Origin: Chloroflexi bacterium UBA6077
GTDB lineage: Bacteria > Chloroflexota > UBA6077
Direction of reading: 5' to 3'
DNA: 64,000 nt
Assembly (NCBI GenBank): GCA_002436065.1
Contig: DIXP01000022.1
Location: 63,172-127,171, forward strand
Shown here: piece by piece, positions 1 to 64,000 of the stretch
How the letters are laid out: every line of letters begins with the position of its first letter
Position numbering within the stretch: position 1 is the first letter of the stretch
Translations under genes and position numbers: made by a program
The notes under the pieces: generated by a model
What the model was told of the DNA's origin: nothing
Databases searched by the model: none
Seen by the model: the letters and a program-made list of their open reading frames with translations, nothing else

Positions 1-45
1 TCTCCCTCTGGGAGAGGCCGCCCGAAGGGCGGGTGAGGGCGGCGC
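1..45. repeat. edge-truncated copy of a GC-rich palindromic (REP-like) element
   Basis: tctccc-tct-gggaga hairpin followed by ccgcccgaagggcgg and a GTGAGGGC tail. Same CTCTCCC..GGGAGAGG..GTGAGGGC architecture as 53192-53225, and the same palindrome core as 2011-2036. Confidence 0.5.
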
Positions 46-245
46 TAGGAGCAGAGAAGCAGGAGAACTAAAAGGCCCTGCCCGTGCTCGCGGCTTCTGG
101 GACAGGGAAGAGGACTCCATGCTATCATGGCACTAATTTGAGTACGCGCGCTTCAACCCCATCCACCCTTTCCGGAAAGGCAGGACGGGGGACTTTCGGC
201 TCTCCATAGGGCAGATCTACATCGTTGCACCAGGAGCATTGCGCT

Positions 246-998
246 ATGGCACCCAGTATCACCGCCTTCTTCCCCGCATACAACGACGCAGGCACCATCC
301 CCAGCATGGTTATTGCCGCCGACATGACCCTCCGATCCCTGACGGACGACTACGAGATCGTCGTGGTGAACGACGGTAGTAGGGATTACACGCCCGACGT
401 ACTGGAGGAGTTGACACGGAGCTACCCCCGGCTGCGAGTGGTGCATCATGTCAAGAACAGGGGATACGGGGGCGCCCTGCGCAGCGGTTTCGCCAATGCT
501 ACCAAGGAGTTGGTGTTCTACACCGACGGTGACGCCCAGTACGATCCGCGAGAGATGGTTCTCCTCCTGGAGGCGATGGCGCCTGGAATAGATGTGGTGA
601 ATGGCTACAAGGTCAAGCGATCGGATCCTCTCCACAGGGTCGTGATCGGCAAACTGTACCACTGGACGGTTAGGACCGCGTTTGGCCTGGCAGTGCGGGA
701 TGTGGACTGCGATTTCCGGCTGATCCGGCGGAGGGTCTTCGATAAGGTGAGGCTGGAGCGGGACAGCGGTGTCATCTGTGTTGAGATGATGAAGAAGATC
801 CAGGATGCGGGCTTCAAGATCGCACAGGTTCCGGTCAACCACTATCACCGAGCCTACGGTCGATCCCAGTTCTTCAACTTCGGCCGGGTCTTCCGTGTGG
901 GGGTGGACCTCATTCGGTTGTGGCAGGAGCTGGTTCTGCACAAGGGGCAGTCCCAGACCCAGACCGATGGCGTGGCGGCAGTCCAAGAGCAGCGATGA
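246..998 (+). CDS. family 2 glycosyltransferase (DPM1/GtrB-like)
   Basis: ORF 225..998. FFPAYNDAG, VVVNDGSRD, NRGYGGALRSGF and YTDGDAQYD are GT-A/GT2 signatures. ATG at 246 is preceded by AGGAG. The stop overlaps the next start (ATGA at 995-998). Confidence 0.85.
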   Translation: MAPSITAFFPAYNDAGTIPSMVIAADMTLRSLTDDYEIVVVNDGSRDYTPDVLEELTRSYPRLRVVHHVKNRGYGGALRSGFANATKELVFYTDGDAQYDPREMVLLLEAMAPGIDVVNGYKVKRSDPLHRVVIGKLYHWTVRTAFGLAVRDVDCDFRLIRRRVFDKVRLERDSGVICVEMMKKIQDAGFKIAQVPVNHYHRAYGRSQFFNFGRVFRVGVDLIRLWQELVLHKGQSQTQTDGVAAVQEQR

Positions 999-1999
999 GC
1001 CAGCGGGAGGATTGCTCCGATTTCTACAAGGGTCGCGCCGTCCTGATCACTGGTGGCCTCGGTTTCCTGGGCAGCAATCTGGCCAGGCGCTTGGTTGAAC
1101 TGGGCGCTGATGTGCTCCTGGTGGACTCCCTCGTCCCCGACTACGGCGGAAACCTCTTCAACGTCGCGGATATCCAGGATAGGCTGCGCGTCAACATCGC
1201 CGACATCCGCGACGAGAACAGTATGGACTACCTGGTCCGATGGCAGGAGGTGATCTTCAACCTGGCCGGACAGGTAAGCCACATCGACGGCCAGCGCGAT
1301 CCCTACACGGACCTGGACATCAACTGCCGGGCCCAGCTCTCTTTCCTTGAAGCTTGCCGCAGGTTCAACCCTAAGGCCAAGGTGGTCTACGCCAGCACGC
1401 GTCAGATTTACGGCAGGCCGCTTTACCTGCCCGTGGACGAGATGCATCCCAAACGTCCAACGGATGTGAATGGCATCAACAAGATGGCCGGCGAGTGGTA
1501 CCACATCCTGTATAACAACGTCCACGGTATCAGGGCCACCTCCCTCCGGCTGACCAACAGCTACGGTCCTCGCCAGCTAATGAAGCACAACCGGCAGGGC
1601 TTCATCCCCTGGTTCGTCCGCCAAGCGTTGGATGGGGAGGAGATCTCCCTGTTTGGCGATGGCAGCCAGCTGCGGGACTTCACCTACGTGGACGATGCGG
1701 TGGAGGCATTCCTCATGGCAGGCGCGAGTCCCGCCGCCGACGGGCAGTTCTTCAACGTTGGAGGGATGGGCCCGACCAGCCTGAAGCAGTTCCTGGAGAC
1801 CCTGCTGGACGTAGTAGGCTCGGGCAGCTACCGGCTGGTTCCATTCCCGCCGGAGAAGCGCTCCATCGACATAGGGAGCTTCTACACGGACTACTCCAAG
1901 ATCCGGAGCGCCCTGGGCTGGGAGCCTCGGGTCCCCATCGCCGAGGGGCTGCGCCAAATGGTGGAGTACTACCGGCAGCATAGGGAGCACTACTGGTAG
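995..1999 (+). CDS. NAD-dependent sugar-nucleotide epimerase/dehydratase (extended SDR)
   Basis: ORF 920..1999. The internal ATG at 995 gives an N-terminus of GRAVLITGGLGFLGSNLARRL (Rossmann GxxGxxG). Length and C-terminal pattern are typical of UDP-sugar epimerase/decarboxylase-like SDRs. Confidence 0.8.
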   Translation: MSQREDCSDFYKGRAVLITGGLGFLGSNLARRLVELGADVLLVDSLVPDYGGNLFNVADIQDRLRVNIADIRDENSMDYLVRWQEVIFNLAGQVSHIDGQRDPYTDLDINCRAQLSFLEACRRFNPKAKVVYASTRQIYGRPLYLPVDEMHPKRPTDVNGINKMAGEWYHILYNNVHGIRATSLRLTNSYGPRQLMKHNRQGFIPWFVRQALDGEEISLFGDGSQLRDFTYVDDAVEAFLMAGASPAADGQFFNVGGMGPTSLKQFLETLLDVVGSGSYRLVPFPPEKRSIDIGSFYTDYSKIRSALGWEPRVPIAEGLRQMVEYYRQHREHYW

Positions 2000-2010
2000 G
2001 CAAGTAAATC

Positions 2011-2036
2011 CCCTCTCCCACCGCGGTGGGAGAGGG
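2011..2036. repeat. perfect 26-nt palindrome ccctctcccaccgcggtgggagaggg (REP-like, possible transcript-end hairpin)
   Basis: Lies 12 nt after the epimerase stop (1999). Same CCCTCTCCC/GGGAGAGGG arms as the elements at 1-45 and 53192-53225. No U-tract follows. Confidence 0.6.
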
Positions 2037-2056
2037 AGTGATGGACGGGTGGACAG

Positions 2057-3157
2057 ATGCGTATCGACTTCAACGACCTGAAGCCCCAGCACCGGCAGCT
2101 GCGAGAGGAGATCCGGGCTGCCACCGAGCAGGTGTTGGACGACGGCTGGTTCATCCTCGGGAAGCAGGGCGAGGCGTTCGAGCGGGAGTTCGCGGACTAC
2201 TGCGGGGTGCGCCACTGCGTAGGGGTGGGCTCGGGCACCGAGGCGATACATCTTGCCCTCCTGGCCTGCGGGGTGCAGCCTGGGGATGAGGTGATCACCG
2301 CTTCCCTTACCGCCGTGCCTACCGCCTCCGCGATCTCCTTTGCTGGTGCCACGCCGGTCTTCGCGGATATAGACCCGCGCACCTTCACCATGGACCCCGC
2401 CGACCTGGAATCCAGGATCACTCCGAGGACCAAAGCGATCCTGCCGGTCCACATCTATGGACAGGTAGCGGAGATGGATCCGATCCTGGAGGTGGGACGC
2501 CGCCACGGCATCCCGGTCGTCGAGGACGCCTGCCAGGCCCATGGTGCGGAGCACGGTGGACGTAGAGCCGGCTCTCTCGGGGTGATGGCGGCCTTCAGCT
2601 TCTATCCCACCAAGAACCTCGGAGCCTGCGGCGATGGCGGGGCGGTCACCACCGACGATCCTGTGTTGGCTGATAGGCTGAACCTCCTCCGCAACTACGG
2701 GCAGAGGAAGCGCTACTACCACGAGAGCAAGGGCTTCAATAGCCGCTTGGACGAAGTTCAGGCGGCGATCCTTCGGGTGAAGCTCCGATACCTGAATGGC
2801 TGGAACGAGACGCGGCGAGCCAAGGCGAGGCTGTACGACTCCCTGTTGAAGGGGGTGACGCCGCCCCATGAGGCGGGTTACGCCCGCCATGCCTACCATC
2901 TCTATGTGGTGCGCAGTTCTCGTAGGGACGAGCTTCAACACTACCTGGCCGAGCAGGGCATCGGCACCCTGATCCATTACCCTGTGCCCGTCCATCTCCA
3001 GGAGGCGTACCGTGATCTGGGGCTGTCTCGCGGCTGCCTTCCGGTGACGGAGCGGTGCGCCGATGAGATCCTCTCCCTGCCCCTCTATCCGGAACTGCTC
3101 GACGAGCAGATCACGGAGGTGGCCGAGGCGATCAACAGATTAACCTCTGAGGGGTAG
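2057..3157 (+). CDS. DegT/DnrJ/EryC1/StrS-family PLP-dependent sugar aminotransferase
   Basis: 366 aa. [27 protein letters not shown] and [20 protein letters not shown] (PLP-lysine context) are typical of the family. Confidence 0.85.
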
Positions 3158-3162
3158 GCGTT

Positions 3163-3400
3163 CCTTGTCATTCTGGATGGCCCGCAGCCCAGGTGTCATT
3201 CTGAGCAGGCCACCCCGTCTTTGTCATCCTGAGGCGCCGCAGCGCCGAAGGATCTCCGGGTCCACGTCAACAGGAGATTCTTCGTGGCCTGCGGGCCACT
3301 CAGAATGACACCCAAGAGGCGGCCTGCTCAGAATGACTGGCATGGGCTGCGGCCTGCTCAGAATGACAAAAGGGGGACGGCCTGCTCAGAATGACTGGGA
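3163..3400. repeat. cluster of dispersed GTCATYCTGAG / CTCAGAATGAC repeat units
   Basis: Units start at about 3167, 3195 and 3223. A long imperfect inverted repeat has arms 3223-3257 (gtcatcctgaggcgccgcagcgccgaaggatctcc) and 3273-3309 (ggagattcttcgtggcctgcgggccactcagaatgac). Three direct copies of ggcctgctcagaatgac lie at 3321-3337, 3351-3367 and 3379-3395. Related units occur at 45373-45402 and 53630-53745. Confidence 0.8.
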
Positions 3401-3418
3401 AGAGACTAGTGCACAGCC

Positions 3419-4183
3419 ATGGATAAAGAGCAGTACGAAATCCTCTACCGAGTTGAAGAGAGCCACTGGTGGTACCTGGGGATGCGGAAAATCGTGGACT
3501 CCCTGCTGAACCAGTACCTGGATCCCGCCAGGGCGGTGCGCATCCTGGATGCGGGGTGCGGAACCGGTGGCACGATGCAGCACCTCCGCCGGTTTGGGCC
3601 GGTCTTCGGCGTCGACATGGCCGAGGACGCTCTGGATCGTTGTTGCTGTCGGGACTTCTCCTGCCTGGCTCGTGGCTCTGTCGAACAGCTTCCATTCATA
3701 GACAGCTCATTCGACCTCCTGGTCTCCTTCGATGTTATCTACCACCGCGCCGTGAGGGACGACGCTCTCGCCCTGAAGGAGTTCCACAGGGTCCTCAGCC
3801 CAGGGGGGCTGATAGTGCTGAGAGTGCCGGCCTACAACTGGCTTCGAGGAGCCCACGATGTAGCGGTCCACACCGGTCGGCGGTATTCGCGGGGGGAGTT
3901 GGGGCGCAAACTCCGTGACGCGGGATTCCAGCTTCGGAAACTCACCTACGTCAATACCCTGCTCTTCCCATTGGCGGCTATGAAGCGGTTGGTGGAGGGC
4001 ACTCGCCACTTCCTTCGCCCGGACCTCGATCTACCTCACCCACTCTTGAACCGGGCGCTGTTGGGTGTTCTCAACCTGGAGTCCTACCTGCTGCCGGCTG
4101 TCTCCTTCCCATGGGGGCTGTCGGTCGTGGCGGTGGCCGAGAAAGCCGTCAGCGATCAGCCATCAGCGGCCGGTGATCCATGA
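3419..4183 (+). CDS. class I SAM-dependent methyltransferase
   Basis: 254 aa. Motif I is ILDAGCGTGG, followed by an acidic residue (GVDMAE) and FDLLVSFDVIYH. The stop overlaps the next start. Confidence 0.8.
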   Translation: MDKEQYEILYRVEESHWWYLGMRKIVDSLLNQYLDPARAVRILDAGCGTGGTMQHLRRFGPVFGVDMAEDALDRCCCRDFSCLARGSVEQLPFIDSSFDLLVSFDVIYHRAVRDDALALKEFHRVLSPGGLIVLRVPAYNWLRGAHDVAVHTGRRYSRGELGRKLRDAGFQLRKLTYVNTLLFPLAAMKRLVEGTRHFLRPDLDLPHPLLNRALLGVLNLESYLLPAVSFPWGLSVVAVAEKAVSDQPSAAGDP

Positions 4184-7100
4184 ACAGACTGAGAGCCATC
4201 ATCGCGGTGGTCGCTGTCGTGCTCGTCTCTCTTCTCGCCAGTACCTTTGCTCTAGAAAGGCCGACGTCCGAGGGGATGAAACTGGAGAGAGCCCGGGAGA
4301 CCATGGGCCCCGCCGGCTCTGTGTACTTGAGCGACATTCCCTGGGAATGGGCCACCACCGGATGGGTGGCTTTGGCCGACGACAACCTGCCCAAGCTCGA
4401 CGTTTCCTTCGTGAACGGCGTCCTCTCCATCGACGGAAAGGGCTACGAGAAGGGTCTCGGCACCTTCCCTCTCTCGGAGGTGGCCTACGCCCTCGACGGT
4501 AGTTACAACCTCTTCCAAGCCGAGGTCGGGCTCGATGGGTCCGTCGCCCAGGAGAAGGGGAGTGTCGTCTTCAAGGTCTTTCTGGATGGGGTGGTGGCCT
4601 TCGATAGTGGCGTGCTCCGCTCGGGAATGCAGCCCAAGGCTGTGGCGCTCCCTCTCGATGGCGTCAACCGTTTGAAGCTGGTGGTCGAGGACGCCGGGGA
4701 TGGCTCCGCCCTAGACTATGCCAACTGGGCCGATGCTCGGCTCACTCCAGCCAACGGGAAAGCGGCGCCCAGCGGCTTGAGCCAGTCCCTGAGGCTTGCT
4801 AGAGAGGAGAGAAAGCGTGGCAGGGACCAGGACAGAGCGGCCCTCCAGCAGCGCTACTTGATGAGTCGGGCGGATCTTGAGAAGGCGTTCCAGGGGCATC
4901 TCCCAGGCAATGAGACGTCAGCCCTCTTCGATCAGGAACGCCGCGGCATTGTGCTGGCCAACGATAGGCTGGCCCTGACTCTCGGGTACGGCGGGAGCAG
5001 GCACGGCCTCCTGGACGTGATCAACCTGGAGACGGGGAGGGTGGTGGCCTTCGACACGACCCCGTCTCTGACGACGGTGGACTTGAGCACCATAGCCCTG
5101 TCCAGACACACGGTCCCGATGGAGCAGGAGGGCTACAGCTTCCAGCGGGTGGATGACCCCGCTCTGGGATCCGGCATGGAGATCACGGCCGATTTCCTCT
5201 TGGCCGAGGCCGACGCGGTAGTCTCTCTCCGGTTGGCCCTTTACGATGCGACCAGCTACTTCACCTATCGTCTCGAACTGCGGGATGAGGACAGCCGGGC
5301 GGCCGTAAACATGTTCTCCTTCTTCGACCATCAGATGGGTGGTGGTTTCCAGATTGGAGATGATGCCTGGTACATCACCGACTACAGCATGATCCGTCGC
5401 GCCGAAGTAGCCGACGACTCCATATTCCGGCGGGAGTTGGTGGGGCTGGGGAAGCCGCTGTTGCTTTACAGTAAGTCCCTCTCGCGCGGGCTGCTGATGG
5501 CCGTCATCGACCGTGTGTCCGATCCGGCCGTCTTCAGCTTGAAGGTAGATGAGGGACATGTATCGGGCATGCTGGGTTTCGAGCATCTGGTGCCTGAAGA
5601 TGAACGGGACCGGCGCGTCCAGACCTCTCCCAGGTTATTTGTCCAGGTGACCCCCTGTGAGAGCCTGGAGATGGCTACCGAACGGTTCCGAGATGCGATG
5701 GCGATCCTGTATCCCCATCCACCCATACCCGACTGGGTCAAGTACCAGTGGGGCAGCTGGTACGCCTTCTACATGGACTACGATGAGGAGATGATCAAGG
5801 AGCAGATCGACTACATCGCCGAGAAGCTGGCCGACCTCGGTTCATGGAGCATCCTATTGGATGCCGGCTGGTACGTTGCGGAGGGAAGAGACGGCTCCGA
5901 TTGGGTGGTAGATGAGGAGAAGTTCCCAAGCGGCCTCCGGGCGCTGGTGGACTATGCCCACTCACGAGACGTCAAGGTTGTTCTCTATTTCTCAGCCCCT
6001 TACCTGGACGATCGAGACCGCGAGGGCAACTGGTTGGGTTTGCGCGGCTTCATCGAGAAGCACCCGGATTGGGTCATCCGACTCCAGGCCGACAACACCG
6101 GCGCGAGCTACGTCTACGACCTCACCAATCCCGAGGTGATGACCCATATACGCGAGCTGATCTCGGGCTTCTTCCAGACGTACGATGTGGACGGCATCAA
6201 GATCGATGGCCTGGGCCAGGCGGAGGGTGAGCAGTTGGTGTCGGAGGAACGGGATACCTTCGGTGACGTCAACAGGATACGGATGTTCACCATGCGCATT
6301 TACCGTTTGATATACGAGGAGGCGGCGAAGGCGCAGAAGGATATCTACATCGAGAGCGGATGGGCCACGCCGAACTTTGCCAACTCCCTCGCACACACCT
6401 TCCGGTACGCCGACGAGTACCCCGCCTTCGAGCACCGCTATCCGGCGCTGGGCCTCCTGGAGCATATCGACTACGCGGGCATACAGAAGCGGATGCTGGG
6501 GCAGAGGCCCAACATGGGTATGGTGTGGGGCGGCCCTGAGTCTCAATCCATGGTCCGCACCTGGTTCCAGGCCGCGCTGGCCATGGGTGCTCAGATGACA
6601 TTGAGCACCGACCTCACCCATATCTCTTCCCGCGATCTGAGCGCGCTGCGCGCCGTACTTGCGCATTACAACGCCTTCCAGGGCGAGACCCGTTTCGTCG
6701 GGATGCCCCTGGCGGACTCCTTCGCCACCACCAGCAACGGCATCAGCTACCTCGGCGTCCTCAACCGCGAACCGGATGCCAAACGGGTCGCCCTGAAGCT
6801 CGCCGACTACGGGCTGGATGAGCAGCAGCAGTATCTACTGTTCGATGTGGCCGCGAACCGATCGTCCAGAGTGCGTGAGGGCTTCACCGCCAACCTGGAG
6901 GGCGGCAGCTTTCGGTTGTTCCTGCTGCTCAAGGACCCAGGGGTAGTGTGGACCAACAGCTCCTTCCGTGAGGAGTCCACCCCAGACTCGCTCAAGGTGT
7001 GGCTGGACGGCCCCGAATCCCTCCCCGGCGCTCTCGAGATCTACGTCCCCTCCCCCTCCAGTGTCCGCCTGGACGGCGAGGAGTTGCAGCAAGCGGCGAA

Positions 7101-7200
7101 GTTGAGTGCTGGTGAGGGTTACCTGTATTCCGCCGATACCGGCATACTCCGGTTGCGATATCGACACGATCGCCCTCATACCCTGGAAGTGAGCTACTGA
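4180..7200 (+). CDS. membrane-anchored NPCBM-domain glycoside hydrolase (alpha-galactosidase-like TIM barrel)
   Basis: 1006 aa with an N-terminal signal/anchor (IIAVVAVVLVSLLAS). The NPCBM/NEW2-like segment is YLSDIPWEWATTGWV...GYEKGLGTFP...FQAEVGLDG...DYANWADARL. Later, LLDAGWY, FPSGLRALVDYAHSRDVKVVLYF and DGIKIDGLG resemble GH27/36-type catalytic barrels. Confidence 0.65.
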   Translation: MNRLRAIIAVVAVVLVSLLASTFALERPTSEGMKLERARETMGPAGSVYLSDIPWEWATTGWVALADDNLPKLDVSFVNGVLSIDGKGYEKGLGTFPLSEVAYALDGSYNLFQAEVGLDGSVAQEKGSVVFKVFLDGVVAFDSGVLRSGMQPKAVALPLDGVNRLKLVVEDAGDGSALDYANWADARLTPANGKAAPSGLSQSLRLAREERKRGRDQDRAALQQRYLMSRADLEKAFQGHLPGNETSALFDQERRGIVLANDRLALTLGYGGSRHGLLDVINLETGRVVAFDTTPSLTTVDLSTIALSRHTVPMEQEGYSFQRVDDPALGSGMEITADFLLAEADAVVSLRLALYDATSYFTYRLELRDEDSRAAVNMFSFFDHQMGGGFQIGDDAWYITDYSMIRRAEVADDSIFRRELVGLGKPLLLYSKSLSRGLLMAVIDRVSDPAVFSLKVDEGHVSGMLGFEHLVPEDERDRRVQTSPRLFVQVTPCESLEMATERFRDAMAILYPHPPIPDWVKYQWGSWYAFYMDYDEEMIKEQIDYIAEKLADLGSWSILLDAGWYVAEGRDGSDWVVDEEKFPSGLRALVDYAHSRDVKVVLYFSAPYLDDRDREGNWLGLRGFIEKHPDWVIRLQADNTGASYVYDLTNPEVMTHIRELISGFFQTYDVDGIKIDGLGQAEGEQLVSEERDTFGDVNRIRMFTMRIYRLIYEEAAKAQKDIYIESGWATPNFANSLAHTFRYADEYPAFEHRYPALGLLEHIDYAGIQKRMLGQRPNMGMVWGGPESQSMVRTWFQAALAMGAQMTLSTDLTHISSRDLSALRAVLAHYNAFQGETRFVGMPLADSFATTSNGISYLGVLNREPDAKRVALKLADYGLDEQQQYLLFDVAANRSSRVREGFTANLEGGSFRLFLLLKDPGVVWTNSSFREESTPDSLKVWLDGPESLPGALEIYVPSPSSVRLDGEELQQAAKLSAGEGYLYSADTGILRLRYRHDRPHTLEVSY

Positions 7201-10200
7201 TGGCTCAGCACCCGTCACTCATTACTCGTATTCCCTGGAGACTGCTCATCTCTGCCTTCTGGACCGTGGTGGCCATCGGCTTCATGCTGGCGTGCGTCCT
7301 AATCCTGTTCTGGAATGGCCTGGATGGGGGACTGGTCTACTCCCGCGCCGATACCGTCACCTACTACTTCCCAATAGCCAACCGATTGGCCGACGTGCTG
7401 CGTGAAGGCCACCTGCTGCTCTGGACCCGAACGATCTTTGGAGGCTTCCCTCTTTTTGCTGATGGCGAGGCGGGGATGCTGTATCCTCCCAACCTGATCG
7501 CCTACCTGCTCCTTCCGGAGGAAAGCGCGATCCTCTGGCTGAGGGTGGCCCGCTTCTTCATGGCGGCGCTGTTCACATACTGCTATCTGGTATCCCTGCG
7601 CCTCAGTCGCTTCGCCGCCGTAGCCGGTGCCCTCACCTACGCATTCGGCAGCTTCACCGTGACCCAGATGCACCACACCAACGTGGGCAACACCGCCATC
7701 TGGCTCCCTCTGACCCTCTGCATGGTGGAGTTGGCGTTGCGGAGCGTCAGGAGGATGAGATGGGTCTACGCCACATTCGCCGGTGTCTCGGTGGGTATAC
7801 AGGCCCTCGGTCTCCACATCCAGCCGCTGCTGATGAGCGGCCTCTTCCTGGCCGTCTACCTGCCCTTCCGGGTGTTGCTCTGCCCGATTGCCTGGCCGGT
7901 GAAAGGGAAAACGGGGGCGACACGACCTTCCCGACTCAAGCTGCGATTGGCAACTGCGCTGGGCGCCCTCGTTTCCCTCCCCGGAAGAGCGTTGGCCCCC
8001 TACACTGAGAGGCTCCGGCAGGGTTTCGTCGCGTGGAACTCGCGACCGTGGGAATGGCCGGGGGGGGACTGGCCCTTCGCGCATCGAGCCAGAGACGGCG
8101 AATCTCTGGACTCGTTGTCGCCACCCGGTCCAAGGATGTTGGAAGGAGCCAGGAAGACTGGATCGCGCAAGCTGGTGGACCGGTGGATCGTCCAAGGGAG
8201 ACAGTGGGTGTGGCGTCTCGCCTTCCACCTAAGGGATGATCTACCGCACCTCCTGGTGTGGGCTCGCCGCTGGGGTGCGGGCTTCCTGGTTAAGGGCTTC
8301 CACCGAACCGTTCTGGCCCTGCTTCTTGTGGGGATGATACCGGCCATCGCCTTCGGCCTGTCGGCCGTACAGGTGATTCCGCTGGTGGAGCTTGGGATGT
8401 TCTCCTTCCGCGGCGCGGGGGTGAACATCCAGTTCGCAACGACCTACTCGCTGCCGATGCATAACCTGGTTAACCTGCTGTTTCCCTACTTCTTCCGCTA
8501 CACCAATCGCTTCTACTGGTCGCTTTGGTCGGAGTGGGAGACGACGCTCTATGTGGGTATTGTTGGGTTAGCGCTGGCTGGTGTGGCCCTCATCTTCGTG
8601 CGGAACCGGATGGTGCTGTTCTTTGGGGCGGCAACCGTGGCAAGTACTCTGCTGGCCATGGGGAGCTACTCCCCATACCCCCTGTACGACATGCTCTGGT
8701 CGCTGCCGGGCTTCTCCTCACTTAGGGTTCCGGGGCGATTCAGCATGCTTGTCACCTTCTGCCTCGCCGTCCTGGCGGCCTACGGGCTGGACTGGCTGTG
8801 CCGCACCCTTCGGTCGGTGAGGGCAGACTTGCCCGCGAGCAGGTGGAAGCGCCTCTCCAGATCCATGAGCGTCAACGGGTTCGGGCTCTACCTGCTTGCC
8901 CTGTTGGTGGCGATGGCCTTGGTAGTCTGGTGGATGATGGGGCTGCGGCTGTGGATCGAGAAGGAGCCCTGGGCCGTCAAGCAGTGGATAGAGCAGGGCT
9001 ACCTCGCTCTCCGAAGCGCTAGGCCCTGGCTCACCTCGGACATGGTGCTGTCATTCCTCAACTATACGCTGGATCCCACCAACGAGAAGACCGCCATATC
9101 GTTGGCCCTCATGCTGGGTACCTTCCTGTTGCTGTTCTGCTGGTTCGCCTACCGCCGCCTCTGGAGGGTCTGGGCCTCCCTGGTGGTCGTGCTGGTGGCC
9201 GTGGACCTGCTTCTCTTCTCCCTCGACTTCCACCCCTCGGTGCCCATGAGTCAACTGGCGAATCCCGACGCCACGGCCCAGTGGCTCATGGCCCAGAACA
9301 GCGACGGCTTGACGCGGATCTACACTTCCAGGGACGTGCGGAAGACCGAGGCCAACAAGCTGTTGCCCTTCCAGGTAGCCGACATCACCGGCTACAGCTC
9401 CCTGCAGACCACGCGGCACCTGAACTACATGTCGGTGCTCAACGAGTACGACAAGCCGCTGCTGGATCTGGCCAACATCCGCTTCGTGATAGTGCCCAAG
9501 CGGTTGACTGCCCTGCCATCCTTCGAGTACACCTCCTACCATCCCCAGAAGCCACTGGCCGACGGGCCGCGCTCCAACCGCGGAGCCCATGTGACCTTCT
9601 ACCTCAACCCTCCCCGAAAAGCCGATGAGGTTAACTTCATCGCCAATCTACGCGACGCCGTGGATATCCCACAGGGGGCGGAGGTAGCCGACATCGTGGT
9701 CACGGACACCCAGGGTGAGCGGGTCACCCTGAAGGTGAGGGCTGGGATAGACACGGGTGAGTGGGCCTGGGACAGGCCGGACGTCACCCCCCTGATGGGC
9801 CATAAGAAGGCGCGCGTGGCCGATAAGCAGTGGGTAACCGATAAGGAGGGCAGGAGATACGAAGCCAATCTCTACCACGGGGAGTTGAAGCTGGACAAGA
9901 CGAGGACCGTGGCCAGTGTGGAGTACCACTACAACTATCCCAGGGGGGCCGGGCGGCTTTATGGGATGATGCTGTGGGAGAACCCCAACACCGCGCACCA
10001 GATCGTGGGTAGGGACAGGTTCGTACCTCGCTATGAGGACGACGAGGTGCAGATCCTGGAGAACCCCTCCAGGTTGCCCAGGGCCTTCCTGGTACCGACT
10101 GCTCGGATCGTGAACCGATACGACATGATGGATACCATGGCCAACGGGGATTTCGATCCCGAGAAGGTGGTCCTCCTCGAGACAGCCGACCCCACGAGGC

Positions 10201-10625
10201 GGAACCCTTTGCCGGACGCCGGCATTGTCGAGCGGAAGAGGGTTGAGGACTGGTTGAGTGGCAATTCCGACCAGCGGCCGGGCAGTGCGGAGATCATCAG
10301 CTACGACTCGACCGAGGTTGAGATCAGGACCAAGAGCACTCGTAATGCTGTGCTGTTCATGTCTGACAGCCACTACCCAGGGTGGAAGGCGCAGGTTGAT
10401 GGGCAGGAAGAGCAGGTGTACAGGGCCAACTACCTCTTCCGAGCCGTTCTGGTGCCGGCCGGCGAACACCGGGTCCGCTTCGTCTTCGAGCCTGAGAGCT
10501 TTGCCATAGGCGCCGACATCTCGCGCTTCACCCTGTCCACACTACTCATCTTCTGGGGCGTCATGCTCGTCGGCGTACCGCTGTCCGTCTGGACATGGCG
10601 CCGCCGGCAAGAGGCTTTGAGGTGA
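7200..10625 (+). CDS. YfhO-family polytopic membrane protein (putative glycosyl/glycopolymer transferase)
   Basis: 1141 aa with many TM segments in the first ~650 aa. The C-terminal SDSHYPGWKAQVDGQEEQVYRANYLFRAVLVPAGEHRVRFVFEP is the characteristic YfhO-type tail. Confidence 0.7.
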   Translation: MAQHPSLITRIPWRLLISAFWTVVAIGFMLACVLILFWNGLDGGLVYSRADTVTYYFPIANRLADVLREGHLLLWTRTIFGGFPLFADGEAGMLYPPNLIAYLLLPEESAILWLRVARFFMAALFTYCYLVSLRLSRFAAVAGALTYAFGSFTVTQMHHTNVGNTAIWLPLTLCMVELALRSVRRMRWVYATFAGVSVGIQALGLHIQPLLMSGLFLAVYLPFRVLLCPIAWPVKGKTGATRPSRLKLRLATALGALVSLPGRALAPYTERLRQGFVAWNSRPWEWPGGDWPFAHRARDGESLDSLSPPGPRMLEGARKTGSRKLVDRWIVQGRQWVWRLAFHLRDDLPHLLVWARRWGAGFLVKGFHRTVLALLLVGMIPAIAFGLSAVQVIPLVELGMFSFRGAGVNIQFATTYSLPMHNLVNLLFPYFFRYTNRFYWSLWSEWETTLYVGIVGLALAGVALIFVRNRMVLFFGAATVASTLLAMGSYSPYPLYDMLWSLPGFSSLRVPGRFSMLVTFCLAVLAAYGLDWLCRTLRSVRADLPASRWKRLSRSMSVNGFGLYLLALLVAMALVVWWMMGLRLWIEKEPWAVKQWIEQGYLALRSARPWLTSDMVLSFLNYTLDPTNEKTAISLALMLGTFLLLFCWFAYRRLWRVWASLVVVLVAVDLLLFSLDFHPSVPMSQLANPDATAQWLMAQNSDGLTRIYTSRDVRKTEANKLLPFQVADITGYSSLQTTRHLNYMSVLNEYDKPLLDLANIRFVIVPKRLTALPSFEYTSYHPQKPLADGPRSNRGAHVTFYLNPPRKADEVNFIANLRDAVDIPQGAEVADIVVTDTQGERVTLKVRAGIDTGEWAWDRPDVTPLMGHKKARVADKQWVTDKEGRRYEANLYHGELKLDKTRTVASVEYHYNYPRGAGRLYGMMLWENPNTAHQIVGRDRFVPRYEDDEVQILENPSRLPRAFLVPTARIVNRYDMMDTMANGDFDPEKVVLLETADPTRRNPLPDAGIVERKRVEDWLSGNSDQRPGSAEIISYDSTEVEIRTKSTRNAVLFMSDSHYPGWKAQVDGQEEQVYRANYLFRAVLVPAGEHRVRFVFEPESFAIGADISRFTLSTLLIFWGVMLVGVPLSVWTWRRRQEALR

Positions 10626-12664
10626 ATCATCAATTGACCATTAAGACACGTACTCTACTCCTTCTAGCTCTGACTCTTCTCTCGATCTTGCTCTCCTCCT
10701 GCGCCGGCAAACCTTCGCCCTACACGGTGATGGGACCCTATCTGAAGGCGTGGGAGGAGCAGCGATACGGCGACATGTACGACCTCCTCTCCAGCCAGGC
10801 CCAGGCGGGGATCTTGCGTGAGCGCTTCGTACAGCGCTACACGGCCATCAGCGAGGGAAGCACCATACTTTCAGTGAAGACCGCTTTCACGGTGGATGAA
10901 CAGCTGGCCAAGGCGGAGACGGCTACCGTCCTGCCCTTCAACGTCGTGATGGCTACCACCAGGGTGGGGGAGATACGGGAGGACAACCAGTTGCCGGTGG
11001 TTTACGAGGGGGAGCAGTGGAGGGTGAACTGGAGTCCCTCCCTGATCTTCAGGGATCTCACCGGTGACAATCGGGTCCTCTTCGAGCCCGAGGAGCCGTT
11101 GCGAGGCTCCATCTTCGATCGAAAGGGGCGCCCCCTCGCTACCAAGGGAAAGGTGGTGTCCGTGGGCGTGGTGCCAGGGCAGATCGAGGACGAGGCGAAG
11201 CTGCTGGCAGCCCTGGAGGAGCAGTTGAAGATCACCCCCGCGGGGGCGAAGCGGGCCTACCAGGATGCCCAGCCCGACTGGTTCGTTCCCCTGGTCGATC
11301 TGGCGACAACGGAGGCAGCGGTCCTGCGTCCGAAACTGGAGCCGATTCCGGGGATCCTCCTGCGAGAGAAGGCTGCCAGGGTCTACCCCGCGGGGATGAC
11401 GGCCTGCCATGTGGTGGGGTACCTCAGCCCTATTACGGCCGAGGAGCTGAAGACCCTGGGCCCGAAGGGCTATGGGGAGGAGGACCTGATCGGTCGGGCG
11501 GGCATCGAGGGGTGGGGCGAGGAGGTGCTGGCCGGCGAGCGGGGCGGGAAGCTGAGCGTGGTCGATCCCCAGGGCGATCCGGTGAAGGTGATCGCCCACA
11601 AGCCCGCGAGGGACGGGAAGGACATCCACCTGACCCTGGATCTGGATCTCCAGAAGCTGGCAGAGGATGCCCTGGAGGCGCAGGGTGGGAGCGTGGTGAT
11701 GCTGGACATCCAGACCAACGGTATCCTGGCGCTGGCCAGCTACCCTCGCTTCGACCCCAATAAGTTCGTCACCGGCTTCTCCAGCGCCGAGTGGAAGGCT
11801 CTGAACGAGGATAAACTCCACCCATTCCAGAATCGCCCCGTCGCGAGCGCCTACCCCATAGGGTCCGTCTTCAAGGTGGTTACCATGGCCGCCGGACTTG
11901 AGAAGGGCGGCTTCACCCCGAGCAGCTCCTTCGACTGCAACGGTCGCTGGGAGGTGCCGGGCAGTGGCAGGATCATGGGGGATTGGGTGCCGCAGGGGCA
12001 CGGCCACCTGGATCTGTTCCAGGGGCTGGTGCAGTCCTGCAACATAGTGTTCTACGAGCTGGGCAAGAAGCTGGATTCCCTCGATCGGGGCATCCTGCCC
12101 AGCTTTGCCCGAGGCTTCGGCTTCGGCCAGGTCACGGGGCTGGTGGGGCTGGATGAGGTGGGTGGGTTGGTGCCCGACCCGGCCTGGAAGCAGGCTAACC
12201 AGAGCGACAGCTGGTATCTCGGGGACAGTGCCAACCTGGCCATCGGCCAGGGCTTCTTCCTCGCGACGCCGCTCCAGGTGGCCAACGCCTACGCCGCGAT
12301 CGCTCGCGGTGGCGCGCTCCAAACGGCTGTTCTTGTGGCCAAGCAGGGTGACCAGAGTTTTCAGGCCCAGTCGAAGGGGAATCTGCCCCTCTCCGCGACC
12401 AATCTGGATGTGATCCGGCAGGCGATGCACGGCGTGGTCTCGGACCCGAATGGGACGGCGGTTTACGCCTTCCGCGGCTCCAACCTCTCGCTGGCGGCCA
12501 AGACCGGCTCGGCCGAGGCGGGAGGACCGGACTCCCACGCCTGGTTCGCCGCCTATGCCCCCTACGAGCATCCCGAGATCGCACTGGTGGTGATGGTGGA
12601 GGAGAAGGGCCACGGTGCCGAGGTAGCTGCCCCCGTGGCCCGGAAGATCCTGGATAAGAGGTAG
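10595..12664 (+). CDS. penicillin-binding protein 2-type D,D-transpeptidase with N-terminal NTF2-like (MecA_N-type) domain
   Basis: SVFK (SxxK), SCN (SxN) and KTGSAE (KTG) motifs. Lipoprotein-like signal LLSILLSSCAG. The start is uncertain; an in-frame GTG at 10622 is an alternative. Confidence 0.85.
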   Translation: MAPPARGFEVNHQLTIKTRTLLLLALTLLSILLSSCAGKPSPYTVMGPYLKAWEEQRYGDMYDLLSSQAQAGILRERFVQRYTAISEGSTILSVKTAFTVDEQLAKAETATVLPFNVVMATTRVGEIREDNQLPVVYEGEQWRVNWSPSLIFRDLTGDNRVLFEPEEPLRGSIFDRKGRPLATKGKVVSVGVVPGQIEDEAKLLAALEEQLKITPAGAKRAYQDAQPDWFVPLVDLATTEAAVLRPKLEPIPGILLREKAARVYPAGMTACHVVGYLSPITAEELKTLGPKGYGEEDLIGRAGIEGWGEEVLAGERGGKLSVVDPQGDPVKVIAHKPARDGKDIHLTLDLDLQKLAEDALEAQGGSVVMLDIQTNGILALASYPRFDPNKFVTGFSSAEWKALNEDKLHPFQNRPVASAYPIGSVFKVVTMAAGLEKGGFTPSSSFDCNGRWEVPGSGRIMGDWVPQGHGHLDLFQGLVQSCNIVFYELGKKLDSLDRGILPSFARGFGFGQVTGLVGLDEVGGLVPDPAWKQANQSDSWYLGDSANLAIGQGFFLATPLQVANAYAAIARGGALQTAVLVAKQGDQSFQAQSKGNLPLSATNLDVIRQAMHGVVSDPNGTAVYAFRGSNLSLAAKTGSAEAGGPDSHAWFAAYAPYEHPEIALVVMVEEKGHGAEVAAPVARKILDKR

Positions 12665-12670
12665 CTCCTT

Positions 12671-13354
12671 CTACTTGCGGTAGCGGTTGTTGTAGAGGGC
12701 TGGGTCATGGAGTGCGCGACGGTTGGGGCAGGATGGGCGCGGGCACAGCATGCAGTTCTCGTAGCTCTCGGTGCCTGAAAAGTAGATGCCCGATGTCGTC
12801 TTGGTCGGCAGCATCAGCATGCTCTCTGTGAGGCGCACCCCCACCGTGAACTCCGTGTCGCCCAACAGTCGGAAGAGCGGTTGCTGCTCCTCAATAGGCC
12901 AGTCTGGCAAGGAGCCAGGGCCCATACGGTACACCTCTCCTGGCTGATATCTCTCCTGTAGGTAGTCCACGAAGGCATTTCTGGCGTTGCGTATAGCCAT
13001 TTGGCAGATGTTGTCGGCCCAGAAGCGCTCGAGCAGGTCGCTATAGCCCTGTGTCCATCGATCCAACTCCAGACCGCAAGTGGCGACGTACGGGAAGACC
13101 CGGTTGGTGTTCTGGAGGTTGACCACCATCACCCGACTGTTGAACCTGACCCCATCCACCACCACATAGTCATCGCCGCGCTCGTCGATGAAGGCCACCC
13201 CACCCAGCGCTTTGGGCCTGCCTATCGACTCTGCTTCGCGCACGAGCTTCCGCAGTTCATCTGCCCTCGTGGAGTCTTCGGCTATGCGCAGCCGCTTGAG
13301 CAGCTCCCCCATCGGCAGTTGCGACGGGACGTTGTCAATTATCACAGCTTGCAC
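12671..13354 (-). CDS. stand-alone methionine-synthase activation-domain-like (Met_synt_B12) protein
   Basis: ORF 12671..13525. GPGSLPDWPIEEQQPLFRLLG...VGVRLTESMLMLPTKTTSGIYF resembles the MetH reactivation domain (RPGYPxxPD...LTES..M.P..SVSG.YF). A GTG at 13354 preceded by AGGGAGA is the probable start. Confidence 0.65.
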   Translation of the reverse strand: MQAVIIDNVPSQLPMGELLKRLRIAEDSTRADELRKLVREAESIGRPKALGGVAFIDERGDDYVVVDGVRFNSRVMVVNLQNTNRVFPYVATCGLELDRWTQGYSDLLERFWADNICQMAIRNARNAFVDYLQERYQPGEVYRMGPGSLPDWPIEEQQPLFRLLGDTEFTVGVRLTESMLMLPTKTTSGIYFSGTESYENCMLCPRPSCPNRRALHDPALYNNRYRK

Positions 13355-13607
13355 GGTCGTCTCCCTGATGCTGATTTTGTGAGCCGGCTTGGGGGTTGAG
13401 GAGACTATTCGACGATCGAGAGCCCGCCGCCTCCCCTGTATTCTACTACTACTGTTCACAGGCCAGCCACCAACTCTGGAGGGTGCCCGACCCCATATTT
13501 GCCTCATAGGCATTGTAGATGGCACAATCTATCTCAGCAAGCCATCATCTCGTAGAGTAGGGTATTGAGCTGGAAGCCTTCGGACTGTTCGGGTTAGTAC
13601 AACGCAT

Positions 13608-14588
13608 ATGCCTGGAAGGGCGATAGAAAAACAAATGGGGGACCGGAGACTGTCAGCACCAGATACTCAGCACTCGGGACCGGTTGCCAGCACCCGCTAC
13701 CCGAAGGGGAAGCGCCACAGGCGATCGCCTCAGTTCGTTCATCCCAGCGAGGAGGAGTTCGCCCGCTTCCTGGACTTCTACAGGATCGAGTGGATCTACG
13801 AGCCCCAGTCATTCCCGCTCAAGTGGGATGGCGACCGGGTGACGGAGATGCTCACCCCCGACTTCTACCTGCCGGGTCTCGATCTCTACGTGGAACTGAC
13901 CACGATGAAGCAGAGTCTGGTGACCAAGAAGAATCGCAAACTGCGGGAACTACGGGAGCTGTACCCCGGCACCAACATCCGGCTGCTCTACCGGAAGGAC
14001 TACCAGAGCCTGCTGGCGAAGTACGGCTACCGAGCCATCACCCCCACTACCCTGGATAGCATCGACCACATACTGTTCAGCGCCGACGAGATCCAGAAGA
14101 GGGTGCGGGCGCTTGCGGCGGAGATCTCAAGGGACTATGCGGGCGAGGAGGTCCGGGTAGTTGGGATCCTGAAGGGGGTGGCCTTCTTCATGACCGACCT
14201 GACGAGGCGCATTGATCTCCCGGTCTCCACCGACTACATGTTCATCACGAAGTATCAGCGCAATGGCTCCGAATCCGAGGCCGTGCGAATCCTCAAGGAC
14301 CTGGACCATTCTATTCAGGGTCGCCACGTGCTGCTGGTGGAGGACATCGTGGACACGGGGATCACCTTACGGTACATCCTCAGCTACCTGCGTGCCCGGA
14401 AGCCGGCCAGTCTGAAGGTGTGCACCCTGCTTGACCGCCGGGCCCGACGGCTGGTGGAGCAGCCGCTGGATTACGTTGGCTTCGAGGTCCCCGATGAGTA
14501 TATGGTGGGCTACGGCTTGGACCATCGGGAGATGTATCGCAATCTGCCCTACCTCTGCGTCCTGAAGCCCGAGGCGTACAGGGGTTAG
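13608..14588 (+). CDS. hpt: hypoxanthine phosphoribosyltransferase fused to an uncharacterised ~145-aa N-terminal domain
   Basis: The C-terminal 180 aa is canonical HPRT (ILFSADEIQKRV, VVGILKGVAFFMTDL, LLVEDIVDTGITL PRPP loop, GYGLD). No in-frame ATG/GTG/TTG lies near the HPRT domain start, so the N-terminal extension is translationally fused. Confidence 0.85.
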   Translation: MPGRAIEKQMGDRRLSAPDTQHSGPVASTRYPKGKRHRRSPQFVHPSEEEFARFLDFYRIEWIYEPQSFPLKWDGDRVTEMLTPDFYLPGLDLYVELTTMKQSLVTKKNRKLRELRELYPGTNIRLLYRKDYQSLLAKYGYRAITPTTLDSIDHILFSADEIQKRVRALAAEISRDYAGEEVRVVGILKGVAFFMTDLTRRIDLPVSTDYMFITKYQRNGSESEAVRILKDLDHSIQGRHVLLVEDIVDTGITLRYILSYLRARKPASLKVCTLLDRRARRLVEQPLDYVGFEVPDEYMVGYGLDHREMYRNLPYLCVLKPEAYRG

Positions 14589-14596
14589 CTCCCGGC

Positions 14597-15151
14597 TCAG
14601 AATTCCACACCCTTCTGGGCAACTACTCCATTCTCGTACGCGTGCTTCACCATTCGCATCTCGGTAACCAGGTCTGCTGCCTCAACAACTTCTGGTGCGG
14701 CACCGCGCCCGGTGAGAACTAGGTGAACTTTCGGATGCTTCTCCTGAATAAGGGCAAGGATTTGTTCGTTGGTAATCAGCTTTGCTTTGACTGCCCCCAA
14801 CACCTCGTCGAGAATCACCAAACGGTATTCCCCAGAACTCACCTTGGTCTTTGCCAACGCCAGGGCTTCCTGGGCCGCATGATGATGCTCCTCAGGAGTA
14901 GCGCGGTTCCACGGGCCCATAGTGAAACCGTGGCCGGTGGTCGTCCATTCGATGTAGGGTGTGAGCTGTTTGGCTGTCTCTTCCTCTCCAGTACACATTG
15001 TGCCCTTGATGAATTGAATGACTGCAACTTTGAACCGGTGCCCCACGGCTCTCATAACCATACCCAAAGCTGCCGTAGTCTTGCCCTTGCCATCACCAGT
15101 AAATACCAGAACCAATCCCTTGGTCTTTGGCGTAGCCTGCGCGGGTGTCAC
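14597..15151 (-). CDS. cobO: ATP:cob(I)alamin adenosyltransferase (CobA/CobO/BtuR type)
   Basis: 184 aa. KGLVLVFTGDGKGKTTAALGMVMRAVGHRFKVAVIQFIKG and LVILDE are diagnostic of the CobA/BtuR family. Confidence 0.85.
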   Translation of the reverse strand: MTPAQATPKTKGLVLVFTGDGKGKTTAALGMVMRAVGHRFKVAVIQFIKGTMCTGEEETAKQLTPYIEWTTTGHGFTMGPWNRATPEEHHHAAQEALALAKTKVSSGEYRLVILDEVLGAVKAKLITNEQILALIQEKHPKVHLVLTGRGAAPEVVEAADLVTEMRMVKHAYENGVVAQKGVEF

Positions 15152-15232
15152 AGTTGCTCTCCTTGGCTAGCTAGAGCCAGAGTCGATAGCCCGAAGTGAT
15201 CCATATAGAGTCGAGAGTAGATGGATGTGGAC

Positions 15233-16414
15233 TTAGGCTATTGCACTCTCAGCCCTAAGCTGGGTTACCCTTTCGTTAGAGTATCCGAGGAGTTCAGTTA
15301 AGATCTCATTAGTATGTTCACCAAGCTGGGGTGGAGCGCTACGGATCGCCGTCCCTGCTTTGGCAAAGCGGTAGGGCATTTCTATGGCGTTTACTGGCCC
15401 GGTGTTGGGGTGAAACATCGTTTTCACCACTTCCCGTGCCATCACGTGAGGATTCTCTAGGGCACGGTCTATCGTATTCACCGGTCCTGCAGGAATGCCT
15501 GCTTCATCGAAGATCTTATCCCATTCATCTGCGGTTTTAGTGCAAAGCTGCGCGCTAATCATGGCGTTGACTCGATCCCGATTCGCCACCCGCTGGGCCA
15601 TTGAATTGAAATCAGGGTCGTCAGCCATCTCGGGCGTAGCCAACAGCTCACAAAACTTGGGCCATTGGCGGTCGTTGACTTGGATGTGGATATATCGACC
15701 ATCGCTGGTTGGATAGTTGGCGCTGGGGACCCGCAAGGGGTGTTCTGAACCTAAACAAGTTGGAATCTCTCCGGTAAAGAAGTAGATGCCGGCAAACATC
15801 GTCATCATCGCCAGGGTGCTGTCTAACATGCTCAATTCTATATACTGGCCTTGGCCGGTTTTTTCACGTCGGTACAGACTAGTAACTATGGAGAAGGCGC
15901 CTAACGATCCACTGAATATGTCGGTAACAGGAACTCCGCACTTCACGGGCTCGCCATCTCGGGGGCCCGTCACGCTCATGAGGCCTGACATTGCCTGAAG
16001 AATGGGATCGTAGGCTCTCCTATCGCGGTACGGCCCGCTCTCGCCGAATCCGGTTATAGAACAGTAGACTATCGATGGGTTGATTGCGGCGAGGGTTTGG
16101 TAGTCGACACCCAGCCTCTGGGGTACACCGGGACCGAAGTTGAGAACTACTACATCAGACTGTCTGGTGAGATCCCATACGGTCTGCTTACCGCCTTCCG
16201 TTTTCAGGTTGATCGCGATACTTCGCTTGCTCCGGTTGACAGAGAAGAAATATCCACTTTCCCCGTTTTTCATTGGAGGGGTTCCTCGTAACTCGTCGCC
16301 GACAAGATCCTCCACTTTGATGACGTTGGCTCCTAACTCGGCCAGCATCATCGTACAATAAGGGCCGGCCAGCACGCGGGTGAGGTCCAGAACTCGTATT
16401 CCAGATAGAGACAT
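15233..16414 (-). CDS. family III (CaiB/BaiF/Frc-type) acyl-CoA transferase, copy A
   Basis: 393 aa. IRVLDLTRVLAGPYCTMMLAELGANVIKVE, FFSVNRSKRS and DPILQAMSGLMSVTG match the family. About two-thirds identical by eye to 45499..46683. Confidence 0.85.
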   Translation of the reverse strand: MSLSGIRVLDLTRVLAGPYCTMMLAELGANVIKVEDLVGDELRGTPPMKNGESGYFFSVNRSKRSIAINLKTEGGKQTVWDLTRQSDVVVLNFGPGVPQRLGVDYQTLAAINPSIVYCSITGFGESGPYRDRRAYDPILQAMSGLMSVTGPRDGEPVKCGVPVTDIFSGSLGAFSIVTSLYRREKTGQGQYIELSMLDSTLAMMTMFAGIYFFTGEIPTCLGSEHPLRVPSANYPTSDGRYIHIQVNDRQWPKFCELLATPEMADDPDFNSMAQRVANRDRVNAMISAQLCTKTADEWDKIFDEAGIPAGPVNTIDRALENPHVMAREVVKTMFHPNTGPVNAIEMPYRFAKAGTAIRSAPPQLGEHTNEILTELLGYSNERVTQLRAESAIA

Positions 16415-16613
16415 GACAGATAGACCTCTCGTCGATAGATATCACCTGAGGGTGGTAAGAACGCCTAATGGAGCCCGACATAGCCGCGACGCGGCGCTAA
16501 GCTCGTGTCACGTGCGCAGAAACAATCTACCTCTTCCAGTGTGTCGGTAGGCTTTCTAAGTAAACAGGGCCGCACGACGAGTCCCGCGCAGCCCTGTTTT
16601 GACCAACTGGCCG

Positions 16614-17408
16614 TTAGCGCCCCTTCCAGATAGGAGCACGCTTTTCCTGGAAGGCCTTTATACCCTCGATAGCGTCTTCACTCGCCTCTAGCTTGTGGAA
16701 CATCAACTCGGCGATGTTATAAGCGTCATCAGACCTCAGATGGAGTGTTCGAAGAGTTACCTCCTTCATAGCCCGAAGCGCTAGTGGCGCATTGGCCAGC
16801 AGTTTATGGGCGTAAGCGAGCGATGCGGACATAGCTTCGCCATCTGGAACCACCTTGTTGACTAATGAGAGATCGTAGGCCTGTTGGGCCGTGATGAGAT
16901 CACCGGTCAACAAGACCTCGAAAGCTTTATTGAGTGGGACGCTACGCGCGAGCATGGTAGGCCCACTGATGGAAGACAGACCTCGCTTCACCTGTGGCCA
17001 TCCGAAAGTGGCCTTCTCGCTGGCGACTCTAATGTCGGAGTTTAGGGCGAGGGCACACCCCTGGGCGAGGCAGTAACCGTTTACAGCCGAGATCATTGGC
17101 TTATAGATGCTGTTCAGAAGACGGTAGAGATCCTGGTGGCTTGGACCCCCTGGAGTCTTATCCAACAGATCATGGCCGGAGCTGAAGGCCGGTCCTCGGC
17201 CCGTAATTATTGCCACCCATAGATCCGGATTGTTGTTGAATTCGGAGAGTGTCTCGTAGAGACGAGTCCGGAGCGCCGCGTTGAGAGCATTCCGCTTCTC
17301 AGGACGATTAAGAGTCAGAATCGCCAGGTGCCCATCAACTTCATACAGTAGCACGTCCTGTCCGCTGGTTGGCGTAGGAGTGGCTGTTGCAGCGTTGTTA
17401 GCCTCCAT
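16614..17408 (-). CDS. enoyl-CoA hydratase/isomerase (crotonase superfamily), copy A1
   Basis: 264 aa. LTLNRPEKRNALN, ITGRGPAFSSGHDL, AVNGYCLAQGCALAL and FGWPQVKRGL match the family. Paralogue of 46720..47514. Confidence 0.85.
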   Translation of the reverse strand: MEANNAATATPTPTSGQDVLLYEVDGHLAILTLNRPEKRNALNAALRTRLYETLSEFNNNPDLWVAIITGRGPAFSSGHDLLDKTPGGPSHQDLYRLLNSIYKPMISAVNGYCLAQGCALALNSDIRVASEKATFGWPQVKRGLSSISGPTMLARSVPLNKAFEVLLTGDLITAQQAYDLSLVNKVVPDGEAMSASLAYAHKLLANAPLALRAMKEVTLRTLHLRSDDAYNIAELMFHKLEASEDAIEGIKAFQEKRAPIWKGR

Positions 17409-17428
17409 TGTTTTCCTCCATCATTATT

Positions 17429-17449
17429 TGCATCAATTTATATGATGCA
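17429..17449 (-). promoter_or_regulatory. AT-rich inverted repeat TGCATCA-N7-TGATGCA, candidate internal operator/promoter
   Basis: Perfect 7-bp arms around tataaat (minus strand), about 20 nt upstream of the GGAGG RBS of the crotonase starting at 17408. Confidence 0.3.
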
Positions 17450-17512
17450 TGCGACAGACCTTCCCCAGGTCTCTCTAGATGTCTGTTTCAACTCTTTGTA
17501 GGTAGTGGGTAC

Positions 17513-18304
17513 CTACTTACCGATGAACTCTGGTTCGCGCTTTTCGATGAAAGCGGCCATGCCCACCTTTTGGTCCTGAGTCGAGAAGCACAAAGCAAAG
17601 AGGTCGACTTCCACTTCACAAGCAGACTCAGTATCAAGGAACATCGATTTGTTCATTGACCGCTTGGCCCCGGCTATGGCGAAAGGCGCCATCTTCGCCA
17701 CGGTTGTCGCCACCTTCATGGCCTCTTCTTGGAGCTGTTCGGCAGGAACCACGGCGCTGACCAGACCCAGCCGTAGGGCTTCTTCCGGGAATATGCGCCT
17801 TCCGGTCAGGATCATCTCCCTTGCGGCCCCCTGGCCCACGATTCGGTGGAGTCTCACTGTTGCACCCCATCCGGGCAGTATCCCAAGTCCTACCTCTGGC
17901 TGCCCGAAGCGAGACTTATCGCTGGCTATGCGGATGTCACAGGCGCACGCCAACTCACATCCCCCACCCAAGGCAACCCCGTTGATGGCAGCGATCACCG
18001 GCTTGTCTATCCATTCGATGAGCTGCAGGAGCTTGTGCCCTCTCCAGGAGAACTCCCTGGCATCAGTAGGCGCCATAGCACTCATCGACTTAATATCGGC
18101 TCCCGCAATGAACGCTCGCTCGCCTACACCGGTAAAGATCACCGCCCGCACTTCCGAATCTCTTGCAGCAGTCTGAAACGCTTCTATGAGATCGTCAATG
18201 ATCGCCGGGTTAAGGGCGTTGTAGGCCTCGGGCCTATCGATGGTTATCCGGAGGACATGCTCGAGTTTCTCCAGCTTGATTTGCCCCGTTTTCATCTTCA
18301 CCAT
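17513..18304 (-). CDS. short-chain enoyl-CoA hydratase (crotonase), copy A2
   Basis: 263 aa. ITIDRPEAYNALN, FTGVGERAFIAGADI, AINGVALGGGCELACACD and FGQPEVGLGILPGWG match the family. Paralogue of 48581..49366. Confidence 0.85.
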   Translation of the reverse strand: MVKMKTGQIKLEKLEHVLRITIDRPEAYNALNPAIIDDLIEAFQTAARDSEVRAVIFTGVGERAFIAGADIKSMSAMAPTDAREFSWRGHKLLQLIEWIDKPVIAAINGVALGGGCELACACDIRIASDKSRFGQPEVGLGILPGWGATVRLHRIVGQGAAREMILTGRRIFPEEALRLGLVSAVVPAEQLQEEAMKVATTVAKMAPFAIAGAKRSMNKSMFLDTESACEVEVDLFALCFSTQDQKVGMAAFIEKREPEFIGK

Positions 18305-18365
18305 CTCCTACGTTTCTTGTGTATATGACTTGGCAAATACGGTGGCGTTCCTCTTCTGCATTGCG

Positions 18366-19556
18366 TTAGCGAAGCAAGTTCTCCACGATGATGGCTGCTC
18401 CCTGGCCGCCCCCAACACACATGCTTGCCATACCCAGTTTGACCTTGCGTCGTGTCATTTCATGTAGCAGTGTTACGAAGATGCGGGCTCCGCTTGCTCC
18501 AACCGGATGGCCGAGGGCGATGGCCCCTCCATTAACGTTTACTCTGGCTGGATCCAGCCCCAATTGGCGGATACAGCCGATCGATTGGGCGGCAAAGGCC
18601 TCGTTCAGCTCGATCAACTCGATGTCGGACAGCTTGAGGTCCGTCTTGTCCAGCACTTTGCGAATCGCATTCACCGGCGCTAAACCCATTATGCGAGGCT
18701 CGATACCGGCCCAAGCGTATCCGATGATCTTTGCCCGGGGCTGGACGCCCAGCTCTTCGGCAGTCTCAGTGCTCATCATGACGACAGCAGCGGCACCGTC
18801 GTTGATCCCTGATGCATTGCCTGCGGTAACAGTGCCACCCGTCTTGAATGCAGGCCGTAACCTGCCTAGCTTCTCTGCGGTCGTCCCCGGGCGAGGGTGC
18901 TCGTCCTTATCCACAACCACAACCTGCCCCTTGGACTGAGGTACTTCGATTGGAACGATCTCCTCGTTGAATAGACCAAGTTCCATAGCCCTGGCAGCCT
19001 TGGCCTGGCTCTCTGCCGCGAAAGCGTCTTGCTCCTCACGCGTGATACTCATCATTTCCGCCACGTTCTCGGCGGTCACTCCCATGTGGATGTTCTCTAT
19101 AGAGCACCACAGTGCCTCTTGAATCATGCTGTCTATGAGCTCACTGTGTCCAAGGCGATAACCGAACCTGGCGCGATTCAACACGTAGGGGGACCGAGAC
19201 ATGCTCTCTGTGCCGCCAGCCACCATGACTCTGGTATCTTCTTGGGCGATGCTCTGAGCGGCCATGCCTATCGCCCGAAGCCCTGAGCCGCATACAAGGT
19301 TGACCGTTGATGCCGTTGACTCGACGGGAATTCCTGCTTTGATGGCTATCTGGCGGGCTACGTTCATCCCAAGCCCGCTTTGCATGACTATGCCCATAAG
19401 CACATCATCTACCTGAGCCGGCTGAACTCCCGCCCTCTTCAACGCTTCGACCACGGCCGCAGTACCCAATTGCTGCGCCGACACCTCAGAGAGTGCCCCT
19501 CCCAGGGTGCCGACAGGGGTGCGAGCAGCACCCACTACTACAACATTAGTTTGCAT
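18366..19556 (-). CDS. acetyl-CoA C-acetyltransferase (thiolase II), copy A
   Basis: ORF 18366..19589. The internal ATG at 19556 gives MQTNVVVVGAARTPVG. Active-site Cys context is [12 protein letters not shown]-terminal [18 protein letters not shown] and CVGGGQGAA are present. Confidence 0.9.
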   Translation of the reverse strand: MQTNVVVVGAARTPVGTLGGALSEVSAQQLGTAAVVEALKRAGVQPAQVDDVLMGIVMQSGLGMNVARQIAIKAGIPVESTASTVNLVCGSGLRAIGMAAQSIAQEDTRVMVAGGTESMSRSPYVLNRARFGYRLGHSELIDSMIQEALWCSIENIHMGVTAENVAEMMSITREEQDAFAAESQAKAARAMELGLFNEEIVPIEVPQSKGQVVVVDKDEHPRPGTTAEKLGRLRPAFKTGGTVTAGNASGINDGAAAVVMMSTETAEELGVQPRAKIIGYAWAGIEPRIMGLAPVNAIRKVLDKTDLKLSDIELIELNEAFAAQSIGCIRQLGLDPARVNVNGGAIALGHPVGASGARIFVTLLHEMTRRKVKLGMASMCVGGGQGAAIIVENLLR

Positions 19557-19612
19557 CCACCGCTCCTTTCTATTGGTAATCGTGTTCAAAGAGAGTTGGC
19601 TATCTTAGAGTT

Positions 19613-21139
19613 TCAGCTTGCATTCGCGGTTGCTCTTTGGCTGCGACCTTTCCATGATTTCCATATAGGGAGCAGTATCGCTACAATAGAGAGCAGCATC
19701 ATGGTGCCGGCGACTGGCCGGGTGAAGAACACAGTCCAATCGTTGTGGTGGGCAATCATGGATGTCATGAATGTGGATTCGGCTAGGGGGCCGAGGATCA
19801 GCCCAAGCACCATGGGCGCTATTGGGTAATCGACCCTCCGCATGAAGTAGCCGATGATCCCGAAGCCAGCCATAATCCAGACATCAGACATGTTGGTGCG
19901 CATGGCAAAGGCACCGAGGAAGCAGAACAGCAGGATGAAGGCAGCCATTATCGACTCTGGTATCTGCATTACCTTTACGAAGAACCGAATCGACAGCAGC
20001 CCGATGAACAACATGAGGATATTGGATACGAACTCTGCCGCGAAGATGGTGTACACCATCTCTTTGCTGGTAATGAAGATCTGAGGGCCCGGCTGAATGC
20101 CGTGGAGTAGGAAGGCTCCCAGAATCAGTGCCGAGGCGCCGCTTCCAGGGATGCCGAGAGTCAAGAGCGGGATCAAGGCTCCGCTGCTGGCGGCGTTGGC
20201 AGCGGCGTTGGGGGCAGCGAGTCCCTCGGGAACACCGGTTCCTAACAAAGCCCTGTTCTTGGAATACTGTTTCTCTACGCCGTACCCGATGAAGGCTGCT
20301 ATCGTAGCGCCAGCACCTGGGACGATACCAATGACCGTACCGATGATTGAGGAGCGCAGCAACACATCCCACAGGCGAGCGATCTCTCGCACTCCTGGGA
20401 TCTCTGCTGCCGCTTTACCTGTGGCAGTCCCGCTTTCGACGGGGAAGCGTTGCTCGAAACGGTCCAACACCTCACCCATGGCGTAGACCCCGATCATTAC
20501 AGGCAGAAAGTCGATCCCGTCCCTCAGTATCGGCGAGCCAAAGGTGAACCTCTCGGCGGCGTACACAACGTCGATCCCAACCGTGGCTAACAACAGCCCT
20601 ATCGAGAGGGAGATCAACGCACTCCGCATGGAACTGGTACCCAGCACAGTGACGCTCATGAGACCGAAGAAGATGATAGAGAAGTACTCCGGCGACGAGA
20701 AGCTGAGGGCTACTTTGGCGAACGGAGGTGACAGGAAGACAAGCACGCATGCGCCGAAGATGCCCCCGATCACAGCGCAGATAATGGCCAACCCGAGGGC
20801 CTTGCCAGCAAAGCCCTTTCGGGCCATGGGATATCCGTCCCATAGGCTCGGGACGTTCTGCGGATCACCAGGAATGTTGAACAGTATTGCGGTGATGGTT
20901 CCCCCAAACACGCCGGAGTGATAGCATGCCACCATTAGCAGGATGGCCGAGGTGGCATCCATTGTGTATGTGAAAGGCAGCATCAGGATGATGGCCATCA
21001 GGGTTGTGATTCCTGGCAAAGCCCCTGCCACGAAACCAATCACGAGGCCGACAATGATCAGACTTAGGTTGAAGGGGCTCACCGCGAGAAGGAAGCCAGC
21101 TCCCAGGTCCTGAAACAGTTCAAGCATGTCATTCCTCAC
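19613..21139 (-). CDS. tctA: tripartite tricarboxylate transporter large permease TctA
   Basis: 508-aa polytopic protein with TctA-type N-terminus (GALPGITTLMAIILMLPFT) and length. Overlaps tctB (ATGA). Confidence 0.8.
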   Translation of the reverse strand: MRNDMLELFQDLGAGFLLAVSPFNLSLIIVGLVIGFVAGALPGITTLMAIILMLPFTYTMDATSAILLMVACYHSGVFGGTITAILFNIPGDPQNVPSLWDGYPMARKGFAGKALGLAIICAVIGGIFGACVLVFLSPPFAKVALSFSSPEYFSIIFFGLMSVTVLGTSSMRSALISLSIGLLLATVGIDVVYAAERFTFGSPILRDGIDFLPVMIGVYAMGEVLDRFEQRFPVESGTATGKAAAEIPGVREIARLWDVLLRSSIIGTVIGIVPGAGATIAAFIGYGVEKQYSKNRALLGTGVPEGLAAPNAAANAASSGALIPLLTLGIPGSGASALILGAFLLHGIQPGPQIFITSKEMVYTIFAAEFVSNILMLFIGLLSIRFFVKVMQIPESIMAAFILLFCFLGAFAMRTNMSDVWIMAGFGIIGYFMRRVDYPIAPMVLGLILGPLAESTFMTSMIAHHNDWTVFFTRPVAGTMMLLSIVAILLPIWKSWKGRSQRATANAS

Positions 21140-21714
21140 ATCATGCCAAGGAGCGAGTAGATCAGCTGGGTTATGCTCTGGAAAGGCTCAATGCCACGTG
21201 GTAGGGATATGTATACGAGTCTGCCGAAGAGGAGCAGCGAGATTACGGTCCCCGCTATGGAGATGAGCAATATGGTAATCGGTCTCCTGAGCCCGCCAAA
21301 GGTGATGAAGGCGAACAGAAAGAGAAAGGCGGCCAAGGCAAATCCAATCACTGGGGCCAAACCGACGAACGTGATAACCGAGACGACTCCTAGCGCCAAG
21401 AGTCTCAAGCTTCTCGGGGTCTGGCCCTCGGCCGCTGATCCAATGGCAACCAAGAGAACTGATCTGCGCTCCCTGATTGCGATGAGGAAATCGGTGACTG
21501 CGGTGACGATGAGGATCACCAGGATGACCGTGGGCCACCAGTCGGGGCCCAAACGACCCTCACGGGCAAAAGAGTGGATATCTTTGGTGAGCAGCAGGAA
21601 GTAAAGCCCAGCTAATACGACAACTGCTGGCCATACAACGGACCCATATCCGCGGAACCTCGAGTTTGGTTGGGACGGTGTCGCGGGACTCGATGAGGTT
21701 GGACCCTTACTCAT
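21136..21714 (-). CDS. tctB: tripartite tricarboxylate transporter small permease TctB
   Basis: ORF 21136..21795. An internal ATG at 21714 is preceded by GAAGGGA. It encodes 4 predicted TM helices and sits between tctC and tctA. Confidence 0.6.
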   Translation of the reverse strand: MSKGPTSSSPATPSQPNSRFRGYGSVVWPAVVVLAGLYFLLLTKDIHSFAREGRLGPDWWPTVILVILIVTAVTDFLIAIRERRSVLLVAIGSAAEGQTPRSLRLLALGVVSVITFVGLAPVIGFALAAFLFLFAFITFGGLRRPITILLISIAGTVISLLLFGRLVYISLPRGIEPFQSITQLIYSLLGMM

Positions 21715-21808
21715 CGCAACATTCCCTTCATGACTAGTCGCGGGAGCGAGACACTCACTGGGTGATGGAATGAGGGGGGCTGGTCTCGCTCCCACATCCC
21801 CTAGGCAA

Positions 21809-22855
21809 TCATTTCTTTGTATTGAGACCGCTCTGCTCTATGACCGCGAGGACTTCGTTTTCATGTTTTGTCAGGTATGCTGGGAATGCATCCGGTCCCA
21901 TCCAGCTCTTCTCATCCGAGTAGGTTTCCTTCAGATAGTCCTTCCACACCTGAGTGCTGCATGCCTTGTTCAGGGCGTCGCCGATCATCTTGATCCGGGT
22001 TGGGTCGGTGCCGGCCTTCGCGACGATGGATCGCCATTGTGGCAGATAGATGTCATAACCCAGCTCTTTGGAGCTAGGGCAGTCTGGGAATGCTGCGGCT
22101 CGCTCCTCGGAGAACATGATCACGGGCTTAAACTGACCACCGGTGAGGTATTGAGTTATGTCCCCACACTGCTCGATAAGAACATCTGCGTGGCCACCTA
22201 AGAGGGACGTGTATCGCTCACCGGGCTGTGGAAAGGGCACTCCCGTCATCTTGACGCCCTTTTTCTCGAAGAACAGCACTAGCAACTCGTCGACGGAGCC
22301 CGCACCAGTAATGGCAACGCGTATCTTGCCAGGATTGGCCTTGGCGGCGGTCTCGACATCCTTCCAGGACTTGTACGGACCGTCGGTCCTGACGAAGAAG
22401 GAGCTAAACTGCTGCATTATTCGGGCGATAGGGGCGAAATCCTTGTGGGTGAAGGGCGCCTGGCCGAAGGCAACGGTGGCGACCTGATCTGCCATGTAGG
22501 CCTCAAAGGCGTAGCCATCGGCTGGTGCAGCGAGCATCTTCACGGTACCAGTGCTGCCCGCAGCTCCTGCTACGTTGATGACAGGCAGAGGGACCCCCAA
22601 CTCCTTCTCTGCCAACGGGGACAACTTCCTGGCCATTTGGTCGGCCCCACCGCCCGCTCCCCAGGGCACGATGAAGTCTATAGGCCGAGTGGGATACTTC
22701 TCAGTCGTTGCCGGGGCCGGTGCTGCTTGTTTCGCGGGGACAGAAGTGGGGGCGGAAGCCGCGGGTGCGCTACATGCGGTAACTCCGAAGAGGCACAAAA
22801 TCACCGCTAAGGGACTAATTACCCTGGCGATTGCTCGGATTTCGACCGTACGCAT
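21809..22855 (-). CDS. tctC: TctC/Bug-family tripartite tricarboxylate transporter substrate-binding lipoprotein
   Basis: Lipobox LFGVTAC, a short Ala/Pro linker, YPTRPIDFIVPWGAGGGADQMAR and the typical Bug-family length. Confidence 0.8.
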   Translation of the reverse strand: MRTVEIRAIARVISPLAVILCLFGVTACSAPAASAPTSVPAKQAAPAPATTEKYPTRPIDFIVPWGAGGGADQMARKLSPLAEKELGVPLPVINVAGAAGSTGTVKMLAAPADGYAFEAYMADQVATVAFGQAPFTHKDFAPIARIMQQFSSFFVRTDGPYKSWKDVETAAKANPGKIRVAITGAGSVDELLVLFFEKKGVKMTGVPFPQPGERYTSLLGGHADVLIEQCGDITQYLTGGQFKPVIMFSEERAAAFPDCPSSKELGYDIYLPQWRSIVAKAGTDPTRIKMIGDALNKACSTQVWKDYLKETYSDEKSWMGPDAFPAYLTKHENEVLAVIEQSGLNTKK

Positions 22856-23122
22856 GATCCAGTCTCCTTCCAACTATGTCTAGAAGAGCTAAACCTGGAT
22901 ACTCCGCCGTGAATGCCAATCCTTATAGCTATATGCAAGGGTTCTCAATCTCCTCTTGCTTTCATCCTCTCCTTTCTAGTTGTGCCGACACCGATATCCG
23001 AGGCATCGGAAGCGCCCACTCCTTGATCAACGACTAATAAGATCTTCCTGAAAAGAAGAACCGGCCTTGGACTTAGCAATAGCTAATCAATGCGATAGGA
23101 CTGGCGGGGTTTCCCCAATTGC

Positions 23123-24532
23123 CTAAGCGTCTACGAGGTGGCGCTTCATGATGCGTAAAGCTGTGTCTGGAGCGATGCCAGCCAATAGACCCATGGCGTA
23201 CATGATGTAGGACTGATCGATAACCATCTTTGGTCTTCTTGGACGCAAAGAAAAGGGATTCGCAGCATCGAACAACGCACTACACAAGACGCCTCGCGGA
23301 TCGCTTCCTCGGGCGAAGATACCACCCGTGCCGATCAAATATTGGACAGTTGTCAGATCCTTTCCATACAGAAGGTTGACTGGCCCTTCTGATGTATAGA
23401 CCATCTCCAACCGTCCCGAGTGGCGCTGCACTGCCACCTCAACTGCCGCCTTGGCCAGAGCTACATCAAGGGCGTAACCCTCCGTTGATTGTGGCACGGT
23501 CGATGTCTCGCGGGTCAACCTATCGATGGCCGTATGAATTTGTTCCGGTGAAGCCCCGCACTGGACGGCAATGGCATCGGCACCAACCGCCTCGAGTATC
23601 GAAACAGCGTTGTATCGGAGTCCTAGATCGCCCTCGACAGTGCGCTTGGCAAAGGGCTCGGGCAACCCTTTCGGTAACCATGAGGTGTCACTGGGGTGAC
23701 CATGAGCTACAGAATGAACGTCGGTTGTAGCCCCGCCAACATCCACGACAACGAGATCGCCGAGCCCCTGTTCCTTAGGACTACCCTGGGCCAATAACGT
23801 TGCTGCCTGGAGTACCGCCATTGGGGTTGGCATCAGGATGTCGCCAATCAGGTCCCGCACGCGGTGTATGCCTTTGGCCTCGACGATGCGCCGCATGAAG
23901 ACTTCGCGAATAGCTGCCCGCGCAGGTTCGACGTTGAGCCGACCGAGTTCCGGCATCACGTTCTCGGTTACCACGATTTCTTTGTTCTCAGCCTGGAGGA
24001 GGTCCTCTGCATCTTCACTGGCATCGCTGTTTCCGGCGTAAAGAATGGGACAGGTGAGGGTAGAGCCAGCCAACATGCGGGCATTGAAGAGAATGACCTC
24101 AGCATCACCACCATCTGTCCCGCCTGCCAGCAGAATAATCTCTGGGCGCAACTCCTCCAGCCAGGCGATATCGCGGCGTCGAAGATGGTAGGAAAAGGCG
24201 CGCAACACCTTTGCCCCCGCGCCCAAGGCGGCACGCTTAGCGGCTTCGGCAGTGAGTTCAGGCACCAGACCGATAGCCACCATCCGAAGTCCTCCTGCGG
24301 CGCTACTTGACGCCAGGAATCGGCACTCCTCGAGGTTGGTCAGCCCCAGTTCTTTGCGTACCTGATTGAGGGCTGACTGCAGACCGACCATCACGTTGGT
24401 ATCGACCGTGGATGGTGATTGGACTCGCGCCAGAAGCTGCTCGGCCGAAACATCGACCGCGACGGCCTTTGTATAGGTACTGCCAAAATCGATCAATAGA
24501 GCGAGGCCCATTAGCTGAGACCTAAATCGCAC
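23123..24532 (-). CDS. glmL: GlmL/MutL-type mutase accessory (reactivase-like) protein
   Basis: 469 aa. LLIDFGSTYTKAVAVD and VVDVGGATTDVHSV are ASKHA-fold phosphate motifs typical of methylaspartate-mutase accessory protein GlmL. An alternative ATG start at 24511 overlaps the glmS stop by 1 nt. Confidence 0.75.
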   Translation of the reverse strand: MRFRSQLMGLALLIDFGSTYTKAVAVDVSAEQLLARVQSPSTVDTNVMVGLQSALNQVRKELGLTNLEECRFLASSSAAGGLRMVAIGLVPELTAEAAKRAALGAGAKVLRAFSYHLRRRDIAWLEELRPEIILLAGGTDGGDAEVILFNARMLAGSTLTCPILYAGNSDASEDAEDLLQAENKEIVVTENVMPELGRLNVEPARAAIREVFMRRIVEAKGIHRVRDLIGDILMPTPMAVLQAATLLAQGSPKEQGLGDLVVVDVGGATTDVHSVAHGHPSDTSWLPKGLPEPFAKRTVEGDLGLRYNAVSILEAVGADAIAVQCGASPEQIHTAIDRLTRETSTVPQSTEGYALDVALAKAAVEVAVQRHSGRLEMVYTSEGPVNLLYGKDLTTVQYLIGTGGIFARGSDPRGVLCSALFDAANPFSLRPRRPKMVIDQSYIMYAMGLLAGIAPDTALRIMKRHLVDA

Positions 24533-24972
24533 TTCAAGTCGGCGATAGCGGTTTCGGGCTTCGTTCCCGGTGGGTAGATACGATCAAAACCCATATCTGA
24601 GAAGAGTTGCTCTGTCTTGGGCCATTCTTCAGGGTCAGTCACCAGTATCCCGCCGATGTAGAGAAGGATGTTGGCTAGCCCGGCCTCCCGGCACTTGGCG
24701 CGCAGGCCCTCGCAGTCGATACGTGCCATTCCGTACAGGGACGATACTAGGATTGCGTCGGCTGCCGTTTCCCTGGCTGCACTGATGAACTCGTTGGGCA
24801 GGACCAGGGCTCCGAGATATGCAACTCTGAATCCGGCGCGCTCGAAGGCCCAGCGTAATATCGAAATTCCAGCTACATGGGCATCGAGCCCGATAGTACC
24901 CAGGACAATGGTCGGCTGCCGCTTCGCATCCGCCATTCCAGTACTACCTTTCTGAGTTACCGCGTCATTCAT
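24511..24972 (-). CDS. glmS: B12-binding small subunit of a glutamate-mutase-family enzyme (GlmS/MutS-like)
   Basis: 153 aa. TIVLGTIGLDAHVAGISIL (DxHxxG), ADAILVSSLYG (SxL) and ILLYIGG are present. Collinear with Clostridium MutS as far as I recall that sequence. Confidence 0.85.
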   Translation of the reverse strand: MNDAVTQKGSTGMADAKRQPTIVLGTIGLDAHVAGISILRWAFERAGFRVAYLGALVLPNEFISAARETAADAILVSSLYGMARIDCEGLRAKCREAGLANILLYIGGILVTDPEEWPKTEQLFSDMGFDRIYPPGTKPETAIADLKCDLGLS

Positions 24973-24994
24973 AGCTCAACCATCCTTTCCAGGC

Positions 24995-26473
24995 TCAGTA
25001 TGGTCGCTCCGCCGCCTCTTCTGAGAGTGGCCGAGATGCCCAGGTGGGAATCTGAATCACCCAGTCTAGATCTGCTGTGGTGTTTTCCCTTCGCTCCCTC
25101 TCCGCTATTCGGGACCGATGGTATTCGATCACTTCTGGCGGAAGCGGGACATTACCGTGATCCAGATATCGCACGGCGCCTCGTGCATCGCGGACGAGCT
25201 TGACCTGCGACCGGAGCGGCAACCAGGGCGAGAAGACGGTGTCTAATACTCCTGCCTCAACGGCGCGGCAGGCCCCGAGGGCAACATCTCCATCGCCGAG
25301 CTCCAGTACCTTTTCAAGGATTGCGCGCGCTTCCTTCTCGATCATTTCGCGTTCGAGACTCAGTTCCTCGCTCTCAGGGAGTCGCTGGCCTTTCAAGAGC
25401 CGCGCGATTTGAGCCGCTACTAGCATGGCCTCGCGATTGCCCTTACCTGTTACGGTAGTCCGGGCCTCGTCGGGAGACTTGATTTGACAGCCATTGCAGC
25501 CGGCCAGGGCAGCTACCGCAGTGTTCCAGGCAATCTGTCCAGCCATGGATATGGGCTCCCTCGGCCAATCGCCTACGTAGTTGTAGGCCCACGGGTACAC
25601 ATGCACGTTATGGAAACCAAACCGTTCGAAGTATTCCGGAGCAAGCTTGCTGACGACTTGGATGCCTGCGACGTCTTGAACCATGCCCATCCCCGTAGCG
25701 ATGCCCAAATCCATATACTTGGTGCCCTGCGCTGCAGCCAGGAGACCTTGGATCACCCCTACCGCCACCTTGAAGCCAAGGGTATCCCAGCCAGACAGGT
25801 TAGCGAAGTCACGTCTAAGGATAGGAACGCCACGTTCGTTGAAGTATGCGGTAAGGCGATCTATGTACTGATGGTTGTAGATCATCAATTCCAGAGGATA
25901 GTCTCGAGAGTGTTGAATGACTTGCTCGATACTCTTTATCGTTCCACAGGTCCAGCCGCCTGCGAGCGCAATTTCCCAGGCTAGGCGCGCGTCCTCGTCA
26001 TTGCCATCGGTGGATAGTGGAACTGTAGTGGACTCATTTAGTGCGCGAGCCCCTGCCACACCGTGTAGCACGATTGGGTACCCGTTTAAGTACGAAAAGC
26101 CATCGCGACGGCTGCGCTCTATGGCATCCTGTGATTTCGCGAACTGGCACTTACGGGAATAGGTGTCGGTGAAAACGTGCCAGCGGTCTGGTTTGAGATC
26201 CTCAGACTCATGGATATGATCGCTTACCTGCTCGACCAATGCGTGTCCGCAAGATGGAACGAGCTGTAGACGGTCCTCCTTCATTGCCTGTTCGTTGCGA
26301 AGAGATGCGAACTTCCACCATGGCTGTTCTCGCTGGCGGGCTACGCTTTCATCGAGCGTTGCCGGATCCATAAGTTCATCGCCTGTTGGCCATTGCCGGA
26401 GAACCTCGTGTCGGACAGTGAGGAAATAGTCCCAATCCCACTGGTCCATTCGCACATTAGTCGCCAGCGCCAT
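24995..26473 (-). CDS. GlmE/MutE-family adenosylcobalamin mutase large subunit, divergent substrate pocket
   Basis: ORF 24995..26491. An ATG at 26473 is preceded by GGAGGG. RHEVLRQWPTG, YLNGYP and the C-terminal ~110 aa (LLKGQRLPES...GDGDVALGACRAVEAGVLD...VRYLDHGNVPLP) match GlmE. The canonical glutamate-binding residues appear replaced (see findings). Confidence 0.75.
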   Translation of the reverse strand: MALATNVRMDQWDWDYFLTVRHEVLRQWPTGDELMDPATLDESVARQREQPWWKFASLRNEQAMKEDRLQLVPSCGHALVEQVSDHIHESEDLKPDRWHVFTDTYSRKCQFAKSQDAIERSRRDGFSYLNGYPIVLHGVAGARALNESTTVPLSTDGNDEDARLAWEIALAGGWTCGTIKSIEQVIQHSRDYPLELMIYNHQYIDRLTAYFNERGVPILRRDFANLSGWDTLGFKVAVGVIQGLLAAAQGTKYMDLGIATGMGMVQDVAGIQVVSKLAPEYFERFGFHNVHVYPWAYNYVGDWPREPISMAGQIAWNTAVAALAGCNGCQIKSPDEARTTVTGKGNREAMLVAAQIARLLKGQRLPESEELSLEREMIEKEARAILEKVLELGDGDVALGACRAVEAGVLDTVFSPWLPLRSQVKLVRDARGAVRYLDHGNVPLPPEVIEYHRSRIAERERRENTTADLDWVIQIPTWASRPLSEEAAERPY

Positions 26474-26579
26474 AATGTGCCCTCCAATCAATCAATTACT
26501 TAGCTTGCGTGGTACAGCGCGTACTTTCACCCACTCCGGACCTAGAAGCGACTGAAGACAGATACAGCTTGATTGCCTG

Positions 26580-27752
26580 TCATGGAGCCCATGATTGCTG
26601 GTCTACTACCATCTGAGGCACCCGTTCAAGGTCTGGGACGGCTTGGAACTCCGGGTCCACGACAACTCCTCCTGGTGCTGAGATCAAGGGCCGTCGGAGA
26701 ATCGATGTCTGGAGCTTCAAGAAACCGTTCATCTCTCCCGCAGTCTTGATTCCCAACCCTACAGCCGCTGAAGCCTCTTGGTGGCATCCGATTTCGCCAG
26801 ACACGCCGTTACCCAGGACTACCGTGAGGCCCAAACGCTTTGCCAGGGCAACCTGTTCGCCCAGAAGCCGAACGCCTCCTGACTTCATGAGCTTGAACTT
26901 GACGAACTGGGCACAGCCGAGAGCCGCCGTACGCTCAACGTCTTCCGTCCCGAGAATCGATTCATCCAGCATTAGGGGAAGTGGTGAGATGCGCGACAGT
27001 GATACCTGAGACTCCCAATCACCTGCTGGGAAGGGCTGTTCGAATAGTTCTATAGCTTCGGGAGTCACCTTCTGCACGAATTCCCGAGCGTCATCGAAGG
27101 AATAACCCTGATTAGCATCGATCCGGATCAGTGTGCCTGGGGCTTGCCTGGCCAGTTCCTGGATTAAGGTAACGCGATGGATATCAAGGCTGACGTCGAA
27201 GCCTACCTTGACCTTGATGGTAGTGTACTTTCGCTCTATTTGGGTCCAGAAGCCTGACTCTAGCTCTGGTTCGTGCTCTGCAGATAGGAGGCCTACCAGG
27301 GGTACCAGGGCCGAAGGGACTACCTTTGGCTCGTCACCACTCGGGATACGTCGCGACACCAGTTCTAACGCGGTCATCAAAGGAGAAACGGGATATCCCC
27401 CGTGTGCGGCATAGGGGAGGATGCTCTCGATGGCAGTCTCTGGCGACATGCCGACTACTTTGGGACCGTGAGCGCACAGAAAATCCCATATGTCCTCGGC
27501 ACTCTCGGGGACGTAGCCTTGACACGCTGTGACTTCGCCCCAGGCTGTGCGCCCATCTTCCGTACGCACTTGGATAAGAAACGTGTCGAAACTGTGGAAG
27601 GTGGCGAAGGACAAATGGTAGGGCTCTTTAAGGGGTTGCTTCATCCTGTAGAGGTCGACCGCAACGATTGGGTGTGTCTCCTCGCGCCTACGGTCGTAAT
27701 GGGTGTGGAGATGGCCTTGCGAATTCGAATCCTTGTAGTTCTCTGTCAACAC
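26580..27752 (-). CDS. enolase-superfamily enzyme, muconate-lactonizing (MLE) subgroup (dipeptide-epimerase/racemase-like)
   Basis: 390 aa. Motifs are TIKVKVG (KxK), IRIDANQGY (metal Asp), LFEQPFP (metal Glu), LMLDESI (metal Asp) and KFKLMKSGG (second catalytic Lys). GTG start is preceded by GTGAGGTGA. Confidence 0.75.
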   Translation of the reverse strand: MLTENYKDSNSQGHLHTHYDRRREETHPIVAVDLYRMKQPLKEPYHLSFATFHSFDTFLIQVRTEDGRTAWGEVTACQGYVPESAEDIWDFLCAHGPKVVGMSPETAIESILPYAAHGGYPVSPLMTALELVSRRIPSGDEPKVVPSALVPLVGLLSAEHEPELESGFWTQIERKYTTIKVKVGFDVSLDIHRVTLIQELARQAPGTLIRIDANQGYSFDDAREFVQKVTPEAIELFEQPFPAGDWESQVSLSRISPLPLMLDESILGTEDVERTAALGCAQFVKFKLMKSGGVRLLGEQVALAKRLGLTVVLGNGVSGEIGCHQEASAAVGLGIKTAGEMNGFLKLQTSILRRPLISAPGGVVVDPEFQAVPDLERVPQMVVDQQSWAP

Positions 27753-27975
27753 GTCACCTCACTGTACCTCTTCCCCGCCAAAGGGCCTGCGGGGATCAGC
27801 GGATAAATCAGTTGAATGCAGCATGTCAACAGCGCCGCTCAGCGCTGTAAGAACCTATCGACGACAAGTGTTTGACGACGATGCCATTATGAGAGCACAG
27901 ACAGCAGGTAGTTGTCAATCCCCCAAATTTTCTCTTTTCGATGACTTGGATGATCGGCAGCGGCTCACTGTGCCT

Positions 27976-28008
27976 CCGATTTCGCGGCCAATTCGGCCGC
28001 GAAATCGG
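27976..28008. promoter_or_regulatory. perfect 14-bp inverted repeat CCGATTTCGCGGCC-aattc-GGCCGCGAAATCGG in the divergent intergenic region
   Basis: Arms are 27976-27989 and 27995-28008. It sits roughly midway between the module-A operon start (27752, minus) and the nrpR-like start (28266, plus). Confidence 0.4.
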
Positions 28009-28265
28009 TCATCCCCTTTGATGGGTGCAGAAAGGGGCCTGGATTCGCCAGGCAATGGAGGGACTTCATCTCTTGACACACCCCCAGGCGTGTCCTATCA
28101 TAATGCCCGGCGTAAACGACATATTGTTGTCGATAAGGCTGTCTGGCTGGATGACTCGCCATAGTACGAGTATGAGTTTCTGGTGGTCATCGGTGTCGTG
28201 ATTGCCTGACGCCCAATCGATAAGGTAATAATTGAGAAGTACAGTTCCAAAGATCGGTGAGGATT

Positions 28266-29390
28266 ATGCCTGAGCTTGGTGTAGACAACGACACTCGTTT
28301 AGAGATCATGCGTTTCATAGCAGAGATGGATAGTCCTATTGGTGCAGATGCTCTTGCAAGCCTGTTAAAAGATCGCGGAATAAGTCTCACTTCAACTGCC
28401 GTTCGTTACCATCTACGGATGTTGGATCAACAGGGTTTTACCTCGCGAATTGGCAAGCAAGGAAGAGTGATCACATCAAGAGGATGGGACGAATTACAGC
28501 GTTCTCGTGTTGATGCTCGGATGCAGCAAGGACTTGCAGTTTACGAGACGGCGGCACAGGTGGCGGCTCTGGGGTGGGCAAAGGGAAATGGGCATGTTGT
28601 CGGGGCGCTCACAATCTTCCCTACCGAAGAACTCTCCACAGTACTTCTGTATGCAGTCAAGAGCTGTCGGGCTGGTTTGTGCATAAGCGATAGAATGGCA
28701 CTGCTGAAGAGTGGCGATAAGTTCGGCACGAAAGTGATACCTCCAGATAAGACGGGAATAGTAACTGTTGCTACAACCGGCATCGATGGTTTCCTGTTGT
28801 CTAACGGTGTCTTGTTTCGACCTACCTTCGGTGGCATTGTCGAAGTCATAGACTGGCATCCATATCGTTTCGTTGACATCGTGGATTTTGGTCGGGGAAC
28901 TCGCGCTCCTGTGGATATACTGATCTCCTCCGGTAGCACACATTTGCTGGGAATCATAGAGAAAGGCAATGGTCTCTTGCTGGCAGACATACGGGAGATA
29001 ATAGGTGCAGCCAGGGAGCATGTGCTACGCCTTTTGCGCGACATAGAGACGTATGGCCTGGGTGGCGTGCTGATGGTCGGACAGATCGGGCAGCCAGTGA
29101 TGGGCGTTCCAGTGCAGCAGCATACGTTTGGGGTGGCAATGATTGCAGGTATCAATCCTACCGTTGCTGCTTTCGAGGCTGGTGTATCGGCAGAGTATTC
29201 GCTGAACCAGGGAATGATAGACTTTGCATCCCTTCGCTCAGTAGAGCAGTTGGCGCCTACCCTGTTCGATAGGAATCAGTTGGCAGTGGGTGGGCGACTG
29301 GTAATATGGGAGCAGACTGAGCAGGTATCTCTAGATAGGGGGCACCATCTCCGCCAAGAAAGTCGACACGATCTAGAGATACCTGCTTAG
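28266..29390 (+). CDS. NrpR-like transcriptional regulator (winged HTH + DUF128/NrpR regulatory domain), copy 1
   Basis: ORF 28257..29390. DNDTRLEIMRFIAEMDSPIGADALASLLKDRGISLTSTAVRYHLRMLDQQGFTSRIGKQGRVITSRGWDEL matches the N-terminal pattern of methanogen NrpR (AVRYHLK.LD..G...KVG..GR.IT.KG). ATG at 28266 follows GGTGAGGA. Confidence 0.75.
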   Translation: MPELGVDNDTRLEIMRFIAEMDSPIGADALASLLKDRGISLTSTAVRYHLRMLDQQGFTSRIGKQGRVITSRGWDELQRSRVDARMQQGLAVYETAAQVAALGWAKGNGHVVGALTIFPTEELSTVLLYAVKSCRAGLCISDRMALLKSGDKFGTKVIPPDKTGIVTVATTGIDGFLLSNGVLFRPTFGGIVEVIDWHPYRFVDIVDFGRGTRAPVDILISSGSTHLLGIIEKGNGLLLADIREIIGAAREHVLRLLRDIETYGLGGVLMVGQIGQPVMGVPVQQHTFGVAMIAGINPTVAAFEAGVSAEYSLNQGMIDFASLRSVEQLAPTLFDRNQLAVGGRLVIWEQTEQVSLDRGHHLRQESRHDLEIPA

Positions 29391-29524
29391 AACATGATCG
29401 CTTAGCATCTACGTACTCAAGCCTAGAGCTTACCGGGCGTGAGCGAGAGCAAGTGGCAAGCATCAACTTGGCGGTCGTGTCAATGCGCATCGTTGATCTA
29501 TCAGCAGGGGGTGATGGTGACGAT

Positions 29525-30409
29525 TCACTTGATGGGGTCCTGTGCTTGCCCAAGGAACTCACGTTCGTACTGGGTGAAGCGGGTGTAGTCGATCAGTTCG
29601 TACAGCTCCTTACGAGTCATCATACGATCGAGCCAGCCTGTCTGGGTACCGGTGCGCTTTAGATCAACGTAGAAGGCCTGCATTGCCCGCAGCGCCACTC
29701 TAACCGCAGACATGGGGTAGATGACCATCTTGTAGCCCATCTCCTGGAACTGCTGGGCCGTCAGATAGGGAGTCTTACCGAACTCGGTCATGTTGGCCAA
29801 TAAGGGGGCTTTCACCGCCCGGGCATACGCCGCGAACTCCTCTGGCGACGCCATGGCCTCAGGGAATATGGCGTCGGCGCCTGCCTCGGCACAAGCTACA
29901 CCCCGCTTAACAGCCTCGTCGAATCCCAGTGGCGCACGCGCGTCTATGCGAGCAATGATCACGAAGTCCGGATCACGCCGAGCTGCCACGGCCGCGCGGA
30001 CCTTCCCGACCATCTCCTCGAGGGCAATGCATTCTTTCCCCTCGACGTGACCACAGCGCTTGGGCGTAACCTGATCCTCGATGTGCAGGCCGGCGAGCCC
30101 GGCCCGCTCGTATTCCCATACCGTGCGCATGACGTTCATCGCGTTGCCATAGCCGGTATCGGCGTCGGCAATCACCGGTAGTTGTACCGCGTTGCAGATG
30201 TTCTTGGCATTGAACGCCATCTCAGTGAGTGTCAAGAGACCGGTATCGGGCATGCCGGTCATGCTGTTTGACACGCCAGCGCCGGTCATGTACACCGCCT
30301 CGAAGCCAGCCTGTTGGATCAGCCTGGCAGACAGGGCATCGTAAGCCCCCGGCATGACAAGGATGGTGTCTCGCGCCAGCAGCTCACGCAATCGTCGGCT
30401 GGTATGCAT
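29525..30409 (-). CDS. isocitrate lyase/PEP mutase-family enzyme (methylisocitrate lyase PrpB-like / carboxyvinyl-carboxyphosphonate phosphorylmutase-like)
   Basis: ORF 29525..30442. An ATG at 30409 is preceded by GGGGAGGA. VMPGAYDALSARLIQQAGFEAVYMTGAG, IADADTGYGN and GLHIEDQVTPKRCGH match the family. Confidence 0.8.
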   Translation of the reverse strand: MHTSRRLRELLARDTILVMPGAYDALSARLIQQAGFEAVYMTGAGVSNSMTGMPDTGLLTLTEMAFNAKNICNAVQLPVIADADTGYGNAMNVMRTVWEYERAGLAGLHIEDQVTPKRCGHVEGKECIALEEMVGKVRAAVAARRDPDFVIIARIDARAPLGFDEAVKRGVACAEAGADAIFPEAMASPEEFAAYARAVKAPLLANMTEFGKTPYLTAQQFQEMGYKMVIYPMSAVRVALRAMQAFYVDLKRTGTQTGWLDRMMTRKELYELIDYTRFTQYEREFLGQAQDPIK

Positions 30410-30513
30410 AATGAATCCTCCCCTTGATAGTGTGCCGATCATCCGCCGCGACTCCTGACCAAGTCAGTGACGAGCCGGCATCTACCACCCTTCCTCAGCA
30501 GTAGCGGTAAGTG

Positions 30514-30528
30514 AAATATATTATATTC
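30514..30528 (-). promoter_or_regulatory. AT-rich near-palindrome GAATATAATATATTT (operator and/or -10 region)
   Basis: 14 of 15 nt identical to the perfect palindrome GAATATAATATATTC at 43929-43943. Contains TATAAT on the minus strand, about 100 nt upstream of the prpB-like start. Confidence 0.45.
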
Positions 30529-30547
30529 GTGGTTCCGTGCAGACCTC

Positions 30548-31252
30548 CTAGGAGGCCGTGTCTGCCGACCCTTGGCTCTGCTGTGTCTGACCGTCGCGTC
30601 TGTCTAGCAGTTGCGTGAAGCCTGCTTGGACCCTTCTTATTCCCTCTGATATCACAGCTTCTACCCGATCTGCATCCCTTTGCTCACACGCCTGTATCAG
30701 TGCGAGGTTGCGATTCATCGATTCCTCGCGCCATCCTGGCAGCAGCTGGAGCATTCTCCGATAGTGCTGAGTGGCGTTGAAGAGCTCTGAGATCAATTTG
30801 ACCAACCGTTGACTCCCTGAGGCTCGATAGATGGTGAGCCGGAACTCCTTGTTCAGGTCCAGCCATTGCAGGTGCGATACATCAGGGTGTTTCATCTGTT
30901 GGAATAGCTGCTTCAGTTTGACCGCATCATCGTCGGTTAGGCGAGGCACAGCGAGCTGTATTGCGGCCGGCTCCAATATGGACCGAACCAGATACACATC
31001 TGCGACGTCCTGTTTGGAGAGGTCCGCTACTACTGCCCCCCGATAGGGCGCGATCCTCACCAAGCCGATCACGTCCAGCCGCTGCAGCGCCTCGCGTATG
31101 GGTATGATCGACGTCTTGTATTCGATGGCCAGGTCCTGTTGCTGAAGTCTCTGACCTGGTTGCAGCTTGCCCTTAACGATGGCATCGCTGAGTTGCTGGT
31201 AGATCGAGTCGGATATTGTCTTACCGGCGGTTCGGTCCGTTCGATGATTCAT
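30548..31252 (-). CDS. GntR-family transcriptional regulator with FCD (FadR C-terminal) domain
   Basis: 234 aa. The N-terminal wHTH is IYQQLSDAIVKGKLQPGQRLQQQDLAIEYKTSIIPIREALQRLDVIGLV. An all-helical C-terminal domain follows. Confidence 0.85.
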   Translation of the reverse strand: MNHRTDRTAGKTISDSIYQQLSDAIVKGKLQPGQRLQQQDLAIEYKTSIIPIREALQRLDVIGLVRIAPYRGAVVADLSKQDVADVYLVRSILEPAAIQLAVPRLTDDDAVKLKQLFQQMKHPDVSHLQWLDLNKEFRLTIYRASGSQRLVKLISELFNATQHYRRMLQLLPGWREESMNRNLALIQACEQRDADRVEAVISEGIRRVQAGFTQLLDRRDGQTQQSQGSADTAS

Positions 31253-31376
31253 ACCATCCTCGAGATCCTATGTGGAGATACCCTGATGGATTACACTCGC
31301 ATGATGACTGTGCTCTTTACCATGAGTAAGTATCTCATCCACCTTCAGTTCTTGCCACTGGTCGAGACTTCGTTCG

Positions 31377-32306
31377 CTACGCGTCGCCCTCAAGCCCCAA
31401 CAGCTGCCGCGGATTGTCGCAAGCCATTCGCCGTATAACGGCCTCGTCCATGCCCATCTCCAGAAGGGTTCCAATGAACATCCTCATGACTTCAGGCTCA
31501 GGAGGGTTCCATGCCTGAATTGAGTCTGTGGAGATGACACACTGTTCGGGGCCGACAGCCTCGATGGCCTCGACGATGCGCCGAGGATCGAGCCGGTTAT
31601 GCATTGGCATCGTTGTGATGAAACAGTGCTCTACATAGCCGCCCATCTGTGCGATCTGCTTCTGTGCCTCGATGGGGGCTCCTACTGAGCCATTCAGAGG
31701 ATGGTTAAGCAGGAACTTGAGGCCCTTCTCAGAGGCACGCTTGGCGAGGACGAGCGACTCCTCGATGGACAGGTGGCCCGACCCCACGATCATGTCGTGC
31801 CAGCTGCAGATCTCCAATATCTCCTCGACCTCTGGAAGTAACCGGCTTCGGTCGTCGAGAATGCGAATTCCCTGGATTTCTGTCGTGTCGAGTACCTTGA
31901 GGAACTTCTTCATTCTGGCAAGGAAGAGCTTTGCCTTGCTCAGGTCGTTCGCTGAACTCCATGTGGGCATCCACACGATCTTCCCCCCACTCTCTCCCGC
32001 AACGTCGCAGGCGAGGGGGTTGAGTCCTCCCACGGTCCAGTTGAGGGCCACCCCGCCATACACCTTCAGCGGTTTGACCAGTTCCCCCAGATTGTGCGCC
32101 AGGTCGGTGGTGGGGGAGATGTGCGATTTAAGGACAACTGCCGCCATTTTGGCTTCTGCTGCCAGCTGCAGCCAGCTGAGCACGCTCATCCGTGGTCGGT
32201 AATCCAGCGTGAACTCCGGGTAGCTGTGGGCGTGCAGATCAATGGCTCCATCCAGGAGTTGCCCTTCCGTCTGCTGCGTTGCCCAGTACTCCTCCGCTGT
32301 AATCAT
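31377..32306 (-). CDS. amidohydrolase-superfamily (TIM-barrel metal-dependent hydrolase) protein
   Basis: 309 aa. GAIDLHAHS (HxH metal motif) is near the N-terminus, with later His/Asp-containing strands (GSGHLS, ISTDS). Confidence 0.55.
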   Translation of the reverse strand: MITAEEYWATQQTEGQLLDGAIDLHAHSYPEFTLDYRPRMSVLSWLQLAAEAKMAAVVLKSHISPTTDLAHNLGELVKPLKVYGGVALNWTVGGLNPLACDVAGESGGKIVWMPTWSSANDLSKAKLFLARMKKFLKVLDTTEIQGIRILDDRSRLLPEVEEILEICSWHDMIVGSGHLSIEESLVLAKRASEKGLKFLLNHPLNGSVGAPIEAQKQIAQMGGYVEHCFITTMPMHNRLDPRRIVEAIEAVGPEQCVISTDSIQAWNPPEPEVMRMFIGTLLEMGMDEAVIRRMACDNPRQLLGLEGDA

Positions 32307-32429
32307 TACTGTGATATCCTCTCGTTGTTATGATGGTCCCATTACCGTCATCATGGTGCCGCTTCCGCGAGCTACTTTTTCTTCTGTATCCCAAGCATTG
32401 GGGTCAGCTCGGTGAAGACGGCGTCCATT

Positions 32430-32810
32430 TCATCCAACACCTTCCTGGCTAGCCTGTCGTTCGGACAGAACGTCTTCGAGGGCCATCAGCCCGAAGGCCA
32501 TCGCGTGGACCCCCCCGGGGAGTCCGGCAACCGCCATGGTTTGGACCAACTCGGCTCTAGTTACGCCAAGATCCAAGGCGCTGTTGATGTGGTGCTTGAT
32601 CCCCGGCCAGTGCTGAAAGCAGTCGACTCCTATGATGATCAGTTCCTGTACCTTTGGATCCAATACAGACCGATCATACACCGCTCGCCGGAAGTCGCGG
32701 TAGGCGTCTAATAGCTCCGGCGCATCCTGGACGATGACTTTGTGCCATTGACCGACGAAGCCTGTCTCCTCGCGAAACCGTTGAAGGGCTCCCTCAGCGG
32801 CTGAGTCCAT
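32430..32810 (-). CDS. carboxymuconolactone decarboxylase (CMD/AhpD-like) family protein
   Basis: 126 aa. LDPKVQELIIIGVDCFQHWPGIKHHINSALDLGVTRAELVQTMAVA is typical of CMD-family helices. Confidence 0.7.
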   Translation of the reverse strand: MDSAAEGALQRFREETGFVGQWHKVIVQDAPELLDAYRDFRRAVYDRSVLDPKVQELIIIGVDCFQHWPGIKHHINSALDLGVTRAELVQTMAVAGLPGGVHAMAFGLMALEDVLSERQASQEGVG

Positions 32811-32861
32811 CTCAGTTGACCTTCCTTCTTGTTAGTAACTTTTGCCCTGGCGCATGCCCGA

Positions 32862-34220
32862 TTATTGGATGGGTTGACCCAGTAGCGAGAGCAATCCGTC
32901 CAGGCTGCGGACCCGCTCAATGCCGTCGATTTCGATGGCAATCCTCTCAGCGGCATAGCGGTCAATCGCTGTTGTTGCCAGCTCCATGAACTTCTCCAGC
33001 AGCGCATCCCTGGTCATGGGGCGCTCCGGTTCCCCCAAGGGCAGATCGACGGTGCTGCAGAGTCTCCGCCCGTCTGCCAGTCTGACCTCCATCGATACGT
33101 GCCTGCTGTCCTCTCCGAAGGACGGGTCGGCGACCAGGAGAACCTTCTTGGCGGTCGCCATGACCGCTTTGTCTCCAAGTCCGGCCATGTATCCGGAGAG
33201 ACCTGCTCCCTTACCCGAGATCGTCAGCGCGACGGAGTAGGGGGTGCTGAGCTGCGCCGCGATGAAGGACTTGGGCTCCTGGTTCCCCGTTTGGGATGAG
33301 CACAGCGGGCTCACCGTGACGACGATCTCCGCCACCATGTCGGGTGGCAACGGTCCCGTCTCTGCCACGATCTCTCTGGCCGCGTCGATGGAGCTGTTGC
33401 AGAACCTGCAGGAGGCGTAGGGCTTGGTCCCCACCTCCAAGATCCTGAACTCCTCGCCCAGTCCCCGGTTCAGCCAACCCAGGTCCGGCTCATCGGACAT
33501 AGCTCGACAGAAGCCGTGAGGGCCCTCCAGGATGGTCTCTGGGCCGGTGAAGCCAGCGGATGCCAGAAGCGCCGCGTAGATGCCACTCTGAGCACTACGT
33601 CCAGGGTGGAAACGCTCGATCATGGCGCCCTGAGCGAGAAACTCCACAAGTCCCGCTGCCTGAGTGCCGCCGATCCCCAGGGCGTTGGCGGTCTCTTCCA
33701 AACCCAGCGACATAGCCCTGGAGGCGGCGGCAGTCGCTGCGACGGCGCCCACCGTCGCCGTCGTGTGGAAGCCTCGCCGACGATGCGAGGGATTCACCGC
33801 GTAGGCGAGGCGGATCCCGACCTCGTATCCAGCCACGACGGCGACGAGTAACTCATCACCGCTCAGGTGATGCTTCTCGGCGATGGCCAAGGCTGTCGGA
33901 ATGACGGCCGCGCCAGGGTGGAGATAGGTCCAGCGATGGGTGTCGCCCATCTCCACCCCGTGAGCCATGGATCCGTTGGCCAGGACCGCATTGGCTACGG
34001 GTACCTTCAGCCCTTCGCCGATCACCGTTGCCTCCTCAGTCCCGCCCATGGAGCGCACCAAGCCGGTCACCAGACGGCTGGACTCCATCTCGTGGCCGGC
34101 GATCGCGTTGCCAAGCAGGTCCAGGACCAACTCCTTGGTCCTCTCCACTACTTGCCCTGGGAGGTCCGAGTAGCGTAGTTGCGAGCAGAATTGCGCGACC
34201 TGCAGAGTTTCGTTGCTCAC
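32862..34220 (-). CDS. MmgE/PrpD-family protein (2-methylcitrate dehydratase-like), paralogue 1
   Basis: 452 aa. The N-terminus is AQFCSQLRYSDLPGQVVERTKELVLDLLGNAIAG. MAHGVEMGD, HPGAAVIPTALA and KPYASCRFCNSSIDA match the family. Confidence 0.85.
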   Translation of the reverse strand: MSNETLQVAQFCSQLRYSDLPGQVVERTKELVLDLLGNAIAGHEMESSRLVTGLVRSMGGTEEATVIGEGLKVPVANAVLANGSMAHGVEMGDTHRWTYLHPGAAVIPTALAIAEKHHLSGDELLVAVVAGYEVGIRLAYAVNPSHRRRGFHTTATVGAVAATAAASRAMSLGLEETANALGIGGTQAAGLVEFLAQGAMIERFHPGRSAQSGIYAALLASAGFTGPETILEGPHGFCRAMSDEPDLGWLNRGLGEEFRILEVGTKPYASCRFCNSSIDAAREIVAETGPLPPDMVAEIVVTVSPLCSSQTGNQEPKSFIAAQLSTPYSVALTISGKGAGLSGYMAGLGDKAVMATAKKVLLVADPSFGEDSRHVSMEVRLADGRRLCSTVDLPLGEPERPMTRDALLEKFMELATTAIDRYAAERIAIEIDGIERVRSLDGLLSLLGQPIQ

Positions 34221-34276
34221 GACATCATCCCTCTCAACGGACGTTGCGTCCCGGACTCGCCTTCGGACCGTAGAAC

Positions 34277-35662
34277 TTAGAGTGCCAGCGTCTTGGCCAG
34301 GATCCTGGTGTCACTCAGGCTGGGGAGGGACCCTAGAATGCCAAGGGCCTCATCTGTCTTCTTCCGACCCAGGATCGGCTCTGAGAGCGCACGGAATTTC
34401 GCTTCCAACTCGGCTGGCGTGGCCGCGTTCTCAGGGTCGCCCTTGGGCCACTCGACTCGGGCGGAGACGACGCTCCCGTCGGTGCGGGTGATATCGACCT
34501 GGCAAGGATAGCGGGTGGGCCACAGCCGCTCGGCCTCCTCGTCGACCTGCCAGCGGACCTTCTGAGCCAGAGCCAACACGGCCTGATCTCGTATACCCGT
34601 CTCGTTGTACTCCTCAAGGAAGGCGCGGCGCTTGACGATGGCCACCGCAGCGGCGAAGGGTGCGCTGAACTGGGCATCTACGACCGATGTGGGGTTGTAC
34701 TTGCGCTCACGAGGTTCAGTTATCGAGCGCACCAGCGGGTACTCTGCCATGCCGACGACTACCTCGGCGACCTGCTCGGGCCGCAGATCTTCCCGCTGCA
34801 CTATCTCCAGGGTAGCGTCGACGATGGGTGCGGCAAATCGGCAGCACGCGTGCACCTTGATGCTGTTCTCCAGCAGATCCCACTTCTCCCCGAGGCCACC
34901 CGTGATGCGCTCAGGATCGAAGTGGTGCTTGTAGGAGAATGCTGGAAGCCATCCTTCGTCACAAATCAGACTCTCGCTAGGGCCGCGATAGTTTTCTCGA
35001 GACAGATAGGCCGATATCACTCCCGCCATGGCCGCGTGGCCGGCGTGGTATCGCTTGTTCCAGGCCCCATTGGTCCGATGGGTTGTGAGTCCCGCAGACT
35101 GGCTGGCGCCCATGCCTATTGCGCTGACCATCTGCTCGACGCTAAGCCCCAGCAGAGTGCCTGCGGCAACTGCTGCGCCAATGCTCCCGCAGACTCCAGT
35201 GGGATGGAAGCCTTGCAGGTACATGTCCCCTAGATGAGCCTCACCCAGGCGGATCATGATCTCGTAGCCGAGGGCGACGGCATGGATCAGGTCGCGACCG
35301 CTCTTGCCCTCCATTTCGGCGGTGGCGAAGGCAGCGGGTACTATAGCGACACTGGGGTGCTGAGTGCCCTCGCGGTGGTCGTCGTCCAGCTCCAGGGCAT
35401 GCCCCGTGGTGCCGTTGATCAGTGCCGCGAGGGGCGCGGAGGTCCTCTTGTCTCGGGCTATCGCGGTGCAGGAACCATCAACGGGGCCCCATTGGGTGGC
35501 GAGCTTGGCGATGATTTGAGAAGAAGTCGCGGTGGTGCCCCCTACGACGCAGCCCAGATGGTCGGTGATGTATACCTGCGTGGCGTCAACGACGCTGGCG
35601 GGCAGATCCTCATAGCGGGTGCGGACGATCCAATCGGCTATCGATCGCGTGAAGTCGTACAT
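34277..35662 (-). CDS. MmgE/PrpD-family protein, paralogue 2
   Basis: 461 aa. IADWIVRTRYEDLPASVVDATQVYITDHLGCVVGG, GHALELDDDH, HPSVAIVPAAFA and KVHACCRFAAPIVDA match the family. Confidence 0.85.
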   Translation of the reverse strand: MYDFTRSIADWIVRTRYEDLPASVVDATQVYITDHLGCVVGGTTATSSQIIAKLATQWGPVDGSCTAIARDKRTSAPLAALINGTTGHALELDDDHREGTQHPSVAIVPAAFATAEMEGKSGRDLIHAVALGYEIMIRLGEAHLGDMYLQGFHPTGVCGSIGAAVAAGTLLGLSVEQMVSAIGMGASQSAGLTTHRTNGAWNKRYHAGHAAMAGVISAYLSRENYRGPSESLICDEGWLPAFSYKHHFDPERITGGLGEKWDLLENSIKVHACCRFAAPIVDATLEIVQREDLRPEQVAEVVVGMAEYPLVRSITEPRERKYNPTSVVDAQFSAPFAAAVAIVKRRAFLEEYNETGIRDQAVLALAQKVRWQVDEEAERLWPTRYPCQVDITRTDGSVVSARVEWPKGDPENAATPAELEAKFRALSEPILGRKKTDEALGILGSLPSLSDTRILAKTLAL

Positions 35663-35797
35663 CCTAGCTTTCTCCCTAATCTTCAGTGTGCGTGCTTGAC
35701 AGATAGCGGTGTATTACCAGACTCGCACCTCAAGCCCAATCCGGTCGTTCGTCCAATCAGAGGTGCTTTCTCGGCAACTCCCCGCAGTGGACACAGA

Positions 35798-36895
35798 CTA
35801 TTTCTGTTTAGCCAGTTCGATTAGCGGTTTCGCCCAGTCATCCATTTCTGACCAGTAGTTTCCGTACTGCGTCGAATCCATGTAGCTCAGCGCGAGACCC
35901 GCCGTATCGATCTTGCTCTTGAGTTCGTCTGTCTCCATGGCCTTCTTGATGGTGCTATTCAGGACATCCACTACCTCCTTGGGAGTACCGGCTGGTGCGG
36001 CTATGCCGTAGGTTGCGATGACTACGACTTTGAACCCCTGTGCCTCCATGGTCTTGACGCCCGGATAAAATTTGCTTTCCTCGGTATCCATGACCCCAAG
36101 GGGACGGACCGTACCTGCTTTGAAGTTCGACAGGAAATTCGAGGCCGAGGCAGAGACGGCGTCGACGTGGCCACCCAGAAGCGCGGTGACGGCCTGTCCT
36201 CCAGCATCGAAGTGAACATAGGCGAAGTCGACACCGGCTGCCCTCTGCAGCGCCAGGGCTCCCAGATGGGGTGAACCCATGAGCCCTGGAGTTGCGATTC
36301 CGATCTTCCCTGGGTTCGCCTTGGCGGCGTTCACCAGATCATTCAGGGTCTTGTACGGGCTGTCAGACTTAACTGCAATCGTGATGGGCTCGGAGGTGTA
36401 CAGAGCCACCGGCTGGAAATCCTTGCGGCTGTAGGTAGCCTTGCGCTCGGGATCCAGATAGGTGGTCATAATCGTCGGGATGCTGACAATGCCCAGGTTG
36501 TAACCATCGGGCTTTGCCTTGGCCAGCTCGGCGGAGGCGACCTGCGTGGCTGCACCGGCTTTGTTGGCAACTTCGACTGGGACCTGTAGTTCCTTCTCCA
36601 TCAGCGGGGCCAACAGTCGGGCTGCAATGTCGGAAGCGCCGCCTGCTGCAAATGGGACGGTTAGGATGATAGGCTGGCCTTTGGTTGGCCACTCCGCCTT
36701 CTTGGCCTGCGCGGAGGGCTGAGCTGCAGCCTTGGTTGGCTCGGCCGAAGTTTTGGCAGGCTCTGCAGCCTTGGTTGGTGCAGCAGCGGCCTTGGTGGGC
36801 GTTGGTGCAGTGGCCGCTGGTGCACATCCCGCGATCAACAGGACCACCGCAATGGACACAAACACCAGAGAGATAGATATGCGCTTCATCTTCAA
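35798..36895 (-). CDS. tctC: TctC/Bug-family substrate-binding lipoprotein with long Ala/Pro/Thr/Lys linker
   Basis: Lipobox LLIAGC, a ~45-aa low-complexity linker, then ILTVPFAAGGASDIAARL. Confidence 0.8.
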   Translation of the reverse strand: MKMKRISISLVFVSIAVVLLIAGCAPAATAPTPTKAAAAPTKAAEPAKTSAEPTKAAAQPSAQAKKAEWPTKGQPIILTVPFAAGGASDIAARLLAPLMEKELQVPVEVANKAGAATQVASAELAKAKPDGYNLGIVSIPTIMTTYLDPERKATYSRKDFQPVALYTSEPITIAVKSDSPYKTLNDLVNAAKANPGKIGIATPGLMGSPHLGALALQRAAGVDFAYVHFDAGGQAVTALLGGHVDAVSASASNFLSNFKAGTVRPLGVMDTEESKFYPGVKTMEAQGFKVVVIATYGIAAPAGTPKEVVDVLNSTIKKAMETDELKSKIDTAGLALSYMDSTQYGNYWSEMDDWAKPLIELAKQK

Positions 36896-36952
36896 ATCCT
36901 TAACTCACTCCTGGAACGCTACAACGTGTTCGCTGAGACCGAAACCATAACA

Positions 36953-38950
36953 TCAACTCTTGAAGCGATGGGACAACGTGATGGACAGCGCGGTAAGCGA
37001 TGCGTCGAGGATTGCGGTGCGGAAATCACCCGGCCGATTACAGTCTCCGATCAGCACATAAGGAATACCAGCTTCCTCGATGACTGGTACGGATTCGCGG
37101 TTGGGCTTTACCCCGAGGGCAAGGACGAGGAAATCACCGGCGGGGATCTCTCGCTGGTTGCCCTTGACGGAGGCGATGATCGTGTTGCCATCAACCCTCT
37201 GGACCCGTGCTTCTGTTAGGAGGGTGACTTCCTTCTCTTGCAATCGGAGCAGAAGATCCGTCCGGTTGTTTCTCGGCATGTCTGGGGCGACGGTGGGCAG
37301 CATTTCCAGCACTGTGACGTGGCAGGAGTGTTCCACCAATAACTCGGCCACTTCCAGACCCACCGAGCCTCCGCCTACGATGGTCACAGAGGATCCTGGG
37401 GGAATGCGTTCAGGTCCAGCAAGGAGATCCCATGCAGTCATGGTCGGCACAGGTAGATCTTGAAACATAGGGGGCACAAGGGGATTGGCGCCGGTTGCCA
37501 CCATCACCACGTCTGGGCCGAATTTCCGGAGGTTGTCCACCGTTACTGCCATTCCTACGCGGAGGGGAACGTCCAGCTTGCGGAGCTGCTGGTAGCGATA
37601 GGACCAGATACTTCGAATCTCCTGTTTATGGGGTGGTAATGCCGCCAGGCGAGATTGTCCCCCTACTTCTGATGACCTTTCCCATATCTCCACTGTATGG
37701 CCGCTGGCAGCTAGGAGTCGTGCGGCTTCCGCGCCTGCCACTCCTGCACCGAGGACGAGCACCCGCTCCTTGCTGCCTGAAGGGCGAAGCGAGCCTTCTG
37801 TGGCTCGGTCTTCTGGAGGATTGCAAGACTCCAACGACTCGAACTCAGTACCAACGAGTGGATTCTGGGCGCATGAAACATCCATCTCCCGTGTGAGTCG
37901 CTCGAAGCAGACGTTGCAGGAGATGCATTGCCTGATTGGTGTCTTCACCTCGCCGGTGGCTTTTCGAACCCAGTGAGCGTCTGCCCTGAGCGCACGGCCC
38001 AGCACAACGAAGTCTGCACTGCCGGCTTCGAGGACGGCCTCGGCATCAGCCGGCTCGATGATGCGCCCCGCCATTGCCACTGGGATCGATACAGCTCGCT
38101 TGATGGGTGCGGCGTAGGGTTCCAGGCAGCGTCTGGGCATGGAGGGCGGCTGAATACAGTAGCGAGATAGCGATGGGCTCTCGTTGCTGCCTCCAGATAG
38201 GTCTAATGCCGAGACCCCTTCCTGCTCCAGGGCCTGCGCCAGTTGGATCACCTCCTCCTGCGTATACCCATCGCCCTCGTATTCGGTAGCGCTGAGGCGC
38301 ACGATCAGAGGCAGGTCGGGCAGATGGTGCCGGATTCCCCCTATGGTCTCCAGGAGGAACCGCATACGGTTCTCCAGGCAGCCTCCATAGCGGTCGGTTC
38401 GCCTGTTTATCCGCCGGGAGAAGAACTGCTGGAAGAGATAGCCGTTGGCAGCGTGGATCTGGACGGCGTCGTATCCTGCCCGCGAGAGCCGGATAGTTGC
38501 CGACAGGAAATCGCGCTGGATCTCTCGGATCTCATCTATCCCCAGTTCGCGCACGGGGTCACCGGTGTTGGGGTTGACCCAGGGAGAAGGGCCCACCGGC
38601 TCCATGTTCAGGACCGAGCGACGGAGGAGCCCTCCCCGATGGCCGATCTGCGCGACCGCCAGGGAGCCATTGGAGTGAATGGCCTCGACGAGGCGTGCAA
38701 GGCCCGGGATGAAGCGGTCGTGGAAGACACCCATGGAGTGATGGTGGTTGCGCGACTTCTCGGACATCACCATCGCCTCGGTGACGATCATGGCGACGCC
38801 ACCTCGAGCACGTTCCGCATAATACAGCTTGTCCCGCTCAGTGGGGATGCCGTCGCTGGTGCCGAAGTTGGAGCCCATGGGACCCATGATGATTCGGTTC
38901 TTCAGTTGAAGTCTGCCAATCCGTCCAGGTTGCGCCAGAAGGGAAGCCAC
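36953..38950 (-). CDS. OYE-like FMN / Fe-S / FAD-NAD(P)H oxidoreductase (2,4-dienoyl-CoA reductase FadH-like)
   Basis: ORF 36953..39190, whose first 80 codons overlap the upstream PrpD gene. A GTG at 38950 lies 8 nt after GGAGG. LKNRIIMGPMG (OYE N-terminus), CISCNVCFERL...SCAQNP (4Fe-4S) and VLVLGAGVAGAEAA plus VTIVGGGSVGLEVA (two dinucleotide folds) are present. Confidence 0.8.
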   Translation of the reverse strand: MASLLAQPGRIGRLQLKNRIIMGPMGSNFGTSDGIPTERDKLYYAERARGGVAMIVTEAMVMSEKSRNHHHSMGVFHDRFIPGLARLVEAIHSNGSLAVAQIGHRGGLLRRSVLNMEPVGPSPWVNPNTGDPVRELGIDEIREIQRDFLSATIRLSRAGYDAVQIHAANGYLFQQFFSRRINRRTDRYGGCLENRMRFLLETIGGIRHHLPDLPLIVRLSATEYEGDGYTQEEVIQLAQALEQEGVSALDLSGGSNESPSLSRYCIQPPSMPRRCLEPYAAPIKRAVSIPVAMAGRIIEPADAEAVLEAGSADFVVLGRALRADAHWVRKATGEVKTPIRQCISCNVCFERLTREMDVSCAQNPLVGTEFESLESCNPPEDRATEGSLRPSGSKERVLVLGAGVAGAEAARLLAASGHTVEIWERSSEVGGQSRLAALPPHKQEIRSIWSYRYQQLRKLDVPLRVGMAVTVDNLRKFGPDVVMVATGANPLVPPMFQDLPVPTMTAWDLLAGPERIPPGSSVTIVGGGSVGLEVAELLVEHSCHVTVLEMLPTVAPDMPRNNRTDLLLRLQEKEVTLLTEARVQRVDGNTIIASVKGNQREIPAGDFLVLALGVKPNRESVPVIEEAGIPYVLIGDCNRPGDFRTAILDASLTALSITLSHRFKS

Positions 38951-38981
38951 CGACTTCACCTCCGTTCTCTGTTGCAAGATG

Positions 38982-40382
38982 CTATGGATTGAGTACCAGG
39001 AGCTTTGCCAAAGCAGAGGCGTCCGGCGCCTCCTCGAGGGTGGACACGAACTGCTCGATGCTGTCCAGCTGATCCGCTGGAAGCACCCTTCCGGCGATCC
39101 GCCGGAACTTCTCCACGATCTGCTCGGTTGGAGGCAGATTGGGTGGGACTCCTCGGGCGAAGCGCACCTCGGCCCTGGTCTGAGAGCCATCGTGCCGGGT
39201 CAACGTCACTTCCGATCCTCGCTGGGGGTTAGGTGGGGATTCGAAACGATCGTCCGCCTCGACGCGCACCTTTCCAGCCAGTGCCAGAAGGTCGGGACGT
39301 TTGATCTTCTCCTCGGTGAACTGGTCCACGAAGACCTCACCTTCCGTGATCAGCGCTGCCACGCAGTACTGCATGTTCATCTGCGCGGCGATGACCGTAC
39401 TGGGCTTGTACTCCCAGCCGGCATGCAGCCTCTGGAAGTCGGACGTGCGAATGACGATGGACTCTACCTCATCTGGCGATGTGGGTTGTAGTTTGAGTAT
39501 TTCGCGCACCGCATCGAGTGTGGTGTGGCTGGCGCCGACGCTGGAGTAGAACTTGAACCCCACATTCAGGATCTCATAACGGGTGCCCAGTCCAGAGGTA
39601 AGCGCGTCCAGGTCGTACGCATCGGAGATGGTCTGGGGATACCTGCCAAATCCGTCGTCCAGGATGTCCGGTATGCCGGTGAAGCCATCGGCTGCCAACC
39701 TTCCCGCGAGGACGCCCGCTTCTGCGGCATGCCCGCAAAAGAGCCGCTTGACCATGGCTCCGTATTGAGCCGCCATCAGCCCCGCCGGCATGGTTCCTCC
39801 GATCCCCAGACAGTGGCGGGTGGCGTCCAAAGGAAGGTTGAGCAGTCGAGCAGCAGTGGCTGAAGCCCCAAGGACTCCCGCCGTCCCGGTTGGATGCCAT
39901 CCCCTGTTGAATGCCGATACACCCTGGCACATTCCCACCCGGCACACCACTTCGTAACCAGCGGCCAGAGCGGTCAGCAGATCACGCCCGGTGACCCCAG
40001 ACTCCTCATCCGCGAGCGCCAGCGCTACCGGGAGCGTTATTGGACCGGGATGCAACTTTCCGGCTAGGTGAAGATCGTCTATCTCGAAGCTGTGTACCAT
40101 GGTGCCGTTGGCCAGGGCGGCATTGGCGGCGTTGGACGTCAACCGGCTTCCCCACACGGGACAGCTACCAGCCACCCTACCAGCATAGCCCGAGACTATC
40201 CGACCCCATGGGGTGATGGAGCCGTATATGCCGCTGCCCAGGGTGTCCAGAACGCAGAGTTTCAGACGGTCGATCACGGCGCTCGGCAGATGCTCGAAGC
40301 GGAGATTGCTGACGAACTCCGCTATCGCATCTGACCGGCCGCCAGCTTGTGCCGTTGGTGATGCATGGCTACTGTCGGCCAA
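38982..40382 (-). CDS. MmgE/PrpD-family protein, paralogue 3
   Basis: 466 aa. IAEFVSNLRFEHLPSAVIDRLKLCVLDTLGSGIYG, VHSFEIDDLH, HPGPITLPVALA and FKFYSSVGASHTTLDA match the family. Confidence 0.85.
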   Translation of the reverse strand: MADSSHASPTAQAGGRSDAIAEFVSNLRFEHLPSAVIDRLKLCVLDTLGSGIYGSITPWGRIVSGYAGRVAGSCPVWGSRLTSNAANAALANGTMVHSFEIDDLHLAGKLHPGPITLPVALALADEESGVTGRDLLTALAAGYEVVCRVGMCQGVSAFNRGWHPTGTAGVLGASATAARLLNLPLDATRHCLGIGGTMPAGLMAAQYGAMVKRLFCGHAAEAGVLAGRLAADGFTGIPDILDDGFGRYPQTISDAYDLDALTSGLGTRYEILNVGFKFYSSVGASHTTLDAVREILKLQPTSPDEVESIVIRTSDFQRLHAGWEYKPSTVIAAQMNMQYCVAALITEGEVFVDQFTEEKIKRPDLLALAGKVRVEADDRFESPPNPQRGSEVTLTRHDGSQTRAEVRFARGVPPNLPPTEQIVEKFRRIAGRVLPADQLDSIEQFVSTLEEAPDASALAKLLVLNP

Positions 40383-40483
40383 GGTATAACCCTCCTCTTA
40401 TTAACGTGAATAGCCTCTTGCCCGATGCTCCAGGGTCGTGTTCATGGCCACGGAATTCCTTTGTCTGCATCTGCTACGCCCTG

Positions 40484-41956
40484 CTACTCGCTTACCGACG
40501 AAGAGAACCTCCGGCTCATGACCAGGAAGCAGGCAGTCAACACAAGAAACACCAGGCAGATGGGTCTGGTGAAGAAGATGTCGAGTCCCCCAGCGGACAT
40601 CTGCAGTGACCCTCGAAGGAACTTCTCGAGCATGGGACCAAGGATGAAGCCCAGCACCATGGGAGCAGTTGGCCAGTTTCTGCTTCTCATGGCATATCCG
40701 ACCAGTCCGAACAGCACACAGCTCCATACGTCGAACATGCTGTTTCTAACGGAATAGGCACCGACGAAGCACACACCCAGGATGAAGGGACCCACAAAGC
40801 GGTAAGGGATGAGGGCCAGCCGCGCCCACAGCCCCACCAGCGGCAGGTTGAGCACAACCAGCGCTACGTTGCCGATGTACATGCTGGCGATGATGGTCCA
40901 CGCCAAATCCGGGTTCTTCATGAACAGCAACGGCCCCGGCTGGAGGCCGTATATCATGAAGGCCGCCAACAGGATTGCCAGGGTAGGGGTAGTGGGAATG
41001 CCGAGAGCCATCAGCGGTACGAATCCGGCGACAGCCACGGCGTTGTTCCCCGCTTCTGGAGAAGCCACTCCCTCGATGCAACCCTTTCCGAACCGCTCCG
41101 GATACTTGGATACCCGCTTTTCGACGTCGTAGCAGAGGAAGGTGACCACCGCCGGGACCATGCCGGGTAGGAGACCAAGGGCCAGCCCCAACCCTGTGCC
41201 TCTTAGGGTGGCGACCGCCGCTTTCCTCAGCTCCTCCCCTTGAGGGATAAAGCGCCCAAGGGAGCCCTTGTACACGCTTGCGATCCCTGCCTGAGCGCTG
41301 ATCAGCACTTCGGATATGCCAAACAGCCCCATGAAGACGGGTACGATGTCGAAGCCTCTCATCATCTCAACAGAACCGAAGGCGAGCCGCTGCCTGCCGC
41401 TCATGGGGTCGATGCCCGCGCTCGCCAAGAGCATGCCCAACAGTCCAACTATTACTCCCATGAGCAGGCTGCGGCCCGATAGGGACACCAGGGCAGTGAA
41501 GCTGAACAGCACGAGGCCAAAATACTCTGGCGGACCGAAGGCCAAGGCCATGTCAGCTAGTGGGGGTGCAGCGACCGAGAGCAGTATGATGCCCGCCGTT
41601 GCAGCAACAAAAGAGCCAATGGCCGCGACTGCCAGTGCCTCCCCAGCCCTTCCCTGCTTGGTCATTTCAAAGCCATCCAGGCAGGTGACGACTGAGGATG
41701 CCTCCCCTGGAACGCTTACCAGTATGCTGGTGGTGGAGCCGCCGTACATAGCTCCATAGTAGATGCCCGCGAGCATGACTATTGCCTCGGCCGGCTCCAG
41801 AAAAGCTGTCACGGGGAGTAGCATGGCCATGGTAGCCGCTGGCCCAAGTCCCGGGAGGACGCCGACAACAGTGCCCAAGAGCACGCCGACGAAGCAATAC
41901 AAAAGGGTGGCAGGATTCAGAGCTCCGGCAAAACCCTGTAGTAGTCCGGTATCCAT
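40484..41956 (-). CDS. tctA: tripartite tricarboxylate transporter large permease TctA (second copy)
   Basis: ORF 40484..42070. The internal ATG at 41956 (MDTGLLQGF...) overlaps the tctB stop by 1 nt. Polytopic protein of about 490 aa. Confidence 0.8.
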   Translation of the reverse strand: MDTGLLQGFAGALNPATLLYCFVGVLLGTVVGVLPGLGPAATMAMLLPVTAFLEPAEAIVMLAGIYYGAMYGGSTTSILVSVPGEASSVVTCLDGFEMTKQGRAGEALAVAAIGSFVAATAGIILLSVAAPPLADMALAFGPPEYFGLVLFSFTALVSLSGRSLLMGVIVGLLGMLLASAGIDPMSGRQRLAFGSVEMMRGFDIVPVFMGLFGISEVLISAQAGIASVYKGSLGRFIPQGEELRKAAVATLRGTGLGLALGLLPGMVPAVVTFLCYDVEKRVSKYPERFGKGCIEGVASPEAGNNAVAVAGFVPLMALGIPTTPTLAILLAAFMIYGLQPGPLLFMKNPDLAWTIIASMYIGNVALVVLNLPLVGLWARLALIPYRFVGPFILGVCFVGAYSVRNSMFDVWSCVLFGLVGYAMRSRNWPTAPMVLGFILGPMLEKFLRGSLQMSAGGLDIFFTRPICLVFLVLTACFLVMSRRFSSSVSE

Positions 41957-42432
41957 CAGCGCAGTATCCTCAATTCTGAAGCCCACTGAGGTTGGGGCAG
42001 AAGAAGCCCCCCGAGATCCGCAAACACGAATTGAAATGACAGGGCAAAGGCAATACCTATCAGGGTGCACTTGACCCAGGAGCTAACACCGAAGACGCGC
42101 AGGGTCAGTACGAAGAAGACCAAAGAGCCAATCGGATAGCTGATCAGGGGAATCACAGCTGGATAGAGAACGAGCAAGACCGACGTACGAGCGACGGGGC
42201 CAAATCGAGAAGAATCATCCGGCTTCTTTGCAGCTGTTGCTCGACCTCTCGACGAAACCAGATAGGCCAGTGCGCAGACCATCAGCGCGACGGAAATCGC
42301 AAAGAGATACCAGCCTGGACCCAAAGGCTCGGGCGTGACCAGCTCCTCTTGCGTTAGCCTCACCCCTTCCCAAGTGCCTGCAGCAGCGAGTCCGATTAGT
42401 AAGAGACCTTCCACGAGTGTTGCTGTACCCAC
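41956..42432 (-). CDS. tctB: tripartite tricarboxylate transporter small permease TctB (second copy)
   Basis: ORF 41956..42507. A GTG at 42432 lies 5 nt after AAGGAGG. About 158 aa with 4 TM segments. Confidence 0.6.
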   Translation of the reverse strand: MGTATLVEGLLLIGLAAAGTWEGVRLTQEELVTPEPLGPGWYLFAISVALMVCALAYLVSSRGRATAAKKPDDSSRFGPVARTSVLLVLYPAVIPLISYPIGSLVFFVLTLRVFGVSSWVKCTLIGIAFALSFQFVFADLGGLLLPQPQWASELRILR

Positions 42433-42519
42433 CAAGTCCTCCTTGCCGATACAGACCAGGTGCAATGGGCGGAGCCGCCTCAACCCTAAAGGCGGCTCCG
42501 CCCTCACTGTCTGAAGACC

Positions 42520-43530
42520 CTACTTGACTGGCAGGGCCTTGACCATCGCCAACTCTTTCACCACGAAGTCCTTGTATTCGTCTCCCCCCATGAACTTGGG
42601 TAGCATTCCTTGCTTATCCCACTGTGCCGCCAGTGCTGGATCCGTCATCACCGCTTTCACCTTCTCTGCCCAGACATCCGACACCTGCTTTGGCATGTTC
42701 TTGGGACCGGTGAAGCCTATCCAGAACGAGGAGCTGACAGAAGGCCATCCCTGCTCGGCGGTCGTCGGTGTGTCCTTCAGTACTGTCACGCGCTGGTCGC
42801 CTGCCACCGCAATCGGCCTGGCCTTTCCGGTGGCTACAGCCGCCGCTGTCACCGGAGCGGATGCCACGGCGATGTCGGCGTGCCCTCCCGCGATGGCCGG
42901 CGCAATCTCGCCGCCGCCCGCGAAAGTGACCATCTTGACCTTCGAAATGTCGACACCTTTGGCGCCCAGGGCCGCTCTCAGCTGCGCCATGGTTACGTCT
43001 ATTGGCGCGACGCCTCCCATCCAGGCGATCGTGACGCTGGCTGGGTCCTTGCGGATCGCTTCCTCGACATCGCCCAACGTCTTCCAGGGCTTTGCGGCGT
43101 TGACGTAGAAGGCGTTGGGTGCGATGGTGGCGAAGGCCAGGTAGCTTCTGTCCTGTACGTCGAAGGGCACATCTTTGCCCCATGCTGCCAGGACCGAGGA
43201 GCTAGCGCCGGAGTCCACGAGAACCGTGTAGCCGTCGGGCGCAGCCTGGAGCGCTTCGAGGGTTCCGGGGATTCCATTGCCGCCCTGCTTGTTGACGACG
43301 GTGATCGGGACCCCCATCTTCTCGGCCAGCGGGGTACATACCGCTCGGCCCATGGTGTCCTGCCCACCCCCAGCGGGCATGGGTACTATGGCAGTGATCG
43401 CCTTGGTGGGATACTTCTGTGCCGCAGGAGAAGCTCCGCACCCCGCGAGGCTCGCAACAAGAAATGTCGCCAACCCCATCCAAAGAATGATCCAGTGCTT
43501 AGGTCTTGCCGATTGTGAGTACCAGTTCAT
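42520..43530 (-). CDS. tctC: TctC/Bug-family substrate-binding lipoprotein
   Basis: 336 aa. Lipobox SLAGCG. AIVPMPAGGGQDTMGRAV is the Bug-family motif. Confidence 0.8.
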   Translation of the reverse strand: MNWYSQSARPKHWIILWMGLATFLVASLAGCGASPAAQKYPTKAITAIVPMPAGGGQDTMGRAVCTPLAEKMGVPITVVNKQGGNGIPGTLEALQAAPDGYTVLVDSGASSSVLAAWGKDVPFDVQDRSYLAFATIAPNAFYVNAAKPWKTLGDVEEAIRKDPASVTIAWMGGVAPIDVTMAQLRAALGAKGVDISKVKMVTFAGGGEIAPAIAGGHADIAVASAPVTAAAVATGKARPIAVAGDQRVTVLKDTPTTAEQGWPSVSSSFWIGFTGPKNMPKQVSDVWAEKVKAVMTDPALAAQWDKQGMLPKFMGGDEYKDFVVKELAMVKALPVK

Positions 43531-43923
43531 CGCCCCTCTCCTCTCTCAACTATGGGAAACGCCAAATGACGCCAGGCAACAAACATCGCCACGTTCTACA
43601 CCGGGACCCTTGCCATTTTCGGCTGAGCAGTAAGGTGCTGGCAGGCACGGTGCTGATGCGAGAGCCTCTGCTGCCACTGAGACTCTACCGAGCCGGCCCC
43701 CAACCTTATCTCAGATTCCGATTGATAATGTGCATGGCCAACCTGCAGGGCAGAATTGAAGGTGTCCGATAGCTGCGTCGGTACAGCGCACCAACTCCAC
43801 GTTTCTCGCGGGCCACTATATCGTGGCGAACGCTGAATGGCCTACTGCCACCAACTTCTCCAGAGGCTGGCTCCCTGACGGGGTCGATCCTGATGGTGAG
43901 ACTACACGAGGGTGAACATGCGG

Positions 43924-43957
43924 CCGAAGAATATAATATATTCTTCGGATCTGTCAA
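43924..43957 (-). promoter_or_regulatory. sigma-70-type promoter (TTGACA-N16-TATATT) overlapped by a 25-bp perfect palindrome
   Basis: The -35 TTGACA on the minus strand is the reverse complement of 43952-43957. The -10 TATATT lies inside the palindrome CCGAAGAATATA-a-TATATTCTTCGG (43924-43948). It points toward the tctC at 43530. Confidence 0.55.
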
Positions 43958-44102
43958 GATGTTGGCTTGCCCAATATGGACGTTCGGAGTGACCTTGATG
44001 ATGGCCGCACACCTCCGCGTCTTGAGGCCCGAGCTGTATCGTTTCTGAGGGAGATCCAGGGTTACTGAAGTCGAAGCCGGACGGAAGGGGTTAGTACGAA
44101 GT

Positions 44103-44150
44103 AGGAAAAACGTCCAGCCGCTTTGCCTGGATGCAAAGCGGCTGGACGTT
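44103..44150 (-). terminator. rho-independent terminator after tctC (44162)
   Basis: Perfect 18-bp stem (44109-44126 / 44133-44150), 6-nt loop, followed on the minus strand by TTTTTCC. Confidence 0.8.
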
Positions 44151-44161
44151 CCGTTGCGGCG

Positions 44162-45286
44162 CTACTGCGCCTTGCCCGCCACGACCAGCGGACGTGCCCA
44201 CTCCTCAGCCTCGGCCAACCACTTGTCGAAGTCCGATGGACCGAGATACCTGGGGATCATGCTGACGCTGGCGATCTTGTCCTTGTACTCTTGAGAGGCA
44301 ACGGCCTTCTTGGCTGATTGCGCCAGTACGTCCACGATCTCGGGTGGAGTACCGGTTGGCGCTACGAAGCCATAGCTGGAGTAAGCGGTCGCCTTGTATC
44401 CTTGGGATTCCACGGTCGACACGCCCGGCAGGTACGGGCTCGCCTCATGGTCCATCACCCCAAGGAGTCGCAGCGCTCCCGTCTTGTGGTGGGGTGCGGT
44501 GTTACCCACGAGGTTGAACTGACCCTCCGCGTGGCCGCCGAGGACCGCGGTGTTCGCCTCATTACCGCCTGGGAAGTGTACGTAGGCGAACTTGATGCCC
44601 GCGGCCTGCTCGAAGGCTATGCCCCCCAGATGGAGAATGCTGAGCGGCCCATTGGTTGTCATCCTGATCTTCTCCGGTGCAGCCTTGGCCGCGTCGGCCA
44701 GGTCCTTCATGGACTTGAAAGGCTGCTCCGTGTTCACCGCTACCGACACGACGTCCTGGGAGAAGAGGGCGATCGGCTGAAAAGCCTTGCGAGTGTAGGT
44801 GGCTTTCATACTGGTGTCCAGGTAGGTCACCGTGGTGGTTGGCAGCAGGAATACCCCCAGGGTGTATCCGTCGGGCTTGGCGTTCGCCACCTCCGTCATT
44901 CCGATCATGCTGCTGGCCCCGGCCTTGTTGGTGATTGGCATCGAGATGCCCAGATCCTTTTCCATCAGGGATGCCAGGATCCTGGCGCTGGTGTCGGCCA
45001 CGCCGCCAGCCGTCACGGGGACGATGACGTTGATGCTCCTTCCCTTGGCCGGAAAGTCGATACTCTTGGCTGCTGGAGCCGTGGTCGGCTCGGGCGCCTT
45101 GGTGGGCGCGGCCGTGGCCACGGCGGGTGCGGTGGTAGCAGCGGCAGCAGGAGCCTTGGTAGCCGCAGCTGCGGGAGCCTTAGTGGGAGTGGGCGCCGGC
45201 GCGGGGGTTGAGCAGGCGCCGGTTAGTAGGAGACCTCCTACCAGAAGAGACGCCAACAGCAGAACTGGCATGTTGCGCGGAGACAT
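44162..45286 (-). CDS. tctC: TctC/Bug-family substrate-binding lipoprotein with long Ala/Pro/Thr linker (orphan SBP)
   Basis: ORF 44162..45340. An ATG at 45286 is preceded by GAGGAGG. Lipobox LLTGAC, a linker TPAPAPTPTKAPAAAATKAPAAAATTAPAVATAAPTKAPEPTTAPAAK, then VIVPVTAGGVADTSARIL. Confidence 0.8.
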   Translation of the reverse strand: MSPRNMPVLLLASLLVGGLLLTGACSTPAPAPTPTKAPAAAATKAPAAAATTAPAVATAAPTKAPEPTTAPAAKSIDFPAKGRSINVIVPVTAGGVADTSARILASLMEKDLGISMPITNKAGASSMIGMTEVANAKPDGYTLGVFLLPTTTVTYLDTSMKATYTRKAFQPIALFSQDVVSVAVNTEQPFKSMKDLADAAKAAPEKIRMTTNGPLSILHLGGIAFEQAAGIKFAYVHFPGGNEANTAVLGGHAEGQFNLVGNTAPHHKTGALRLLGVMDHEASPYLPGVSTVESQGYKATAYSSYGFVAPTGTPPEIVDVLAQSAKKAVASQEYKDKIASVSMIPRYLGPSDFDKWLAEAEEWARPLVVAGKAQ

Positions 45287-45372
45287 TGGCAACCTCCTCA
45301 TCTCTACATTGAAGACAGAGCCCACGGAGCCAGCCACCACGCCGCGTACTCGACCAAGCTGGTTTCGACAGC

Positions 45373-45402
45373 TGTCATCCTGAGCGGTAGCTAAGGATCC
45401 CC
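45373..45402. repeat. solo copy of the GTCATCCTGAG...AAGGATC repeat unit
   Basis: gtcatcctgagcggtagctaaggatcccc can be compared with gtcatcctgaggcgccgcagcgccgaaggatctcc at 3223-3257. Confidence 0.6.
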
Positions 45403-45498
45403 TGTTACAGGTAGACGCCTCTTGCCAAGTTGATCATGACATCGCCTGGCAGGATCAGCTTGGCGGACCACATGCGGGATAGTCGTGATGTAGAAAGG

Positions 45499-46683
45499 TC
45501 AGCCGATGACGCCTTCTGCCCTCAGTCGGGCCACCTCCTCCTTCGTATAGCCGAGAAGCCCCTGGAGGACCTCCTCGGTGTGCTCGCCGAGCAGGGGAGG
45601 GGCGCTACGAATATTGGTCCCCGCCTCGGCGAAACGATATGGCATGTCCACAGCCTTCACAGGGCCGGCGATGGGGTGAAGGAACTGCTTCACCATCTCG
45701 CGCGCCAGCACCTGGGGGTCGGTCAGCGCCCTATCCATGCTGTTTACAGGGCCAGCCGGCAGGCCGGCCTCATCGAATATCTGGTCCCATTCCTCTGCTG
45801 TCCTGGTGGCCAGGCATCGTGCGATTAGGGCGTTCACCTCCTCGCGATGATCGACCCTGAGTTGGGTATTCGCGAACCGGGGGTCCGACGCAGCTTCGGG
45901 GGCCCCCAGAACCTCGCAGAACTTGGCCCACTGGCGGTCGTTGACCGTGATGTGGAGGTAGCGGCCATCCCTGGTGGGGTAGTTTGCGCTGGGGACGCGG
46001 GTCGGGTTCTCCGAGCCGAAGAGCGTGGGCACTTCGCCCGCGCACAGGTAGATGGCCGATTGGAAGGTAAGCATGGCCAGGGAGCTATCGAGCATCGCGA
46101 GGTCTATGTACTGCCCTCGACCCGTCATAGCTCGACGATAGAGGCTGGCGGCCACCGAGAAGGCCCCGAAGACCGCCGCCACCACATCGACAATCGCCGC
46201 GCCGCACTTGACCGGCTCGCCATCGCGCGGCCCGGTGATGCTCATCAGCCCCGACATGGCCTGGAGAATGGGGTCGTACGCCTTTCGATCCTTGTACGGC
46301 CCCGTGTCTCCGAAGCCCGTTATCGAACAGTAGACCAGCGAGGGGTTGATGGCGGAGAGGGTGCCGTAATCGACGCCTAGCCGCCGCGGAACCCCGGGCG
46401 CGAAGTTAACCAGCACCACGTCTGCCTTGGCGGCGAGGTCCCGGACTATGCTCTTCGCCCCGGGCGCCTTGAGGTTGATGGTGACGCTACGCTTGCTTCG
46501 GTTCACGGAGAAGAAGTAGCCGCTCTGGCCGTTGACGTAAGGGGCCCACGCCCTGGATTCGTCCCCGACGCCGGGCTCCTCGATCTTGATGACGTCGGCT
46601 CCCAACTCCGCCAGCATCATGGAGCAGTAGGGACCCGCCAGCACCCTGGTGAAATCCAGGACCGTCACCCCTGAGAAAGTCAT
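45499..46683 (-). CDS. family III acyl-CoA transferase, copy B
   Basis: 394 aa. VTVLDFTRVLAGPYCSMMLAELGADVIKIE matches the family. Collinear paralogue of 15233..16414. Confidence 0.85.
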   Translation of the reverse strand: MTFSGVTVLDFTRVLAGPYCSMMLAELGADVIKIEEPGVGDESRAWAPYVNGQSGYFFSVNRSKRSVTINLKAPGAKSIVRDLAAKADVVLVNFAPGVPRRLGVDYGTLSAINPSLVYCSITGFGDTGPYKDRKAYDPILQAMSGLMSITGPRDGEPVKCGAAIVDVVAAVFGAFSVAASLYRRAMTGRGQYIDLAMLDSSLAMLTFQSAIYLCAGEVPTLFGSENPTRVPSANYPTRDGRYLHITVNDRQWAKFCEVLGAPEAASDPRFANTQLRVDHREEVNALIARCLATRTAEEWDQIFDEAGLPAGPVNSMDRALTDPQVLAREMVKQFLHPIAGPVKAVDMPYRFAEAGTNIRSAPPLLGEHTEEVLQGLLGYTKEEVARLRAEGVIG

Positions 46684-46719
46684 TGCCTCCCCACCTCCCG
46701 ATCAGTGAGACTAGTTTGA

Positions 46720-47514
46720 CTAGCGTCCCTTCCAAACCGGCGCCCGCTTCTCCCCGAACGCGGCGATCCCCTCGACGGCGTCCTCAGTGGCCTCCAGCTT
46801 GTGGAACATCATCTCGGCCAGGTTGTACGCTTCGTCCGGCCGCATCTGCAGGGTTCGGAGGGTCGCCTCCTTCATCGCTCGGACGGCCAGGGGGGCGTTG
46901 GCGAGTATTCTGTTGGCGTAGTCCATCGCGGCGGGCATCACCTGGTCGTCGGGGACTATCTTGTTCAGCATTTGGAGATCCATAGCCTGCTGCGCCGTGA
47001 GCGAGTCGCCCAGCAGGAGCACCTCGAATGCCTTATTCAAGGGGACGGCTCTGGCCAGCATCGTCGGACCGCTGATGGAGGATATCCCGCGCTTCACCTG
47101 TGGCCAGCCGAAGGTAGCCTTCTCGCTCGCTACCCTGATGTCGCAGGTGAGGGCTATGCCGCACCCCTGGGCCAGGCAGAAGCCGTTGATGGCCGAGATC
47201 ATCGGCTTGTAGATGGTGGTTAGAAGCCGGTAGAGGTCCTGATGACTCGGCCCTCCAGGGGTCTTATCCAGCAGGTCATGGCCGGCGCTGAAGGCCACGC
47301 CGCGGCCGGTGATGATGGTCATCCAGATGTCCGGATTGGTCTTGACCTCGGTCAGCGCGTCGTAGAGGGCGCCACGCAGGGCGGCGTTGAGGGCGTTGCG
47401 CTTCTGAGGGCGGTTCAGAGTGATGACGGCCAGGTGACCCTCGGTCTCATACAGTAGGACCTTCTCCTCGCTTGTTGCCGCGGTGTTAGGGTTGCTCATT
47501 GGAGCCTCCTGCAT
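46720..47514 (-). CDS. enoyl-CoA hydratase/isomerase, copy B1
   Basis: 264 aa. ITLNRPQKRNALN, ITGRGVAFSAGHDL and AINGFCLAQGCGIAL match the family. Paralogue of 16614..17408. Confidence 0.85.
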   Translation of the reverse strand: MQEAPMSNPNTAATSEEKVLLYETEGHLAVITLNRPQKRNALNAALRGALYDALTEVKTNPDIWMTIITGRGVAFSAGHDLLDKTPGGPSHQDLYRLLTTIYKPMISAINGFCLAQGCGIALTCDIRVASEKATFGWPQVKRGISSISGPTMLARAVPLNKAFEVLLLGDSLTAQQAMDLQMLNKIVPDDQVMPAAMDYANRILANAPLAVRAMKEATLRTLQMRPDEAYNLAEMMFHKLEATEDAVEGIAAFGEKRAPVWKGR

Positions 47515-47679
47515 CTAATACTATTTGGCTTTGGTATGTCTTAGGCTGGTCCTTCCGCCAAATCTATATCGCTTTCCGAGGTAGTGAGCCCGATCACTTC
47601 AGTGTCGGGCTCATGCCCATGGCGAAGCTGCTACGGAATTGGTGGACAGACCAGTTAGGCCGGTTCTGTGGATCGCTGC

Positions 47680-48528
47680 TCAGTATTCGTAGAACCCCCT
47701 GCTGCTTTTCCTGCCCAACCAGCCAGCGGCCACCATCTTGACCAGCAGGGGGCAGGGGCGGTACTTGCCGTCACCGGTGCCCTGCTGGAGCACCCGCATG
47801 ATGTCCAGGCACACGTCCAGGCCGATCAGGTCGGCCAGTTCCAGAGGGCCCATCGGGTGGTTGGATCCCAGCTTCATCACGGTGTCGATGGACTCCCGGG
47901 AGGCCACGCCCTCCATGAGGGTGTAGGCGGCTTCGTTGATCATCGGGATCAGCAACCGGTTGCAGACGAAGCCCGGGTAGTCCTCCACCACCACGGCGGT
48001 CTTTCCCATCGCCTGGGCCAGGGCCAGCACCTCGTGCTTGGTTTCGTCACCCGTTGCCACCCCGCTGATCACCTCGACCAGCTTCATCACGGGGACCGGG
48101 TTGAAGAAGTGCATGCCAATGACCTTCCCCGGACGCCGTGTGCAGGCGCCTAACCGGGTGATGGATATGGAGGAGGTGTTGGAGGCTAGGATCGCCGACG
48201 GCTGGCAGATCTCATCCAGCGTCCGGATCAACTCGGCCTTGGCCTCGTACTTTTCGATGATGGCCTCCACCACCAGGTCAACGCCCGCGACGTCCTCCAT
48301 GGCCGTCGAAGGAGTGAGGCGAGCAAGGGTATCCGCGCGGACAGCCTCGTTTATCCGGCCCTTCTCCACGGACCTGTCCAGGTTGCGGCGGATCGTCTTC
48401 ATTCCGGCTTCCAGCGGGCCAGGCGCCACCTCCACCACCCGCACCTCGTAGCCTGACTGGGCTGCTACCAGGGCGATGCCCGACCCCATGGTCCCGGCCC
48501 CAATGACGCCGATCTTGGCTACTGCCAT
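47680..48528 (-). CDS. hbd: 3-hydroxybutyryl-CoA (3-hydroxyacyl-CoA) dehydrogenase
   Basis: 282 aa. KIGVIGAGTMGSGIA Rossmann motif, NTSSISIT, HFFNPVPVMKLVE and GPLELADLIGLD are present. Confidence 0.9.
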   Translation of the reverse strand: MAVAKIGVIGAGTMGSGIALVAAQSGYEVRVVEVAPGPLEAGMKTIRRNLDRSVEKGRINEAVRADTLARLTPSTAMEDVAGVDLVVEAIIEKYEAKAELIRTLDEICQPSAILASNTSSISITRLGACTRRPGKVIGMHFFNPVPVMKLVEVISGVATGDETKHEVLALAQAMGKTAVVVEDYPGFVCNRLLIPMINEAAYTLMEGVASRESIDTVMKLGSNHPMGPLELADLIGLDVCLDIMRVLQQGTGDGKYRPCPLLVKMVAAGWLGRKSSRGFYEY

Positions 48529-48580
48529 GTGGACTCCATACCTCCCCTCTCATTGGTTGCTTGGTCAGACGGAAAGCGTG

Positions 48581-49366
48581 CTACCTGCCCTGGAACTCGG
48601 GCTGTCGTTTCTCGATGAAGGCGGCCATACCTGCCTTCTGGTCCAAGGTGGAGAAACAGAGCCCGAAGAGGTCCATCTCCACCTCGCAGGCCGCATCCGT
48701 ATCCAGATACACCGACTTATTCATCGAGCGCTTGGCACCCGAGACGGCGAATGGACCCTGGGAGGCGATGCTGTTGGCCACCTTCATCGCCTCCTCGGCC
48801 AGCCCGTCCGCCGGCACCACAGCGTTCACCAACCCCACCCGCAGAGCCTCCTCCGGGTAGAGACGCTTGCCCGTGAAGATCATCTCTCGCGCGACTCCCT
48901 GGCCCACGATGCGAGCGAGCCGCACCGTCGCTCCCCAACCGGGGAGGATCCCCAATCCCACCTCGGGCTGGCCGAAGCGCGCCTTGTCGCTGGAGATCCG
49001 GATGTCGCAGGCGCAGGCGATCTCGCACCCGCCTCCCAAGGCGACCCCGTTGATGGCAGCGATCACCGGCTTCTGGAGATCCTCGATGGTTTTGCACAGC
49101 AGGTGGCCCTTCCCCGCGAAGCTCCTGGCCTCATGGGGAGCCTTATTGATCATCTCCTTGATGTCGGCCCCAGCGATGAAGGCTCGCTCCCCGGTACCGG
49201 TGATGATCACCGCCCGTACCTCGGCGTCGCTTCCCGCGGCGGAGAACGCCGCGATCAGTTCATCGAGGATCTGTGAGTTGAGGGCGTTGAATGCTTCGGG
49301 GCGGTCGATGGTGATTCGGAGGACATGCTCGATCTTCTCTACCTTGACTACATTGCCCAGGGACAT
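48581..49366 (-). CDS. crt: short-chain enoyl-CoA hydratase (crotonase), copy B2
   Basis: 261 aa. ITIDRPEAFNALN, ITGTGERAFIAGADI and AINGVALGGGCEIACACD match the family. Paralogue of 17513..18304. Confidence 0.85.
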   Translation of the reverse strand: MSLGNVVKVEKIEHVLRITIDRPEAFNALNSQILDELIAAFSAAGSDAEVRAVIITGTGERAFIAGADIKEMINKAPHEARSFAGKGHLLCKTIEDLQKPVIAAINGVALGGGCEIACACDIRISSDKARFGQPEVGLGILPGWGATVRLARIVGQGVAREMIFTGKRLYPEEALRVGLVNAVVPADGLAEEAMKVANSIASQGPFAVSGAKRSMNKSVYLDTDAACEVEMDLFGLCFSTLDQKAGMAAFIEKRQPEFQGR

Positions 49367-49436
49367 CGTGTACCTCCTGCTTTTGGCGCCAGGGCCAGCA
49401 GCCCTGGCTACTGTTGATATTGATGCCCGGAAAGGG

Positions 49437-50624
49437 TTAGCGCCGGAAGTTCTCTACGATCATGGCCAAGCCCTGGCCCCCACCTACACAGAGGGAGGCA
49501 AGCCCGATCTTCACCCTTCGGCGAGCCATCTCGTGAAGTAGGGTCACCAGGATTCGAGCTCCGCTTGCCCCGATCGGGTGGCCGAGGGCGATCGCCCCGC
49601 CATTCACGTTTACGATGGACTGGTCCAATCCCAGTTGGCGGAGTACGGCCACCGACTGGGCGGCGAACGCCTCGTTAAGCTCCACCAGCTCTATCTGCTC
49701 CAGACTGAGGCCGGTCTTCTCCAGGACCTTGCGAACCGCCGGCACCGGGCCCATGCCCATCACACGCGGCTCGACCCCTGCCCAGCCGTATCCGACGATG
49801 CGAGCCATTGGCTCGATGCCCATCGCCTCGGCGGTCTTCGAGGACATCACCACCATGGCCGCCGCTCCGTCGTTGACCCCTGAGGAGTTTCCGGCGGTGA
49901 CGGTACCGTCCTTCTTGAAGGCGGGTTTCAGCTTCGAAAGCTTCTCGGCGGTGGTCCCAGGACGTGGGTGCTCGTCCCGGTCCACCACCAGGGGATCTCC
50001 CTTGGCCTGGGGTGCCTGTACGGGGACGATCTCGCCCTTGAACAGCCCCTGCTCGATGGCCCTGGCGGCTTTAGCCTGGCTCTCCGCGGCGAACCGATCC
50101 TGCTCCTCCCGGGATATCCCCATCTCCGAGGCCACGTTCTCCGCTGTTATCCCCATGTGGTACCCCTCTATGGAGCAGCTCAGGCCCTCGTCGATCATGC
50201 TGTCCACCAACTCCGCGTGGCCCATTCGGTAGCCGAACCGCGCCCGGCGAAGGACATAAGGCGAACCCGACATGCTCTCCGCGCCGCCCGCCACCACGAC
50301 GCGGGCATCCCCCAGCGCCACCTGCTGGGCGGCCAGCGCCACAGCCCTCAGTCCAGACCCGCACACCTGGTTGATGATCATGGCCGTGGCGCCGGCGGGT
50401 ATGCCCGCTCGGATGGCCGCCTGGCGGGCAACGTTCATTCCTGCCCCGCCCTGCAGGACGTTGCCGAGGATCACCTCGTCCACCACGTCCGGAGCGACCC
50501 TGGCTCTCGCCATAGCCTCCGAAATCGCCGCGGTCCCGAGCTGCGGCGCGGAGAGGTCCTTGAGGCTCCCCGCGAGGGTTCCTACTGGCGTGCGCACGCC
50601 CCCTGCGATCACGACATCCAGCAA
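49437..50624 (-). CDS. acetyl-CoA C-acetyltransferase (thiolase II), copy B
   Basis: ORF 49437..50633. The GTG at 50633 overlaps the GGAGG box, so a TTG at 50624 (8 nt after GGAGG) gives (M)[43 protein letters not shown] and CVGGGQG are present. Confidence 0.9.
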
Positions 50625-50694
50625 CGCAAACACCTCCGCCCTTCCATGAAGTATTCAACCGTTTTGACGGTAATGACCACCAGACTACTACAGT

Positions 50695-50724
50695 AATATA
50701 TTAACGATGTAGCAGGAACATCAA
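50695..50724 (-). promoter_or_regulatory. candidate promoter TTGATG-N18-TATATT overlapping the palindrome TAATATATTA
   Basis: On the minus strand the -10 is the reverse complement of 50695-50700 and the -35 is the reverse complement of 50719-50724. The AT-rich 10-bp palindrome is at 50694-50703, about 70 nt upstream of the thiolase-B start. Confidence 0.4.
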
Positions 50725-50908
50725 AACACAGGCCGCGGCTGCTGTCAAGGGGATCTCGGGGCAAATAGCCTCGAAAGTGCGGGGAGTGCTGCTTGACGGG
50801 CGAAGGAATCCTCCCCATACTACCGATCAGACACGTGAACTCTTTACGATATGCGGACCTGCTCGCTTGCGATTGATCTCCCAGGAGGCTCGATGCTTGT
50901 TTATGTGC

Positions 50909-50920
50909 CGATAGCTATCG
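50909..50920. promoter_or_regulatory. perfect 12-bp palindrome CGATAGCTATCG upstream of nrpR-like copy 2
   Basis: Lies about 64 nt upstream of the ATG at 50984 in the divergent intergenic region. Confidence 0.3.
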
Positions 50921-50983
50921 TAGAATCGCTGGACATGGAGTGGTGGCGATGGAAGCTCACTCCCAAAGTGGTAGGTGGACTTG

Positions 50984-52030
50984 ATGGCAGAAACCGTTGT
51001 AGACAACGACACGCGTCTGGAGATACTGCGGCTCGTGTCTGAGATTGATAGTCCCATCGGCGCCGACTCACTTGCGGTCAAGCTGGAGGACCGGGGCATA
51101 AATCTCACCCCCGATGCCGTTCGATATCACTTGAGGATGCTGGACCAACAGAAGCTGACCTATCGGATCGGCAAGAGGGGGAGGATGGTTACTCCTGAGG
51201 GATGGAGGGAACTGAGGCGTTCCAGGGTGGACACTCGCATCGGGTGGGGCCTCGCCCGTCAGGAAACCATGGCCCAGCAGGTGACCTTCGATCCCTACAG
51301 CCGACGGGGACAGGTGGCAGCTTCACTCACCATCTTCCCGATCGAGGAGCAGGAGGGGGTGCTCCGCCATGTCGCGAGGGTGGCCCGTGCCGGGCTCTGT
51401 CTGAGCGAGCGGATGGCTCTAGCGAACAGCGGCGACAGGGTCGGCTCGGTAACGATACCGCCAGGTAAGGCCGGGATCATCACCGTGAGCACCTCGACCA
51501 TCACCGGCATCCTCGTGTCGCAGGGTTTCCTGGTGAGCACCACCTACGCGGGGATCGCGGAGATCGCCGACTGGCGGCCCTATCGCTTCGTGGATGTGCT
51601 TCGATATGGCCAGGGTTCCATGGACTCGGTGGAGAACCTCATCCGGCCGGGAAGCACCCGGGTGGGCCATACAGCCGAGCGGGGCAGGGGGTTGGTGATC
51701 GCGGATGTCCGCGAGCTGGTGGGCGTGGCGCGGGAGCGTGCTCGCGATCTGCTGAAGCAGTTGAGGGGTTGCGGCATCGGCGGGGTATTGATGGTTGGAC
51801 AGGTTGGGCAACCGGTGCTGGGGGTCCCGGTCAGGGACCACACCTTCGGCGTGGCCAGCCTAGCCGGAGTGAACGCCACGCTCGCCGCCTACGAGTTGAA
51901 TGTAGCCACCGATTTTCACCTGGTGAACTGTCTCGTGGATTACTCTTCTCTTCTCCCCGCGGAGCACTTACTCCCAGAGGCCGAGGTGAGATCGTGGGAG
52001 AGCGCCGGCTCGCTGGTGATGTGGGAGTAG
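50984..52030 (+). CDS. NrpR-like transcriptional regulator (wHTH + DUF128), copy 2
   Basis: ORF 50975..52030. DNDTRLEILRLVSEIDSPIGADSLAVKLEDRGINLTPDAVRYHLRMLDQQKLTYRIGKRGRMVTPEGWREL matches the family. Collinear paralogue of 28266..29390. ATG at 50984 follows AGGTGGA. Confidence 0.75.
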   Translation: MAETVVDNDTRLEILRLVSEIDSPIGADSLAVKLEDRGINLTPDAVRYHLRMLDQQKLTYRIGKRGRMVTPEGWRELRRSRVDTRIGWGLARQETMAQQVTFDPYSRRGQVAASLTIFPIEEQEGVLRHVARVARAGLCLSERMALANSGDRVGSVTIPPGKAGIITVSTSTITGILVSQGFLVSTTYAGIAEIADWRPYRFVDVLRYGQGSMDSVENLIRPGSTRVGHTAERGRGLVIADVRELVGVARERARDLLKQLRGCGIGGVLMVGQVGQPVLGVPVRDHTFGVASLAGVNATLAAYELNVATDFHLVNCLVDYSSLLPAEHLLPEAEVRSWESAGSLVMWE

Positions 52031-52075
52031 AGGCTGGGCGCGTGCTATCATTGATGGCAGTTCAGCAGGGGGTAT

Positions 52076-53182
52076 TTGTTGGTGCAGACTGCCATTATCG
52101 GCCTGCCTAAGGCGGGCAAGACCACCGTGTTCAACGCCCTCACCGGAGCACGGGCCAAGACAGGTGCCTACAGCGTGGCCACCGAGGCCAACATCGCCGT
52201 GGTGCAGGTTCCCGACCGTCGTCTGGGGGAGTTGGCCGCGATCTTCCATCCTCAGAAGGTGGTGCATGCCGTCGTCGAGTACGTCGACGCGGGCGGCGTC
52301 GTTAAGGGGGGAGCGAAGAGCGAGGGGATAAGCGGGCAGCTGCTCAACCAGATCAGCAAGGCCGACGCCCTGTTGGAGGTGGTACGGGTCTTCGAGGACG
52401 AGGCTCTTCTCCATCCCGAGGGGTCGGTGGATCCAGCCAGGGATGTGGCCACCATGGACCTGGAGCTAGCCTTCTCCGACCTGGCTATCATAGAGCGCCG
52501 GTTGGAGCGTTTGAAGGATGCGGTCCACAAGCTGAAGCCCCAGGAGCGGGAGGCCGGCGAGCGAGAGAGGGAGCTGCTCACCCGCATCAAGGGCGAGCTG
52601 GAGAAGGAGATCCCCATCCGTGCCCAGCAGCTCACCGACGAGGAGAAGCTGGCGATCCGGGCCTTCCAGTTCCTGAGTGAGAAGCCGCTGCTGATCGTGC
52701 TCAACCTGAGTGAGGACCAGATGGGTCGTGCCGCGGAGATCCAGGCCGAGGTTAGCAGGGGCTACAGCGTGCCCCACACCGCATTCACCACGCTGTGCGG
52801 CCAGGTGGAGGCGGAGGTGGCCGAACTGGATCCGCAGGAGAAGCAGCAGTTCCTGGAGGCAATGGGGATCGAGGAGTCTGGGATCCACAGGGTTATCGGT
52901 CTCACCTACCAACTGCTGGACTACGTCTCCTTCCTGACGGTGGGGGAGGACGAGGTGAGGGCCTGGACGGTGCGTCGGAACACCCCCGCCCAGAAGGCGG
53001 CAGGGACCATTCACTCGGACCTGGAGCGGGGCTTCATCCGGGCCGAGGTGGTCAAGTACGCTGACCTGATGTCCGTCGGCGGCAGTATGGCCGAGGCTCG
53101 CAAGCGGGGCTTCCTCCGCCTGGAGGGCAAGCTCTACCCAGTCCAGGACGGCGACATCATGAACATCCTCTTCAACGTGTAG
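52076..53182 (+). CDS. ychF: redox-regulated ATPase YchF (Obg-family)
   Basis: 368 aa. IIGLPKAGKTTVFNALTG (G1) is present, and the C-terminal TGS-like AGTIHSDLERGFIRAEV...GKLYPVQDGDIMNILFNV is diagnostic. TTG start. Confidence 0.9.
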   Translation: MLVQTAIIGLPKAGKTTVFNALTGARAKTGAYSVATEANIAVVQVPDRRLGELAAIFHPQKVVHAVVEYVDAGGVVKGGAKSEGISGQLLNQISKADALLEVVRVFEDEALLHPEGSVDPARDVATMDLELAFSDLAIIERRLERLKDAVHKLKPQEREAGERERELLTRIKGELEKEIPIRAQQLTDEEKLAIRAFQFLSEKPLLIVLNLSEDQMGRAAEIQAEVSRGYSVPHTAFTTLCGQVEAEVAELDPQEKQQFLEAMGIEESGIHRVIGLTYQLLDYVSFLTVGEDEVRAWTVRRNTPAQKAAGTIHSDLERGFIRAEVVKYADLMSVGGSMAEARKRGFLRLEGKLYPVQDGDIMNILFNV

Positions 53183-53191
53183 CACTATTCC

Positions 53192-53225
53192 CCCTCTCCC
53201 CCTGGGAGAGGGCCGGGGTGAGGGC
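53192..53225. repeat. REP-like hairpin CCCTCTCCC-cct-GGGAGAGGG plus CCGGGGTGAGGGC tail
   Basis: Begins 10 nt after the ychF stop. Same family as 1-45 and 2011-2036. Confidence 0.6.
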
Positions 53226-53233
53226 AAACTTCC

Positions 53234-53602
53234 ATGAAGAAGATCAAGATCACGGCCGGCGACGTAACGGCCGCGGCTATCCTCAACGACACGAAGACGG
53301 CCGAGGCCATATGGGCTGCCCTGCCCATTCAGGCGAGGGGCAGCAGCTGGGGCGACGAGATCTACTTCTCCATACCGGTGAAGCTGGAGACGGAGAGAGG
53401 CCAGGAGGTGGTGGAGTTGGGCGACCTCGGTTACTGGGCGCCGGGCAGCGCCTTCTGCATCTTCTTCGGTTCGACCCCTGCTAGCCGGGGCAGTGAGATC
53501 CGCCCAGCCAGTGAGGTCACCGTCTTCGGCAAGGTGGAGGGTACCCCCAAGCTGTTCAAGAAGGTGCCCTCCGGGGCCAAGGTGGTGCTGGAGCGGGCTT
53601 AG
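53234..53602 (+). CDS. cyclophilin-like superfamily small protein (DUF3830-like)
   Basis: 122 aa. MKKIKITAGDVTAAAILNDTKTAEAIWAALP...WGDEIYF...GDLGYWAPGSAFCIFFG matches the pattern of cyclophilin-like-fold proteins of unknown function. Confidence 0.55.
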   Translation: MKKIKITAGDVTAAAILNDTKTAEAIWAALPIQARGSSWGDEIYFSIPVKLETERGQEVVELGDLGYWAPGSAFCIFFGSTPASRGSEIRPASEVTVFGKVEGTPKLFKKVPSGAKVVLERA

Positions 53603-53629
53603 CATTCCAGGACGGCTTCTGCCGTTCCG

Positions 53630-53745
53630 GTCACTCTGAGGCGCCTGCCGCACCTGTCATCCTGAGGCGCCGCAGCCTGCTCAGAATGACAAATTGGGGG
53701 CGGCCTGCTCAGGGTGACAAGGAACAGTGGTCACTCCGAATGGCA
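53630..53745. repeat. second cluster of GTCAYYCTGAG / CTCAGRRTGAC repeat units
   Basis: Units are gtcactctgaggcgcc (53630-), gtcatcctgaggcgccgcagcctgctcagaatgac (53656-53690), ggcctgctcagggtgac (53702-53718) and gtcactccgaatggc (53730-). Same family as 3163-3400. Confidence 0.75.
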
Positions 53746-53760
53746 ATGGAAGCTGCAGCG

Positions 53761-54054
53761 CTAGTCGATTTCCACCTTCGTGGCCCTGCGCTGGGGCTTC
53801 TCTTCCGTCTCGGTGCGGGCGATGGCCGTGTCCAGCAAGCTCCGGAGCGCCAGCAGCTGCTCCCGGCGCGCTGCCTTCATGTGTTGCCTGAAGTCGCGCG
53901 GCAGGATGCTCCCTACCTTGCAGGCGACTTTGTCCGGTCTGTTCTCCCGTAACCATGAGACCAACTCGGCGGGTCCCTCGAGACTGATCTTTATCGTGAG
54001 GCTTCGGTCCTCGTCGTCCTCTAGCCTCACCTCCTTGGCTTCATGCTCGGCCAT
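53761..54054 (-). CDS. hypothetical acidic 97-aa protein co-directional with the ArsA-like ATPase
   Basis: ORF begins 18 nt downstream of the arsA-like gene. I recognise no family. Confidence 0.4.
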   Translation of the reverse strand: MAEHEAKEVRLEDDEDRSLTIKISLEGPAELVSWLRENRPDKVACKVGSILPRDFRQHMKAARREQLLALRSLLDTAIARTETEEKPQRRATKVEID

Positions 54055-54072
54055 CGGTATGCCTCCTCATCA

Positions 54073-55257
54073 TCACTTCGCGTTACCCCCATTAGAGGGT
54101 GCGAATCGGACCCTCAGGATGCCATCTTCAAGCTTGGCGCCCTGGGTCCGCATGCCACTCAGCGCCCTGGGCAGCACCAGGTTTCGTTTCTGGTTTCCAA
54201 TCTGGAGGATCAGCTCGTCTCCCACCTGCATCAGATCGATGTCGCCCTTGCTGGCGAAGGGCAGGGACAGCAGCAGTTGGTAGCCGTCCTCGGCCTTCTC
54301 GAAGCTGTAGGTCCGGCCCTGATGGTAGACGGCGGTGGGGTCTTCGGTGCCGAACAGCCGCTCCGCCACTTCCTTCAGCAGGCTCAGTCCCACGACCTCC
54401 TGGTTCATCAGCGGTAAGTACCGAATGGGCGTGGGCGCGAAGCCCTCCTCCACCATCTTCATATACCGTGCCTGGGATGCCTTCCAGGTATCGAAGTAGC
54501 TGTCTGTTACTTCTTCTGGGATCACCCGGTTGCAGATCACCAGGTCGGTTGGGTAGCCGTACAGGTTCAGGTAGGTGAAGGTCCGCTGAGCCTCCTTCAC
54601 CACCATCTTCTCGGCGTTGACTACCAACCTCACAGAGCTGAGGCTGGGATCGGCCAGCAGCTTCTGCATTCGGTCCAGTTGACGGAACAGGTCGGCCGCC
54701 GAGTCGTACACATCGTCGCCCGGCAGCGGGATTCCGACCAACGGCTTCACCACGGGTCGGGCCACCTGGATCAACCTGCGCTGGATCGGAAAGATCTTCT
54801 CCATCCACCAGCGGGCGATCTCAGGGAAGGTGAGCAGCTCCAGGGTCTCCGCCGTGGGGGCGCAGTCCAGGATAATTGTGTCGTACTCTCGGCTGTCGTA
54901 CAGACGTACCAACTGGAGCAGACTGGCCAGCTCGCTCATCCCCGGTGGGACGGTGAGCTCCTCGGCCACTATGCTGTCGATCCCGCGCCAGGAGAGGAGT
55001 GCCTCCAGGTATTTCTGTATCGTGCCCCAGTGGGTCTGCACCTCGTGGTAGACGTCGACCTCCTGGCCCCAGAGGTTCTCGGCTATGGAAACGGGTTCCG
55101 GCCCTAGCCGCAGGTCGAAGGAGTCGGCTAGGCTGTGGGCCGCGTCGGTGCTGAGCACTATCGTCTTGTGCCCCAACTGCGCGGAGCGCAGGGCTGTCGC
55201 CGCCGCCATGGTAGTCTTGCCGACGCCACCCTTGCCCGTGTATAGCAGGATTCGCAT
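54073..55257 (-). CDS. ArsA/Get3(TRC40)-family P-loop ATPase with C-terminal Hsp20/CS-like beta-sandwich
   Basis: 394 aa. ILLYTGKGGVGKTTMAAATA (deviant Walker A) and VLSTDAAHSLADSF (signature DTAPTGH-like region) are present. The C-terminal YQLLLSLPFASKGDIDLMQVGDELILQIGNQKRNLVLP resembles alpha-crystallin-like strands. Confidence 0.8.
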   Translation of the reverse strand: MRILLYTGKGGVGKTTMAAATALRSAQLGHKTIVLSTDAAHSLADSFDLRLGPEPVSIAENLWGQEVDVYHEVQTHWGTIQKYLEALLSWRGIDSIVAEELTVPPGMSELASLLQLVRLYDSREYDTIILDCAPTAETLELLTFPEIARWWMEKIFPIQRRLIQVARPVVKPLVGIPLPGDDVYDSAADLFRQLDRMQKLLADPSLSSVRLVVNAEKMVVKEAQRTFTYLNLYGYPTDLVICNRVIPEEVTDSYFDTWKASQARYMKMVEEGFAPTPIRYLPLMNQEVVGLSLLKEVAERLFGTEDPTAVYHQGRTYSFEKAEDGYQLLLSLPFASKGDIDLMQVGDELILQIGNQKRNLVLPRALSGMRTQGAKLEDGILRVRFAPSNGGNAK

Positions 55258-55332
55258 GCTGTGCTCGCCTTCTTGGATGTAAGAGTTTCCTCAACTGTAC
55301 ACATTATAGCAGCCAACGGCCAGCCCATCTGC

Positions 55333-55508
55333 CGGATGTCCTCGGTCGCTAGAGCCTTCAGAGAGGTGCGCAGGCGCACCCGACCGATGAGTTGCTTCCA
55401 GAACAGCGCATCCTGTGATGCGGATCATCTACGCCATTATCGCCCATCTGAACCAGCGCTGGAGCCAGCACGCCTCAGCTCAATCTACACAACTATCTTG
55501 ACGCTACC
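55333..55508 (+). mobile_element. solo 176-bp 3'-terminal fragment of an IS256-family insertion sequence (transposase C-terminus remnant plus right inverted repeat)
   Basis: 173/176 identical to 58734-58909. Encodes ...ARAFREVRRRTRPMSCFQNSASCD, then after a +1 frameshift RIIYAIIAHLNQRWSQ. This is comparable with IS256 ...IERLNQEVRRREKIIRIFPNQTSANRLIGAVLMDLHDEW. Confidence 0.7.
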
Positions 55509-55601
55509 GGACGTAGTATCCACCCTACTCGCCCCGACCACAAAGCCCGCCGGAAATCTCCGGCGGGCTCTTCTGTTCCCCTCCTCGATGCCATCGCTGG
55601 C

Positions 55602-55967
55602 TCAGGCCTTGTTCACCTGCTCGGTTGGCTTCTGAGTCGTGCTGCGTGGGATCAGGATCGCGCAGGCAATCACTCCCACCATGATCATGCCTGCGGCCAG
55701 AGTCGAGGCGGCACCGAAGCCGGATCGGTCCACGATCAACCCCAGGATGAAGGGTCCAAATACTGTTCCCAGGTCACAGGTGAAACGGTACATCCCCATT
55801 CCTCGGCCTAGCGAACGGTCAGGCACGAGGTCGGCTATCAGGGCGGAGAGCATGTTGTTGGCTACGATCGCCATGGAGATTAGGAAGGTGCTTATCGTGA
55901 AGATCCATATGCTCTCGCCGGTGAGCAGGTAGAGATTGCCGGCGACGCCCAGGAGCAGCAATGGCAT
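55602..55967 (-). pseudogene. 5'-truncated MFS transporter gene (C-terminal ~4 TM helices only)
   Basis: The 121-aa ORF resembles the last helices of MFS permeases (LIADLVPDRSLGRGMGMYRFTCDLGTVFGPFILGLIVD). No N-terminal half is detectable upstream. Confidence 0.5.
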
Positions 55968-56142
55968 GACCTTCTTAATCGAGTGAGGTTATACGAGTTG
56001 GGATGTCCGGCGCGTATGGTCTTATGGTGTGGATAGCCGCGCACTGTAGCACTCCTGCACTTCTGATGCAAAGGTGAGAGCTACCGATCTTCCCGGCCGG
56101 AGAAGGGAAAAAGCCATCTCTGGTGCCTCCGGATCCCTGGCC

Positions 56143-56184
56143 CTCCCTGAGGCCTGGGAAGTTCTGCCGCCAGGCCTCAGGGAG
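56143..56184 (-). terminator. strong hairpin (15-bp perfect stem) downstream of the acnX pair
   Basis: ctccctgaggcctgg (56143-56157) pairs with ccaggcctcagggag (56170-56184). No U-tract, so terminator function is uncertain. Confidence 0.35.
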
Positions 56185-56311
56185 AAGCCAGAACTGAAGT
56201 CATAGCCATCCAACGCCTCTGCAGATGTGCCTCGCTCTGAGCTCATTCGGGTAAGTGGCATGAGTTGGCCGGTGGAGACGGCTATCGAGGAATGCAAGCC
56301 GCAGCGACCGT

Positions 56312-56737
56312 TCAGTTCTCCGCGGCCACCCGTTCGACGGTTCCGTCGGAGCGGATGGTCACTCGGTCCCCTGTCCGAAGCCGCTGGAAGTCCATCTCGT
56401 TCAGGGCAATCACCGGCACAACTCTGTCATACAGCTCGCTTGCCACCACTGCTCCCAGTGCCAGCATCGGGTCGACACAAGAAGCGACGATGGCAGCGGG
56501 CGCCGTTCCTACCCGTATGGTCTCAAGCAGCACTGTGCTGGCGGTAGTCGAGCCTCGTGAATAGGGTAGCACCAGCACTTGCCCCGTGACTTTCTGCCCC
56601 GATAGCTCGTGACGCCGGTCTATGATCTCCCCAGACGCCGGATCCAAACCGCCCCAGAAACTGAGTGGTTCCCTCGTCACGAGAGCGGATCCTGATGCAT
56701 TTCCCTCTACCATCGGAGTACCTGTCATTAGTTCCAT
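56312..56737 (-). CDS. aconitase X swivel-domain protein (DUF126, AcnX small subunit)
   Basis: ORF 56312..56908. An ATG at 56737 is preceded by AGGAGGAA. GNASGSALVTREPLSFWGGLDPASGEIIDRRHELSGQKVTGQVLVLPYSRGSTTASTVLLE is the DUF126 pattern. Overlaps the large subunit by 10 nt. Confidence 0.75.
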   Translation of the reverse strand: MELMTGTPMVEGNASGSALVTREPLSFWGGLDPASGEIIDRRHELSGQKVTGQVLVLPYSRGSTTASTVLLETIRVGTAPAAIVASCVDPMLALGAVVASELYDRVVPVIALNEMDFQRLRTGDRVTIRSDGTVERVAAEN

Positions 56738-57990
56738 AGTGATTCCTCCTTGCAGACCTGCCCCAATACTGCAGATTCGACACAGTCCTCCAGGCTCCCG
56801 AAGGCTACCCGCCTCTTCAGGACACCTGGACCATAGTACGCGCACTTTCCAGAGCTGGTCATCACGACACGGTCTTCGGCTCGGAGCATAGGTGATAGGA
56901 GGATGCAAGCATCTGCCACGACCTTCACGCCGAATCGTTCCAACTCCGGCCAGAAGAGGCTAGCTTTCACCGCGTCTCGTACTGAACGGCTGGACATCAC
57001 CACCAGGCGTGTTCCGGGATGGCGATCTCTGCCTTTCACTAATCGACCAAGCTTTGTGAACTCTTCTTTTGAGAAATGGGGGCATCCCAGCACCACGACG
57101 TCGATATCGCCCTGCGAGCAGGTGGACATCTGTCTCCGATACTCCCTGAGCGTGGTCAGGTCCACCTGCACCACATCTTCCGGCTGTTGTCCCTGGAAGG
57201 CTGCCTCCAGTGTGGGGGCTTCGGGTGTTGTCCCTACGGCATGGAAGAGAGCCACACGGCCCGAAGATGCCGCGGCGGCGCCGAGAGCCTTCAACTGGTC
57301 CTCGGTAACCCCTGTTGGCAATCCGTCCAGGACGGGTATCCTCTGCCCTGCCGTCTTGCCCAGATAGAAGCCGAGCACCGGATAGAAGGAGTCGTCTTGC
57401 AGGAGCGCAGCCGGCAGAGCTGTTAGCCTGAAGAGGATCTGGCCTCGCCGATTCTCGCTGAGATGCAGCCCACTCCTGGGAGCTCTTCCCGTGAGGGCCA
57501 TGCACAGGTCCACGTAGTCACCGTACCGATTGGTTCGAGCTCCCAGCACCGAGTTCGCGAAGACTATAGCGTTGGATTCGGACCACCCGACCTGCTCGCC
57601 CCTGGCCGGTCGGATCCCCGATTGATAGGGGGCGCAGGTCCAGGTTGGCAGGCAGCCCATCCCGACATAGGCGCGCATGATCCTCAGCCCCTTTTCAGCA
57701 AACTCCTCGGACACGGAGAGGTTGCGCCACCCCTCTTCGTCCATGGGACCAGCGTTCAATGAGGTTGGTACCACGACGCGAGCGCCCAGCCGGGCGAAGG
57801 TTTCCGCGAAATCCAGGCTAGACTCTCCCAGGTAGACAGCTCCGTCGATATGGACCCTGGTAATGTCCATCAACTCCTCGGCGCCCTCGATCTCGGCCGT
57901 CTTCACCAGAATGGACATAGCCATCCGGGTTGCCTCACCTCGCTTTCCCTCAAGCATCTCTCGGTCTACTCTGCTCAGCTTCAGCGCCAT
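56728..57990 (-). CDS. aconitase X catalytic-domain protein (DUF521, AcnX large subunit)
   Basis: ORF 56728..58110, whose first 40 codons run through the T-box terminator. An ATG at 57990 is preceded by GAGGAAGGA. DREMLEGKRGEATRMAMSILVKTAEIEGAEELMDITRVHIDG and TWTCAPYQ match the family. Confidence 0.75.
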   Translation of the reverse strand: MALKLSRVDREMLEGKRGEATRMAMSILVKTAEIEGAEELMDITRVHIDGAVYLGESSLDFAETFARLGARVVVPTSLNAGPMDEEGWRNLSVSEEFAEKGLRIMRAYVGMGCLPTWTCAPYQSGIRPARGEQVGWSESNAIVFANSVLGARTNRYGDYVDLCMALTGRAPRSGLHLSENRRGQILFRLTALPAALLQDDSFYPVLGFYLGKTAGQRIPVLDGLPTGVTEDQLKALGAAAASSGRVALFHAVGTTPEAPTLEAAFQGQQPEDVVQVDLTTLREYRRQMSTCSQGDIDVVVLGCPHFSKEEFTKLGRLVKGRDRHPGTRLVVMSSRSVRDAVKASLFWPELERFGVKVVADACILLSPMLRAEDRVVMTSSGKCAYYGPGVLKRRVAFGSLEDCVESAVLGQVCKEESLWN

Positions 57991-58091
57991 GATCCTTCCT
58001 CGTCTGCCATCTGAGTTCTCGTACTGCTCGCGTGACCCTCGGCCTTTTCGTACGGTGTTCGAGTCGCGTTCCTCCGGCAATCCGGGCAAAC

Positions 58092-58385
58092 AAAAATCCC
58101 GTCCCTGCAAGGGACGGGATTGATGATTTGCTATCCCGCGGTACCACCCAAATTAGCGCAACCGCTCGCTCGTCGAGGTACGTGTTCATACCCCCGTCAC
58201 AGTTAACGGCTGACGAATCCGGCCAAGCCTACTGGAGCGAGTGGACTCACTCTTTTGGTTGGCAGCTCAGGAAGGATTTTCGGCGGGGACTCCACATCCG
58301 GTCACACCAAACCCGGACTCTCTGAGTGTCGCCCCTATCCGCCTACTCGTTTCCGTCGAAGCCTTTAGGCATATGAGCAATACAA
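58092..58385 (-). promoter_or_regulatory. T-box riboswitch leader (tRNA-sensing transcription attenuator)
   Basis: On the minus-strand RNA, Stem I has a GA/K-turn base (GGC-uuc-GA-c-GGAA / UUCC-u-GA-gcu-GCC). The specifier loop has AGUA on the 5' side and GAAAAUCC on the 3' side (58274-58281). Other elements are the AGAGAG bulge (58318-58323), distal-loop GGUGUGA (58302-58308), F-box CCGUUA (58204-58209) and T-box core AAUUUGGGUGGUACCGCGGGAU (58133-58154). The terminator is AAUCCCGUCCC-uugca-GGGACGGGAUU followed by UUUG (58092-58121), and its 5' arm can instead pair with the T-box (GGG...CGGGA / UCCCG..CCC) as an antiterminator. Confidence 0.85.
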
Positions 58386-58394
58386 CCGCGCCAT

Positions 58395-58422
58395 AATATA
58401 CGCTCTTCTCCAGTACCGTCAA
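58395..58422 (-). promoter_or_regulatory. sigma-70-type promoter TTGACG-N16-TATATT for the T-box leader
   Basis: The -35 is the reverse complement of 58417-58422 and the -10 is the reverse complement of 58395-58400. It sits immediately upstream of Stem I and 14 bp outside the IS remnant. Confidence 0.6.
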
Positions 58423-58435
58423 CAACAACGGACCT

Positions 58436-58909
58436 GGTAGCGTAGCATAGGTTGTGTAGTTTTCTTGGAAGGGGAGGGCGTATTCTCCAGCAGGTTCGGG
58501 AAAACCAGAGAGGAGAATACGCCCATGGCCAAGATGCTAGCCCTGACCGAAAGGCCTATCGCCCAGCGGTTCGGAGAAGTCAAGGACGAGGAGGCGACCT
58601 GGGGGGACATTAGCGAGGAGGGGTGCCTTCTGGCGAAGAGGATCATCAAGGGTAGCCTGGAGGAGGGGCTCTCGATGAGGCTGGGGGTTACTAGATCTGT
58701 TAATGACGAGAGTGAGGAAGAAGCTGTCTCCATCGGATGTCCTCGGTCGCTAGAGCCTTCAGAGAGGTACGCAGACGCACCCGACCGATGAGTTGCTTCC
58801 AGAACAGCGCATCCTGTGATGCGGATCATCTACGCCATTATCACCCATCTGAACCAGCGCTGGAGCCAGCACGCCTCAGCTCAATCTACACAACTATCTT
58901 GACGCTACC
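58436..58909 (+). mobile_element. internally deleted (474-bp) IS256-family element with both terminal inverted repeats
   Basis: Left IR is ggtagcgtagcataggttgtgtag (58436-58459). The reverse complement of the right end is ggtagcgtcaagatagttgtgtag (58886-58909), matching at 17/24 positions. In between are an N-terminal transposase-like stretch (...CLLAKRIIKGSLEEGLSMRLGV...) joined to the C-terminal remnant (ARAFREVRRRTRPMSCFQN...). The DDE core is missing, and I saw no flanking target-site duplication. Confidence 0.7.
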
Positions 58910-58957
58910 TGCGAGCCATGCCCCTATCGTTGGTTTGCGGCTTGCTGATATCAATTA

Positions 58958-58985
58958 GCTGAAGGCTGAAAGCTGACTGCTGTAG
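58958..58985 (+). repeat. four tandem heptads GCTGAAG GCTGAAA GCTGACT GCTGTAG directly 5' of the RBS
   Basis: Seen directly in the sequence. A three-heptad version occurs at 60165-60185 in the same position relative to the next gene. Confidence 0.6.
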
Positions 58986-58996
58986 AGTAGAAAGGG

Positions 58997-60022
58997 ATGA
59001 CCATGCAGACCATGACCAAGATAGAGAGAGTACAGGCGGCTCTCAAGGGCAGGGAGGTGGACAAGGTTCCGATGAGCTTCTGGCGCCACTTCTACTCGCA
59101 GGAAAGGGATGCGGGACTGCTATCGGAAGCCTTGCTCGCCTTCCAGCGGGAGTACCAGTGGGACTTCGTGAAGGTGAACCCCAGGGGTTCCTACCACGTG
59201 GAGGATTGGGGCAACCGCTACAGCTACTCTGACGACCCCCACGTGGCGCCCACCCTACTCAGCCATGTGGTGCACTCCAGGGGGGATTGGGCCAGGATCC
59301 AGCCGCTCGATATCTGGCGCTCCGAGGCGTTGAAGCAGCAGTTGGTGGTGCTTGAGTTGGTAAAGGAGGGGCTGCAGGAGGAGAACGTCTACTTCCTCCA
59401 GACCATCTTCTCGCCCCTTGCCATCGCCTTCAAGCTGGCAGGCAGCTCGAAGGAGCGCCTCCAGGAGGCGATGCGCAGCGAGGCGAAGGAGCTGCAGGGC
59501 GCCTTAGAGGCGATCACCGAGAGCTACGCGAACTACGCCACCGCCTCCCTGGACGTGGGGGCCAGCGGCATCTTCTTCGCCACCACGAAGATGGCCTCGA
59601 GCGATATGATGACCTGGGAGCAGTACGCTCAGTTCGGCACGCCATACGACCTGCGGGTGCTCGCGGCGGTGCAATCCAGGCCGGGTTTCAACCTGCTGCA
59701 CATGTGTGGTGGGCACATCTTCTTCGACCAACTGATGGGCTATCCAGTGGATGCTATCAGTTGGGACGTCACGCTGCCGGGCAACCTGAGCCTCAGGGAG
59801 GGCAGGGAGAGGTCCGGCAAGATGGTGGTAGGTGGCCTGGACAGCATGGTGACCTTCAAAGCAGGCAGGACCGAGGACATCGACCGTGAGGTGACTAGGG
59901 CGCTGCGAGAGACGGGCGGCCGGGGCTGTGCCATCGCGCCGGGCTGCACCTTCCCCACCACGGTTAAGAGCGAGCTGCTGGAGGCGGCCCTTGCCGCCCG
60001 GGAGCGCTTCAGCAGCAGCTAA
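58997..60022 (+). CDS. uroporphyrinogen decarboxylase (URO-D) family protein (MtaA/CmuA-like methyltransferase or decarboxylase)
   Basis: 341 aa. KIERVQAALKGREVDKVPMSFWRHF is a typical URO-D-family N-terminus, and the protein has TIM-barrel length. An alternative ATG at 59003 has better RBS spacing. Confidence 0.6.
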   Translation: MTMQTMTKIERVQAALKGREVDKVPMSFWRHFYSQERDAGLLSEALLAFQREYQWDFVKVNPRGSYHVEDWGNRYSYSDDPHVAPTLLSHVVHSRGDWARIQPLDIWRSEALKQQLVVLELVKEGLQEENVYFLQTIFSPLAIAFKLAGSSKERLQEAMRSEAKELQGALEAITESYANYATASLDVGASGIFFATTKMASSDMMTWEQYAQFGTPYDLRVLAAVQSRPGFNLLHMCGGHIFFDQLMGYPVDAISWDVTLPGNLSLREGRERSGKMVVGGLDSMVTFKAGRTEDIDREVTRALRETGGRGCAIAPGCTFPTTVKSELLEAALAARERFSSS

Positions 60023-60164
60023 TTGCCGGCAGGTAGCCGTCAACAGTCAACATGGAGCCGCCAGCCATAAGGCCGGGGCTCGTATCTGTTTGCCTCTTGG
60101 CCCGCATGTGTTACGATTCCTACCTGTGGTCCGCTCTGAGATTCCACCGTCGTCTCGATAAGAG

Positions 60165-60185
60165 GCTGAAAGCTGGCTGCTGAAC
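60165..60185 (+). repeat. three tandem heptads GCTGAAA GCTGGCT GCTGAAC directly 5' of the RBS
   Basis: Ends 1 nt before the GGAGG (60187-60191) of the MscS gene. Related to 58958-58985. Confidence 0.6.
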
Positions 60186-60197
60186 CGGAGGTTTATA

Positions 60198-61115
60198 TTG
60201 GATCTTGCCCTTCTCGCGGCCACGATTGATGGCTACCTGCATCTGGACTGGGCGAAACTCGTCTCCATGGCGTTCGTCCTCATCGTCACGCTGGTTGCCC
60301 TTAGGCTCCTCAGGATGGCGGTACACGGCGTTGCGCGGACCATCCTGGATCGAGACAAGGAGCCAGACAGGGAGGTCGCTCAGAAGGCTAAGACCCTCTC
60401 CCAGGTGGTGGAGACTACCGGCAGGATCGTCGTCTTCACCCTCGCTGCTCTCACACTGCTCTCCCTGGCCGGACAGGACATCACTCCCCTCCTGGCGAGC
60501 GCCGGCATCGCCGGTGTAGCCATCGGCTTCGGGGCGCAGAACGTGATCAAGGACTGGCTCGGTGGCTTCTTCATCCTGTTCGAGAACCAGTACTCTGTGG
60601 ACGACGTCATCAAGGTGGGCAGCTACTCCGGTCTCGTGGAGAAGATGGACCTGAGGCGAACCGTGCTGCGCGCCGCGGACGGCTCAGTGGTGGTGATACC
60701 CAACGGCGAGATTCGGGTGGTGACCAACCTGACCAAGGAGTGGTCGAGGGTGGTGATGGACGTGAATGTGGGCTACGAGGCGGACATAGACCACGCTATG
60801 GAGGTCCTCGCTCGGGCAGGCGCGGAGCTAGCCCAGGAGGATGAGTTCGCTAAGCTGATCATAGATAGCCCCGAGGTGCTGGGGGTGGAGGCATTGGGGG
60901 AGTACCACGTTACCCTCCGAATGCTGGTGAAGACCCAGCCGCTGCAGCAGTGGAGTGTGGCTCGGGCACTGCGCGCCAGGATCAAGAAGGCATTCGACCG
61001 GGAGGGCATACCCGTACCATATCCCCACCAGGTTACGATCACCAGGATCCAGCCAATGGAGACCACGGAGGAACGACTCGCTTCCTTTGGGGGTCAGCGG
61101 GTGAGGTCGGAGTAG
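60198..61115 (+). CDS. small-conductance mechanosensitive channel (MscS family)
   Basis: 305 aa. GIAGVAIGFGAQNVIKDWLGGFFILFENQYSVDDVIKVG...VVIPNGEI is the MscS TM3/beta-domain signature. TTG start lies 6 nt after GGAGG. Confidence 0.85.
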   Translation: MDLALLAATIDGYLHLDWAKLVSMAFVLIVTLVALRLLRMAVHGVARTILDRDKEPDREVAQKAKTLSQVVETTGRIVVFTLAALTLLSLAGQDITPLLASAGIAGVAIGFGAQNVIKDWLGGFFILFENQYSVDDVIKVGSYSGLVEKMDLRRTVLRAADGSVVVIPNGEIRVVTNLTKEWSRVVMDVNVGYEADIDHAMEVLARAGAELAQEDEFAKLIIDSPEVLGVEALGEYHVTLRMLVKTQPLQQWSVARALRARIKKAFDREGIPVPYPHQVTITRIQPMETTEERLASFGGQRVRSE

Positions 61116-62029
61116 CGGACGAGGTGGATATCTCGCTCGTTCAGGATCTCGCGGCTGACTGGGTCCGTGAGGGCCCTGAGTTCCGAATCTCGACCCGACG
61201 AGTAGGAGGTCTCCCTCTTCAGGGCGTCGTCAGGGTAGCCTGGATGGCACATCAGCTCTGTCGCTCCCTCGGGCAGGGACCGGAGCGCCCTGTGGAGGGC
61301 GGTGGGGCCGAAAGCCATCCCCAGTAGGATGCCTCGGAAATGGCTCGGGGTAGCCAGTCCGGCTCGCCGAGCCTTCGCCTGGAGCATCCGGCCCAGCAGG
61401 CTCAGCACTATGCCCTTCAGATACCTGCCCCTGACCGTTTCCCTTTCCCCTTCCCGGGTTCCCCGAAGCAGCATCCCCGCCTGCCCAACCCCATCGGCAA
61501 GCCCCAGCTCGATAGTGGAGCGGACCCCACCGATCCCGTGGCGAAGGGCGAGGCTGATGGCTGTGGGCTGGAGGGCGGGATGGGTGTGGAGGTGGTGGTG
61601 GGAATCCAGGTGGGTGGGGACGATCCCTGCCGCCAGCGACTTCTCAACCTGCGCACCTAGCTCGGCCTCGACCTGCTGGAGGTCCAGCCTTCCCAGGGTC
61701 AGCTGGCGCAAAGCTACACCCATGCGGAGAAAGCGCCCGTCCTCGCTCACAAGTGTGGAGACCTCGGAGGTGGGTAGAAGTGGCACGCCGGCGGTGAGAT
61801 TCAGGTGGATGCCCACACCCAGGTCGGGGTTCTCACTGGAGAGCGCGATGGCCTGCTCGAAGGCAGGCATGTTAGCCATCAGAGTGGTGCTGGTGAGAAT
61901 GCCCTGCCGATGGGCCTCGACGATACCGCGATTCACCCCTTCGCTTATGCCGAAGTCGTCGGCGTTGACGATTAGCTGCTTCAACTTGTCCCTCCTTGGC
62001 GCTGATAGTATACTCTCGACACGCTCCAA
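61094..62029 (-). CDS. ChbG/YdjC/HpnK-family carbohydrate deacetylase
   Basis: 311 aa. LIVNADDFGISEGVNRGIVEAHRQGILTSTTLMANMP and THLDSHHHLH match the family. Confidence 0.8.
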   Translation of the reverse strand: MERVESILSAPRRDKLKQLIVNADDFGISEGVNRGIVEAHRQGILTSTTLMANMPAFEQAIALSSENPDLGVGIHLNLTAGVPLLPTSEVSTLVSEDGRFLRMGVALRQLTLGRLDLQQVEAELGAQVEKSLAAGIVPTHLDSHHHLHTHPALQPTAISLALRHGIGGVRSTIELGLADGVGQAGMLLRGTREGERETVRGRYLKGIVLSLLGRMLQAKARRAGLATPSHFRGILLGMAFGPTALHRALRSLPEGATELMCHPGYPDDALKRETSYSSGRDSELRALTDPVSREILNERDIHLVRYSDLTR

Positions 62030-62064
62030 CGCTATCCACTCATCGGAAGGGGCACCGCTCCAGC

Positions 62065-62712
62065 ATGGGCAGCGCCATAGACCAGGCCATCCAACTGTAC
62101 GACGACCAGCCCCTCGGGATCCGTGCCTTTGTCCGCTGCCGGCATTTGCTCTGTCCCCTCGCCGAGGTGGAGCGGCGCGTGCCCAAGGCCGGGCGCATCC
62201 TCGACCTTGGATGCGGCCACGGGCTGTTCTCCGCCATCATGGCCATCTCTTCGCCTGATAGGTTGGTGGCCGGAGTCGATCCCTCCCTCGCCAAGATCCA
62301 GGTGGCGGGTCGGCTGATGGACAAGCTGCCCAACGCCTCCTTCTTCCAGGGGACGGCCGCGGACGTCTCCGCGGCCGGCTTCGATGCCATCACCATCCTG
62401 GACGTGCTCTACCTGCTGCCGGTGCCCGAGAAGCTGAAGATCCTCCAGCGATGCCACGAGCTGCTGCGCCCCGGCGGCCAGCTGATCCTGAAGACCAACG
62501 ATACCCACCCTGCCTGGAAGTACCGCTGGGCCTGGTTCCAGGAGGTGCTGATGACGCGGGTGGGGCTGACCCTGGGCCACGGCGATCTCCACTTCCTCTC
62601 CTGTGGGGAGAATGCCGGCTTGATGATGCAGGCAGGGTTCGAAGATGTGCAGATCACCCATATCCCCACCCTGCTCCCCTATCCGCACACCCTGCTCGTC
62701 TCCTCCAGATGA
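62065..62712 (+). CDS. class I SAM-dependent methyltransferase
   Basis: ORF 61996..62712 with a probable ATG at 62065. Motif I is ILDLGCGHGLFS. ILDVLYLL and LRPGGQLIL are present. Confidence 0.75.
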   Translation: MGSAIDQAIQLYDDQPLGIRAFVRCRHLLCPLAEVERRVPKAGRILDLGCGHGLFSAIMAISSPDRLVAGVDPSLAKIQVAGRLMDKLPNASFFQGTAADVSAAGFDAITILDVLYLLPVPEKLKILQRCHELLRPGGQLILKTNDTHPAWKYRWAWFQEVLMTRVGLTLGHGDLHFLSCGENAGLMMQAGFEDVQITHIPTLLPYPHTLLVSSR

Positions 62713-63467
62713 ATCCTGGACTGTCGGTCATCATTCCCGCCTACAACGAGGAGAGGGTGATCGGGGGCACCATCTCCAGGGTGGCTTCCTACCTCGAGGC
62801 GCGCGGCGACAACGAGCTGATCATCGTGGACGACGGGAGTCGGGATTCCACGGTGGAGATCGTCAAGGGGCTGATGGCCGAGCATCCCTGCCTCCGGCTC
62901 GTGATGTGCGAGCGCAACGGGGGGAAGGGGCAGGCGGTGAGGCAGGGGGTGATGCATTCCCAGGGGGAGTACGTCCTCTACACCGATGCCGACCTGGTGT
63001 ACCCGATCGAGGGGGAGGAGTCCTTCACAGCCGCCCTGGAGGCGGGGGCCGACGTGGCAATCGGCTGCCGGTCCCACCCTGAAACCCTCTTCGCTCTCAA
63101 CCCACGCCACTTCCCCTACATCTACCAGCGCTACCTGGTGGGGCGACTCTACATTCTGATAGCCAACTCCCTTCTGAAGCTGGGCGTGAAGGACACACAG
63201 TGCGGCTTCAAGCTGTTCCGGGGCGACGCGGCCAGGGACATCTTCAGTCGTGTGCGCAGCTACGGCTTCGCCTTCGACGTGGAGGTGATCTACATAGCCC
63301 GCTACCTGGGCTACCGGGTAGTGGAGCTGCCGGTCTACTTCCTCTATCTGGGGGAGCAGAGCAGCGTGGAGCTGGTCCGCGACTCGATCCGGATGCTGCG
63401 CGGGCTCTGGGCCATCCGTAGGAACGGCCGGCGAGGGGTGTACGGGGAGCCCGCAGTCCATAGGTAG
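62709..63467 (+). CDS. family 2 glycosyltransferase (dolichyl-phosphate glucosyl/mannosyl-transferase-like)
   Basis: ORF 62451..63467. The ATG at 62709 overlaps the upstream stop (ATGA). LSVIIPAYNEE, IIVDDGSRDST, NGGKGQAVRQG, YTDADL and QCGFKLF match the family. Confidence 0.85.
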   Translation: MNPGLSVIIPAYNEERVIGGTISRVASYLEARGDNELIIVDDGSRDSTVEIVKGLMAEHPCLRLVMCERNGGKGQAVRQGVMHSQGEYVLYTDADLVYPIEGEESFTAALEAGADVAIGCRSHPETLFALNPRHFPYIYQRYLVGRLYILIANSLLKLGVKDTQCGFKLFRGDAARDIFSRVRSYGFAFDVEVIYIARYLGYRVVELPVYFLYLGEQSSVELVRDSIRMLRGLWAIRRNGRRGVYGEPAVHR

Positions 63468-63796
63468 ATCCGGCATGGTTCGTAGAGCGCATGACTTGGA
63501 GCAGCGGATAGGGATTGCCCTGATGGCGGCGGTGCATGGAGGGGTGTACGTGGTGGTTAGCTCTCTTGCCAGGGAGTACCGGACCTCGATGCAGTGACTC
63601 TGGAGGTGCGAGCGCTGCACGGCAAGGGCAGACCCGAGCCGCTGGAGGGGGATACCAGCGAACTGCTCGCTCCCAGTCCCACCGCCGCATCTCCCCCGAG
63701 AGCAGCGCCCGCAGCAGCACCCACTGTTCTCCGTTCCCCTCGGCCATCTCCCCTGCGACCAGTACCCTCAAACGGCCTCCTCCTTTCGCGGGCAAT

Positions 63797-63839
63797 AGAA
63801 AACCGCCACACCTTTGAACCTTCCGGTTCGGTGCGGCGG
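63797..63839 (-). terminator. rho-independent terminator for the minus-strand gene ending at 63898
   Basis: The stem is ccgccacacc (63803-63812) / ggtgcggcgg (63830-63839) with one mismatch, followed on the minus strand by TTTTCTATT. Confidence 0.6.
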
Positions 63840-63897
63840 CTGTTAGCCACCAAGTATTTGATTGGGTTAGCGCATCAACGAGTCACCGTCTCATCAG

Positions 63898-64000
63898 TCA
63901 GGCCGCTTCGGTCTCCAGGTCCAGGGAAACGGTGGGTTCCTCCAGCTCCAACCTGCGGATGATCGGAAGGTTATCCTTCAGTTGGCGGAGCAGGCTCCGG
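63898..64000 (-). CDS. 3' end of an unidentified gene running off the window
   Basis: An open frame reads ...RSLLRQLKDNLPIIRRLELEEPTVSLDLETEAA-stop (TGA at 63898-63900), with a terminator about 60 nt downstream. Too short to assign. Confidence 0.35.
   Translation of the reverse strand, partial: RSLLRQLKDNLPIIRRLELEEPTVSLDLETEAA

Follow-up and report, generated by a model that had tools for sequence, protein, structure and literature searches.

A compositional island in an uncultured Chloroflexota bacterium joins a divergent adenosylcobalamin mutase to a carboxylate transporter and a CoA-dependent cassette: a candidate operon for dicarboxylate catabolism

In the 64,000-nucleotide stretch of contig DIXP01000022.1 analysed here (the window), 12 open reading frames at 14597-27752, all on the minus strand, encode an enolase-superfamily protein, a GlmE-like protein, GlmS, GlmL, TctCBA, a thiolase, two crotonase-fold proteins, a family-III CoA-transferase and CobO. 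This locus raises the question of whether such genes form one catabolic unit, and on which substrate the unit would act. The original prediction, made from the sequence alone, had described a self-contained catabolic module for an organic or amino acid.

Gene content, junctions and composition

The predicted co-directional order of the 12 genes was borne out, and the family assignments held in Pfam and NCBIfam profile searches. The genes are listed here with the divergent regulator and a paralogous cassette of the same window.

26580..27752, minus strand: MR_MLE, enolase-superfamily protein of the MLE subgroup (MR_MLE_C, 93 bits)
24995..26491, minus strand: GlmE*, catalytic (epsilon) subunit of an AdoCbl carbon-skeleton mutase, divergent clade (PF06368, Met_asp_mut_E, 314 bits)
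24511..24972, minus strand: GlmS, B12-binding (sigma) subunit (NF002612, 171 bits against a cut-off of 110)
23123..24532, minus strand: GlmL/MutL accessory protein, presumed chaperone or reactivase (NF040745, 600 against 475 bits; PF13941, 567 bits)
21809..22873, minus strand: TctC, periplasmic binding protein of a TTT transporter (PF03401)
21136..21795, minus strand: TctB, small membrane subunit (PF07331)
19613..21139, minus strand: TctA, large membrane subunit (PF01970, 482 bits)
18366..19589, minus strand: Thl_A, short-chain thiolase (Thiolase_N and Thiolase_C; TIGR01930, 478 against 240 bits)
17513..18304, minus strand: ECH1_A, canonical crotonase/enoyl-CoA hydratase (PF00378, ECH_1; best NCBIfam match a short-chain enoyl-CoA hydratase)
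16614..17408, minus strand: ECH2_A, crotonase-fold protein without both hydratase glutamates (ECH_1; motif reading)
15233..16414, minus strand: CoAT_A, family-III CoA-transferase of the dicarboxylate (SUGCT-like) type (PF02515, CoA_transf_3, 431 bits)
14597..15151, minus strand: CobO/CobA, ATP:cob(I)alamin adenosyltransferase (PF02572, 211 bits; TIGR00708, 183 against 167.75 bits)
28257..29390, plus strand: NrpR_A, NrpR-like transcription regulator, divergent from the operon (PF01995, 182 bits; PF08461)
45499..50633, minus strand: paralogous cassette, thiolase-ECH1-Hbd-ECH2-CoA-transferase (Pfam; host-like composition)

The three transporter genes are adjacent, and their products all scored above the gathering cut-offs of PF03401, PF07331 and PF01970. 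The predicted junctions also matched when the longest open reading frames were used, and the gene-caller starts on the same contig are slightly different (26473 instead of 26491 for GlmE*). With the longest frames, GlmS overlaps GlmL, TctB and TctA overlap by 4 nt, the remaining small gaps span 13-88 nt (13, 22, 23, 61, 81 and 88), and the large gaps are 249 nt (glmL-tctC), 104 nt (between the two crotonases) and 199 nt (ECH2-CoAT).

The 12 genes and NrpR_A form a single compositional island. Their GC3 is 0.49-0.70, with the lowest value (0.49) in NrpR_A, against 0.75-0.87 in the flanking host genes, and the composition changes abruptly at both ends of the island (14.59 kb and 29.4 kb). CobO, at one end of the block, has the composition of the island. 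The block is real and was probably acquired as one unit. A second NrpR, encoded divergently upstream of the paralogous cassette (50975-52030), shares 53% identity with NrpR_A, the probable regulator of the unit. A methylisocitrate-lyase-like (PrpB-like) gene adjoins the island and lies outside it, with host-like composition.

These data bear on the alternative that the mutase with its transporter, the beta-oxidation-type cassette and cobO are adjacent but functionally independent units, placed on the same strand by chance and sharing no joint pathway. The 249-nt and 199-nt gaps, together with one weak promoter-like site that overlaps the tctC start, allow separate transcripts and speak for such independence. 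On the other side, one atypical composition with sharp boundaries is common to the 12 genes and NrpR_A, and no intrinsic-terminator-like site was found on the minus strand in any intergenic gap of the block, which would suit co-transcription.

Divergence of the mutase from glutamate mutase

GlmE* is homologous to the solved glutamate mutases 1cb7_B and 6h9e_B (E-value 1e-73 to 1e-75), and both GlmS, which carries the DxHxxG motif as GLDAHVAG, and GlmL exceed their NCBIfam equivalog cut-offs. The same overall fold family and the JGI name of many clade members, 'methylaspartate mutase epsilon subunit', would favour what the database names imply, an ordinary glutamate mutase that serves the catabolism of glutamate or forms 3-methylaspartate. 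However, GlmE* itself scored only 300.3 bits against the GlmE equivalog TIGR01503, below the cut-off of 390.1, and its identity to glutamate mutase is only 32-37%; NCBI labels the clade members 'hypothetical protein'. Glutamate mutase binds the glycyl moiety of its substrate through R66, R149 and E171 and the acrylate half through R100 and Y177 (PMC10947579). In a gap-free alignment to 1cb7/6h9e, GlmE* retains R100, K326 and E330, but R66S, R149D, E171T, Y177Q and Y181H are replaced, so that R100 is all that is left of the 'arginine claw' R66/R100/R149 and the contact to the substrate amino group, Glu171, is a threonine. All three glycyl-binding residues are replaced across the clade: position 149 is Asp in 84/84 members, position 66 is Gln in 75/84 (Ser in GlmE*) and position 171 is Thr in 77/84, whereas position 100 is Arg in 83/84; Y177 has become Gln or Glu and Y181 His.

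The GlmE* clade is functional and widespread, with a mean column identity of 69%, many invariant columns and members from Bradyrhizobium, Burkholderiales, Casimicrobiaceae, Hyphomicrobiales, Baltobacteraceae and Chloroflexota. By the residues and profile scores above, GlmE* is demonstrably not a canonical glutamate mutase, the alternative of ordinary glutamate mutase is largely refuted, and we regard it as very improbable. Because the glutamate-holding residues are gone, GlmE*S most likely rearranges another imported carboxylic acid. An amino acid, which the original prediction had allowed as the substrate, is disfavoured because E171, which binds the amino group of glutamate, is lost.

The neighbouring genes also differ from those of the methylaspartate route. 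No methylaspartate ammonia-lyase family match (MAAL_N/MAAL_C) was obtained for the MR_MLE gene or for the other window genes scanned, which further argues against an ordinary glutamate mutase, and the MR_MLE gene was rejected as a methylaspartate ammonia-lyase on this basis. Its sole significant Pfam match is MR_MLE_C (MR_MLE_N reached 21.4 bits, just below the 22-bit cut-off). The MLE-subgroup motifs IKVKVG, RIDANQG, FEQP, LMLDES and FKLMKSGG are in register with the N-succinyl amino acid racemase 2p88, with which the KxK motif, the D/E/D metal ligands and the second-face Lys align. The gene is 38-39% identical to MR_MLE genes that adjoin GlmE* in two related loci (L007 and L032). No class-I fumarase is encoded in the window. 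Literature searches found no matching pathway and no published characterisation of the block, in agreement with the original view that it resembles neither the methylaspartate route nor a textbook pathway.

Related loci and the paralogous cassette

Gene neighbourhoods were compared for 23 related GlmE* loci, of which 21 were informative for frequencies. GlmE*-GlmS, joined by GlmL and TTT genes, is the recurring core, with GlmS in 90%, GlmL in 62% (13/21) and TctC in 62% of the informative loci. Two alternative sets of partners accompany this core: an AMP-ligase, a crotonase and an Sdh-like complex in one, a CoA-transferase and an acyl-CoA dehydrogenase (ACAD) in the other. The Sdh-like complex occurs in 8 loci, CoAT3 and/or ACAD in 7, and the two never occur together in the 21 informative loci. 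TctC is 37-47% identical to the TctC adjoining GlmE* in 12 other loci and 31-32% identical to three other TctC proteins of the window, and TctA is 45-52% identical to the TctA of related loci. CoAT_A is about 30% identical to the CoA-transferases adjoining GlmE* elsewhere. In some relatives, sulfonate-related neighbours (ComA-like, TauD, TauE and NMT1) hint at other chemistry.

Conservation of the whole block, which the original prediction had proposed as a check, failed on the 23 loci: thiolase, CobO and NrpR never recur, ECH2 lies beside GlmE* in no other related locus, and the closest relative of GlmE* (L047, 72% identity) shares only GlmS with the block. Since the whole block is not conserved elsewhere, it is best described as a composite of two separately conserved modules and cobO, and the linkage between the two modules rests on this one contig, given the low identity of CoAT_A and the absence of thiolase, ECH2, CobO and NrpR beside GlmE* elsewhere.

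The cassette has a paralogous counterpart in the same window, at 45.5-50.6 kb, where GC3 is 0.82-0.87. Identities to the paralogues are 69% for Thl_A (49437-50633), 74% for ECH1_A (48581-49366), 75% for ECH2_A (46720-47514) and 67% for CoAT_A (45499-46683). The paralogous cassette has a 3-hydroxyacyl-CoA dehydrogenase (Hbd) exactly where the focal cassette has its 104-nt gap. ECH1_A carries both catalytic Glu motifs (GGGCE and GQPE) of a canonical enoyl-CoA hydratase. ECH2_A has AQGCA and GWPQ in place of GGGCE and xPE, and from these motifs we suspect a decarboxylase- or isomerase-type role. A 59% identical homologue of ECH2_A in a Clostridia MAG adjoins ACAD-ETF, a CoA-transferase and Hbd-Crt-Thl, and some ECH2 homologues are named 'E-phenylitaconyl-CoA hydratase' by JGI. 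The best NCBIfam match of CoAT_A is succinate-glutarate CoA-transferase (330 bits against a cut-off of 750), followed by the mesaconate CoA-transferase equivalog NF041294 (285 against 700). Among solved structures, the best match is 10uh (307 bits; deposited as 'Formyl-coenzyme a transferase'), followed by human SUGCT 9br7 (276 bits, against a weak 166 bits for the benzylsuccinate CoA-transferase 9fn0_B).

The independence of the units can now be weighed further. It is favoured by the conservation of the whole block in 0/23 related loci and by the cassette, which also stands alone elsewhere in the window and has a similar counterpart in the Clostridia MAG. However, genes for CoA activation and a crotonase also adjoin relatives of the mutase, and CobO is functionally sensible only with the mutase. 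We consider independent units rather unlikely.

A further alternative concerns the chemistry. The mutase may act on a 2-substituted glutarate whose migrating group has a carbonyl or alkene (2-oxoglutarate to 3-methyloxaloacetate, 2-hydroxyglutarate to 3-methylmalate, or 2-methyleneglutarate to 3-methylitaconate), with MR_MLE as dehydratase or delta-isomerase. Several neighbours agree with this: an aspartate dehydrogenase directly upstream of GlmE* in a Bradyrhizobium locus (L006), an oxaloacetate-decarboxylase-like HMGL/PYC_OADA gene after GlmS in L047, a class-I fumarase that, with Sdh, adjoins the mutase in L010, and the methylisocitrate-lyase-like gene beside the island. Archaeal NrpR senses 2-oxoglutarate, which also counts for this alternative. 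1,2-Acyl shifts are known to be accelerated by acid catalysis at the carbonyl oxygen, and Asp149 could be the acid catalyst. However, each supporting neighbour is found in one locus only, the prpB-like gene is host-like in composition and outside the island, and all such migrating groups keep the carboxylate, so that retention of R66 and R149 would be expected. We judge a 2-substituted glutarate to be quite unlikely.

Candidate pathway and comparison with known systems

Our preferred reading, held tentatively, is a horizontally acquired composite catabolic operon of three modules in an uncultured Chloroflexota, with methylsuccinate/glutarate as the leading substrate guess. The first module would consist of MR_MLE, GlmE*, GlmS, GlmL and TctCBA, the second would be a copy of the host-type cassette, and the third CobO. 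The TTT system would import a carboxylic acid X-CH2-CH2-COO(-) or its branched isomer CH3-CH(X)-COO(-), and the AdoCbl mutase, supplied with adenosylcobalamin by CobO, would interconvert both isomers by the glutamate-mutase mechanism in a direction that we infer. The retained Arg100 would hold the acrylate-type half, and the migrating group X is presumably not glycyl, since the pocket holding it has been rebuilt. The MLE-type enzyme, as a two-lysine acid/base catalyst, may racemise or isomerise the substrate or product at the carbon adjoining the carboxylate. The SUGCT-like CoA-transferase would activate the dicarboxylate, at a step whose place in the order is putative, ECH2 may catalyse a decarboxylation or isomerisation as a non-hydratase crotonase-fold enzyme, and ECH1 and thiolase would finish a beta-oxidation-like cleavage to acetyl-CoA. 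Enzymes encoded elsewhere may provide the dehydrogenase steps, and the Hbd of the paralogous cassette is one example. The 12-gene block encodes no dehydrogenase and the relatives of the mutase are paired with an acyl-CoA dehydrogenase or an Sdh-like complex, so the module is not self-contained as originally proposed.

Our best guess for the pathway is C5/C6 dicarboxylate catabolism, and among such acids we favour the pair methylsuccinate/glutarate. For the aerobic soil relatives, we would expect the mutase to yield a substituted succinate, which the Sdh-like complex would dehydrogenate as the free acid or the acyl-CoA dehydrogenase as the CoA ester. In L009, L039, L042 and L045 the mutase has MmgE/PrpD proteins nearby, and one member of this family is a characterised methylsuccinate isomerase (Gonner et al. 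2025, PMC12290011), a family-level likeness that may link these loci to methylsuccinate. The loss of two of the three claw arginines appears unlike the naive expectation for a dicarboxylate such as glutarate or methylsuccinate, and with such a substrate the conserved basic residues K173, R183 and H181 would have to take over. To our knowledge, no enzyme that makes a carboxymethyl group migrate has been described. A methylsuccinate/glutarate route also needs further genes, as neither an acyl-CoA dehydrogenase nor an Sdh-like complex is encoded within the window.

We know of only two characterised AdoCbl carbon-skeleton mutases on free acids (glutamate and 2-methyleneglutarate), both found decades ago. 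On balance, we lean towards GlmE*S as a third substrate class of such mutases, with a non-amino acid substrate (for example glutarate to methylsuccinate, or alkylmalonate to alkylsuccinate), anchoring an unrecognised B12-dependent C5/C6 dicarboxylate route widespread in soil Proteobacteria, Eremiobacterota and Chloroflexota. This clade, conserved and found in many soil lineages, keeps the scaffold of glutamate mutase around a rebuilt pocket for the migrating group, which suggests an undescribed radical rearrangement and a gap in what is known of dicarboxylate turnover in the environment. As a target the system is concrete and inexpensive: the enzyme has two subunits, its cognate binding protein can be used to screen ligands, and negative controls are clear. 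In addition, the clade is routinely mis-named "methylaspartate mutase" or left "hypothetical", which warns against calling any PF06368 protein glutamate mutase.

Compared with known systems, the mutase is closest to glutamate mutase GlmES/MutES with GlmL (EC 5.4.99.1; Clostridium cochlearium, C. tetanomorphum), with which it shares the two-subunit architecture, the PF06368 TIM-barrel E subunit, the DxHxxG S subunit, the GlmL gene, the acrylate-binding Arg100 and the adenosyl-ribose contacts K326 and E330; unlike those systems, it lacks a methylaspartate ammonia-lyase partner and has a TTT transporter and CoA-dependent enzymes as neighbours. In the nicotinate fermentation of Eubacterium barkeri, the 2-methyleneglutarate mutase (EC 5.4.99.4) consists of one fused polypeptide; its substrate has a stationary acrylate-type half, and its step is followed by an isomerase and then by a PrpB/ICL-family lyase. 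No reference sequence or model of this mutase was present in the PDB, NCBIfam and Pfam libraries searched, and the likeness is by description only, as both are free-acid AdoCbl mutases with an acrylate-type half and a PrpB-like gene adjoins the island; the mutase here has two subunits, however, and the window holds no nicotinate-pathway genes. The cassette resembles the clostridial thl-crt-hbd block and bbs-type beta-oxidation of substituted succinates in its thiolase and crotonase (and Hbd in the paralogue) and in a preceding family-III CoA-transferase, but the block has no acyl-CoA dehydrogenase, BbsCD-type SDR or BbsA partner, the focal cassette no Hbd, and ECH2 neither Glu. Finally, the methylsuccinate utilisation genes of the itaconate cluster (PMC12290011) include no B12 mutase, and the CoA-transferases here are far below the equivalog cut-offs; that cluster combines a dicarboxylate CoA-transferase, an acyl-CoA dehydrogenase and an MmgE/PrpD isomerase acting on C5 branched dicarboxylates, and the same families, in a likeness at family level, flank GlmE* in many related loci.

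The twelve-gene block and its composition

The block was described in the original prediction as 12 consecutive minus-strand genes, and this observation was confirmed by our ORF calls. It faces a regulator gene across a divergent intergenic region, and the features are as follows.

14597-27752, minus strand: the block, encoding MR_MLE, GlmE*, GlmS, GlmL, TctC, TctB, TctA, thiolase, ECH1 and ECH2 (two crotonase-fold proteins), CoA-transferase and CobO
~27975-28015, between MR_MLE and NrpR_A: a perfect palindrome with a 14-bp stem, CCGATTTCGCGGCC-GAAT-TGGCCGCGAAATCGG, a possible operator or hairpin
28257-29390, plus strand: NrpR_A, a divergent NrpR-like regulator
29317-29390, 3' end of NrpR_A: a 20-nt inverted repeat

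Every predicted family was confirmed by profile searches. The enolase-superfamily protein was assigned to MR_MLE_C and GlmE*, the GlmE-like catalytic subunit of an AdoCbl mutase, to Met_asp_mut_E, while the B12-binding GlmS, GlmL and the CobA/CobO adenosyltransferase scored 171, 600 and 183 bits against cut-offs of 110, 475 and 167.75, respectively. The remaining genes matched TctC, TctB, TctA, thiolase, ECH_1 (twice) and family-III CoA-transferase. The predicted junction lengths were reproduced using the longest ORFs, and a few start positions moved in the gene calls for the same public contig. Terminator-like hairpins were found in none of the intergenic gaps of the block on the coding strand, and the start of tctC overlaps with a single weak promoter-like site. 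An Rfam search of the whole window gave no sign of a B12 riboswitch or of any other RNA element controlling the operon, the sole match being an unrelated T-box.

All 12 block genes and NrpR_A (14597-29390) have a GC3 of 0.49-0.70, and the host genes, including the paralogous cassette described below, have a GC3 of 0.75-0.87. One sharp step in composition separates hpt from cobO (14.59 kb), and another follows NrpR_A (29.4 kb). No tRNA gene, integrase or notable flanking direct or inverted repeats marked these borders as those of a mobile element. The composition suggests that the whole block and NrpR_A came together from a lower-GC donor, and that the 12 genes are one evolutionary unit in this genome. 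Such a joint arrival of block and regulator supports functional coherence, though the arrangement is unique in our sample. The window lies on a 127-kb contig of JGI metagenome 3300002498, a contig that several sequencing runs yielded alike. The housekeeping protein YchF of the host is 89% identical to a Chloroflexota MAG protein and shares about 55% identity with its counterparts in Dehalococcoidia and Thermomicrobia, which identifies the host as an uncultured member of the Chloroflexota.

The duplicated cassette and related loci

The focal cassette of the block (thiolase-ECH1-ECH2-CoA-transferase) has a paralogue at 45499-50633, in the order thiolase, ECH1, 3-hydroxyacyl-CoA dehydrogenase (Hbd), ECH2 and CoA-transferase, which has its own divergent NrpR (whole unit 45499-52030). 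The cassette proteins are 67-75% identical between the two copies, and the two NrpR proteins 53%. The module had been proposed to be self-contained, which was not borne out, since the focal cassette has no dehydrogenase; Hbd is found in the paralogue instead, and a 104-nt gap occupies its place in the focal copy. Both hydratase glutamates are present in ECH1 and absent from ECH2 in each of the two copies, so ECH2 is not a hydratase of the standard type. In a Clostridia MAG, the genes around an ECH2 homologue (59% identity) encode acyl-CoA dehydrogenase (ACAD)-ETF, a CoA-transferase and Hbd-Crt-Thl. A few ECH2 homologues carry the putative database label 'E-phenylitaconyl-CoA hydratase'. The CoA-transferase resembles succinate-glutarate CoA-transferase (SUGCT) by NCBIfam; among solved structures, its best match was 10uh, named formyl-CoA transferase, and the second was human SUGCT.

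Other loci were observed in the window.

29525-45340, minus strand: a long co-directional array with a methylisocitrate-lyase-like gene, GntR, DUF6282, CMD, three MmgE/PrpD paralogues, a 745-aa OYE/FadH-type flavoenzyme, three TctC and TctBA
56728-58110, minus strand: an Aconitase-X family gene (PF04412, 485 bits)
58107-58368, minus strand: the T-box leader (RF00230, 103.6 bits), directly upstream of the Aconitase-X gene

The array has the appearance of a second, uncharacterised locus for carboxylate catabolism, and none of its three PrpD proteins matched any NCBIfam model. The Aconitase-X gene seems an unusual target for tRNA-sensing control.

For comparative genomics, 23 usable loci encoding GlmE* clade members were obtained from a metagenome scan and 10 contig look-ups; a single-protein scan of GTDB genomes gave just one locus. 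Conservation of the whole block was not found, and none of the 23 loci has the 12-gene arrangement. Neighbours were labelled by tblastn with Pfam-annotated seed proteins and counted in 21 loci, in which GlmS (90%), GlmL (62%) and TctC (62%) were frequent. Two further sets of neighbours never occurred together in one locus. First, an Sdh-like four-subunit complex was present in 8 loci, often with MarR, an aldehyde dehydrogenase and a ComA-like protein ahead of it; in 6 of the 8, a crotonase and an AMP-forming CoA ligase accompany the complex. Second, a family-III CoA-transferase and/or ACAD was present in 7 loci, and most of these also had an AcuI-type reductase. At one locus the mutase adjoins Sdh and a class-I fumarase, and MmgE/PrpD and MR_MLE proteins recur occasionally near GlmE*. 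This Sdh-or-ACAD pattern reads most simply as succinate-type alpha,beta-dehydrogenation of the mutase product or substrate, followed by hydration.

Across the GlmE* loci, TctC proteins are 37-47% identical (31-32% versus the other TctC genes of the window) and MR_MLE proteins 38-39%, and by these sequence comparisons both look orthologous. The CoA-transferase of the block shares only about 30% identity with those of the other GlmE* loci, and thiolase, ECH2, CobO and NrpR had no counterparts at the other loci sampled. The locus of the closest GlmE* relative (72% identity; L047) has only GlmS in common with the block, and an HMGL-like/PYC_OADA protein follows GlmS there. De novo clustering of neighbour ORFs, which is noisy in high-GC DNA, gave no additional recurrent family.

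Several individual loci were also distinctive. Five of them, from soil metagenomes and Baltobacteraceae (L007, L015, L016, L046 and L049), share a tightly conserved operon, GlmE*-GlmS-MarR-(NMT1)-aldehyde dehydrogenase-ComA-like-SdhC/B/A-AMP ligase-crotonase, about 1.5-10 kb downstream of GlmE*; the ComA-like gene, of the phosphosulfolactate-synthase family, is missing from L046. In a Bradyrhizobium MAG (L006, 9041-9871), an aspartate dehydrogenase equivalog (450 bits versus 253) lies immediately upstream of GlmE*. A Chloroflexota MAG (L001, 3808-5895) encodes a GlmE*-GlmS fusion as one 695-aa protein (P0086), followed by an Sdh-type flavoprotein.

The mutase GlmE* and its family

GlmE* scored 300 bits on the NCBI GlmE equivalog model (cut-off 390) and is 32-37% identical to the canonical enzymes. 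Its clade is tight, with members 51-72% identical to GlmE* and a mean column identity of 69%. The active-site segments of GlmE* aligned without gaps to the C. cochlearium structure, and GlmE* keeps Arg100 as well as K326 and E330, which contact the adenosyl group. R66 is replaced by S in GlmE* and by Q in 75 of 84 clade members, R149 by D in all 84 and E171 by T in 77 of 84; in addition, Y177 is replaced by Q or E, and Y181 by H. By crystallography, the migrating glycyl moiety of glutamate mutase is bound by R66, R149 and E171, and the stationary acrylate half by R100 and Y177 (PMC10947579). Given these roles, the residue pattern indicates that GlmE* has kept the scaffold, cofactor handling and acrylate half-site of glutamate mutase, and that the migrating-group pocket has been rebuilt. 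The DxHxxG motif is present in GlmS. In alignment, the enolase-like protein shows all the catalytic residues of the MLE subgroup, to which it belongs, and its identity as methylaspartate ammonia-lyase (MAL) was ruled out by profile search. Both a canonical glutamate mutase and the methylaspartate pathway were rejected, on the evidence of the residues in the active site, the score on the equivalog model and the lack of MAL.

In a library of 1.84 billion proteins, PF06368 as a whole forms no more than 571 clusters at 50% identity, several of which are other divergent clades. Two fused members of 583-602 aa were inspected for a link to 2-methyleneglutarate mutase; they are probably not this enzyme but fused glutamate mutases, because the glutamate-type residues are kept. 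P0127 and similar proteins of 630-660 aa represent divergent clades in which a B12 domain is fused at the N-terminus and the pocket residues differ again; by inspection of its sequence, P0127 has Lys at the Arg100 position, in a DSYTK motif. These sequences suggest that several uncharacterised specificities exist within the family.

Proposed pathway and substrate

The best-supported reading of the block, which we put forward tentatively at somewhat under an even chance, is a composite catabolic operon. The tripartite tricarboxylate transporter (TTT) would import a carboxylate with a -CH2-CH2-COO(-) unit, or a branched isomer, which the AdoCbl mutase would rearrange, and the MLE-type enzyme may adjust stereochemistry or double-bond position. 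The SUGCT-like CoA-transferase would activate the product, and ECH2, crotonase and thiolase would convert it to acetyl-CoA using dehydrogenases supplied from elsewhere. CobO would adenosylate the cofactor, and GlmL would maintain the enzyme.

We infer methylsuccinate/glutarate as the leading substrate pair. Three observations point to it: relatives show the Sdh-or-ACAD pattern, the CoA-transferase is of the glutarate type, and MmgE/PrpD proteins recur, a family with one characterised methylsuccinate isomerase (PMC12290011). A real weakness of this pair is that a mutase for a dicarboxylate would not be expected to have lost two claw arginines; 2-oxo-, 2-hydroxy- or 2-methylene-glutarate, alkylmalonates and sulfonated acids are the alternatives. 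Conversion of levulinate to 2-methylacetoacetate would account for a thiolase without a dehydrogenase, but it ranks low given the dicarboxylate-type CoA-transferase and the Sdh-like complexes in relatives.

In conclusion, the interpretation of the block as a module for an unidentified substrate outside the textbook pathways stood, and its self-containment and conservation as a whole did not. The literature yielded neither a matching gene combination nor a characterised GlmE-like mutase clade with another substrate. Compared with glutamate mutase, GlmE* is predicted to work alike, but it fails three defining features of the family.

Follow-up and report, generated by a model that had tools for sequence, protein, structure and literature searches.

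An MLE-subgroup enolase-superfamily enzyme encoded beside a pocket-variant GlmE-like mutase in a Chloroflexota operon

Canonical clusters that combine glutamate mutase with methylaspartate ammonia-lyase (MAL), an enzyme of the enolase superfamily, serve the mesaconate pathway and the methylaspartate cycle. The 64-kb stretch of DNA analysed here, which we call the window, carries a GlmE-like AdoCbl mutase whose operon begins with a different enolase-superfamily gene (ENO), and raises the question of which reaction such an enzyme performs next to such a mutase, and on what substrate. The features concerned are listed below; type A and type B denote two variants of the GlmE substrate pocket that are defined further on.

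26580..27752, minus strand: ENO, MLE-subgroup enolase-superfamily enzyme of 390 aa, gene 1 of the operon
24995..26473, minus strand: GlmE-like AdoCbl mutase large subunit, type B (Pfam Met_asp_mut_E; ATG start, GGAGGG Shine-Dalgarno)
24511..24972, minus strand: GlmS B12-binding small subunit, type-B lineage (DxHxxG motif, LDAHVAG)
23123..24532, minus strand: GlmL/MutL accessory protein (reactivase or chaperone), type-A lineage (NCBIfam NF040745, 600 bits against 475)
19613..22873, minus strand: TctC-TctB-TctA tripartite tricarboxylate-type transporter
15233..19589, minus strand: thiolase, two crotonase-type enoyl-CoA hydratases and a family III CoA-transferase
14597..15151, minus strand: CobA-type cob(I)yrinic acid a,c-diamide adenosyltransferase (TIGR00708, 183 bits against 168)
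28257..29390, plus strand: NrpR-like regulator, divergently transcribed (HTH_12 and NRD1_2 domains)
27976..28008: perfect inverted repeat of 14 bp with a 5-nt spacer in the ENO/NrpR intergenic region, unique in the window

The operon genes lie on one strand in the order ENO, GlmE, GlmS, GlmL, TctCBA, thiolase, two enoyl-CoA hydratases, CoA-transferase and CobA, and the window encodes a single enolase-superfamily protein and a single GlmE-like protein. ENO starts with a GTG codon downstream of a GAGGTGA Shine-Dalgarno sequence, and 106 nt separate it from GlmE, whose ATG is at 26473; a scan of this gap found neither a terminator nor a promoter consensus. On the other side, a promoter-like site lies by the NrpR-like gene (28073-28101), and the 14-bp inverted repeat could be an operator or a hairpin. 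The NrpR-like protein is the presumed regulator of the ENO operon; the methanogen NrpR operator, GGAA-N6-TTCC, has three matches in the window against 0.9 expected, none of them in the regulatory region. GlmS scores 170 bits against a curated methylaspartate-mutase cutoff of 110, the CobA-type adenosyltransferase supplies AdoCbl, and the CoA-transferase is nearest to succinate-glutarate and mesaconate CoA-transferases, yet scores under their cutoffs. The 3-hydroxyacyl-CoA dehydrogenase required ahead of thiolysis is encoded outside the operon, the nearest at 47.7 kb, and no acyl-CoA dehydrogenase (ACAD) was found anywhere in the 64 kb. The closest relatives of the window genes are in Chloroflexota metagenome-assembled genomes.

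Several searches place ENO in the MLE subgroup. Its translation contains all five motifs named in the preliminary description of this DNA (TIKVKVG, IDANQGY, LFEQP, LMLDES and KFKLMKSGG). Pfam assigned MR_MLE_C (E = 2e-26; 93.5 bits, cutoff 29.4) and, weakly, MR_MLE_N, and found no MAAL domain (MAAL_N or MAAL_C). The best NCBIfam matches were muconate cycloisomerase, L-Ala-D/L-Glu epimerase, OSBS and DgcA racemase, all scoring at most 82 bits against cutoffs of 130 to 500: 81.7 against 335 for TIGR02534, the top score, 78.7 against 500 for AEE, 77.5 against 130.6 for OSBS and 66.4 against 400 for DgcA. Membership of a characterised MLE-subgroup family (MLE, OSBS, AEE, NSAR, DgcA or cis-3-hydroxy-L-proline dehydratase) was rejected, as ENO falls below every NCBIfam equivalog cutoff. 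The best sequence match in the PDB is an N-succinyl-Arg/Lys racemase (2p88, E = 2e-21). The top 50 PDB chains returned by Foldseek were all deposited as MLE-type or MR/MLE-family enolase-superfamily enzymes and included no methylaspartase structure; TM-scores to MLE-subgroup structures were 0.74-0.85 at 17-24% identity. Compared with MAL directly, ENO gave a blastp match of E = 0.02 over 68 aa to the enzyme of control cluster L132, and the ENO family profile reached an hhalign probability of 22% at 19% identity. Pfam, blastp, hhalign and Foldseek together rule out that ENO is a MAL in disguise.

In addition, we searched the window for a MAL encoded elsewhere. Canonical mutase and MAL clusters of Peptoclostridium acidaminophilum, Ensifer adhaerens and Gemmobacter fulvus served as controls, and MAL is present in control clusters L132, L134 and L135. 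With the L132 MAL as query, the best tblastn match in the window had E = 1.9, which is noise, and phmmer against all six-frame ORFs gave E > 5; every scanned ORF of 300-520 aa has a non-MAL assignment. No hidden MAL, second GlmE or second enolase gene was found in the 64 kb. The preliminary description had held that gene 1 of the operon belongs to the MLE subgroup and is not a MAL, and that the window encodes no methylaspartase. Both claims are borne out, and in the profile and structure searches ENO did not cluster with bona fide MALs.

An AlphaFold2 model of ENO (pLDDT 92, pTM 0.88), in which strand and helix elements alternate in line with an N-terminal capping domain and a (beta/alpha)7-beta barrel, places the catalytic set Lys179/Lys181, Asp211, Glu237, Asp262 and Lys286 at or just past the ends of consecutive barrel strands (residues are numbered throughout as in the 389-aa protein P0001). 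The three carboxylate metal ligands D211, E237 and D262, which align with those of 2p88 and occupy the ends of barrel strands 3, 4 and 5, lie at or just past strands 207-211, 233-237 and 259-261 and are invariant in alignments of 45 and of 89 family members. K179-x-K181 sits within strand 177-181 and K286 just past strand 282-285, and all three lysines are invariant; they correspond to the strand-2 KxK motif and the strand-6 Lys that serve the subgroup as acid/base catalysts. ENO keeps 37 of the 37 residues that are conserved at 97% or more across 89 family members. Further invariant residues, specific to the family, are Y44, E72, Y79, W245, N314, E325, E339 and N341, joined in the 45-sequence alignment (A1) by E129 and K345.

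The mutase pocket is altered too, as had been proposed from the sequence. In the numbering of Clostridium cochlearium GlmE, the residues to which we assign glutamate-site roles, presumably as in the 1CCW/1I9C structures, are Arg66, Arg100, Arg149, Glu171 and Tyr181. The window GlmE is 33% identical to the C. cochlearium protein and reaches 300 bits against the TIGR01503 cutoff of 390. Its pocket, S66, R100, D149, G170, T171, Q177 and H181, defines type B: it differs from the canonical pocket by R66S, R149D, E171T, Y177Q and Y181H, and R100 is the sole residue kept. Type B accounts for about 90 of the 239 GlmE relatives listed. Type A consists of RRL[F/Y/L]L with Y/D/V177 and Y/F181 and was seen in 49 of 49 ENO-linked GlmEs other than the window's, each carrying R149L and E171L; the form RRL[F/Y]LYY occurs in 121 database relatives. 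The control GlmEs keep RRR-E-YY in four of four cases, three linked to MAL and one in an NRPS cluster without an annotated MAL.

Synteny between ENO and mutase genes is conserved. In 46 of 80 species-level genomes, a member of the large ENO family and GlmE/GlmS/GlmL genes are no more than 10 kb apart. Among the 37 loci with 6 kb or more of sequence on either side, 22 have mutase genes near ENO. The ENO strand also encodes GlmE at 40 of 41 GlmE-holding loci, the median gap being 2 kb, and both of two type-A GlmEs picked without regard to ENO adjoin an MR_MLE_C gene. Seven metagenomic ENO contexts were inspected besides the genome loci. About 40% of ENO-family loci have no mutase within 10 kb, and the family alignment revealed no specificity-determining position that separates mutase-linked from mutase-free ENOs; the ENO substrate can therefore exist without the mutase. 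Most ENO-family loci come from records labelled metagenome-assembled, but a few do not, Pelomicrobium sp. G1 (L046) being one. The type-A version is also found in Polynucleobacter, some members of which are in culture. The sole match in a plasmid search for cultured, annotated ENO examples was a Sulfitobacter protein, 34% identical and in an unrelated context. We found no description of an ENO/variant-GlmE pairing in the full-text literature on glutamate/methylaspartate mutase, the enolase superfamily and organosulfonates.

The regular GlmE partner of the ENO family is type A. Only two of 37 type-B loci (L093-L129) contain ENO, to which come two loci from Eremiobacterota with both mutase types present. 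L095 holds the GlmE nearest to that of the window (72% identical), with an ENO about 4 kb away, and type B and ENO are also combined in L114, L080 and L089; in L080 and L089 type A is present beside type B. The preliminary description had coupled the variant mutase and the enolase homologue as a functional pair. The part of this proposal that stands is the conservation of the ENO clade beside pocket-altered GlmEs; the part that needs correcting is the specific combination, since the window mutase is of the type that usually occurs without ENO. As type A is the usual ENO partner and type B normally lacks ENO, the window operon is a mosaic rather than an example of a conserved pair. Gene trees and sequence similarities point the same way. 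Window GlmS falls within a clade made up of 28 GlmS proteins linked to type B, GlmL falls inside an A-linked clade (31 A to 1 B in the NJ tree), trees place ENO among type-A operons, and TctCBA has its closest counterparts there too (TctA 70-73% identical to L001, L004, L007 and L013). GlmE and GlmS are of the type-B lineage, and the affinities of ENO, GlmL and TctCBA lie on the type-A side. The pairing of ENO with type B in the window may be a recent recombination, and the functional coupling of the two is putative.

Taken together, these observations lead us to propose that ENO fills the slot that MAL occupies in canonical glutamate-mutase clusters. ENO would be an active Mg2+-dependent MLE-subgroup enzyme of a widespread uncharacterised family, a conserved operon partner of GlmE-like mutases that abstracts a proton and probably completes a beta-elimination, in a pathway whose substrate is not glutamate. 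We put the probability of this combined reading at roughly 0.5. The two layouts run in parallel: glmS-glmL-glmE-MAL, then a CaiB-type CoA-transferase and a CoA-ester lyase with class I fumarase nearby, in the canonical case, and ENO-GlmE-GlmS-GlmL-...-thiolase-ECH-ECH-CaiB-type CoA-transferase in the window. In the proposed pathway, TctCBA would import an organic acid, and the type-B GlmE/GlmS would rearrange its carbon skeleton with AdoCbl from CobA while GlmL reactivates the mutase. ENO would then act on the rearranged product: it would abstract the proton alpha to a carboxylate and, most likely, expel a leaving group that the rearrangement has moved to the beta position, yielding an alpha,beta-unsaturated acid. 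The family III CoA-transferase would activate this acid, the two enoyl-CoA hydratases would hydrate it and, after oxidation, the thiolase would cleave it. We infer the order of these steps, the lyase chemistry and the nature of the substrate. A specific ACAD (64-78% identity) is present in seven type-B loci without ENO, and this ACAD and ENO never occur together in the sampled type-B loci (n=12 loci). Since the window operon has two hydratases and no ACAD, an enoate-forming lyase is the simpler account of ENO. As for the substrate, genomic context favoured none of 2-hydroxyglutarate, 2-methyleneglutarate, homocysteate, 2-hydroxy-4-sulfobutanoate, sulfosuccinate, 2-sulfoglutarate or D-glutamate.

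ENO might instead be a racemase or epimerase, which we consider possible but less probable. By two-base 1,1-proton transfer, with no elimination, it would convert one stereoisomer of the imported acid, or of what the mutase makes, into another and so let a stereospecific mutase or downstream enzyme use both forms. The two-lysine set is common to OSBS, MLE and racemases, and no sequence feature separates lyase from racemase. Invariant lysines flank the active site on either face (K179/K181 and K286), which suits a racemase, as does the presence of the dipeptide epimerase 3q45 and the racemase 2p88 among the top sequence and structure neighbours; muconate-lactonizing enzymes, however, are equally near (23% identity). 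The active-site residues are identical with and without a mutase, which would fit a general stereo-inverting helper, and both enantiomers of sulfonates occur, these being made abiotically or by different organisms. Against a racemase, an invariant G-E-x-N-G takes the place of the DxD that we take to be the ammonium-binding motif of dipeptide epimerases, at the ENO position that we assign to it, and the operon content favours the enoate-forming lyase for the reason given above.

It is improbable that ENO is functionally independent of the window mutase, a relic left when type-B GlmE/GlmS replaced the type-A subunits, which acts on another TctC-imported acid or is idle. Such a history would agree with the mosaic operon, with the usual lack of ENO beside type-B mutases and with the mutase-free ENO loci, but the gene is intact, retains every family-invariant residue and its own Shine-Dalgarno sequence, is followed by no terminator ahead of GlmE, and recurs with type B in the four other loci named above. 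Least credible is an ordinary glutamate-fermentation or methylaspartate operon in which ENO is a non-orthologous MAL replacement acting on (2S,3S)-3-methylaspartate: GlmS and GlmL do exceed the curated methylaspartate-mutase cutoffs, MAL also belongs to the enolase superfamily and the operon shares a CaiB-type CoA-transferase with canonical clusters, but the window GlmE, divergent and under its TIGR01503 cutoff, has lost Arg66, Arg149, Glu171 and Tyr181 from a pocket that all four control GlmEs keep in full, and among the operon genes, which are assigned other functions, neither a citramalyl-CoA/methylmalyl-CoA lyase nor a class I fumarase turned up.

The wider ENO family offers a lead on the leaving group. 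Sulfonate markers (Xsc, SauS, TauE, TauD-like and ComA-like) occur in 29 of 84 non-redundant ENO-family loci, in Proteobacteria; Xsc in a family locus reaches 971 bits (cutoff 676) and SauS 762 (cutoff 600), and TauE lies directly 3' of ENO in three loci. Many ENO-family members are flanked by succinyl-CoA-synthetase-like ligases, a kind of ligase shown to act on sulfo-acids (PMC11489063); the route by which 3-sulfopropionate is degraded is still unknown (PMC11489063). No sulfonate marker occurs in the window or at the four loci with the nearest ENO relatives, judging by the annotated window genes and the flanks (about 10 kb) of L001, L004, L007 and L013. Because the ENO family lies among organosulfonate genes in related proteobacterial loci, one candidate substrate there is a sulfonated carboxylate from which sulfite would be expelled.

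A broader and rather speculative reading is that the ENO family and the two pocket-variant GlmE clades form unrecognised AdoCbl carbon-skeleton rearrangement pathways for non-glutamate substrates, organosulfonates at least in Proteobacteria, in which ENO eliminates sulfite or water. The substrates would be sulfonated analogues of C4/C5 dicarboxylates, tied to the fate of compounds such as 3-sulfopropionate. The mutase would shift the skeleton so that the leaving group stands beta to a carboxylate, and the MLE-type enzyme would eliminate it, a mechanistic twin of glutamate mutase/methylaspartase drawn from another enolase subgroup. The window would then show an E/S cassette swap between pathways, with ENO, GlmL and the transporter kept.

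To our knowledge, glutamate mutase and 2-methyleneglutarate mutase are the only free-acid AdoCbl mutases known. Thousands of genes automatically annotated as 'methylaspartate mutase subunit E' (type A) are without the glutamate-binding residues and tied to a different enolase partner, which implies that variant GlmE genes are systematically misannotated, that two or more mutase specificities are still to be discovered and that the MLE subgroup contains a new isofunctional family. B12 radical chemistry may also connect to organosulfonate turnover. The proteins are small and soluble, making the system directly testable.

Like the canonical clusters, the window encodes the S and E subunits of its AdoCbl mutase as separate proteins, next to an enolase-superfamily gene. 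GlmL is shared with two of the three control clusters (L132 and L134), the CobA-type adenosyltransferase with L132, and the CaiB-type CoA-transferase with L134 and L135. Unlike MAL, to which it is 19% identical, ENO belongs to the MLE subgroup and has a KxK motif in place of the MAL catalytic arrangement, and unlike canonical GlmE, the window pocket keeps Arg100 alone. Whereas mesaconase and a CoA-ester lyase lie downstream in canonical clusters, the window has hydratases and a thiolase, and the TctCBA transporter is built into the operon.

Among MLE-subgroup enzymes, we compared ENO with dipeptide epimerases (3q45 and 1jpm), N-succinyl-amino-acid racemases (2p88 and 4a6g), muconate cycloisomerases (1muc and 3dgb) and OSBS. 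ENO has their fold, metal ligands, KxK and strand-6 Lys, and would share the partial reaction common to them, proton abstraction alpha to a carboxylate. It is set apart from the characterised members by its identity of 17-24%, by its own invariant residues and by a B12-mutase and sulfonate-gene context that we know of for none of them. Known desulfonation routes use Xsc with SauS/SauT or the sulfolactate sulfo-lyase SuyAB. Xsc and SauS orthologues (above cutoffs) and TauE likewise flank many ENO-family members, though not the window ENO. Our search of the literature on sulfonate catabolism found no enolase-superfamily enzyme or GlmE-like mutase within a sulfonate pathway, and we know of no such pathway.

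Finally, nicotinate fermentation in Eubacterium barkeri employs 2-methyleneglutarate mutase (Mgm) and 3-methylitaconate isomerase. Mgm is a single fused polypeptide, and the isomerase has a PrpF/DapF-type fold, not that of an enolase. Even so, a free-acid AdoCbl carbon-skeleton mutase makes a branched product in this fermentation, from which the next enzyme takes a proton alpha to a carboxylate, and the logic of the pair, in this general outline, matches the scheme we propose for the window.

The minus-strand gene at 27752..26580 encodes an enolase-superfamily protein of 390 amino acids (ENO), with a GTG start and GAGGTGA upstream, and every MLE-subgroup motif quoted in the preliminary description was found in its translation. 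Pfam detected MR_MLE_C (E = 2e-26), a weak MR_MLE_N and no methylaspartase domain. NCBIfam matches were confined to MLE-subgroup families (muconate cycloisomerase, L-Ala-D/L-Glu epimerase, OSBS, DgcA racemase and cis-3-hydroxyproline dehydratase), each scoring far under its curated cutoff, and the top solved-structure relative by sequence was the N-succinyl-Arg/Lys racemase 2p88 (E = 2e-21). Nine residues, numbered as in the 389-aa protein P0001, were invariant across an alignment of 45 homologues (K179, K181, D211, N213, Q214, E237, D262, E263 and K286); in an AlphaFold2 model built from that alignment (mean pLDDT 92, pTM 0.88) they sit at or just past the ends of successive barrel strands. 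The top 50 Foldseek matches in the PDB (TM-scores 0.74-0.85, identities 17-24%) were all deposited as MLE-type or MR/MLE-family enolase-superfamily enzymes, with no methylaspartase among them. Therefore, ENO is an intact MLE-subgroup enzyme, roughly equidistant from all characterised families.

As had been proposed, ENO is the first gene of the mutase operon in minus-strand order:

Genes of the mutase operon and the divergent regulator
27752..26580, minus strand, ENO, operon gene 1
26473..24995, minus strand, GlmE-like mutase subunit, ATG start with a GGAGGG Shine-Dalgarno sequence
24972..24511, minus strand, GlmS
24532..23123, minus strand, GlmL
22873..19613, minus strand, TctC, TctB and TctA
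19589..18366, minus strand, thiolase
18304..16614, minus strand, two enoyl-CoA hydratases (ECH)
16414..15233, minus strand, family III CoA-transferase
15151..14597, minus strand, CobA-type adenosyltransferase
28257..29390, plus strand, NrpR-like regulator, divergent from the operon

The gap between ENO and GlmE is 106 nt and contains no promoter or terminator consensus. Between ENO and the NrpR-like gene lies a perfect 14-bp inverted repeat (27976-28008; CCGATTTCGCGGCC - AATTC - GGCCGCGAAATCGG). It has no second copy in the window and may act as an operator or form a hairpin; this region does not contain the operator consensus of methanogen NrpR. The claim that the 64 kb hold no methylaspartate ammonia-lyase (MAL) was borne out using the MAL of the canonical Peptoclostridium acidaminophilum cluster (order glmS-glmL-glmE-MAL-cobA) as query: the best tblastn match in the window had E = 1.9, phmmer against all six-frame ORFs gave E > 5, and each scanned ORF of MAL-like size was assigned otherwise. 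Nor did any of the ~130 other loci fetched contain a MAL. Aligned by hhalign, the ENO family profile and MAL gave a probability of 22% at 19% identity, and the two are related at the superfamily level only.

Alignment of the window GlmE with C. cochlearium GlmE (1CCW, 1I9C) confirmed the altered pocket (R66S, R149D, E171T, Y177Q, Y181H) and left Arg100 as the sole retained residue among those that we take, from the published C. cochlearium structures, to hold glutamate. The protein scores 300 bits against TIGR01503 (cutoff 390), while GlmS, which carries DxHxxG, and GlmL are both above their curated cutoffs. On sequence grounds, the window mutase would not be a glutamate mutase.

The pairing of ENO with mutase genes is widespread. 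More than 2,200 database relatives of ENO were found at E <= 1e-10, the nearest being 57% identical, and GlmS, GlmE and GlmL adjoin the homologue in five of seven metagenomic contexts, in several gene orders and mostly with TctCBA. With one genome taken for each species, a scan yielded 80 loci (37-51% identity) from at least 10 lineages, including Chloroflexota, Desulfobacterota, Peptococcaceae, Burkholderiales, Polynucleobacter, Nitrospirota and Eremiobacterota. GlmE, GlmS or GlmL lay within 10 kb of ENO in 46/80 of these, and mutase genes were nearby in 22 of the 37 loci having at least 6 kb on either side. ENO and GlmE shared a strand in 40/41 loci, with a median gap of ~2 kb, and both GlmE relatives picked independently of ENO (L130, L131) adjoin an MR_MLE_C gene. 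Because of these results, co-occurrence of the ENO clade with GlmE-like genes, the neighbourhood check proposed in the preliminary description, can be regarded as conserved. Across 89 family members 37 residues are at least 97% conserved, all of them present in the window ENO, and no single position tells members linked to a mutase from those without one.

GlmE proteins fall into distinct pocket classes:

GlmE pockets at positions 66, 100, 149, 170, 171, 177 and 181
Canonical: R R R [N/Y/F] E Y Y; neighbour MAL in three control clusters, an NRPS cluster in the fourth
Type A: R R L [F/Y/L] L [Y/D/V] [Y/F]; usual neighbour ENO (49/49 enolase-linked GlmEs)
Type B: [S/Q] R D G T [Q/E] H; mostly without ENO

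Type A proteins are 37-51% identical to the Clostridium protein, with Arg149 replaced by Leu and Glu171 by Leu, and 121/121 near relatives of one type-A query carry RRL[F/Y]LYY. The window GlmE is type B (51-72% identical to members of that clade). A typical type-B operon reads GlmE-GlmS-GlmL-TctCBA and adds a CaiB-type CoA-transferase, a specific acyl-CoA dehydrogenase (ACAD) and an AcuI-like reductase; an ENO homologue occurs in only two of the 37 type-B loci (L093-L129), L114 and L095, the latter being the locus of the closest relative of the window GlmE (72% identity). The preliminary interpretation is partly supported: the idea that the mutase acts on another substrate and has an enolase-type enzyme as its dedicated partner stands at the family level, but the conserved partner is the type-A mutase and the window operon is a mosaic.

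Further GlmE contexts came to light. In the Eremiobacterota loci L080 and L089 (Vulcanimicrobiaceae, Ca. Eremiobacteraeota), type-A and type-B GlmE and ENO occur together in one cluster (1-17500) with a single GlmL for the two mutases, in the order type-B GlmE-GlmS, ALDH, ComA-like, SdhB, FrdA-like flavoprotein, AMP-ligase, ECH, ENO, GlmS, GlmL, type-A GlmE, TctBAC. Additional pockets among the window-GlmE relatives P0213-P0240, namely Q-R-N-x-x-[E/D]-H (~10 proteins, 37-45% identical to the window GlmE), D-R-R-S-S-S-Y and R-R-gap-S/A-G-E-Y, suggest further mutase specificities. On a Roseibium aggregatum plasmid (L133, 8533-11234), a 664-aa canonical-pocket GlmE lies inside an NRPS cluster that has neither MAL nor ENO; its neighbours are an aromatic amino acid lyase and a gene annotated 'amino acid racemase'. 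It presumably serves 3-methylaspartate biosynthesis, which makes this a third, biosynthetic context for GlmE. A stand-alone LUD_dom protein (LutC-like, ~210 aa), matching no NCBIfam family, recurs in or beside type-A operons (L001, L010, L016, L130, L131).

In neighbour-joining trees, the window GlmS falls inside a type-B-linked clade (28 B; 80% identical to the L095 GlmS) and GlmL inside a type-A-linked clade (31 A to 1 B). ENO groups with L001, L004, L007 and L013, where the partner mutases are type A, and the window TctA is 70-73% identical to TctA of those operons, compared with 45-48% for the type-B operons directly compared and up to 52% over all type-B loci. Judging from the lineages of GlmE and GlmS on one side and of GlmL, ENO and TctA on the other, the window operon is a type-A-style operon carrying a type-B catalytic E/S pair. 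Genes at 14600-32810, covering the mutase operon, the NrpR-like gene, a PrpB-like lyase, GntR, DUF6282 and CMD, have a third-codon-position GC of 0.58-0.72, against 0.75-0.87 for most other window genes; several genes in the 35.8-45 kb carboxylate block also reach only 0.67-0.74. The 14600-32810 block may have been horizontally acquired, which would fit a mosaic operon.

The window contains two paralogous gene sets (15233-19589 and 45499-50633): the operon copy comprises CoA-transferase, ECH, ECH and thiolase without a dehydrogenase, and the other CoA-transferase, ECH, 3-hydroxybutyryl-CoA dehydrogenase, ECH and thiolase. Each has an NrpR-like regulator nearby (28257-29390 and 50975-52027), a family best known for nitrogen control in methanogens with 2-oxoglutarate as effector. 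The region 29525-45340 is dense in carboxylate-catabolic genes: the PrpB-like lyase (over the methylisocitrate-lyase cutoff), the GntR regulator, DUF6282, the CMD-like protein, three MmgE/PrpD paralogues, a 745-aa BaiCD/OYE-type Fe-S flavoenzyme and more TctC and TctA genes, with four TctC homologues in the whole window. An aconitase X (AcnX) family gene (56731-58110; Pfam E = 2e-145) showed no link to the mutase operon; cis-3-hydroxy-L-proline dehydratase activity has been characterised for members of its family (PMC5144071).

The full gene content of the 84 non-redundant ENO loci was also clustered, and the recurrent clusters were annotated:

Recurrent neighbours of ENO
NADPH:quinone-reductase-like MDR, 25 loci, mostly immediately after ENO
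SauS, acylating sulfoacetaldehyde dehydrogenase, 18 loci (762 bits, cutoff 600)
FrdA/SdhA-like flavoprotein, 13 loci
SdhB, 10 loci
TauD-like dioxygenase, 9 loci
Succinyl-CoA-synthetase-like alpha/beta pair, 7 loci
Xsc, sulfoacetaldehyde acetyltransferase, 7 loci (971 bits, cutoff 676)
TauE, 6 loci, immediately after ENO in three
Pta, 5 loci

At least one locus (L009) encodes class I fumarase subunits, and three (L080, L089, L130) have ComA-like genes. These phosphosulfolactate-synthase-family genes adjoin type-A mutase/ENO clusters (L130 3036-3848, L080 4167-5054) and add one more sulfonate-related family to the surroundings; L130 also has a PEP-utilising enzyme. At least one sulfonate marker was present in 29/84 loci, 13/49 with a mutase and 16/35 without. 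According to PMC11489063, sulfoacetate and 3-sulfopropionate are substrates of succinyl-CoA-synthetase homologues and of acylating aldehyde dehydrogenases; for 3-sulfopropionate, that paper states, degradation is unreported except for a thesis proposal via sulfoacrylate and sulfolactate. Together, these neighbours and published activities indicate that the ENO family is embedded in organosulfonate catabolism in Proteobacteria. Neither the window nor the surroundings of the four closest ENO relatives contained a sulfonate marker, and only the strictly conserved active site of ENO would carry the link over to the window lineage.

In the window, an enzyme with MLE-type catalytic machinery is encoded together with a mutase whose pocket is not that for glutamate, GlmL as putative reactivase, a gene for AdoCbl supply, a TTT transporter and genes for CoA transfer, hydration and thiolysis. 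Canonical clusters run from mutase to MAL, CoA-transferase and cleavage: the mutase rearrangement puts a leaving group beta to a carboxylate, and the enolase-superfamily enzyme can then take the alpha proton and expel that group. With another enolase subgroup, the window would retain this mutase-then-enolase architecture. We put at roughly 0.7 the probability that ENO works as a partner in a B12 pathway for a substrate other than glutamate, although 40% of ENO-family loci lack a mutase and the pairing with type B seen in the window is rare.

The two hydratases of the operon require enoyl-CoA, and there is no ACAD within the 64 kb; a dedicated ACAD is found in seven type-B operons without ENO, and the two never share a sampled locus. 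Because the hydratases lack an accompanying ACAD and ENO and ACAD are never found together, an enoate-forming lyase is the favoured role for ENO. We predict a beta-eliminating lyase only tentatively, at somewhat under even odds. Racemase or epimerase activity, as in 2p88, is a less likely role, and computation does not tell lyase from racemase, so that the function of ENO is predicted only. Least probable are an ENO that is independent of the mutase, as the mutase-free loci might suggest, and an analogue of MAL acting on true methylaspartate, which the altered GlmE pocket speaks against.

In the literature searched, where absence is not proof, nothing was found that describes GlmE-like mutases as having an MLE-type partner, reports GlmE clades with variant pockets or places a B12 mutase in sulfonate catabolism. 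The enzymes closest to ENO are the MLE-subgroup epimerases, racemases and cycloisomerases, which share its fold and catalytic residues, but none of the curated families accepts it. Among known systems, glutamate mutase with MAL comes closest: it has its logic and accessory genes in common with the window operon, which differs in the enolase subgroup, the mutase pocket, the downstream enzymes and its built-in transporter.

Follow-up and report, generated by a model that had tools for sequence, protein, structure and literature searches.

A canonical T-box riboswitch with a likely isoleucine specifier precedes a two-gene aconitase X operon in a Chloroflexota genome

The specifier codons of T-box riboswitches routinely serve to assign functions to the genes that these leaders control. 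What, then, is to be made of a well-formed, isoleucine-type T-box that stands before a member of the aconitase X (AcnX) family, for which only two activities are known, neither of them linked to isoleucine? Such an arrangement is found on the minus strand of a 64 kb stretch of DNA from a Chloroflexota genome (referred to below as the window). The reading that we favor, and which we consider reasonably probable, is that a canonical attenuating T-box gates a heterodimeric aconitase X operon of two genes, with tRNA-Ile as the likely ligand. The architecture of the RNA, its codon slot and competing helices, and the family and conserved substrate-binding residues of the enzyme are read directly from the sequence, whereas the identity of the ligand and any physiological link between isoleucine starvation and the AcnX enzyme are inferred.

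The only Rfam family that matched anywhere in the window was RF00230 (T-box). The match covers the model in full (positions 1-219 of 219), lies at 58368..58107 (minus strand) and scores 103.6 bits (E = 9.2e-22), which exceeds the gathering score of 93. The initial annotation of this DNA had described a complete T-box with all hallmark elements behind a TTGACG-N16-TATATT promoter, and the covariance-model scan and the alignment bear this out element by element. The promoter is a sigma-70-like, promoter-like site at 58422..58395 (minus strand) that agrees with the consensus at 10 of 12 positions, and is a consensus match only. Stem I (58265..58362, minus strand) was aligned by Infernal with high posterior probabilities. 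Its base consists of a GC/GC helix, the K-turn strands UUCGAC and UGA, and a GGAA/UUCC helix. The specifier loop has the 5′ side ACGAGUA and the 3′ side GAAAAUCC, and its AGUA/GAA S-turn lies directly against the upper helix, GGCGG/CCGCC. Both the sizes of the loop (7 nt on the 5′ side and 8 nt on the 3′ side) and the count of layers from the K-turn to the loop are those of the Rfam consensus. An AGAGA bulge and the sequence GUUUGGUGUGA as distal loop complete Stem I. Also present are a Stem II with AGUA, a Stem III, the F-box CCGUUA, a possible 5-bp IIA/B pseudoknot that can be read in the sequence (CGUCA...UGACG), and the T-box core, AAUUUGGGUGGUACCGCGGGAU. Folding Stem I by minimum free energy alone pairs GGA with the first UCC and gives a structure no better than that of shuffled sequence (z = -0.04); since the K-turn and S-turn motifs play no part in such a fold, it was rejected as a guide.

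The 3′ part of the leader holds two competing structures. The antiterminator (58111..58149, minus strand), identified by its fold and by the match to the T-box core, comprises helix A1 (GGG/CCC), a 7-nt bulge UGGUACC (58146..58140), and helix A2 (GCGGGAU/AUCCCGU), which is closed by a G.U pair. When the segment 58152..58108, which leaves out the 3′ strand of the terminator, is folded, exactly this structure is obtained at -11.5 kcal/mol. The UGGU of the bulge is complementary to the tRNA 3′ end, ACCA. A terminator scan and folding identified an intrinsic terminator (58095..58121, minus strand) with a 3-nt loop and the tail TTTTGTTTG, which folds at -29.9 kcal/mol (z = -3.7). The terminator overlaps the 3′ half of the antiterminator, and since the segment AUCCCGUCCC is common to both folds, the two structures are mutually exclusive, as had been proposed; the terminator stem, previously given as 11 bp, has 12 pairs. 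In all of these features the leader resembles the class I T-box leaders of RF00230, such as those of Firmicute ileS and leuS genes: like them, it has a long Stem I, a Stem II and a Stem III, with the possible IIA/B pseudoknot, as well as the UGGN bulge, the G.U pair that closes A2, and competition between terminator and antiterminator. The leader is thus a canonical transcription-attenuating T-box riboswitch, and the regulatory element itself is ordinary.

By the established T-box model, RNA polymerase would begin transcription some 25 nt before Stem I, and Stem I would dock a tRNA through its elbow and through codon-anticodon pairing at the specifier AUC. If the tRNA is uncharged, its ACCA end would pair with the UGGU of the bulge and stabilize the weak antiterminator, allowing read-through into acnX-L and acnX-S, whereas with charged tRNA the much stronger terminator would form instead.

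Which tRNA is sensed depends on the specifier codon. TBDB locates the specifier by counting from the 3′ end of the specifier bulge and taking nucleotides 2-4, and considers the frames -1, 0 and +1 only (PMC7778990). Applied to GAAAAUCC, this rule yields AUC (Ile) for frame 0, with AAU (Asn) and UCC (Ser) in frames -1 and +1, respectively. The same AUC (58275..58277, minus strand) is found in the Infernal alignment, where A58277, U58276 and C58275 occupy the model columns 'uuc' and are followed by C58274. We calibrated this slot by reading the same columns in four T-boxes whose downstream genes are known from annotated records (three leuS and one asnA), and the assignment was correct in all four. 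The leuS leaders of Listeria, Anoxybacillus and Brevibacillus show CUU-A, CUC-G and CUC-C, respectively, in the columns 'uuc' plus 'a'. The asnA leader, from Bacillus sp. N5-665, scores a similar 116 bits with Rfam and has AAC-C in the specifier columns of its 8-nt loop, GAAGAACC; the gene that follows it encodes an aspartate-ammonia ligase (TIGR00669, 344 bits). The loop layout GAA-N-NNC-C is common to this leader and to ours. The two differ in that AAC fits the controlled gene in Bacillus, whereas AUC does not match the chemistry of the enzyme in the window.

Further guidance comes from the UGGU of the T-box bulge, which predicts an adenine discriminator (A73) in the cognate tRNA. Bacterial tRNA-Ile and tRNA-Pro have A73, whereas tRNA-Asn and tRNA-Ser have G73, which pairs with UGGU only as a wobble. 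We therefore regard AAU and UCC as unlikely specifiers. The initial annotation had likewise preferred AUC, on a reading that the slot, the calibration and frame 0 support, and had noted that an A73 discriminator would not suit Asn. Of its two alternatives, AAU is thus disfavored, and AAA (Lys) falls outside every accepted frame. UCC (Ser, +1) and a further codon in this region, CCU (Pro, +2), had not been mentioned. No tRNA gene was found within the 64 kb window. Counting against isoleucine, the base that follows AUC is C rather than the purine usual at this place, a trait that recurs in two of the four calibration leaders, and the proline codon CCU lies at 58275..58273 (minus strand), 2 nt downstream of the slot. 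On balance, the slot and the predicted discriminator make tRNA-Ile(GAU) the probable ligand.

The CCU codon is relevant because the known chemistry of the enzyme leads to proline. If the specifier loop were to widen by opening of its two closing A-U pairs, CCU would be presented and the leader could act as a proline-salvage T-box that senses tRNA-Pro. CCU is the commonest proline specifier, accounting for 60% of those in TBDB (PMC7778990), and the UGGU bulge suits the A73 of tRNA-Pro equally. On the other side, CCU is displaced by +2 from the canonical slot, beyond the range of frames that TBDB considers, and lies half inside the GGAA/UUCC helix, so that presenting it would leave U as the next base, followed by a helix of only 2 bp. 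The Infernal alignment gives the loop top posterior probabilities and consensus geometry with AUC in the slot, and the slot did not fail in any calibration leader. The T-boxes of the Bacillus subtilis proBA and proI genes offer a precedent of sorts: their specifier is CCU, and uncharged tRNA-Pro raises the supply of proline. This logic, taken from that literature and from the codon statistics of TBDB, would suit the enzyme considered here, and our CCU does stand at the junction of loop and stem, though displaced by 2 nt and in part within a helix. With the evidence from the enzyme and its relatives, given below, we regard proline sensing as doubtful.

The genes behind the leader are those of aconitase X. 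The large-subunit gene (56728..57990, minus strand; 420 aa) matches Pfam PF04412 (485 bits) and NCBIfam NF051439 (452 bits), and the gene for the small, or swivel, subunit (56312..56737, minus strand; 141 aa) matches PF01989 (97 bits). The ATG of the large subunit, at 57990 (minus strand), is the first after the terminator, 105 nt on, and is preceded by GAGGAAGG; the earlier placement of the two AcnX genes as the first downstream, about 100 nt past the terminator, is therefore accurate. The start of acnX-S overlaps the stop of acnX-L by 10 nt. Behind acnX-S lie approximately 345 nt of non-coding DNA, in which a ViennaRNA fold of 56121..56230 places a long GC-rich hairpin (56130..56205, minus strand; -56.8 kcal/mol, with a stem of about 25 bp) that is probably the 3′ end of the transcript or an RNA-stabilizing structure. 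Beyond it, on the same strand, is a 121-aa fragment of an MFS transporter. Given this non-coding stretch with its hairpin, followed by an orphan fragment, the regulated unit is taken to be the acnX pair.

To what kind of AcnX does this pair belong? The residues that bind cis-3-hydroxy-L-proline are known from the solved Agrobacterium tumefaciens enzyme, AtAcnX (PMC8184944), and we mapped the active-site residues from that study, noting that PDB chain numbering is the native numbering plus 10. AtAcnX (7cnp) is the best solved relative of both subunits: the large and small subunits score 322 and 102 bits against it, the small subunit aligning with its N-terminal domain, compared with 211 and 73 bits against the archaeal enzyme TkAcnX (7cnr). 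In the large subunit, Asp203, Asn233, Cys273, Glu292, Ser293, Asn294, Cys508, Lys530 and Tyr534 of AtAcnX correspond to D49, N79, C119, E138, S139, N140, C362, K382 and Y386, respectively, and Ile206 is conservatively replaced by V52. In the small subunit, Trp35, Ser70 and Thr72 correspond to W28, S63 and T65. The binders of the substrate nitrogen (D49 and, in the small subunit, T65) are therefore kept, and W28 and V52 are in place as contacts to the pyrrolidine ring. The differences from AtAcnX are a threonine at the position of Cys71, a third cysteine, C303, at that of Ser449, and the lack of an equivalent of Cys510; the C303/Ser variation is also seen among relatives encoded in hydroxyproline clusters. 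The pair thus shares its two-subunit architecture and substrate-binding residues with the Type IIa cis-3-hydroxy-L-proline dehydratases, such as that of Azospirillum brasilense, and with the Type I AtAcnX/LhpI. With the Type IIb enzyme TkAcnX it shares the heterodimeric organization and cysteines at the three [3Fe-4S]/[4Fe-4S] ligand positions (C119, C303 and C362), at a lower overall similarity. The landmark residues rule out a role in the mevalonate pathway: Ala47, Ser50, Leu27(S) and Val64(S) of TkAcnX are Asp, Val, Trp and Thr here. To judge from these residues, the pair looks like a heterodimeric dehydratase that resembles hydroxyproline dehydratase and that would convert a 3-hydroxy-2-amino(imino) acid into a 2-imino/2-oxo acid.

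These assignments bear directly on the function proposed in the initial annotation, namely that this AcnX is an isomerase/dehydratase standing in for LeuCD in the citramalate route to isoleucine, or for homoaconitase in the aminoadipate route to lysine. The isoleucine specifier would agree with the first of these routes, AcnX enzymes do dehydrate 3-hydroxy acids, and mevalonate 5-phosphate could be seen as resembling citramalate. The window also holds genes for a glutamate mutase and a PrpD-family protein, which handle C5-dicarboxylates, but these are 20-40 kb away. Against the proposal, D49, T65, W28 and V52 are of the hydroxyproline type, and the acid-specific archaeal enzyme has a different set, A/V/L/S, at these positions. 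In Pfam, the gene pair matches the AcnX families only, with no match to Aconitase or Aconitase_C. AcnX lacks the 20 conserved active-site residues of aconitase-family isomerases such as LeuCD and HacAB, which isomerize by dehydration and subsequent rehydration, and the characterized AcnX enzymes only dehydrate (PMC8184944). The lysine variant would in addition need the AAA specifier, which has no accepted frame. Finally, gene context agrees with the hydroxyproline-type residues (hydroxyproline-catabolism or related uptake genes adjoin acnX in all eight of the nearest homologues, at 64-70% identity, for which contigs were read), and thereby contradicts the proposal, which we consider very improbable.

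The neighbors of acnX in these eight homologues include Pro_racemase-family and DHDPS-family proteins, DAO together with Fer2_4/FAD dehydrogenase subunits, and an ABC or TctC uptake system. A further 38, more distant AcnX loci are without those genes, and there the commonest neighboring family is ornithine cyclodeaminase/mu-crystallin (OCD; six members), which is the family of the pyrroline-2-carboxylate reductases; prolyl peptidases come second. Families of ilv/leu or other branched-chain biosynthesis are absent from the 25 commonest neighbor families of the distant loci. The operon in the window stands apart from all of this. It consists of the two acnX genes only, outside any hydroxyproline cluster and, unlike the Type IIa enzymes and AtAcnX, with no reductase, epimerase or transporter beside it, and a search of the genes called in the 64 kb window, except for a few open reading frames at 43.5-45.4 kb, turned up no Pro_racemase, DHDPS, DAO or OCD gene. 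For the tRNA-Pro reading, this evidence is divided: every cis-3-hydroxy-L-proline landmark is kept in the enzyme, and its relatives reside in hydroxyproline clusters or beside OCD/mu-crystallin genes, yet proline salvage would call for a reductase, and neither the operon nor the window was found to provide one.

How unusual is a T-box in front of acnX? We surveyed 171 other loci for the AcnX large subunit. Profile scans of metagenome and genome contigs gave 160 AcnX loci, and the contigs of the eight near homologues were looked up as well. A T-box was found upstream in none of the 152 loci that have at least 300 nt of upstream sequence, as judged by a motif search followed by Rfam on the candidates. 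This is the outcome of the homologue survey that had been suggested for this locus. Nor did full-text searches of the library consulted bring up a paper in which T-boxes are connected to AcnX, DUF521 or hydroxyproline. As far as this sample reaches, the association between T-box and AcnX is new. A single-protein scan of genome contigs for an orthologous locus gave no match, and no orthologous leader was found in which the conservation of the specifier could be read.

The cargo is thus what sets this leader apart from class I T-boxes, in that an AcnX dehydratase takes the place of an aminoacyl-tRNA synthetase, a recognized biosynthetic gene or a transporter. The specifier does not match it either: an isoleucine codon precedes a dehydratase of the hydroxyproline/proline type, whose known product line is pyrroline-2-carboxylate and then proline. 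Such a mismatch is unusual for T-boxes, although agreement of specifier and cargo is a usual property of the family and not a structural requirement. In short, the T-box is ordinary, but its cargo is unprecedented and does not match it.

One way to reconcile the two would be a change in the enzyme. In its (2S,3R) configuration L-threonine matches cis-3-hydroxy-L-proline, from which it differs only in lacking C5, and its dehydration would yield 2-oxobutanoate, the precursor of isoleucine. By this analogy, an isoleucine-sensing T-box in an anaerobic member of the Chloroflexota may have recruited the Fe-S enzyme AcnX as a PLP-independent dehydratase of L-threonine or a close 3-hydroxy-2-amino acid, and since a re-purposed AcnX would then make 2-oxobutanoate, an isoleucine T-box would be explained. 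The idea accommodates the isoleucine specifier and the retention of the amine- and carboxylate-binding residues that an amino-acid substrate needs. In contrast to the proline route, it needs no partner enzyme, and the gene pair has left the hydroxyproline cluster. The closest database protein, which is 87% identical and is named as from a Chloroflexota bacterium, shares with the window protein changes directly beside catalytic residues, A137S near E138 and N379S/G near K382. The contig of this relative ends inside acnX-L, and a search for its missing end with the N-terminal 88 residues as query found no match. However, none of the known ring-contact positions is remodeled, W28 and V52 being as in the hydroxyproline-cluster homologues, and the number of clade-specific changes in the window protein is not unusual. 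The Pseudomonas enzyme does not dehydrate L-serine, the only amino acid of this kind covered by the published tests; threonine is not reported (PMC5144071). The surveyed AcnX neighborhoods, in which ilv/leu genes are not among the common families, do not point toward isoleucine either. With chemical analogy as its only basis, we judge this re-purposing to be improbable.

Alternatively, the pairing may be an accident of evolution, in which the isoleucine T-box of another gene, for example that of the truncated MFS transporter, was rearranged to a position before a hydroxyproline-type acnX. The switch would then work, and either its amino-acid logic would have no adaptive meaning or the arrangement would be very recent. 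That the association is unique among the surveyed loci speaks for such an event, as does the orphan MFS fragment downstream on the same strand, for which no relatives beyond itself were found; a three-frame translation of the 345-nt gap before it, inspected by eye, revealed no obvious remnant of the missing part of the transporter. Synteny with the closest relative, which is 82% identical, stops exactly at the stop codon of acnX-S, beyond which that relative has an IclR regulator instead. On the other hand, the promoter, all T-box motifs, the terminator, the Shine-Dalgarno sequence and both genes are intact, the leader carries no disabling changes, and no gene remnant lies between terminator and acnX-L. 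The locus recurs, with an identical leader, in four independent metagenome assemblies of cultures that degrade hydrocarbons or toluene, though these represent the same strain. We regard an accident as possible, if on the whole unlikely. It is compatible with the isoleucine mechanism that we favor, and since the locus looks rearranged, both in the orphan fragment and in the break of synteny, the coupling of an isoleucine-responsive leader to acnX may be recent.

What the locus means therefore depends on why the two parts are together. If their coupling is adaptive, it would point to an unrecognized substrate of AcnX, or to an unrecognized link between isoleucine limitation and the use of hydroxyproline. 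If the ligand were really tRNA-Pro, the specifier would be read 2 nt out of register, which would bear on the automatic assignment of specifiers, and a chance capture would call for caution in predicting gene function from T-boxes. Were the threonine reading true, aconitase X would gain a third physiological role, and isoleucine biosynthesis a new entry point.

Directly 3' of the acnX small-subunit gene lies a GC-rich hairpin of ~25 bp (window 56130-56205, minus strand), which is very stable (the region folds at -56.8 kcal/mol) and which is without a U-run. On the same strand, an orphan fragment of an MFS transporter, comprising 121 aa and starting with its own ATG, is encoded at 55602-55967, and a terminator-like hairpin is located 3' of it (55544-55569). 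A search for relatives of the fragment returned just the fragment itself, and the sequence upstream of it shows no evident trace of the missing MFS part. The minus-strand gene at 54073-55257 encodes an ATPase of the ArsA family that carries an HSP20-like domain at its C-terminus. The gene following it, as called in matching contigs, encodes a small AF_1253-family protein.

Elsewhere, the window contains a large organic-acid metabolism island (15233-44000), located mostly on the minus strand. It includes the glutamate mutase genes for MutL (23123-24532), the B12-binding MutS (24511-24972), and MutE (24995-26491), together with an enolase-superfamily protein (26580-27752), a PEP-mutase/isocitrate-lyase-family protein (29525-30442), and two PrpD/MmgE proteins (32862-35662). 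Also encoded within the island are a GntR regulator, three TctABC-type transporter sets, and CoA-transferases III, thiolases, and enoyl-CoA hydratases. Collectively, the island looks like a methylaspartate/mesaconate-type pathway. Two plus-strand genes (28257-29390 and 50975-52030) each encode a protein with NrpR regulatory domains and an HTH_12 domain. Since NrpR is known mainly as the nitrogen repressor of archaea, the presence of two copies on one Chloroflexota contig is notable.

Two records, L176 (NZ_CP093325.1; 5.5 Mb) and L177 (NZ_LR134401.1; 0.8 Mb), bear a plasmid label in PLSDB. Housekeeping T-box genes (asnA, leuS) are present on them, and both records resemble whole chromosomes or parts of chromosomes.

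A fusion of the AcnX large subunit with the swivel domain occurs in some Chloroflexota relatives (L001, 6001-7938, and L002, 6001-7812), with the swivel domain located at the C-terminus, after a Pro-rich linker. In contrast, characterised fused Type I AcnX enzymes carry the swivel domain at the N-terminus (PMC8184944), so that the domain order is reversed. The fusion in L001 and L002 looks like an independent event.

The codon for C303 of AcnX-L is located at 57082-57084. When AcnX-L was aligned with its hydroxyproline-cluster relatives, the motif G[S/C]PHFS was found to carry either Ser or Cys, varying inside one hydroxyproline-type clade. In the archaeal [3Fe-4S]/[4Fe-4S] AcnX enzymes, it is the position equivalent to C303 that provides the third cluster ligand. 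The published question concerning which Fe-S cluster the Type IIa enzymes carry may therefore have an answer that differs among close relatives.
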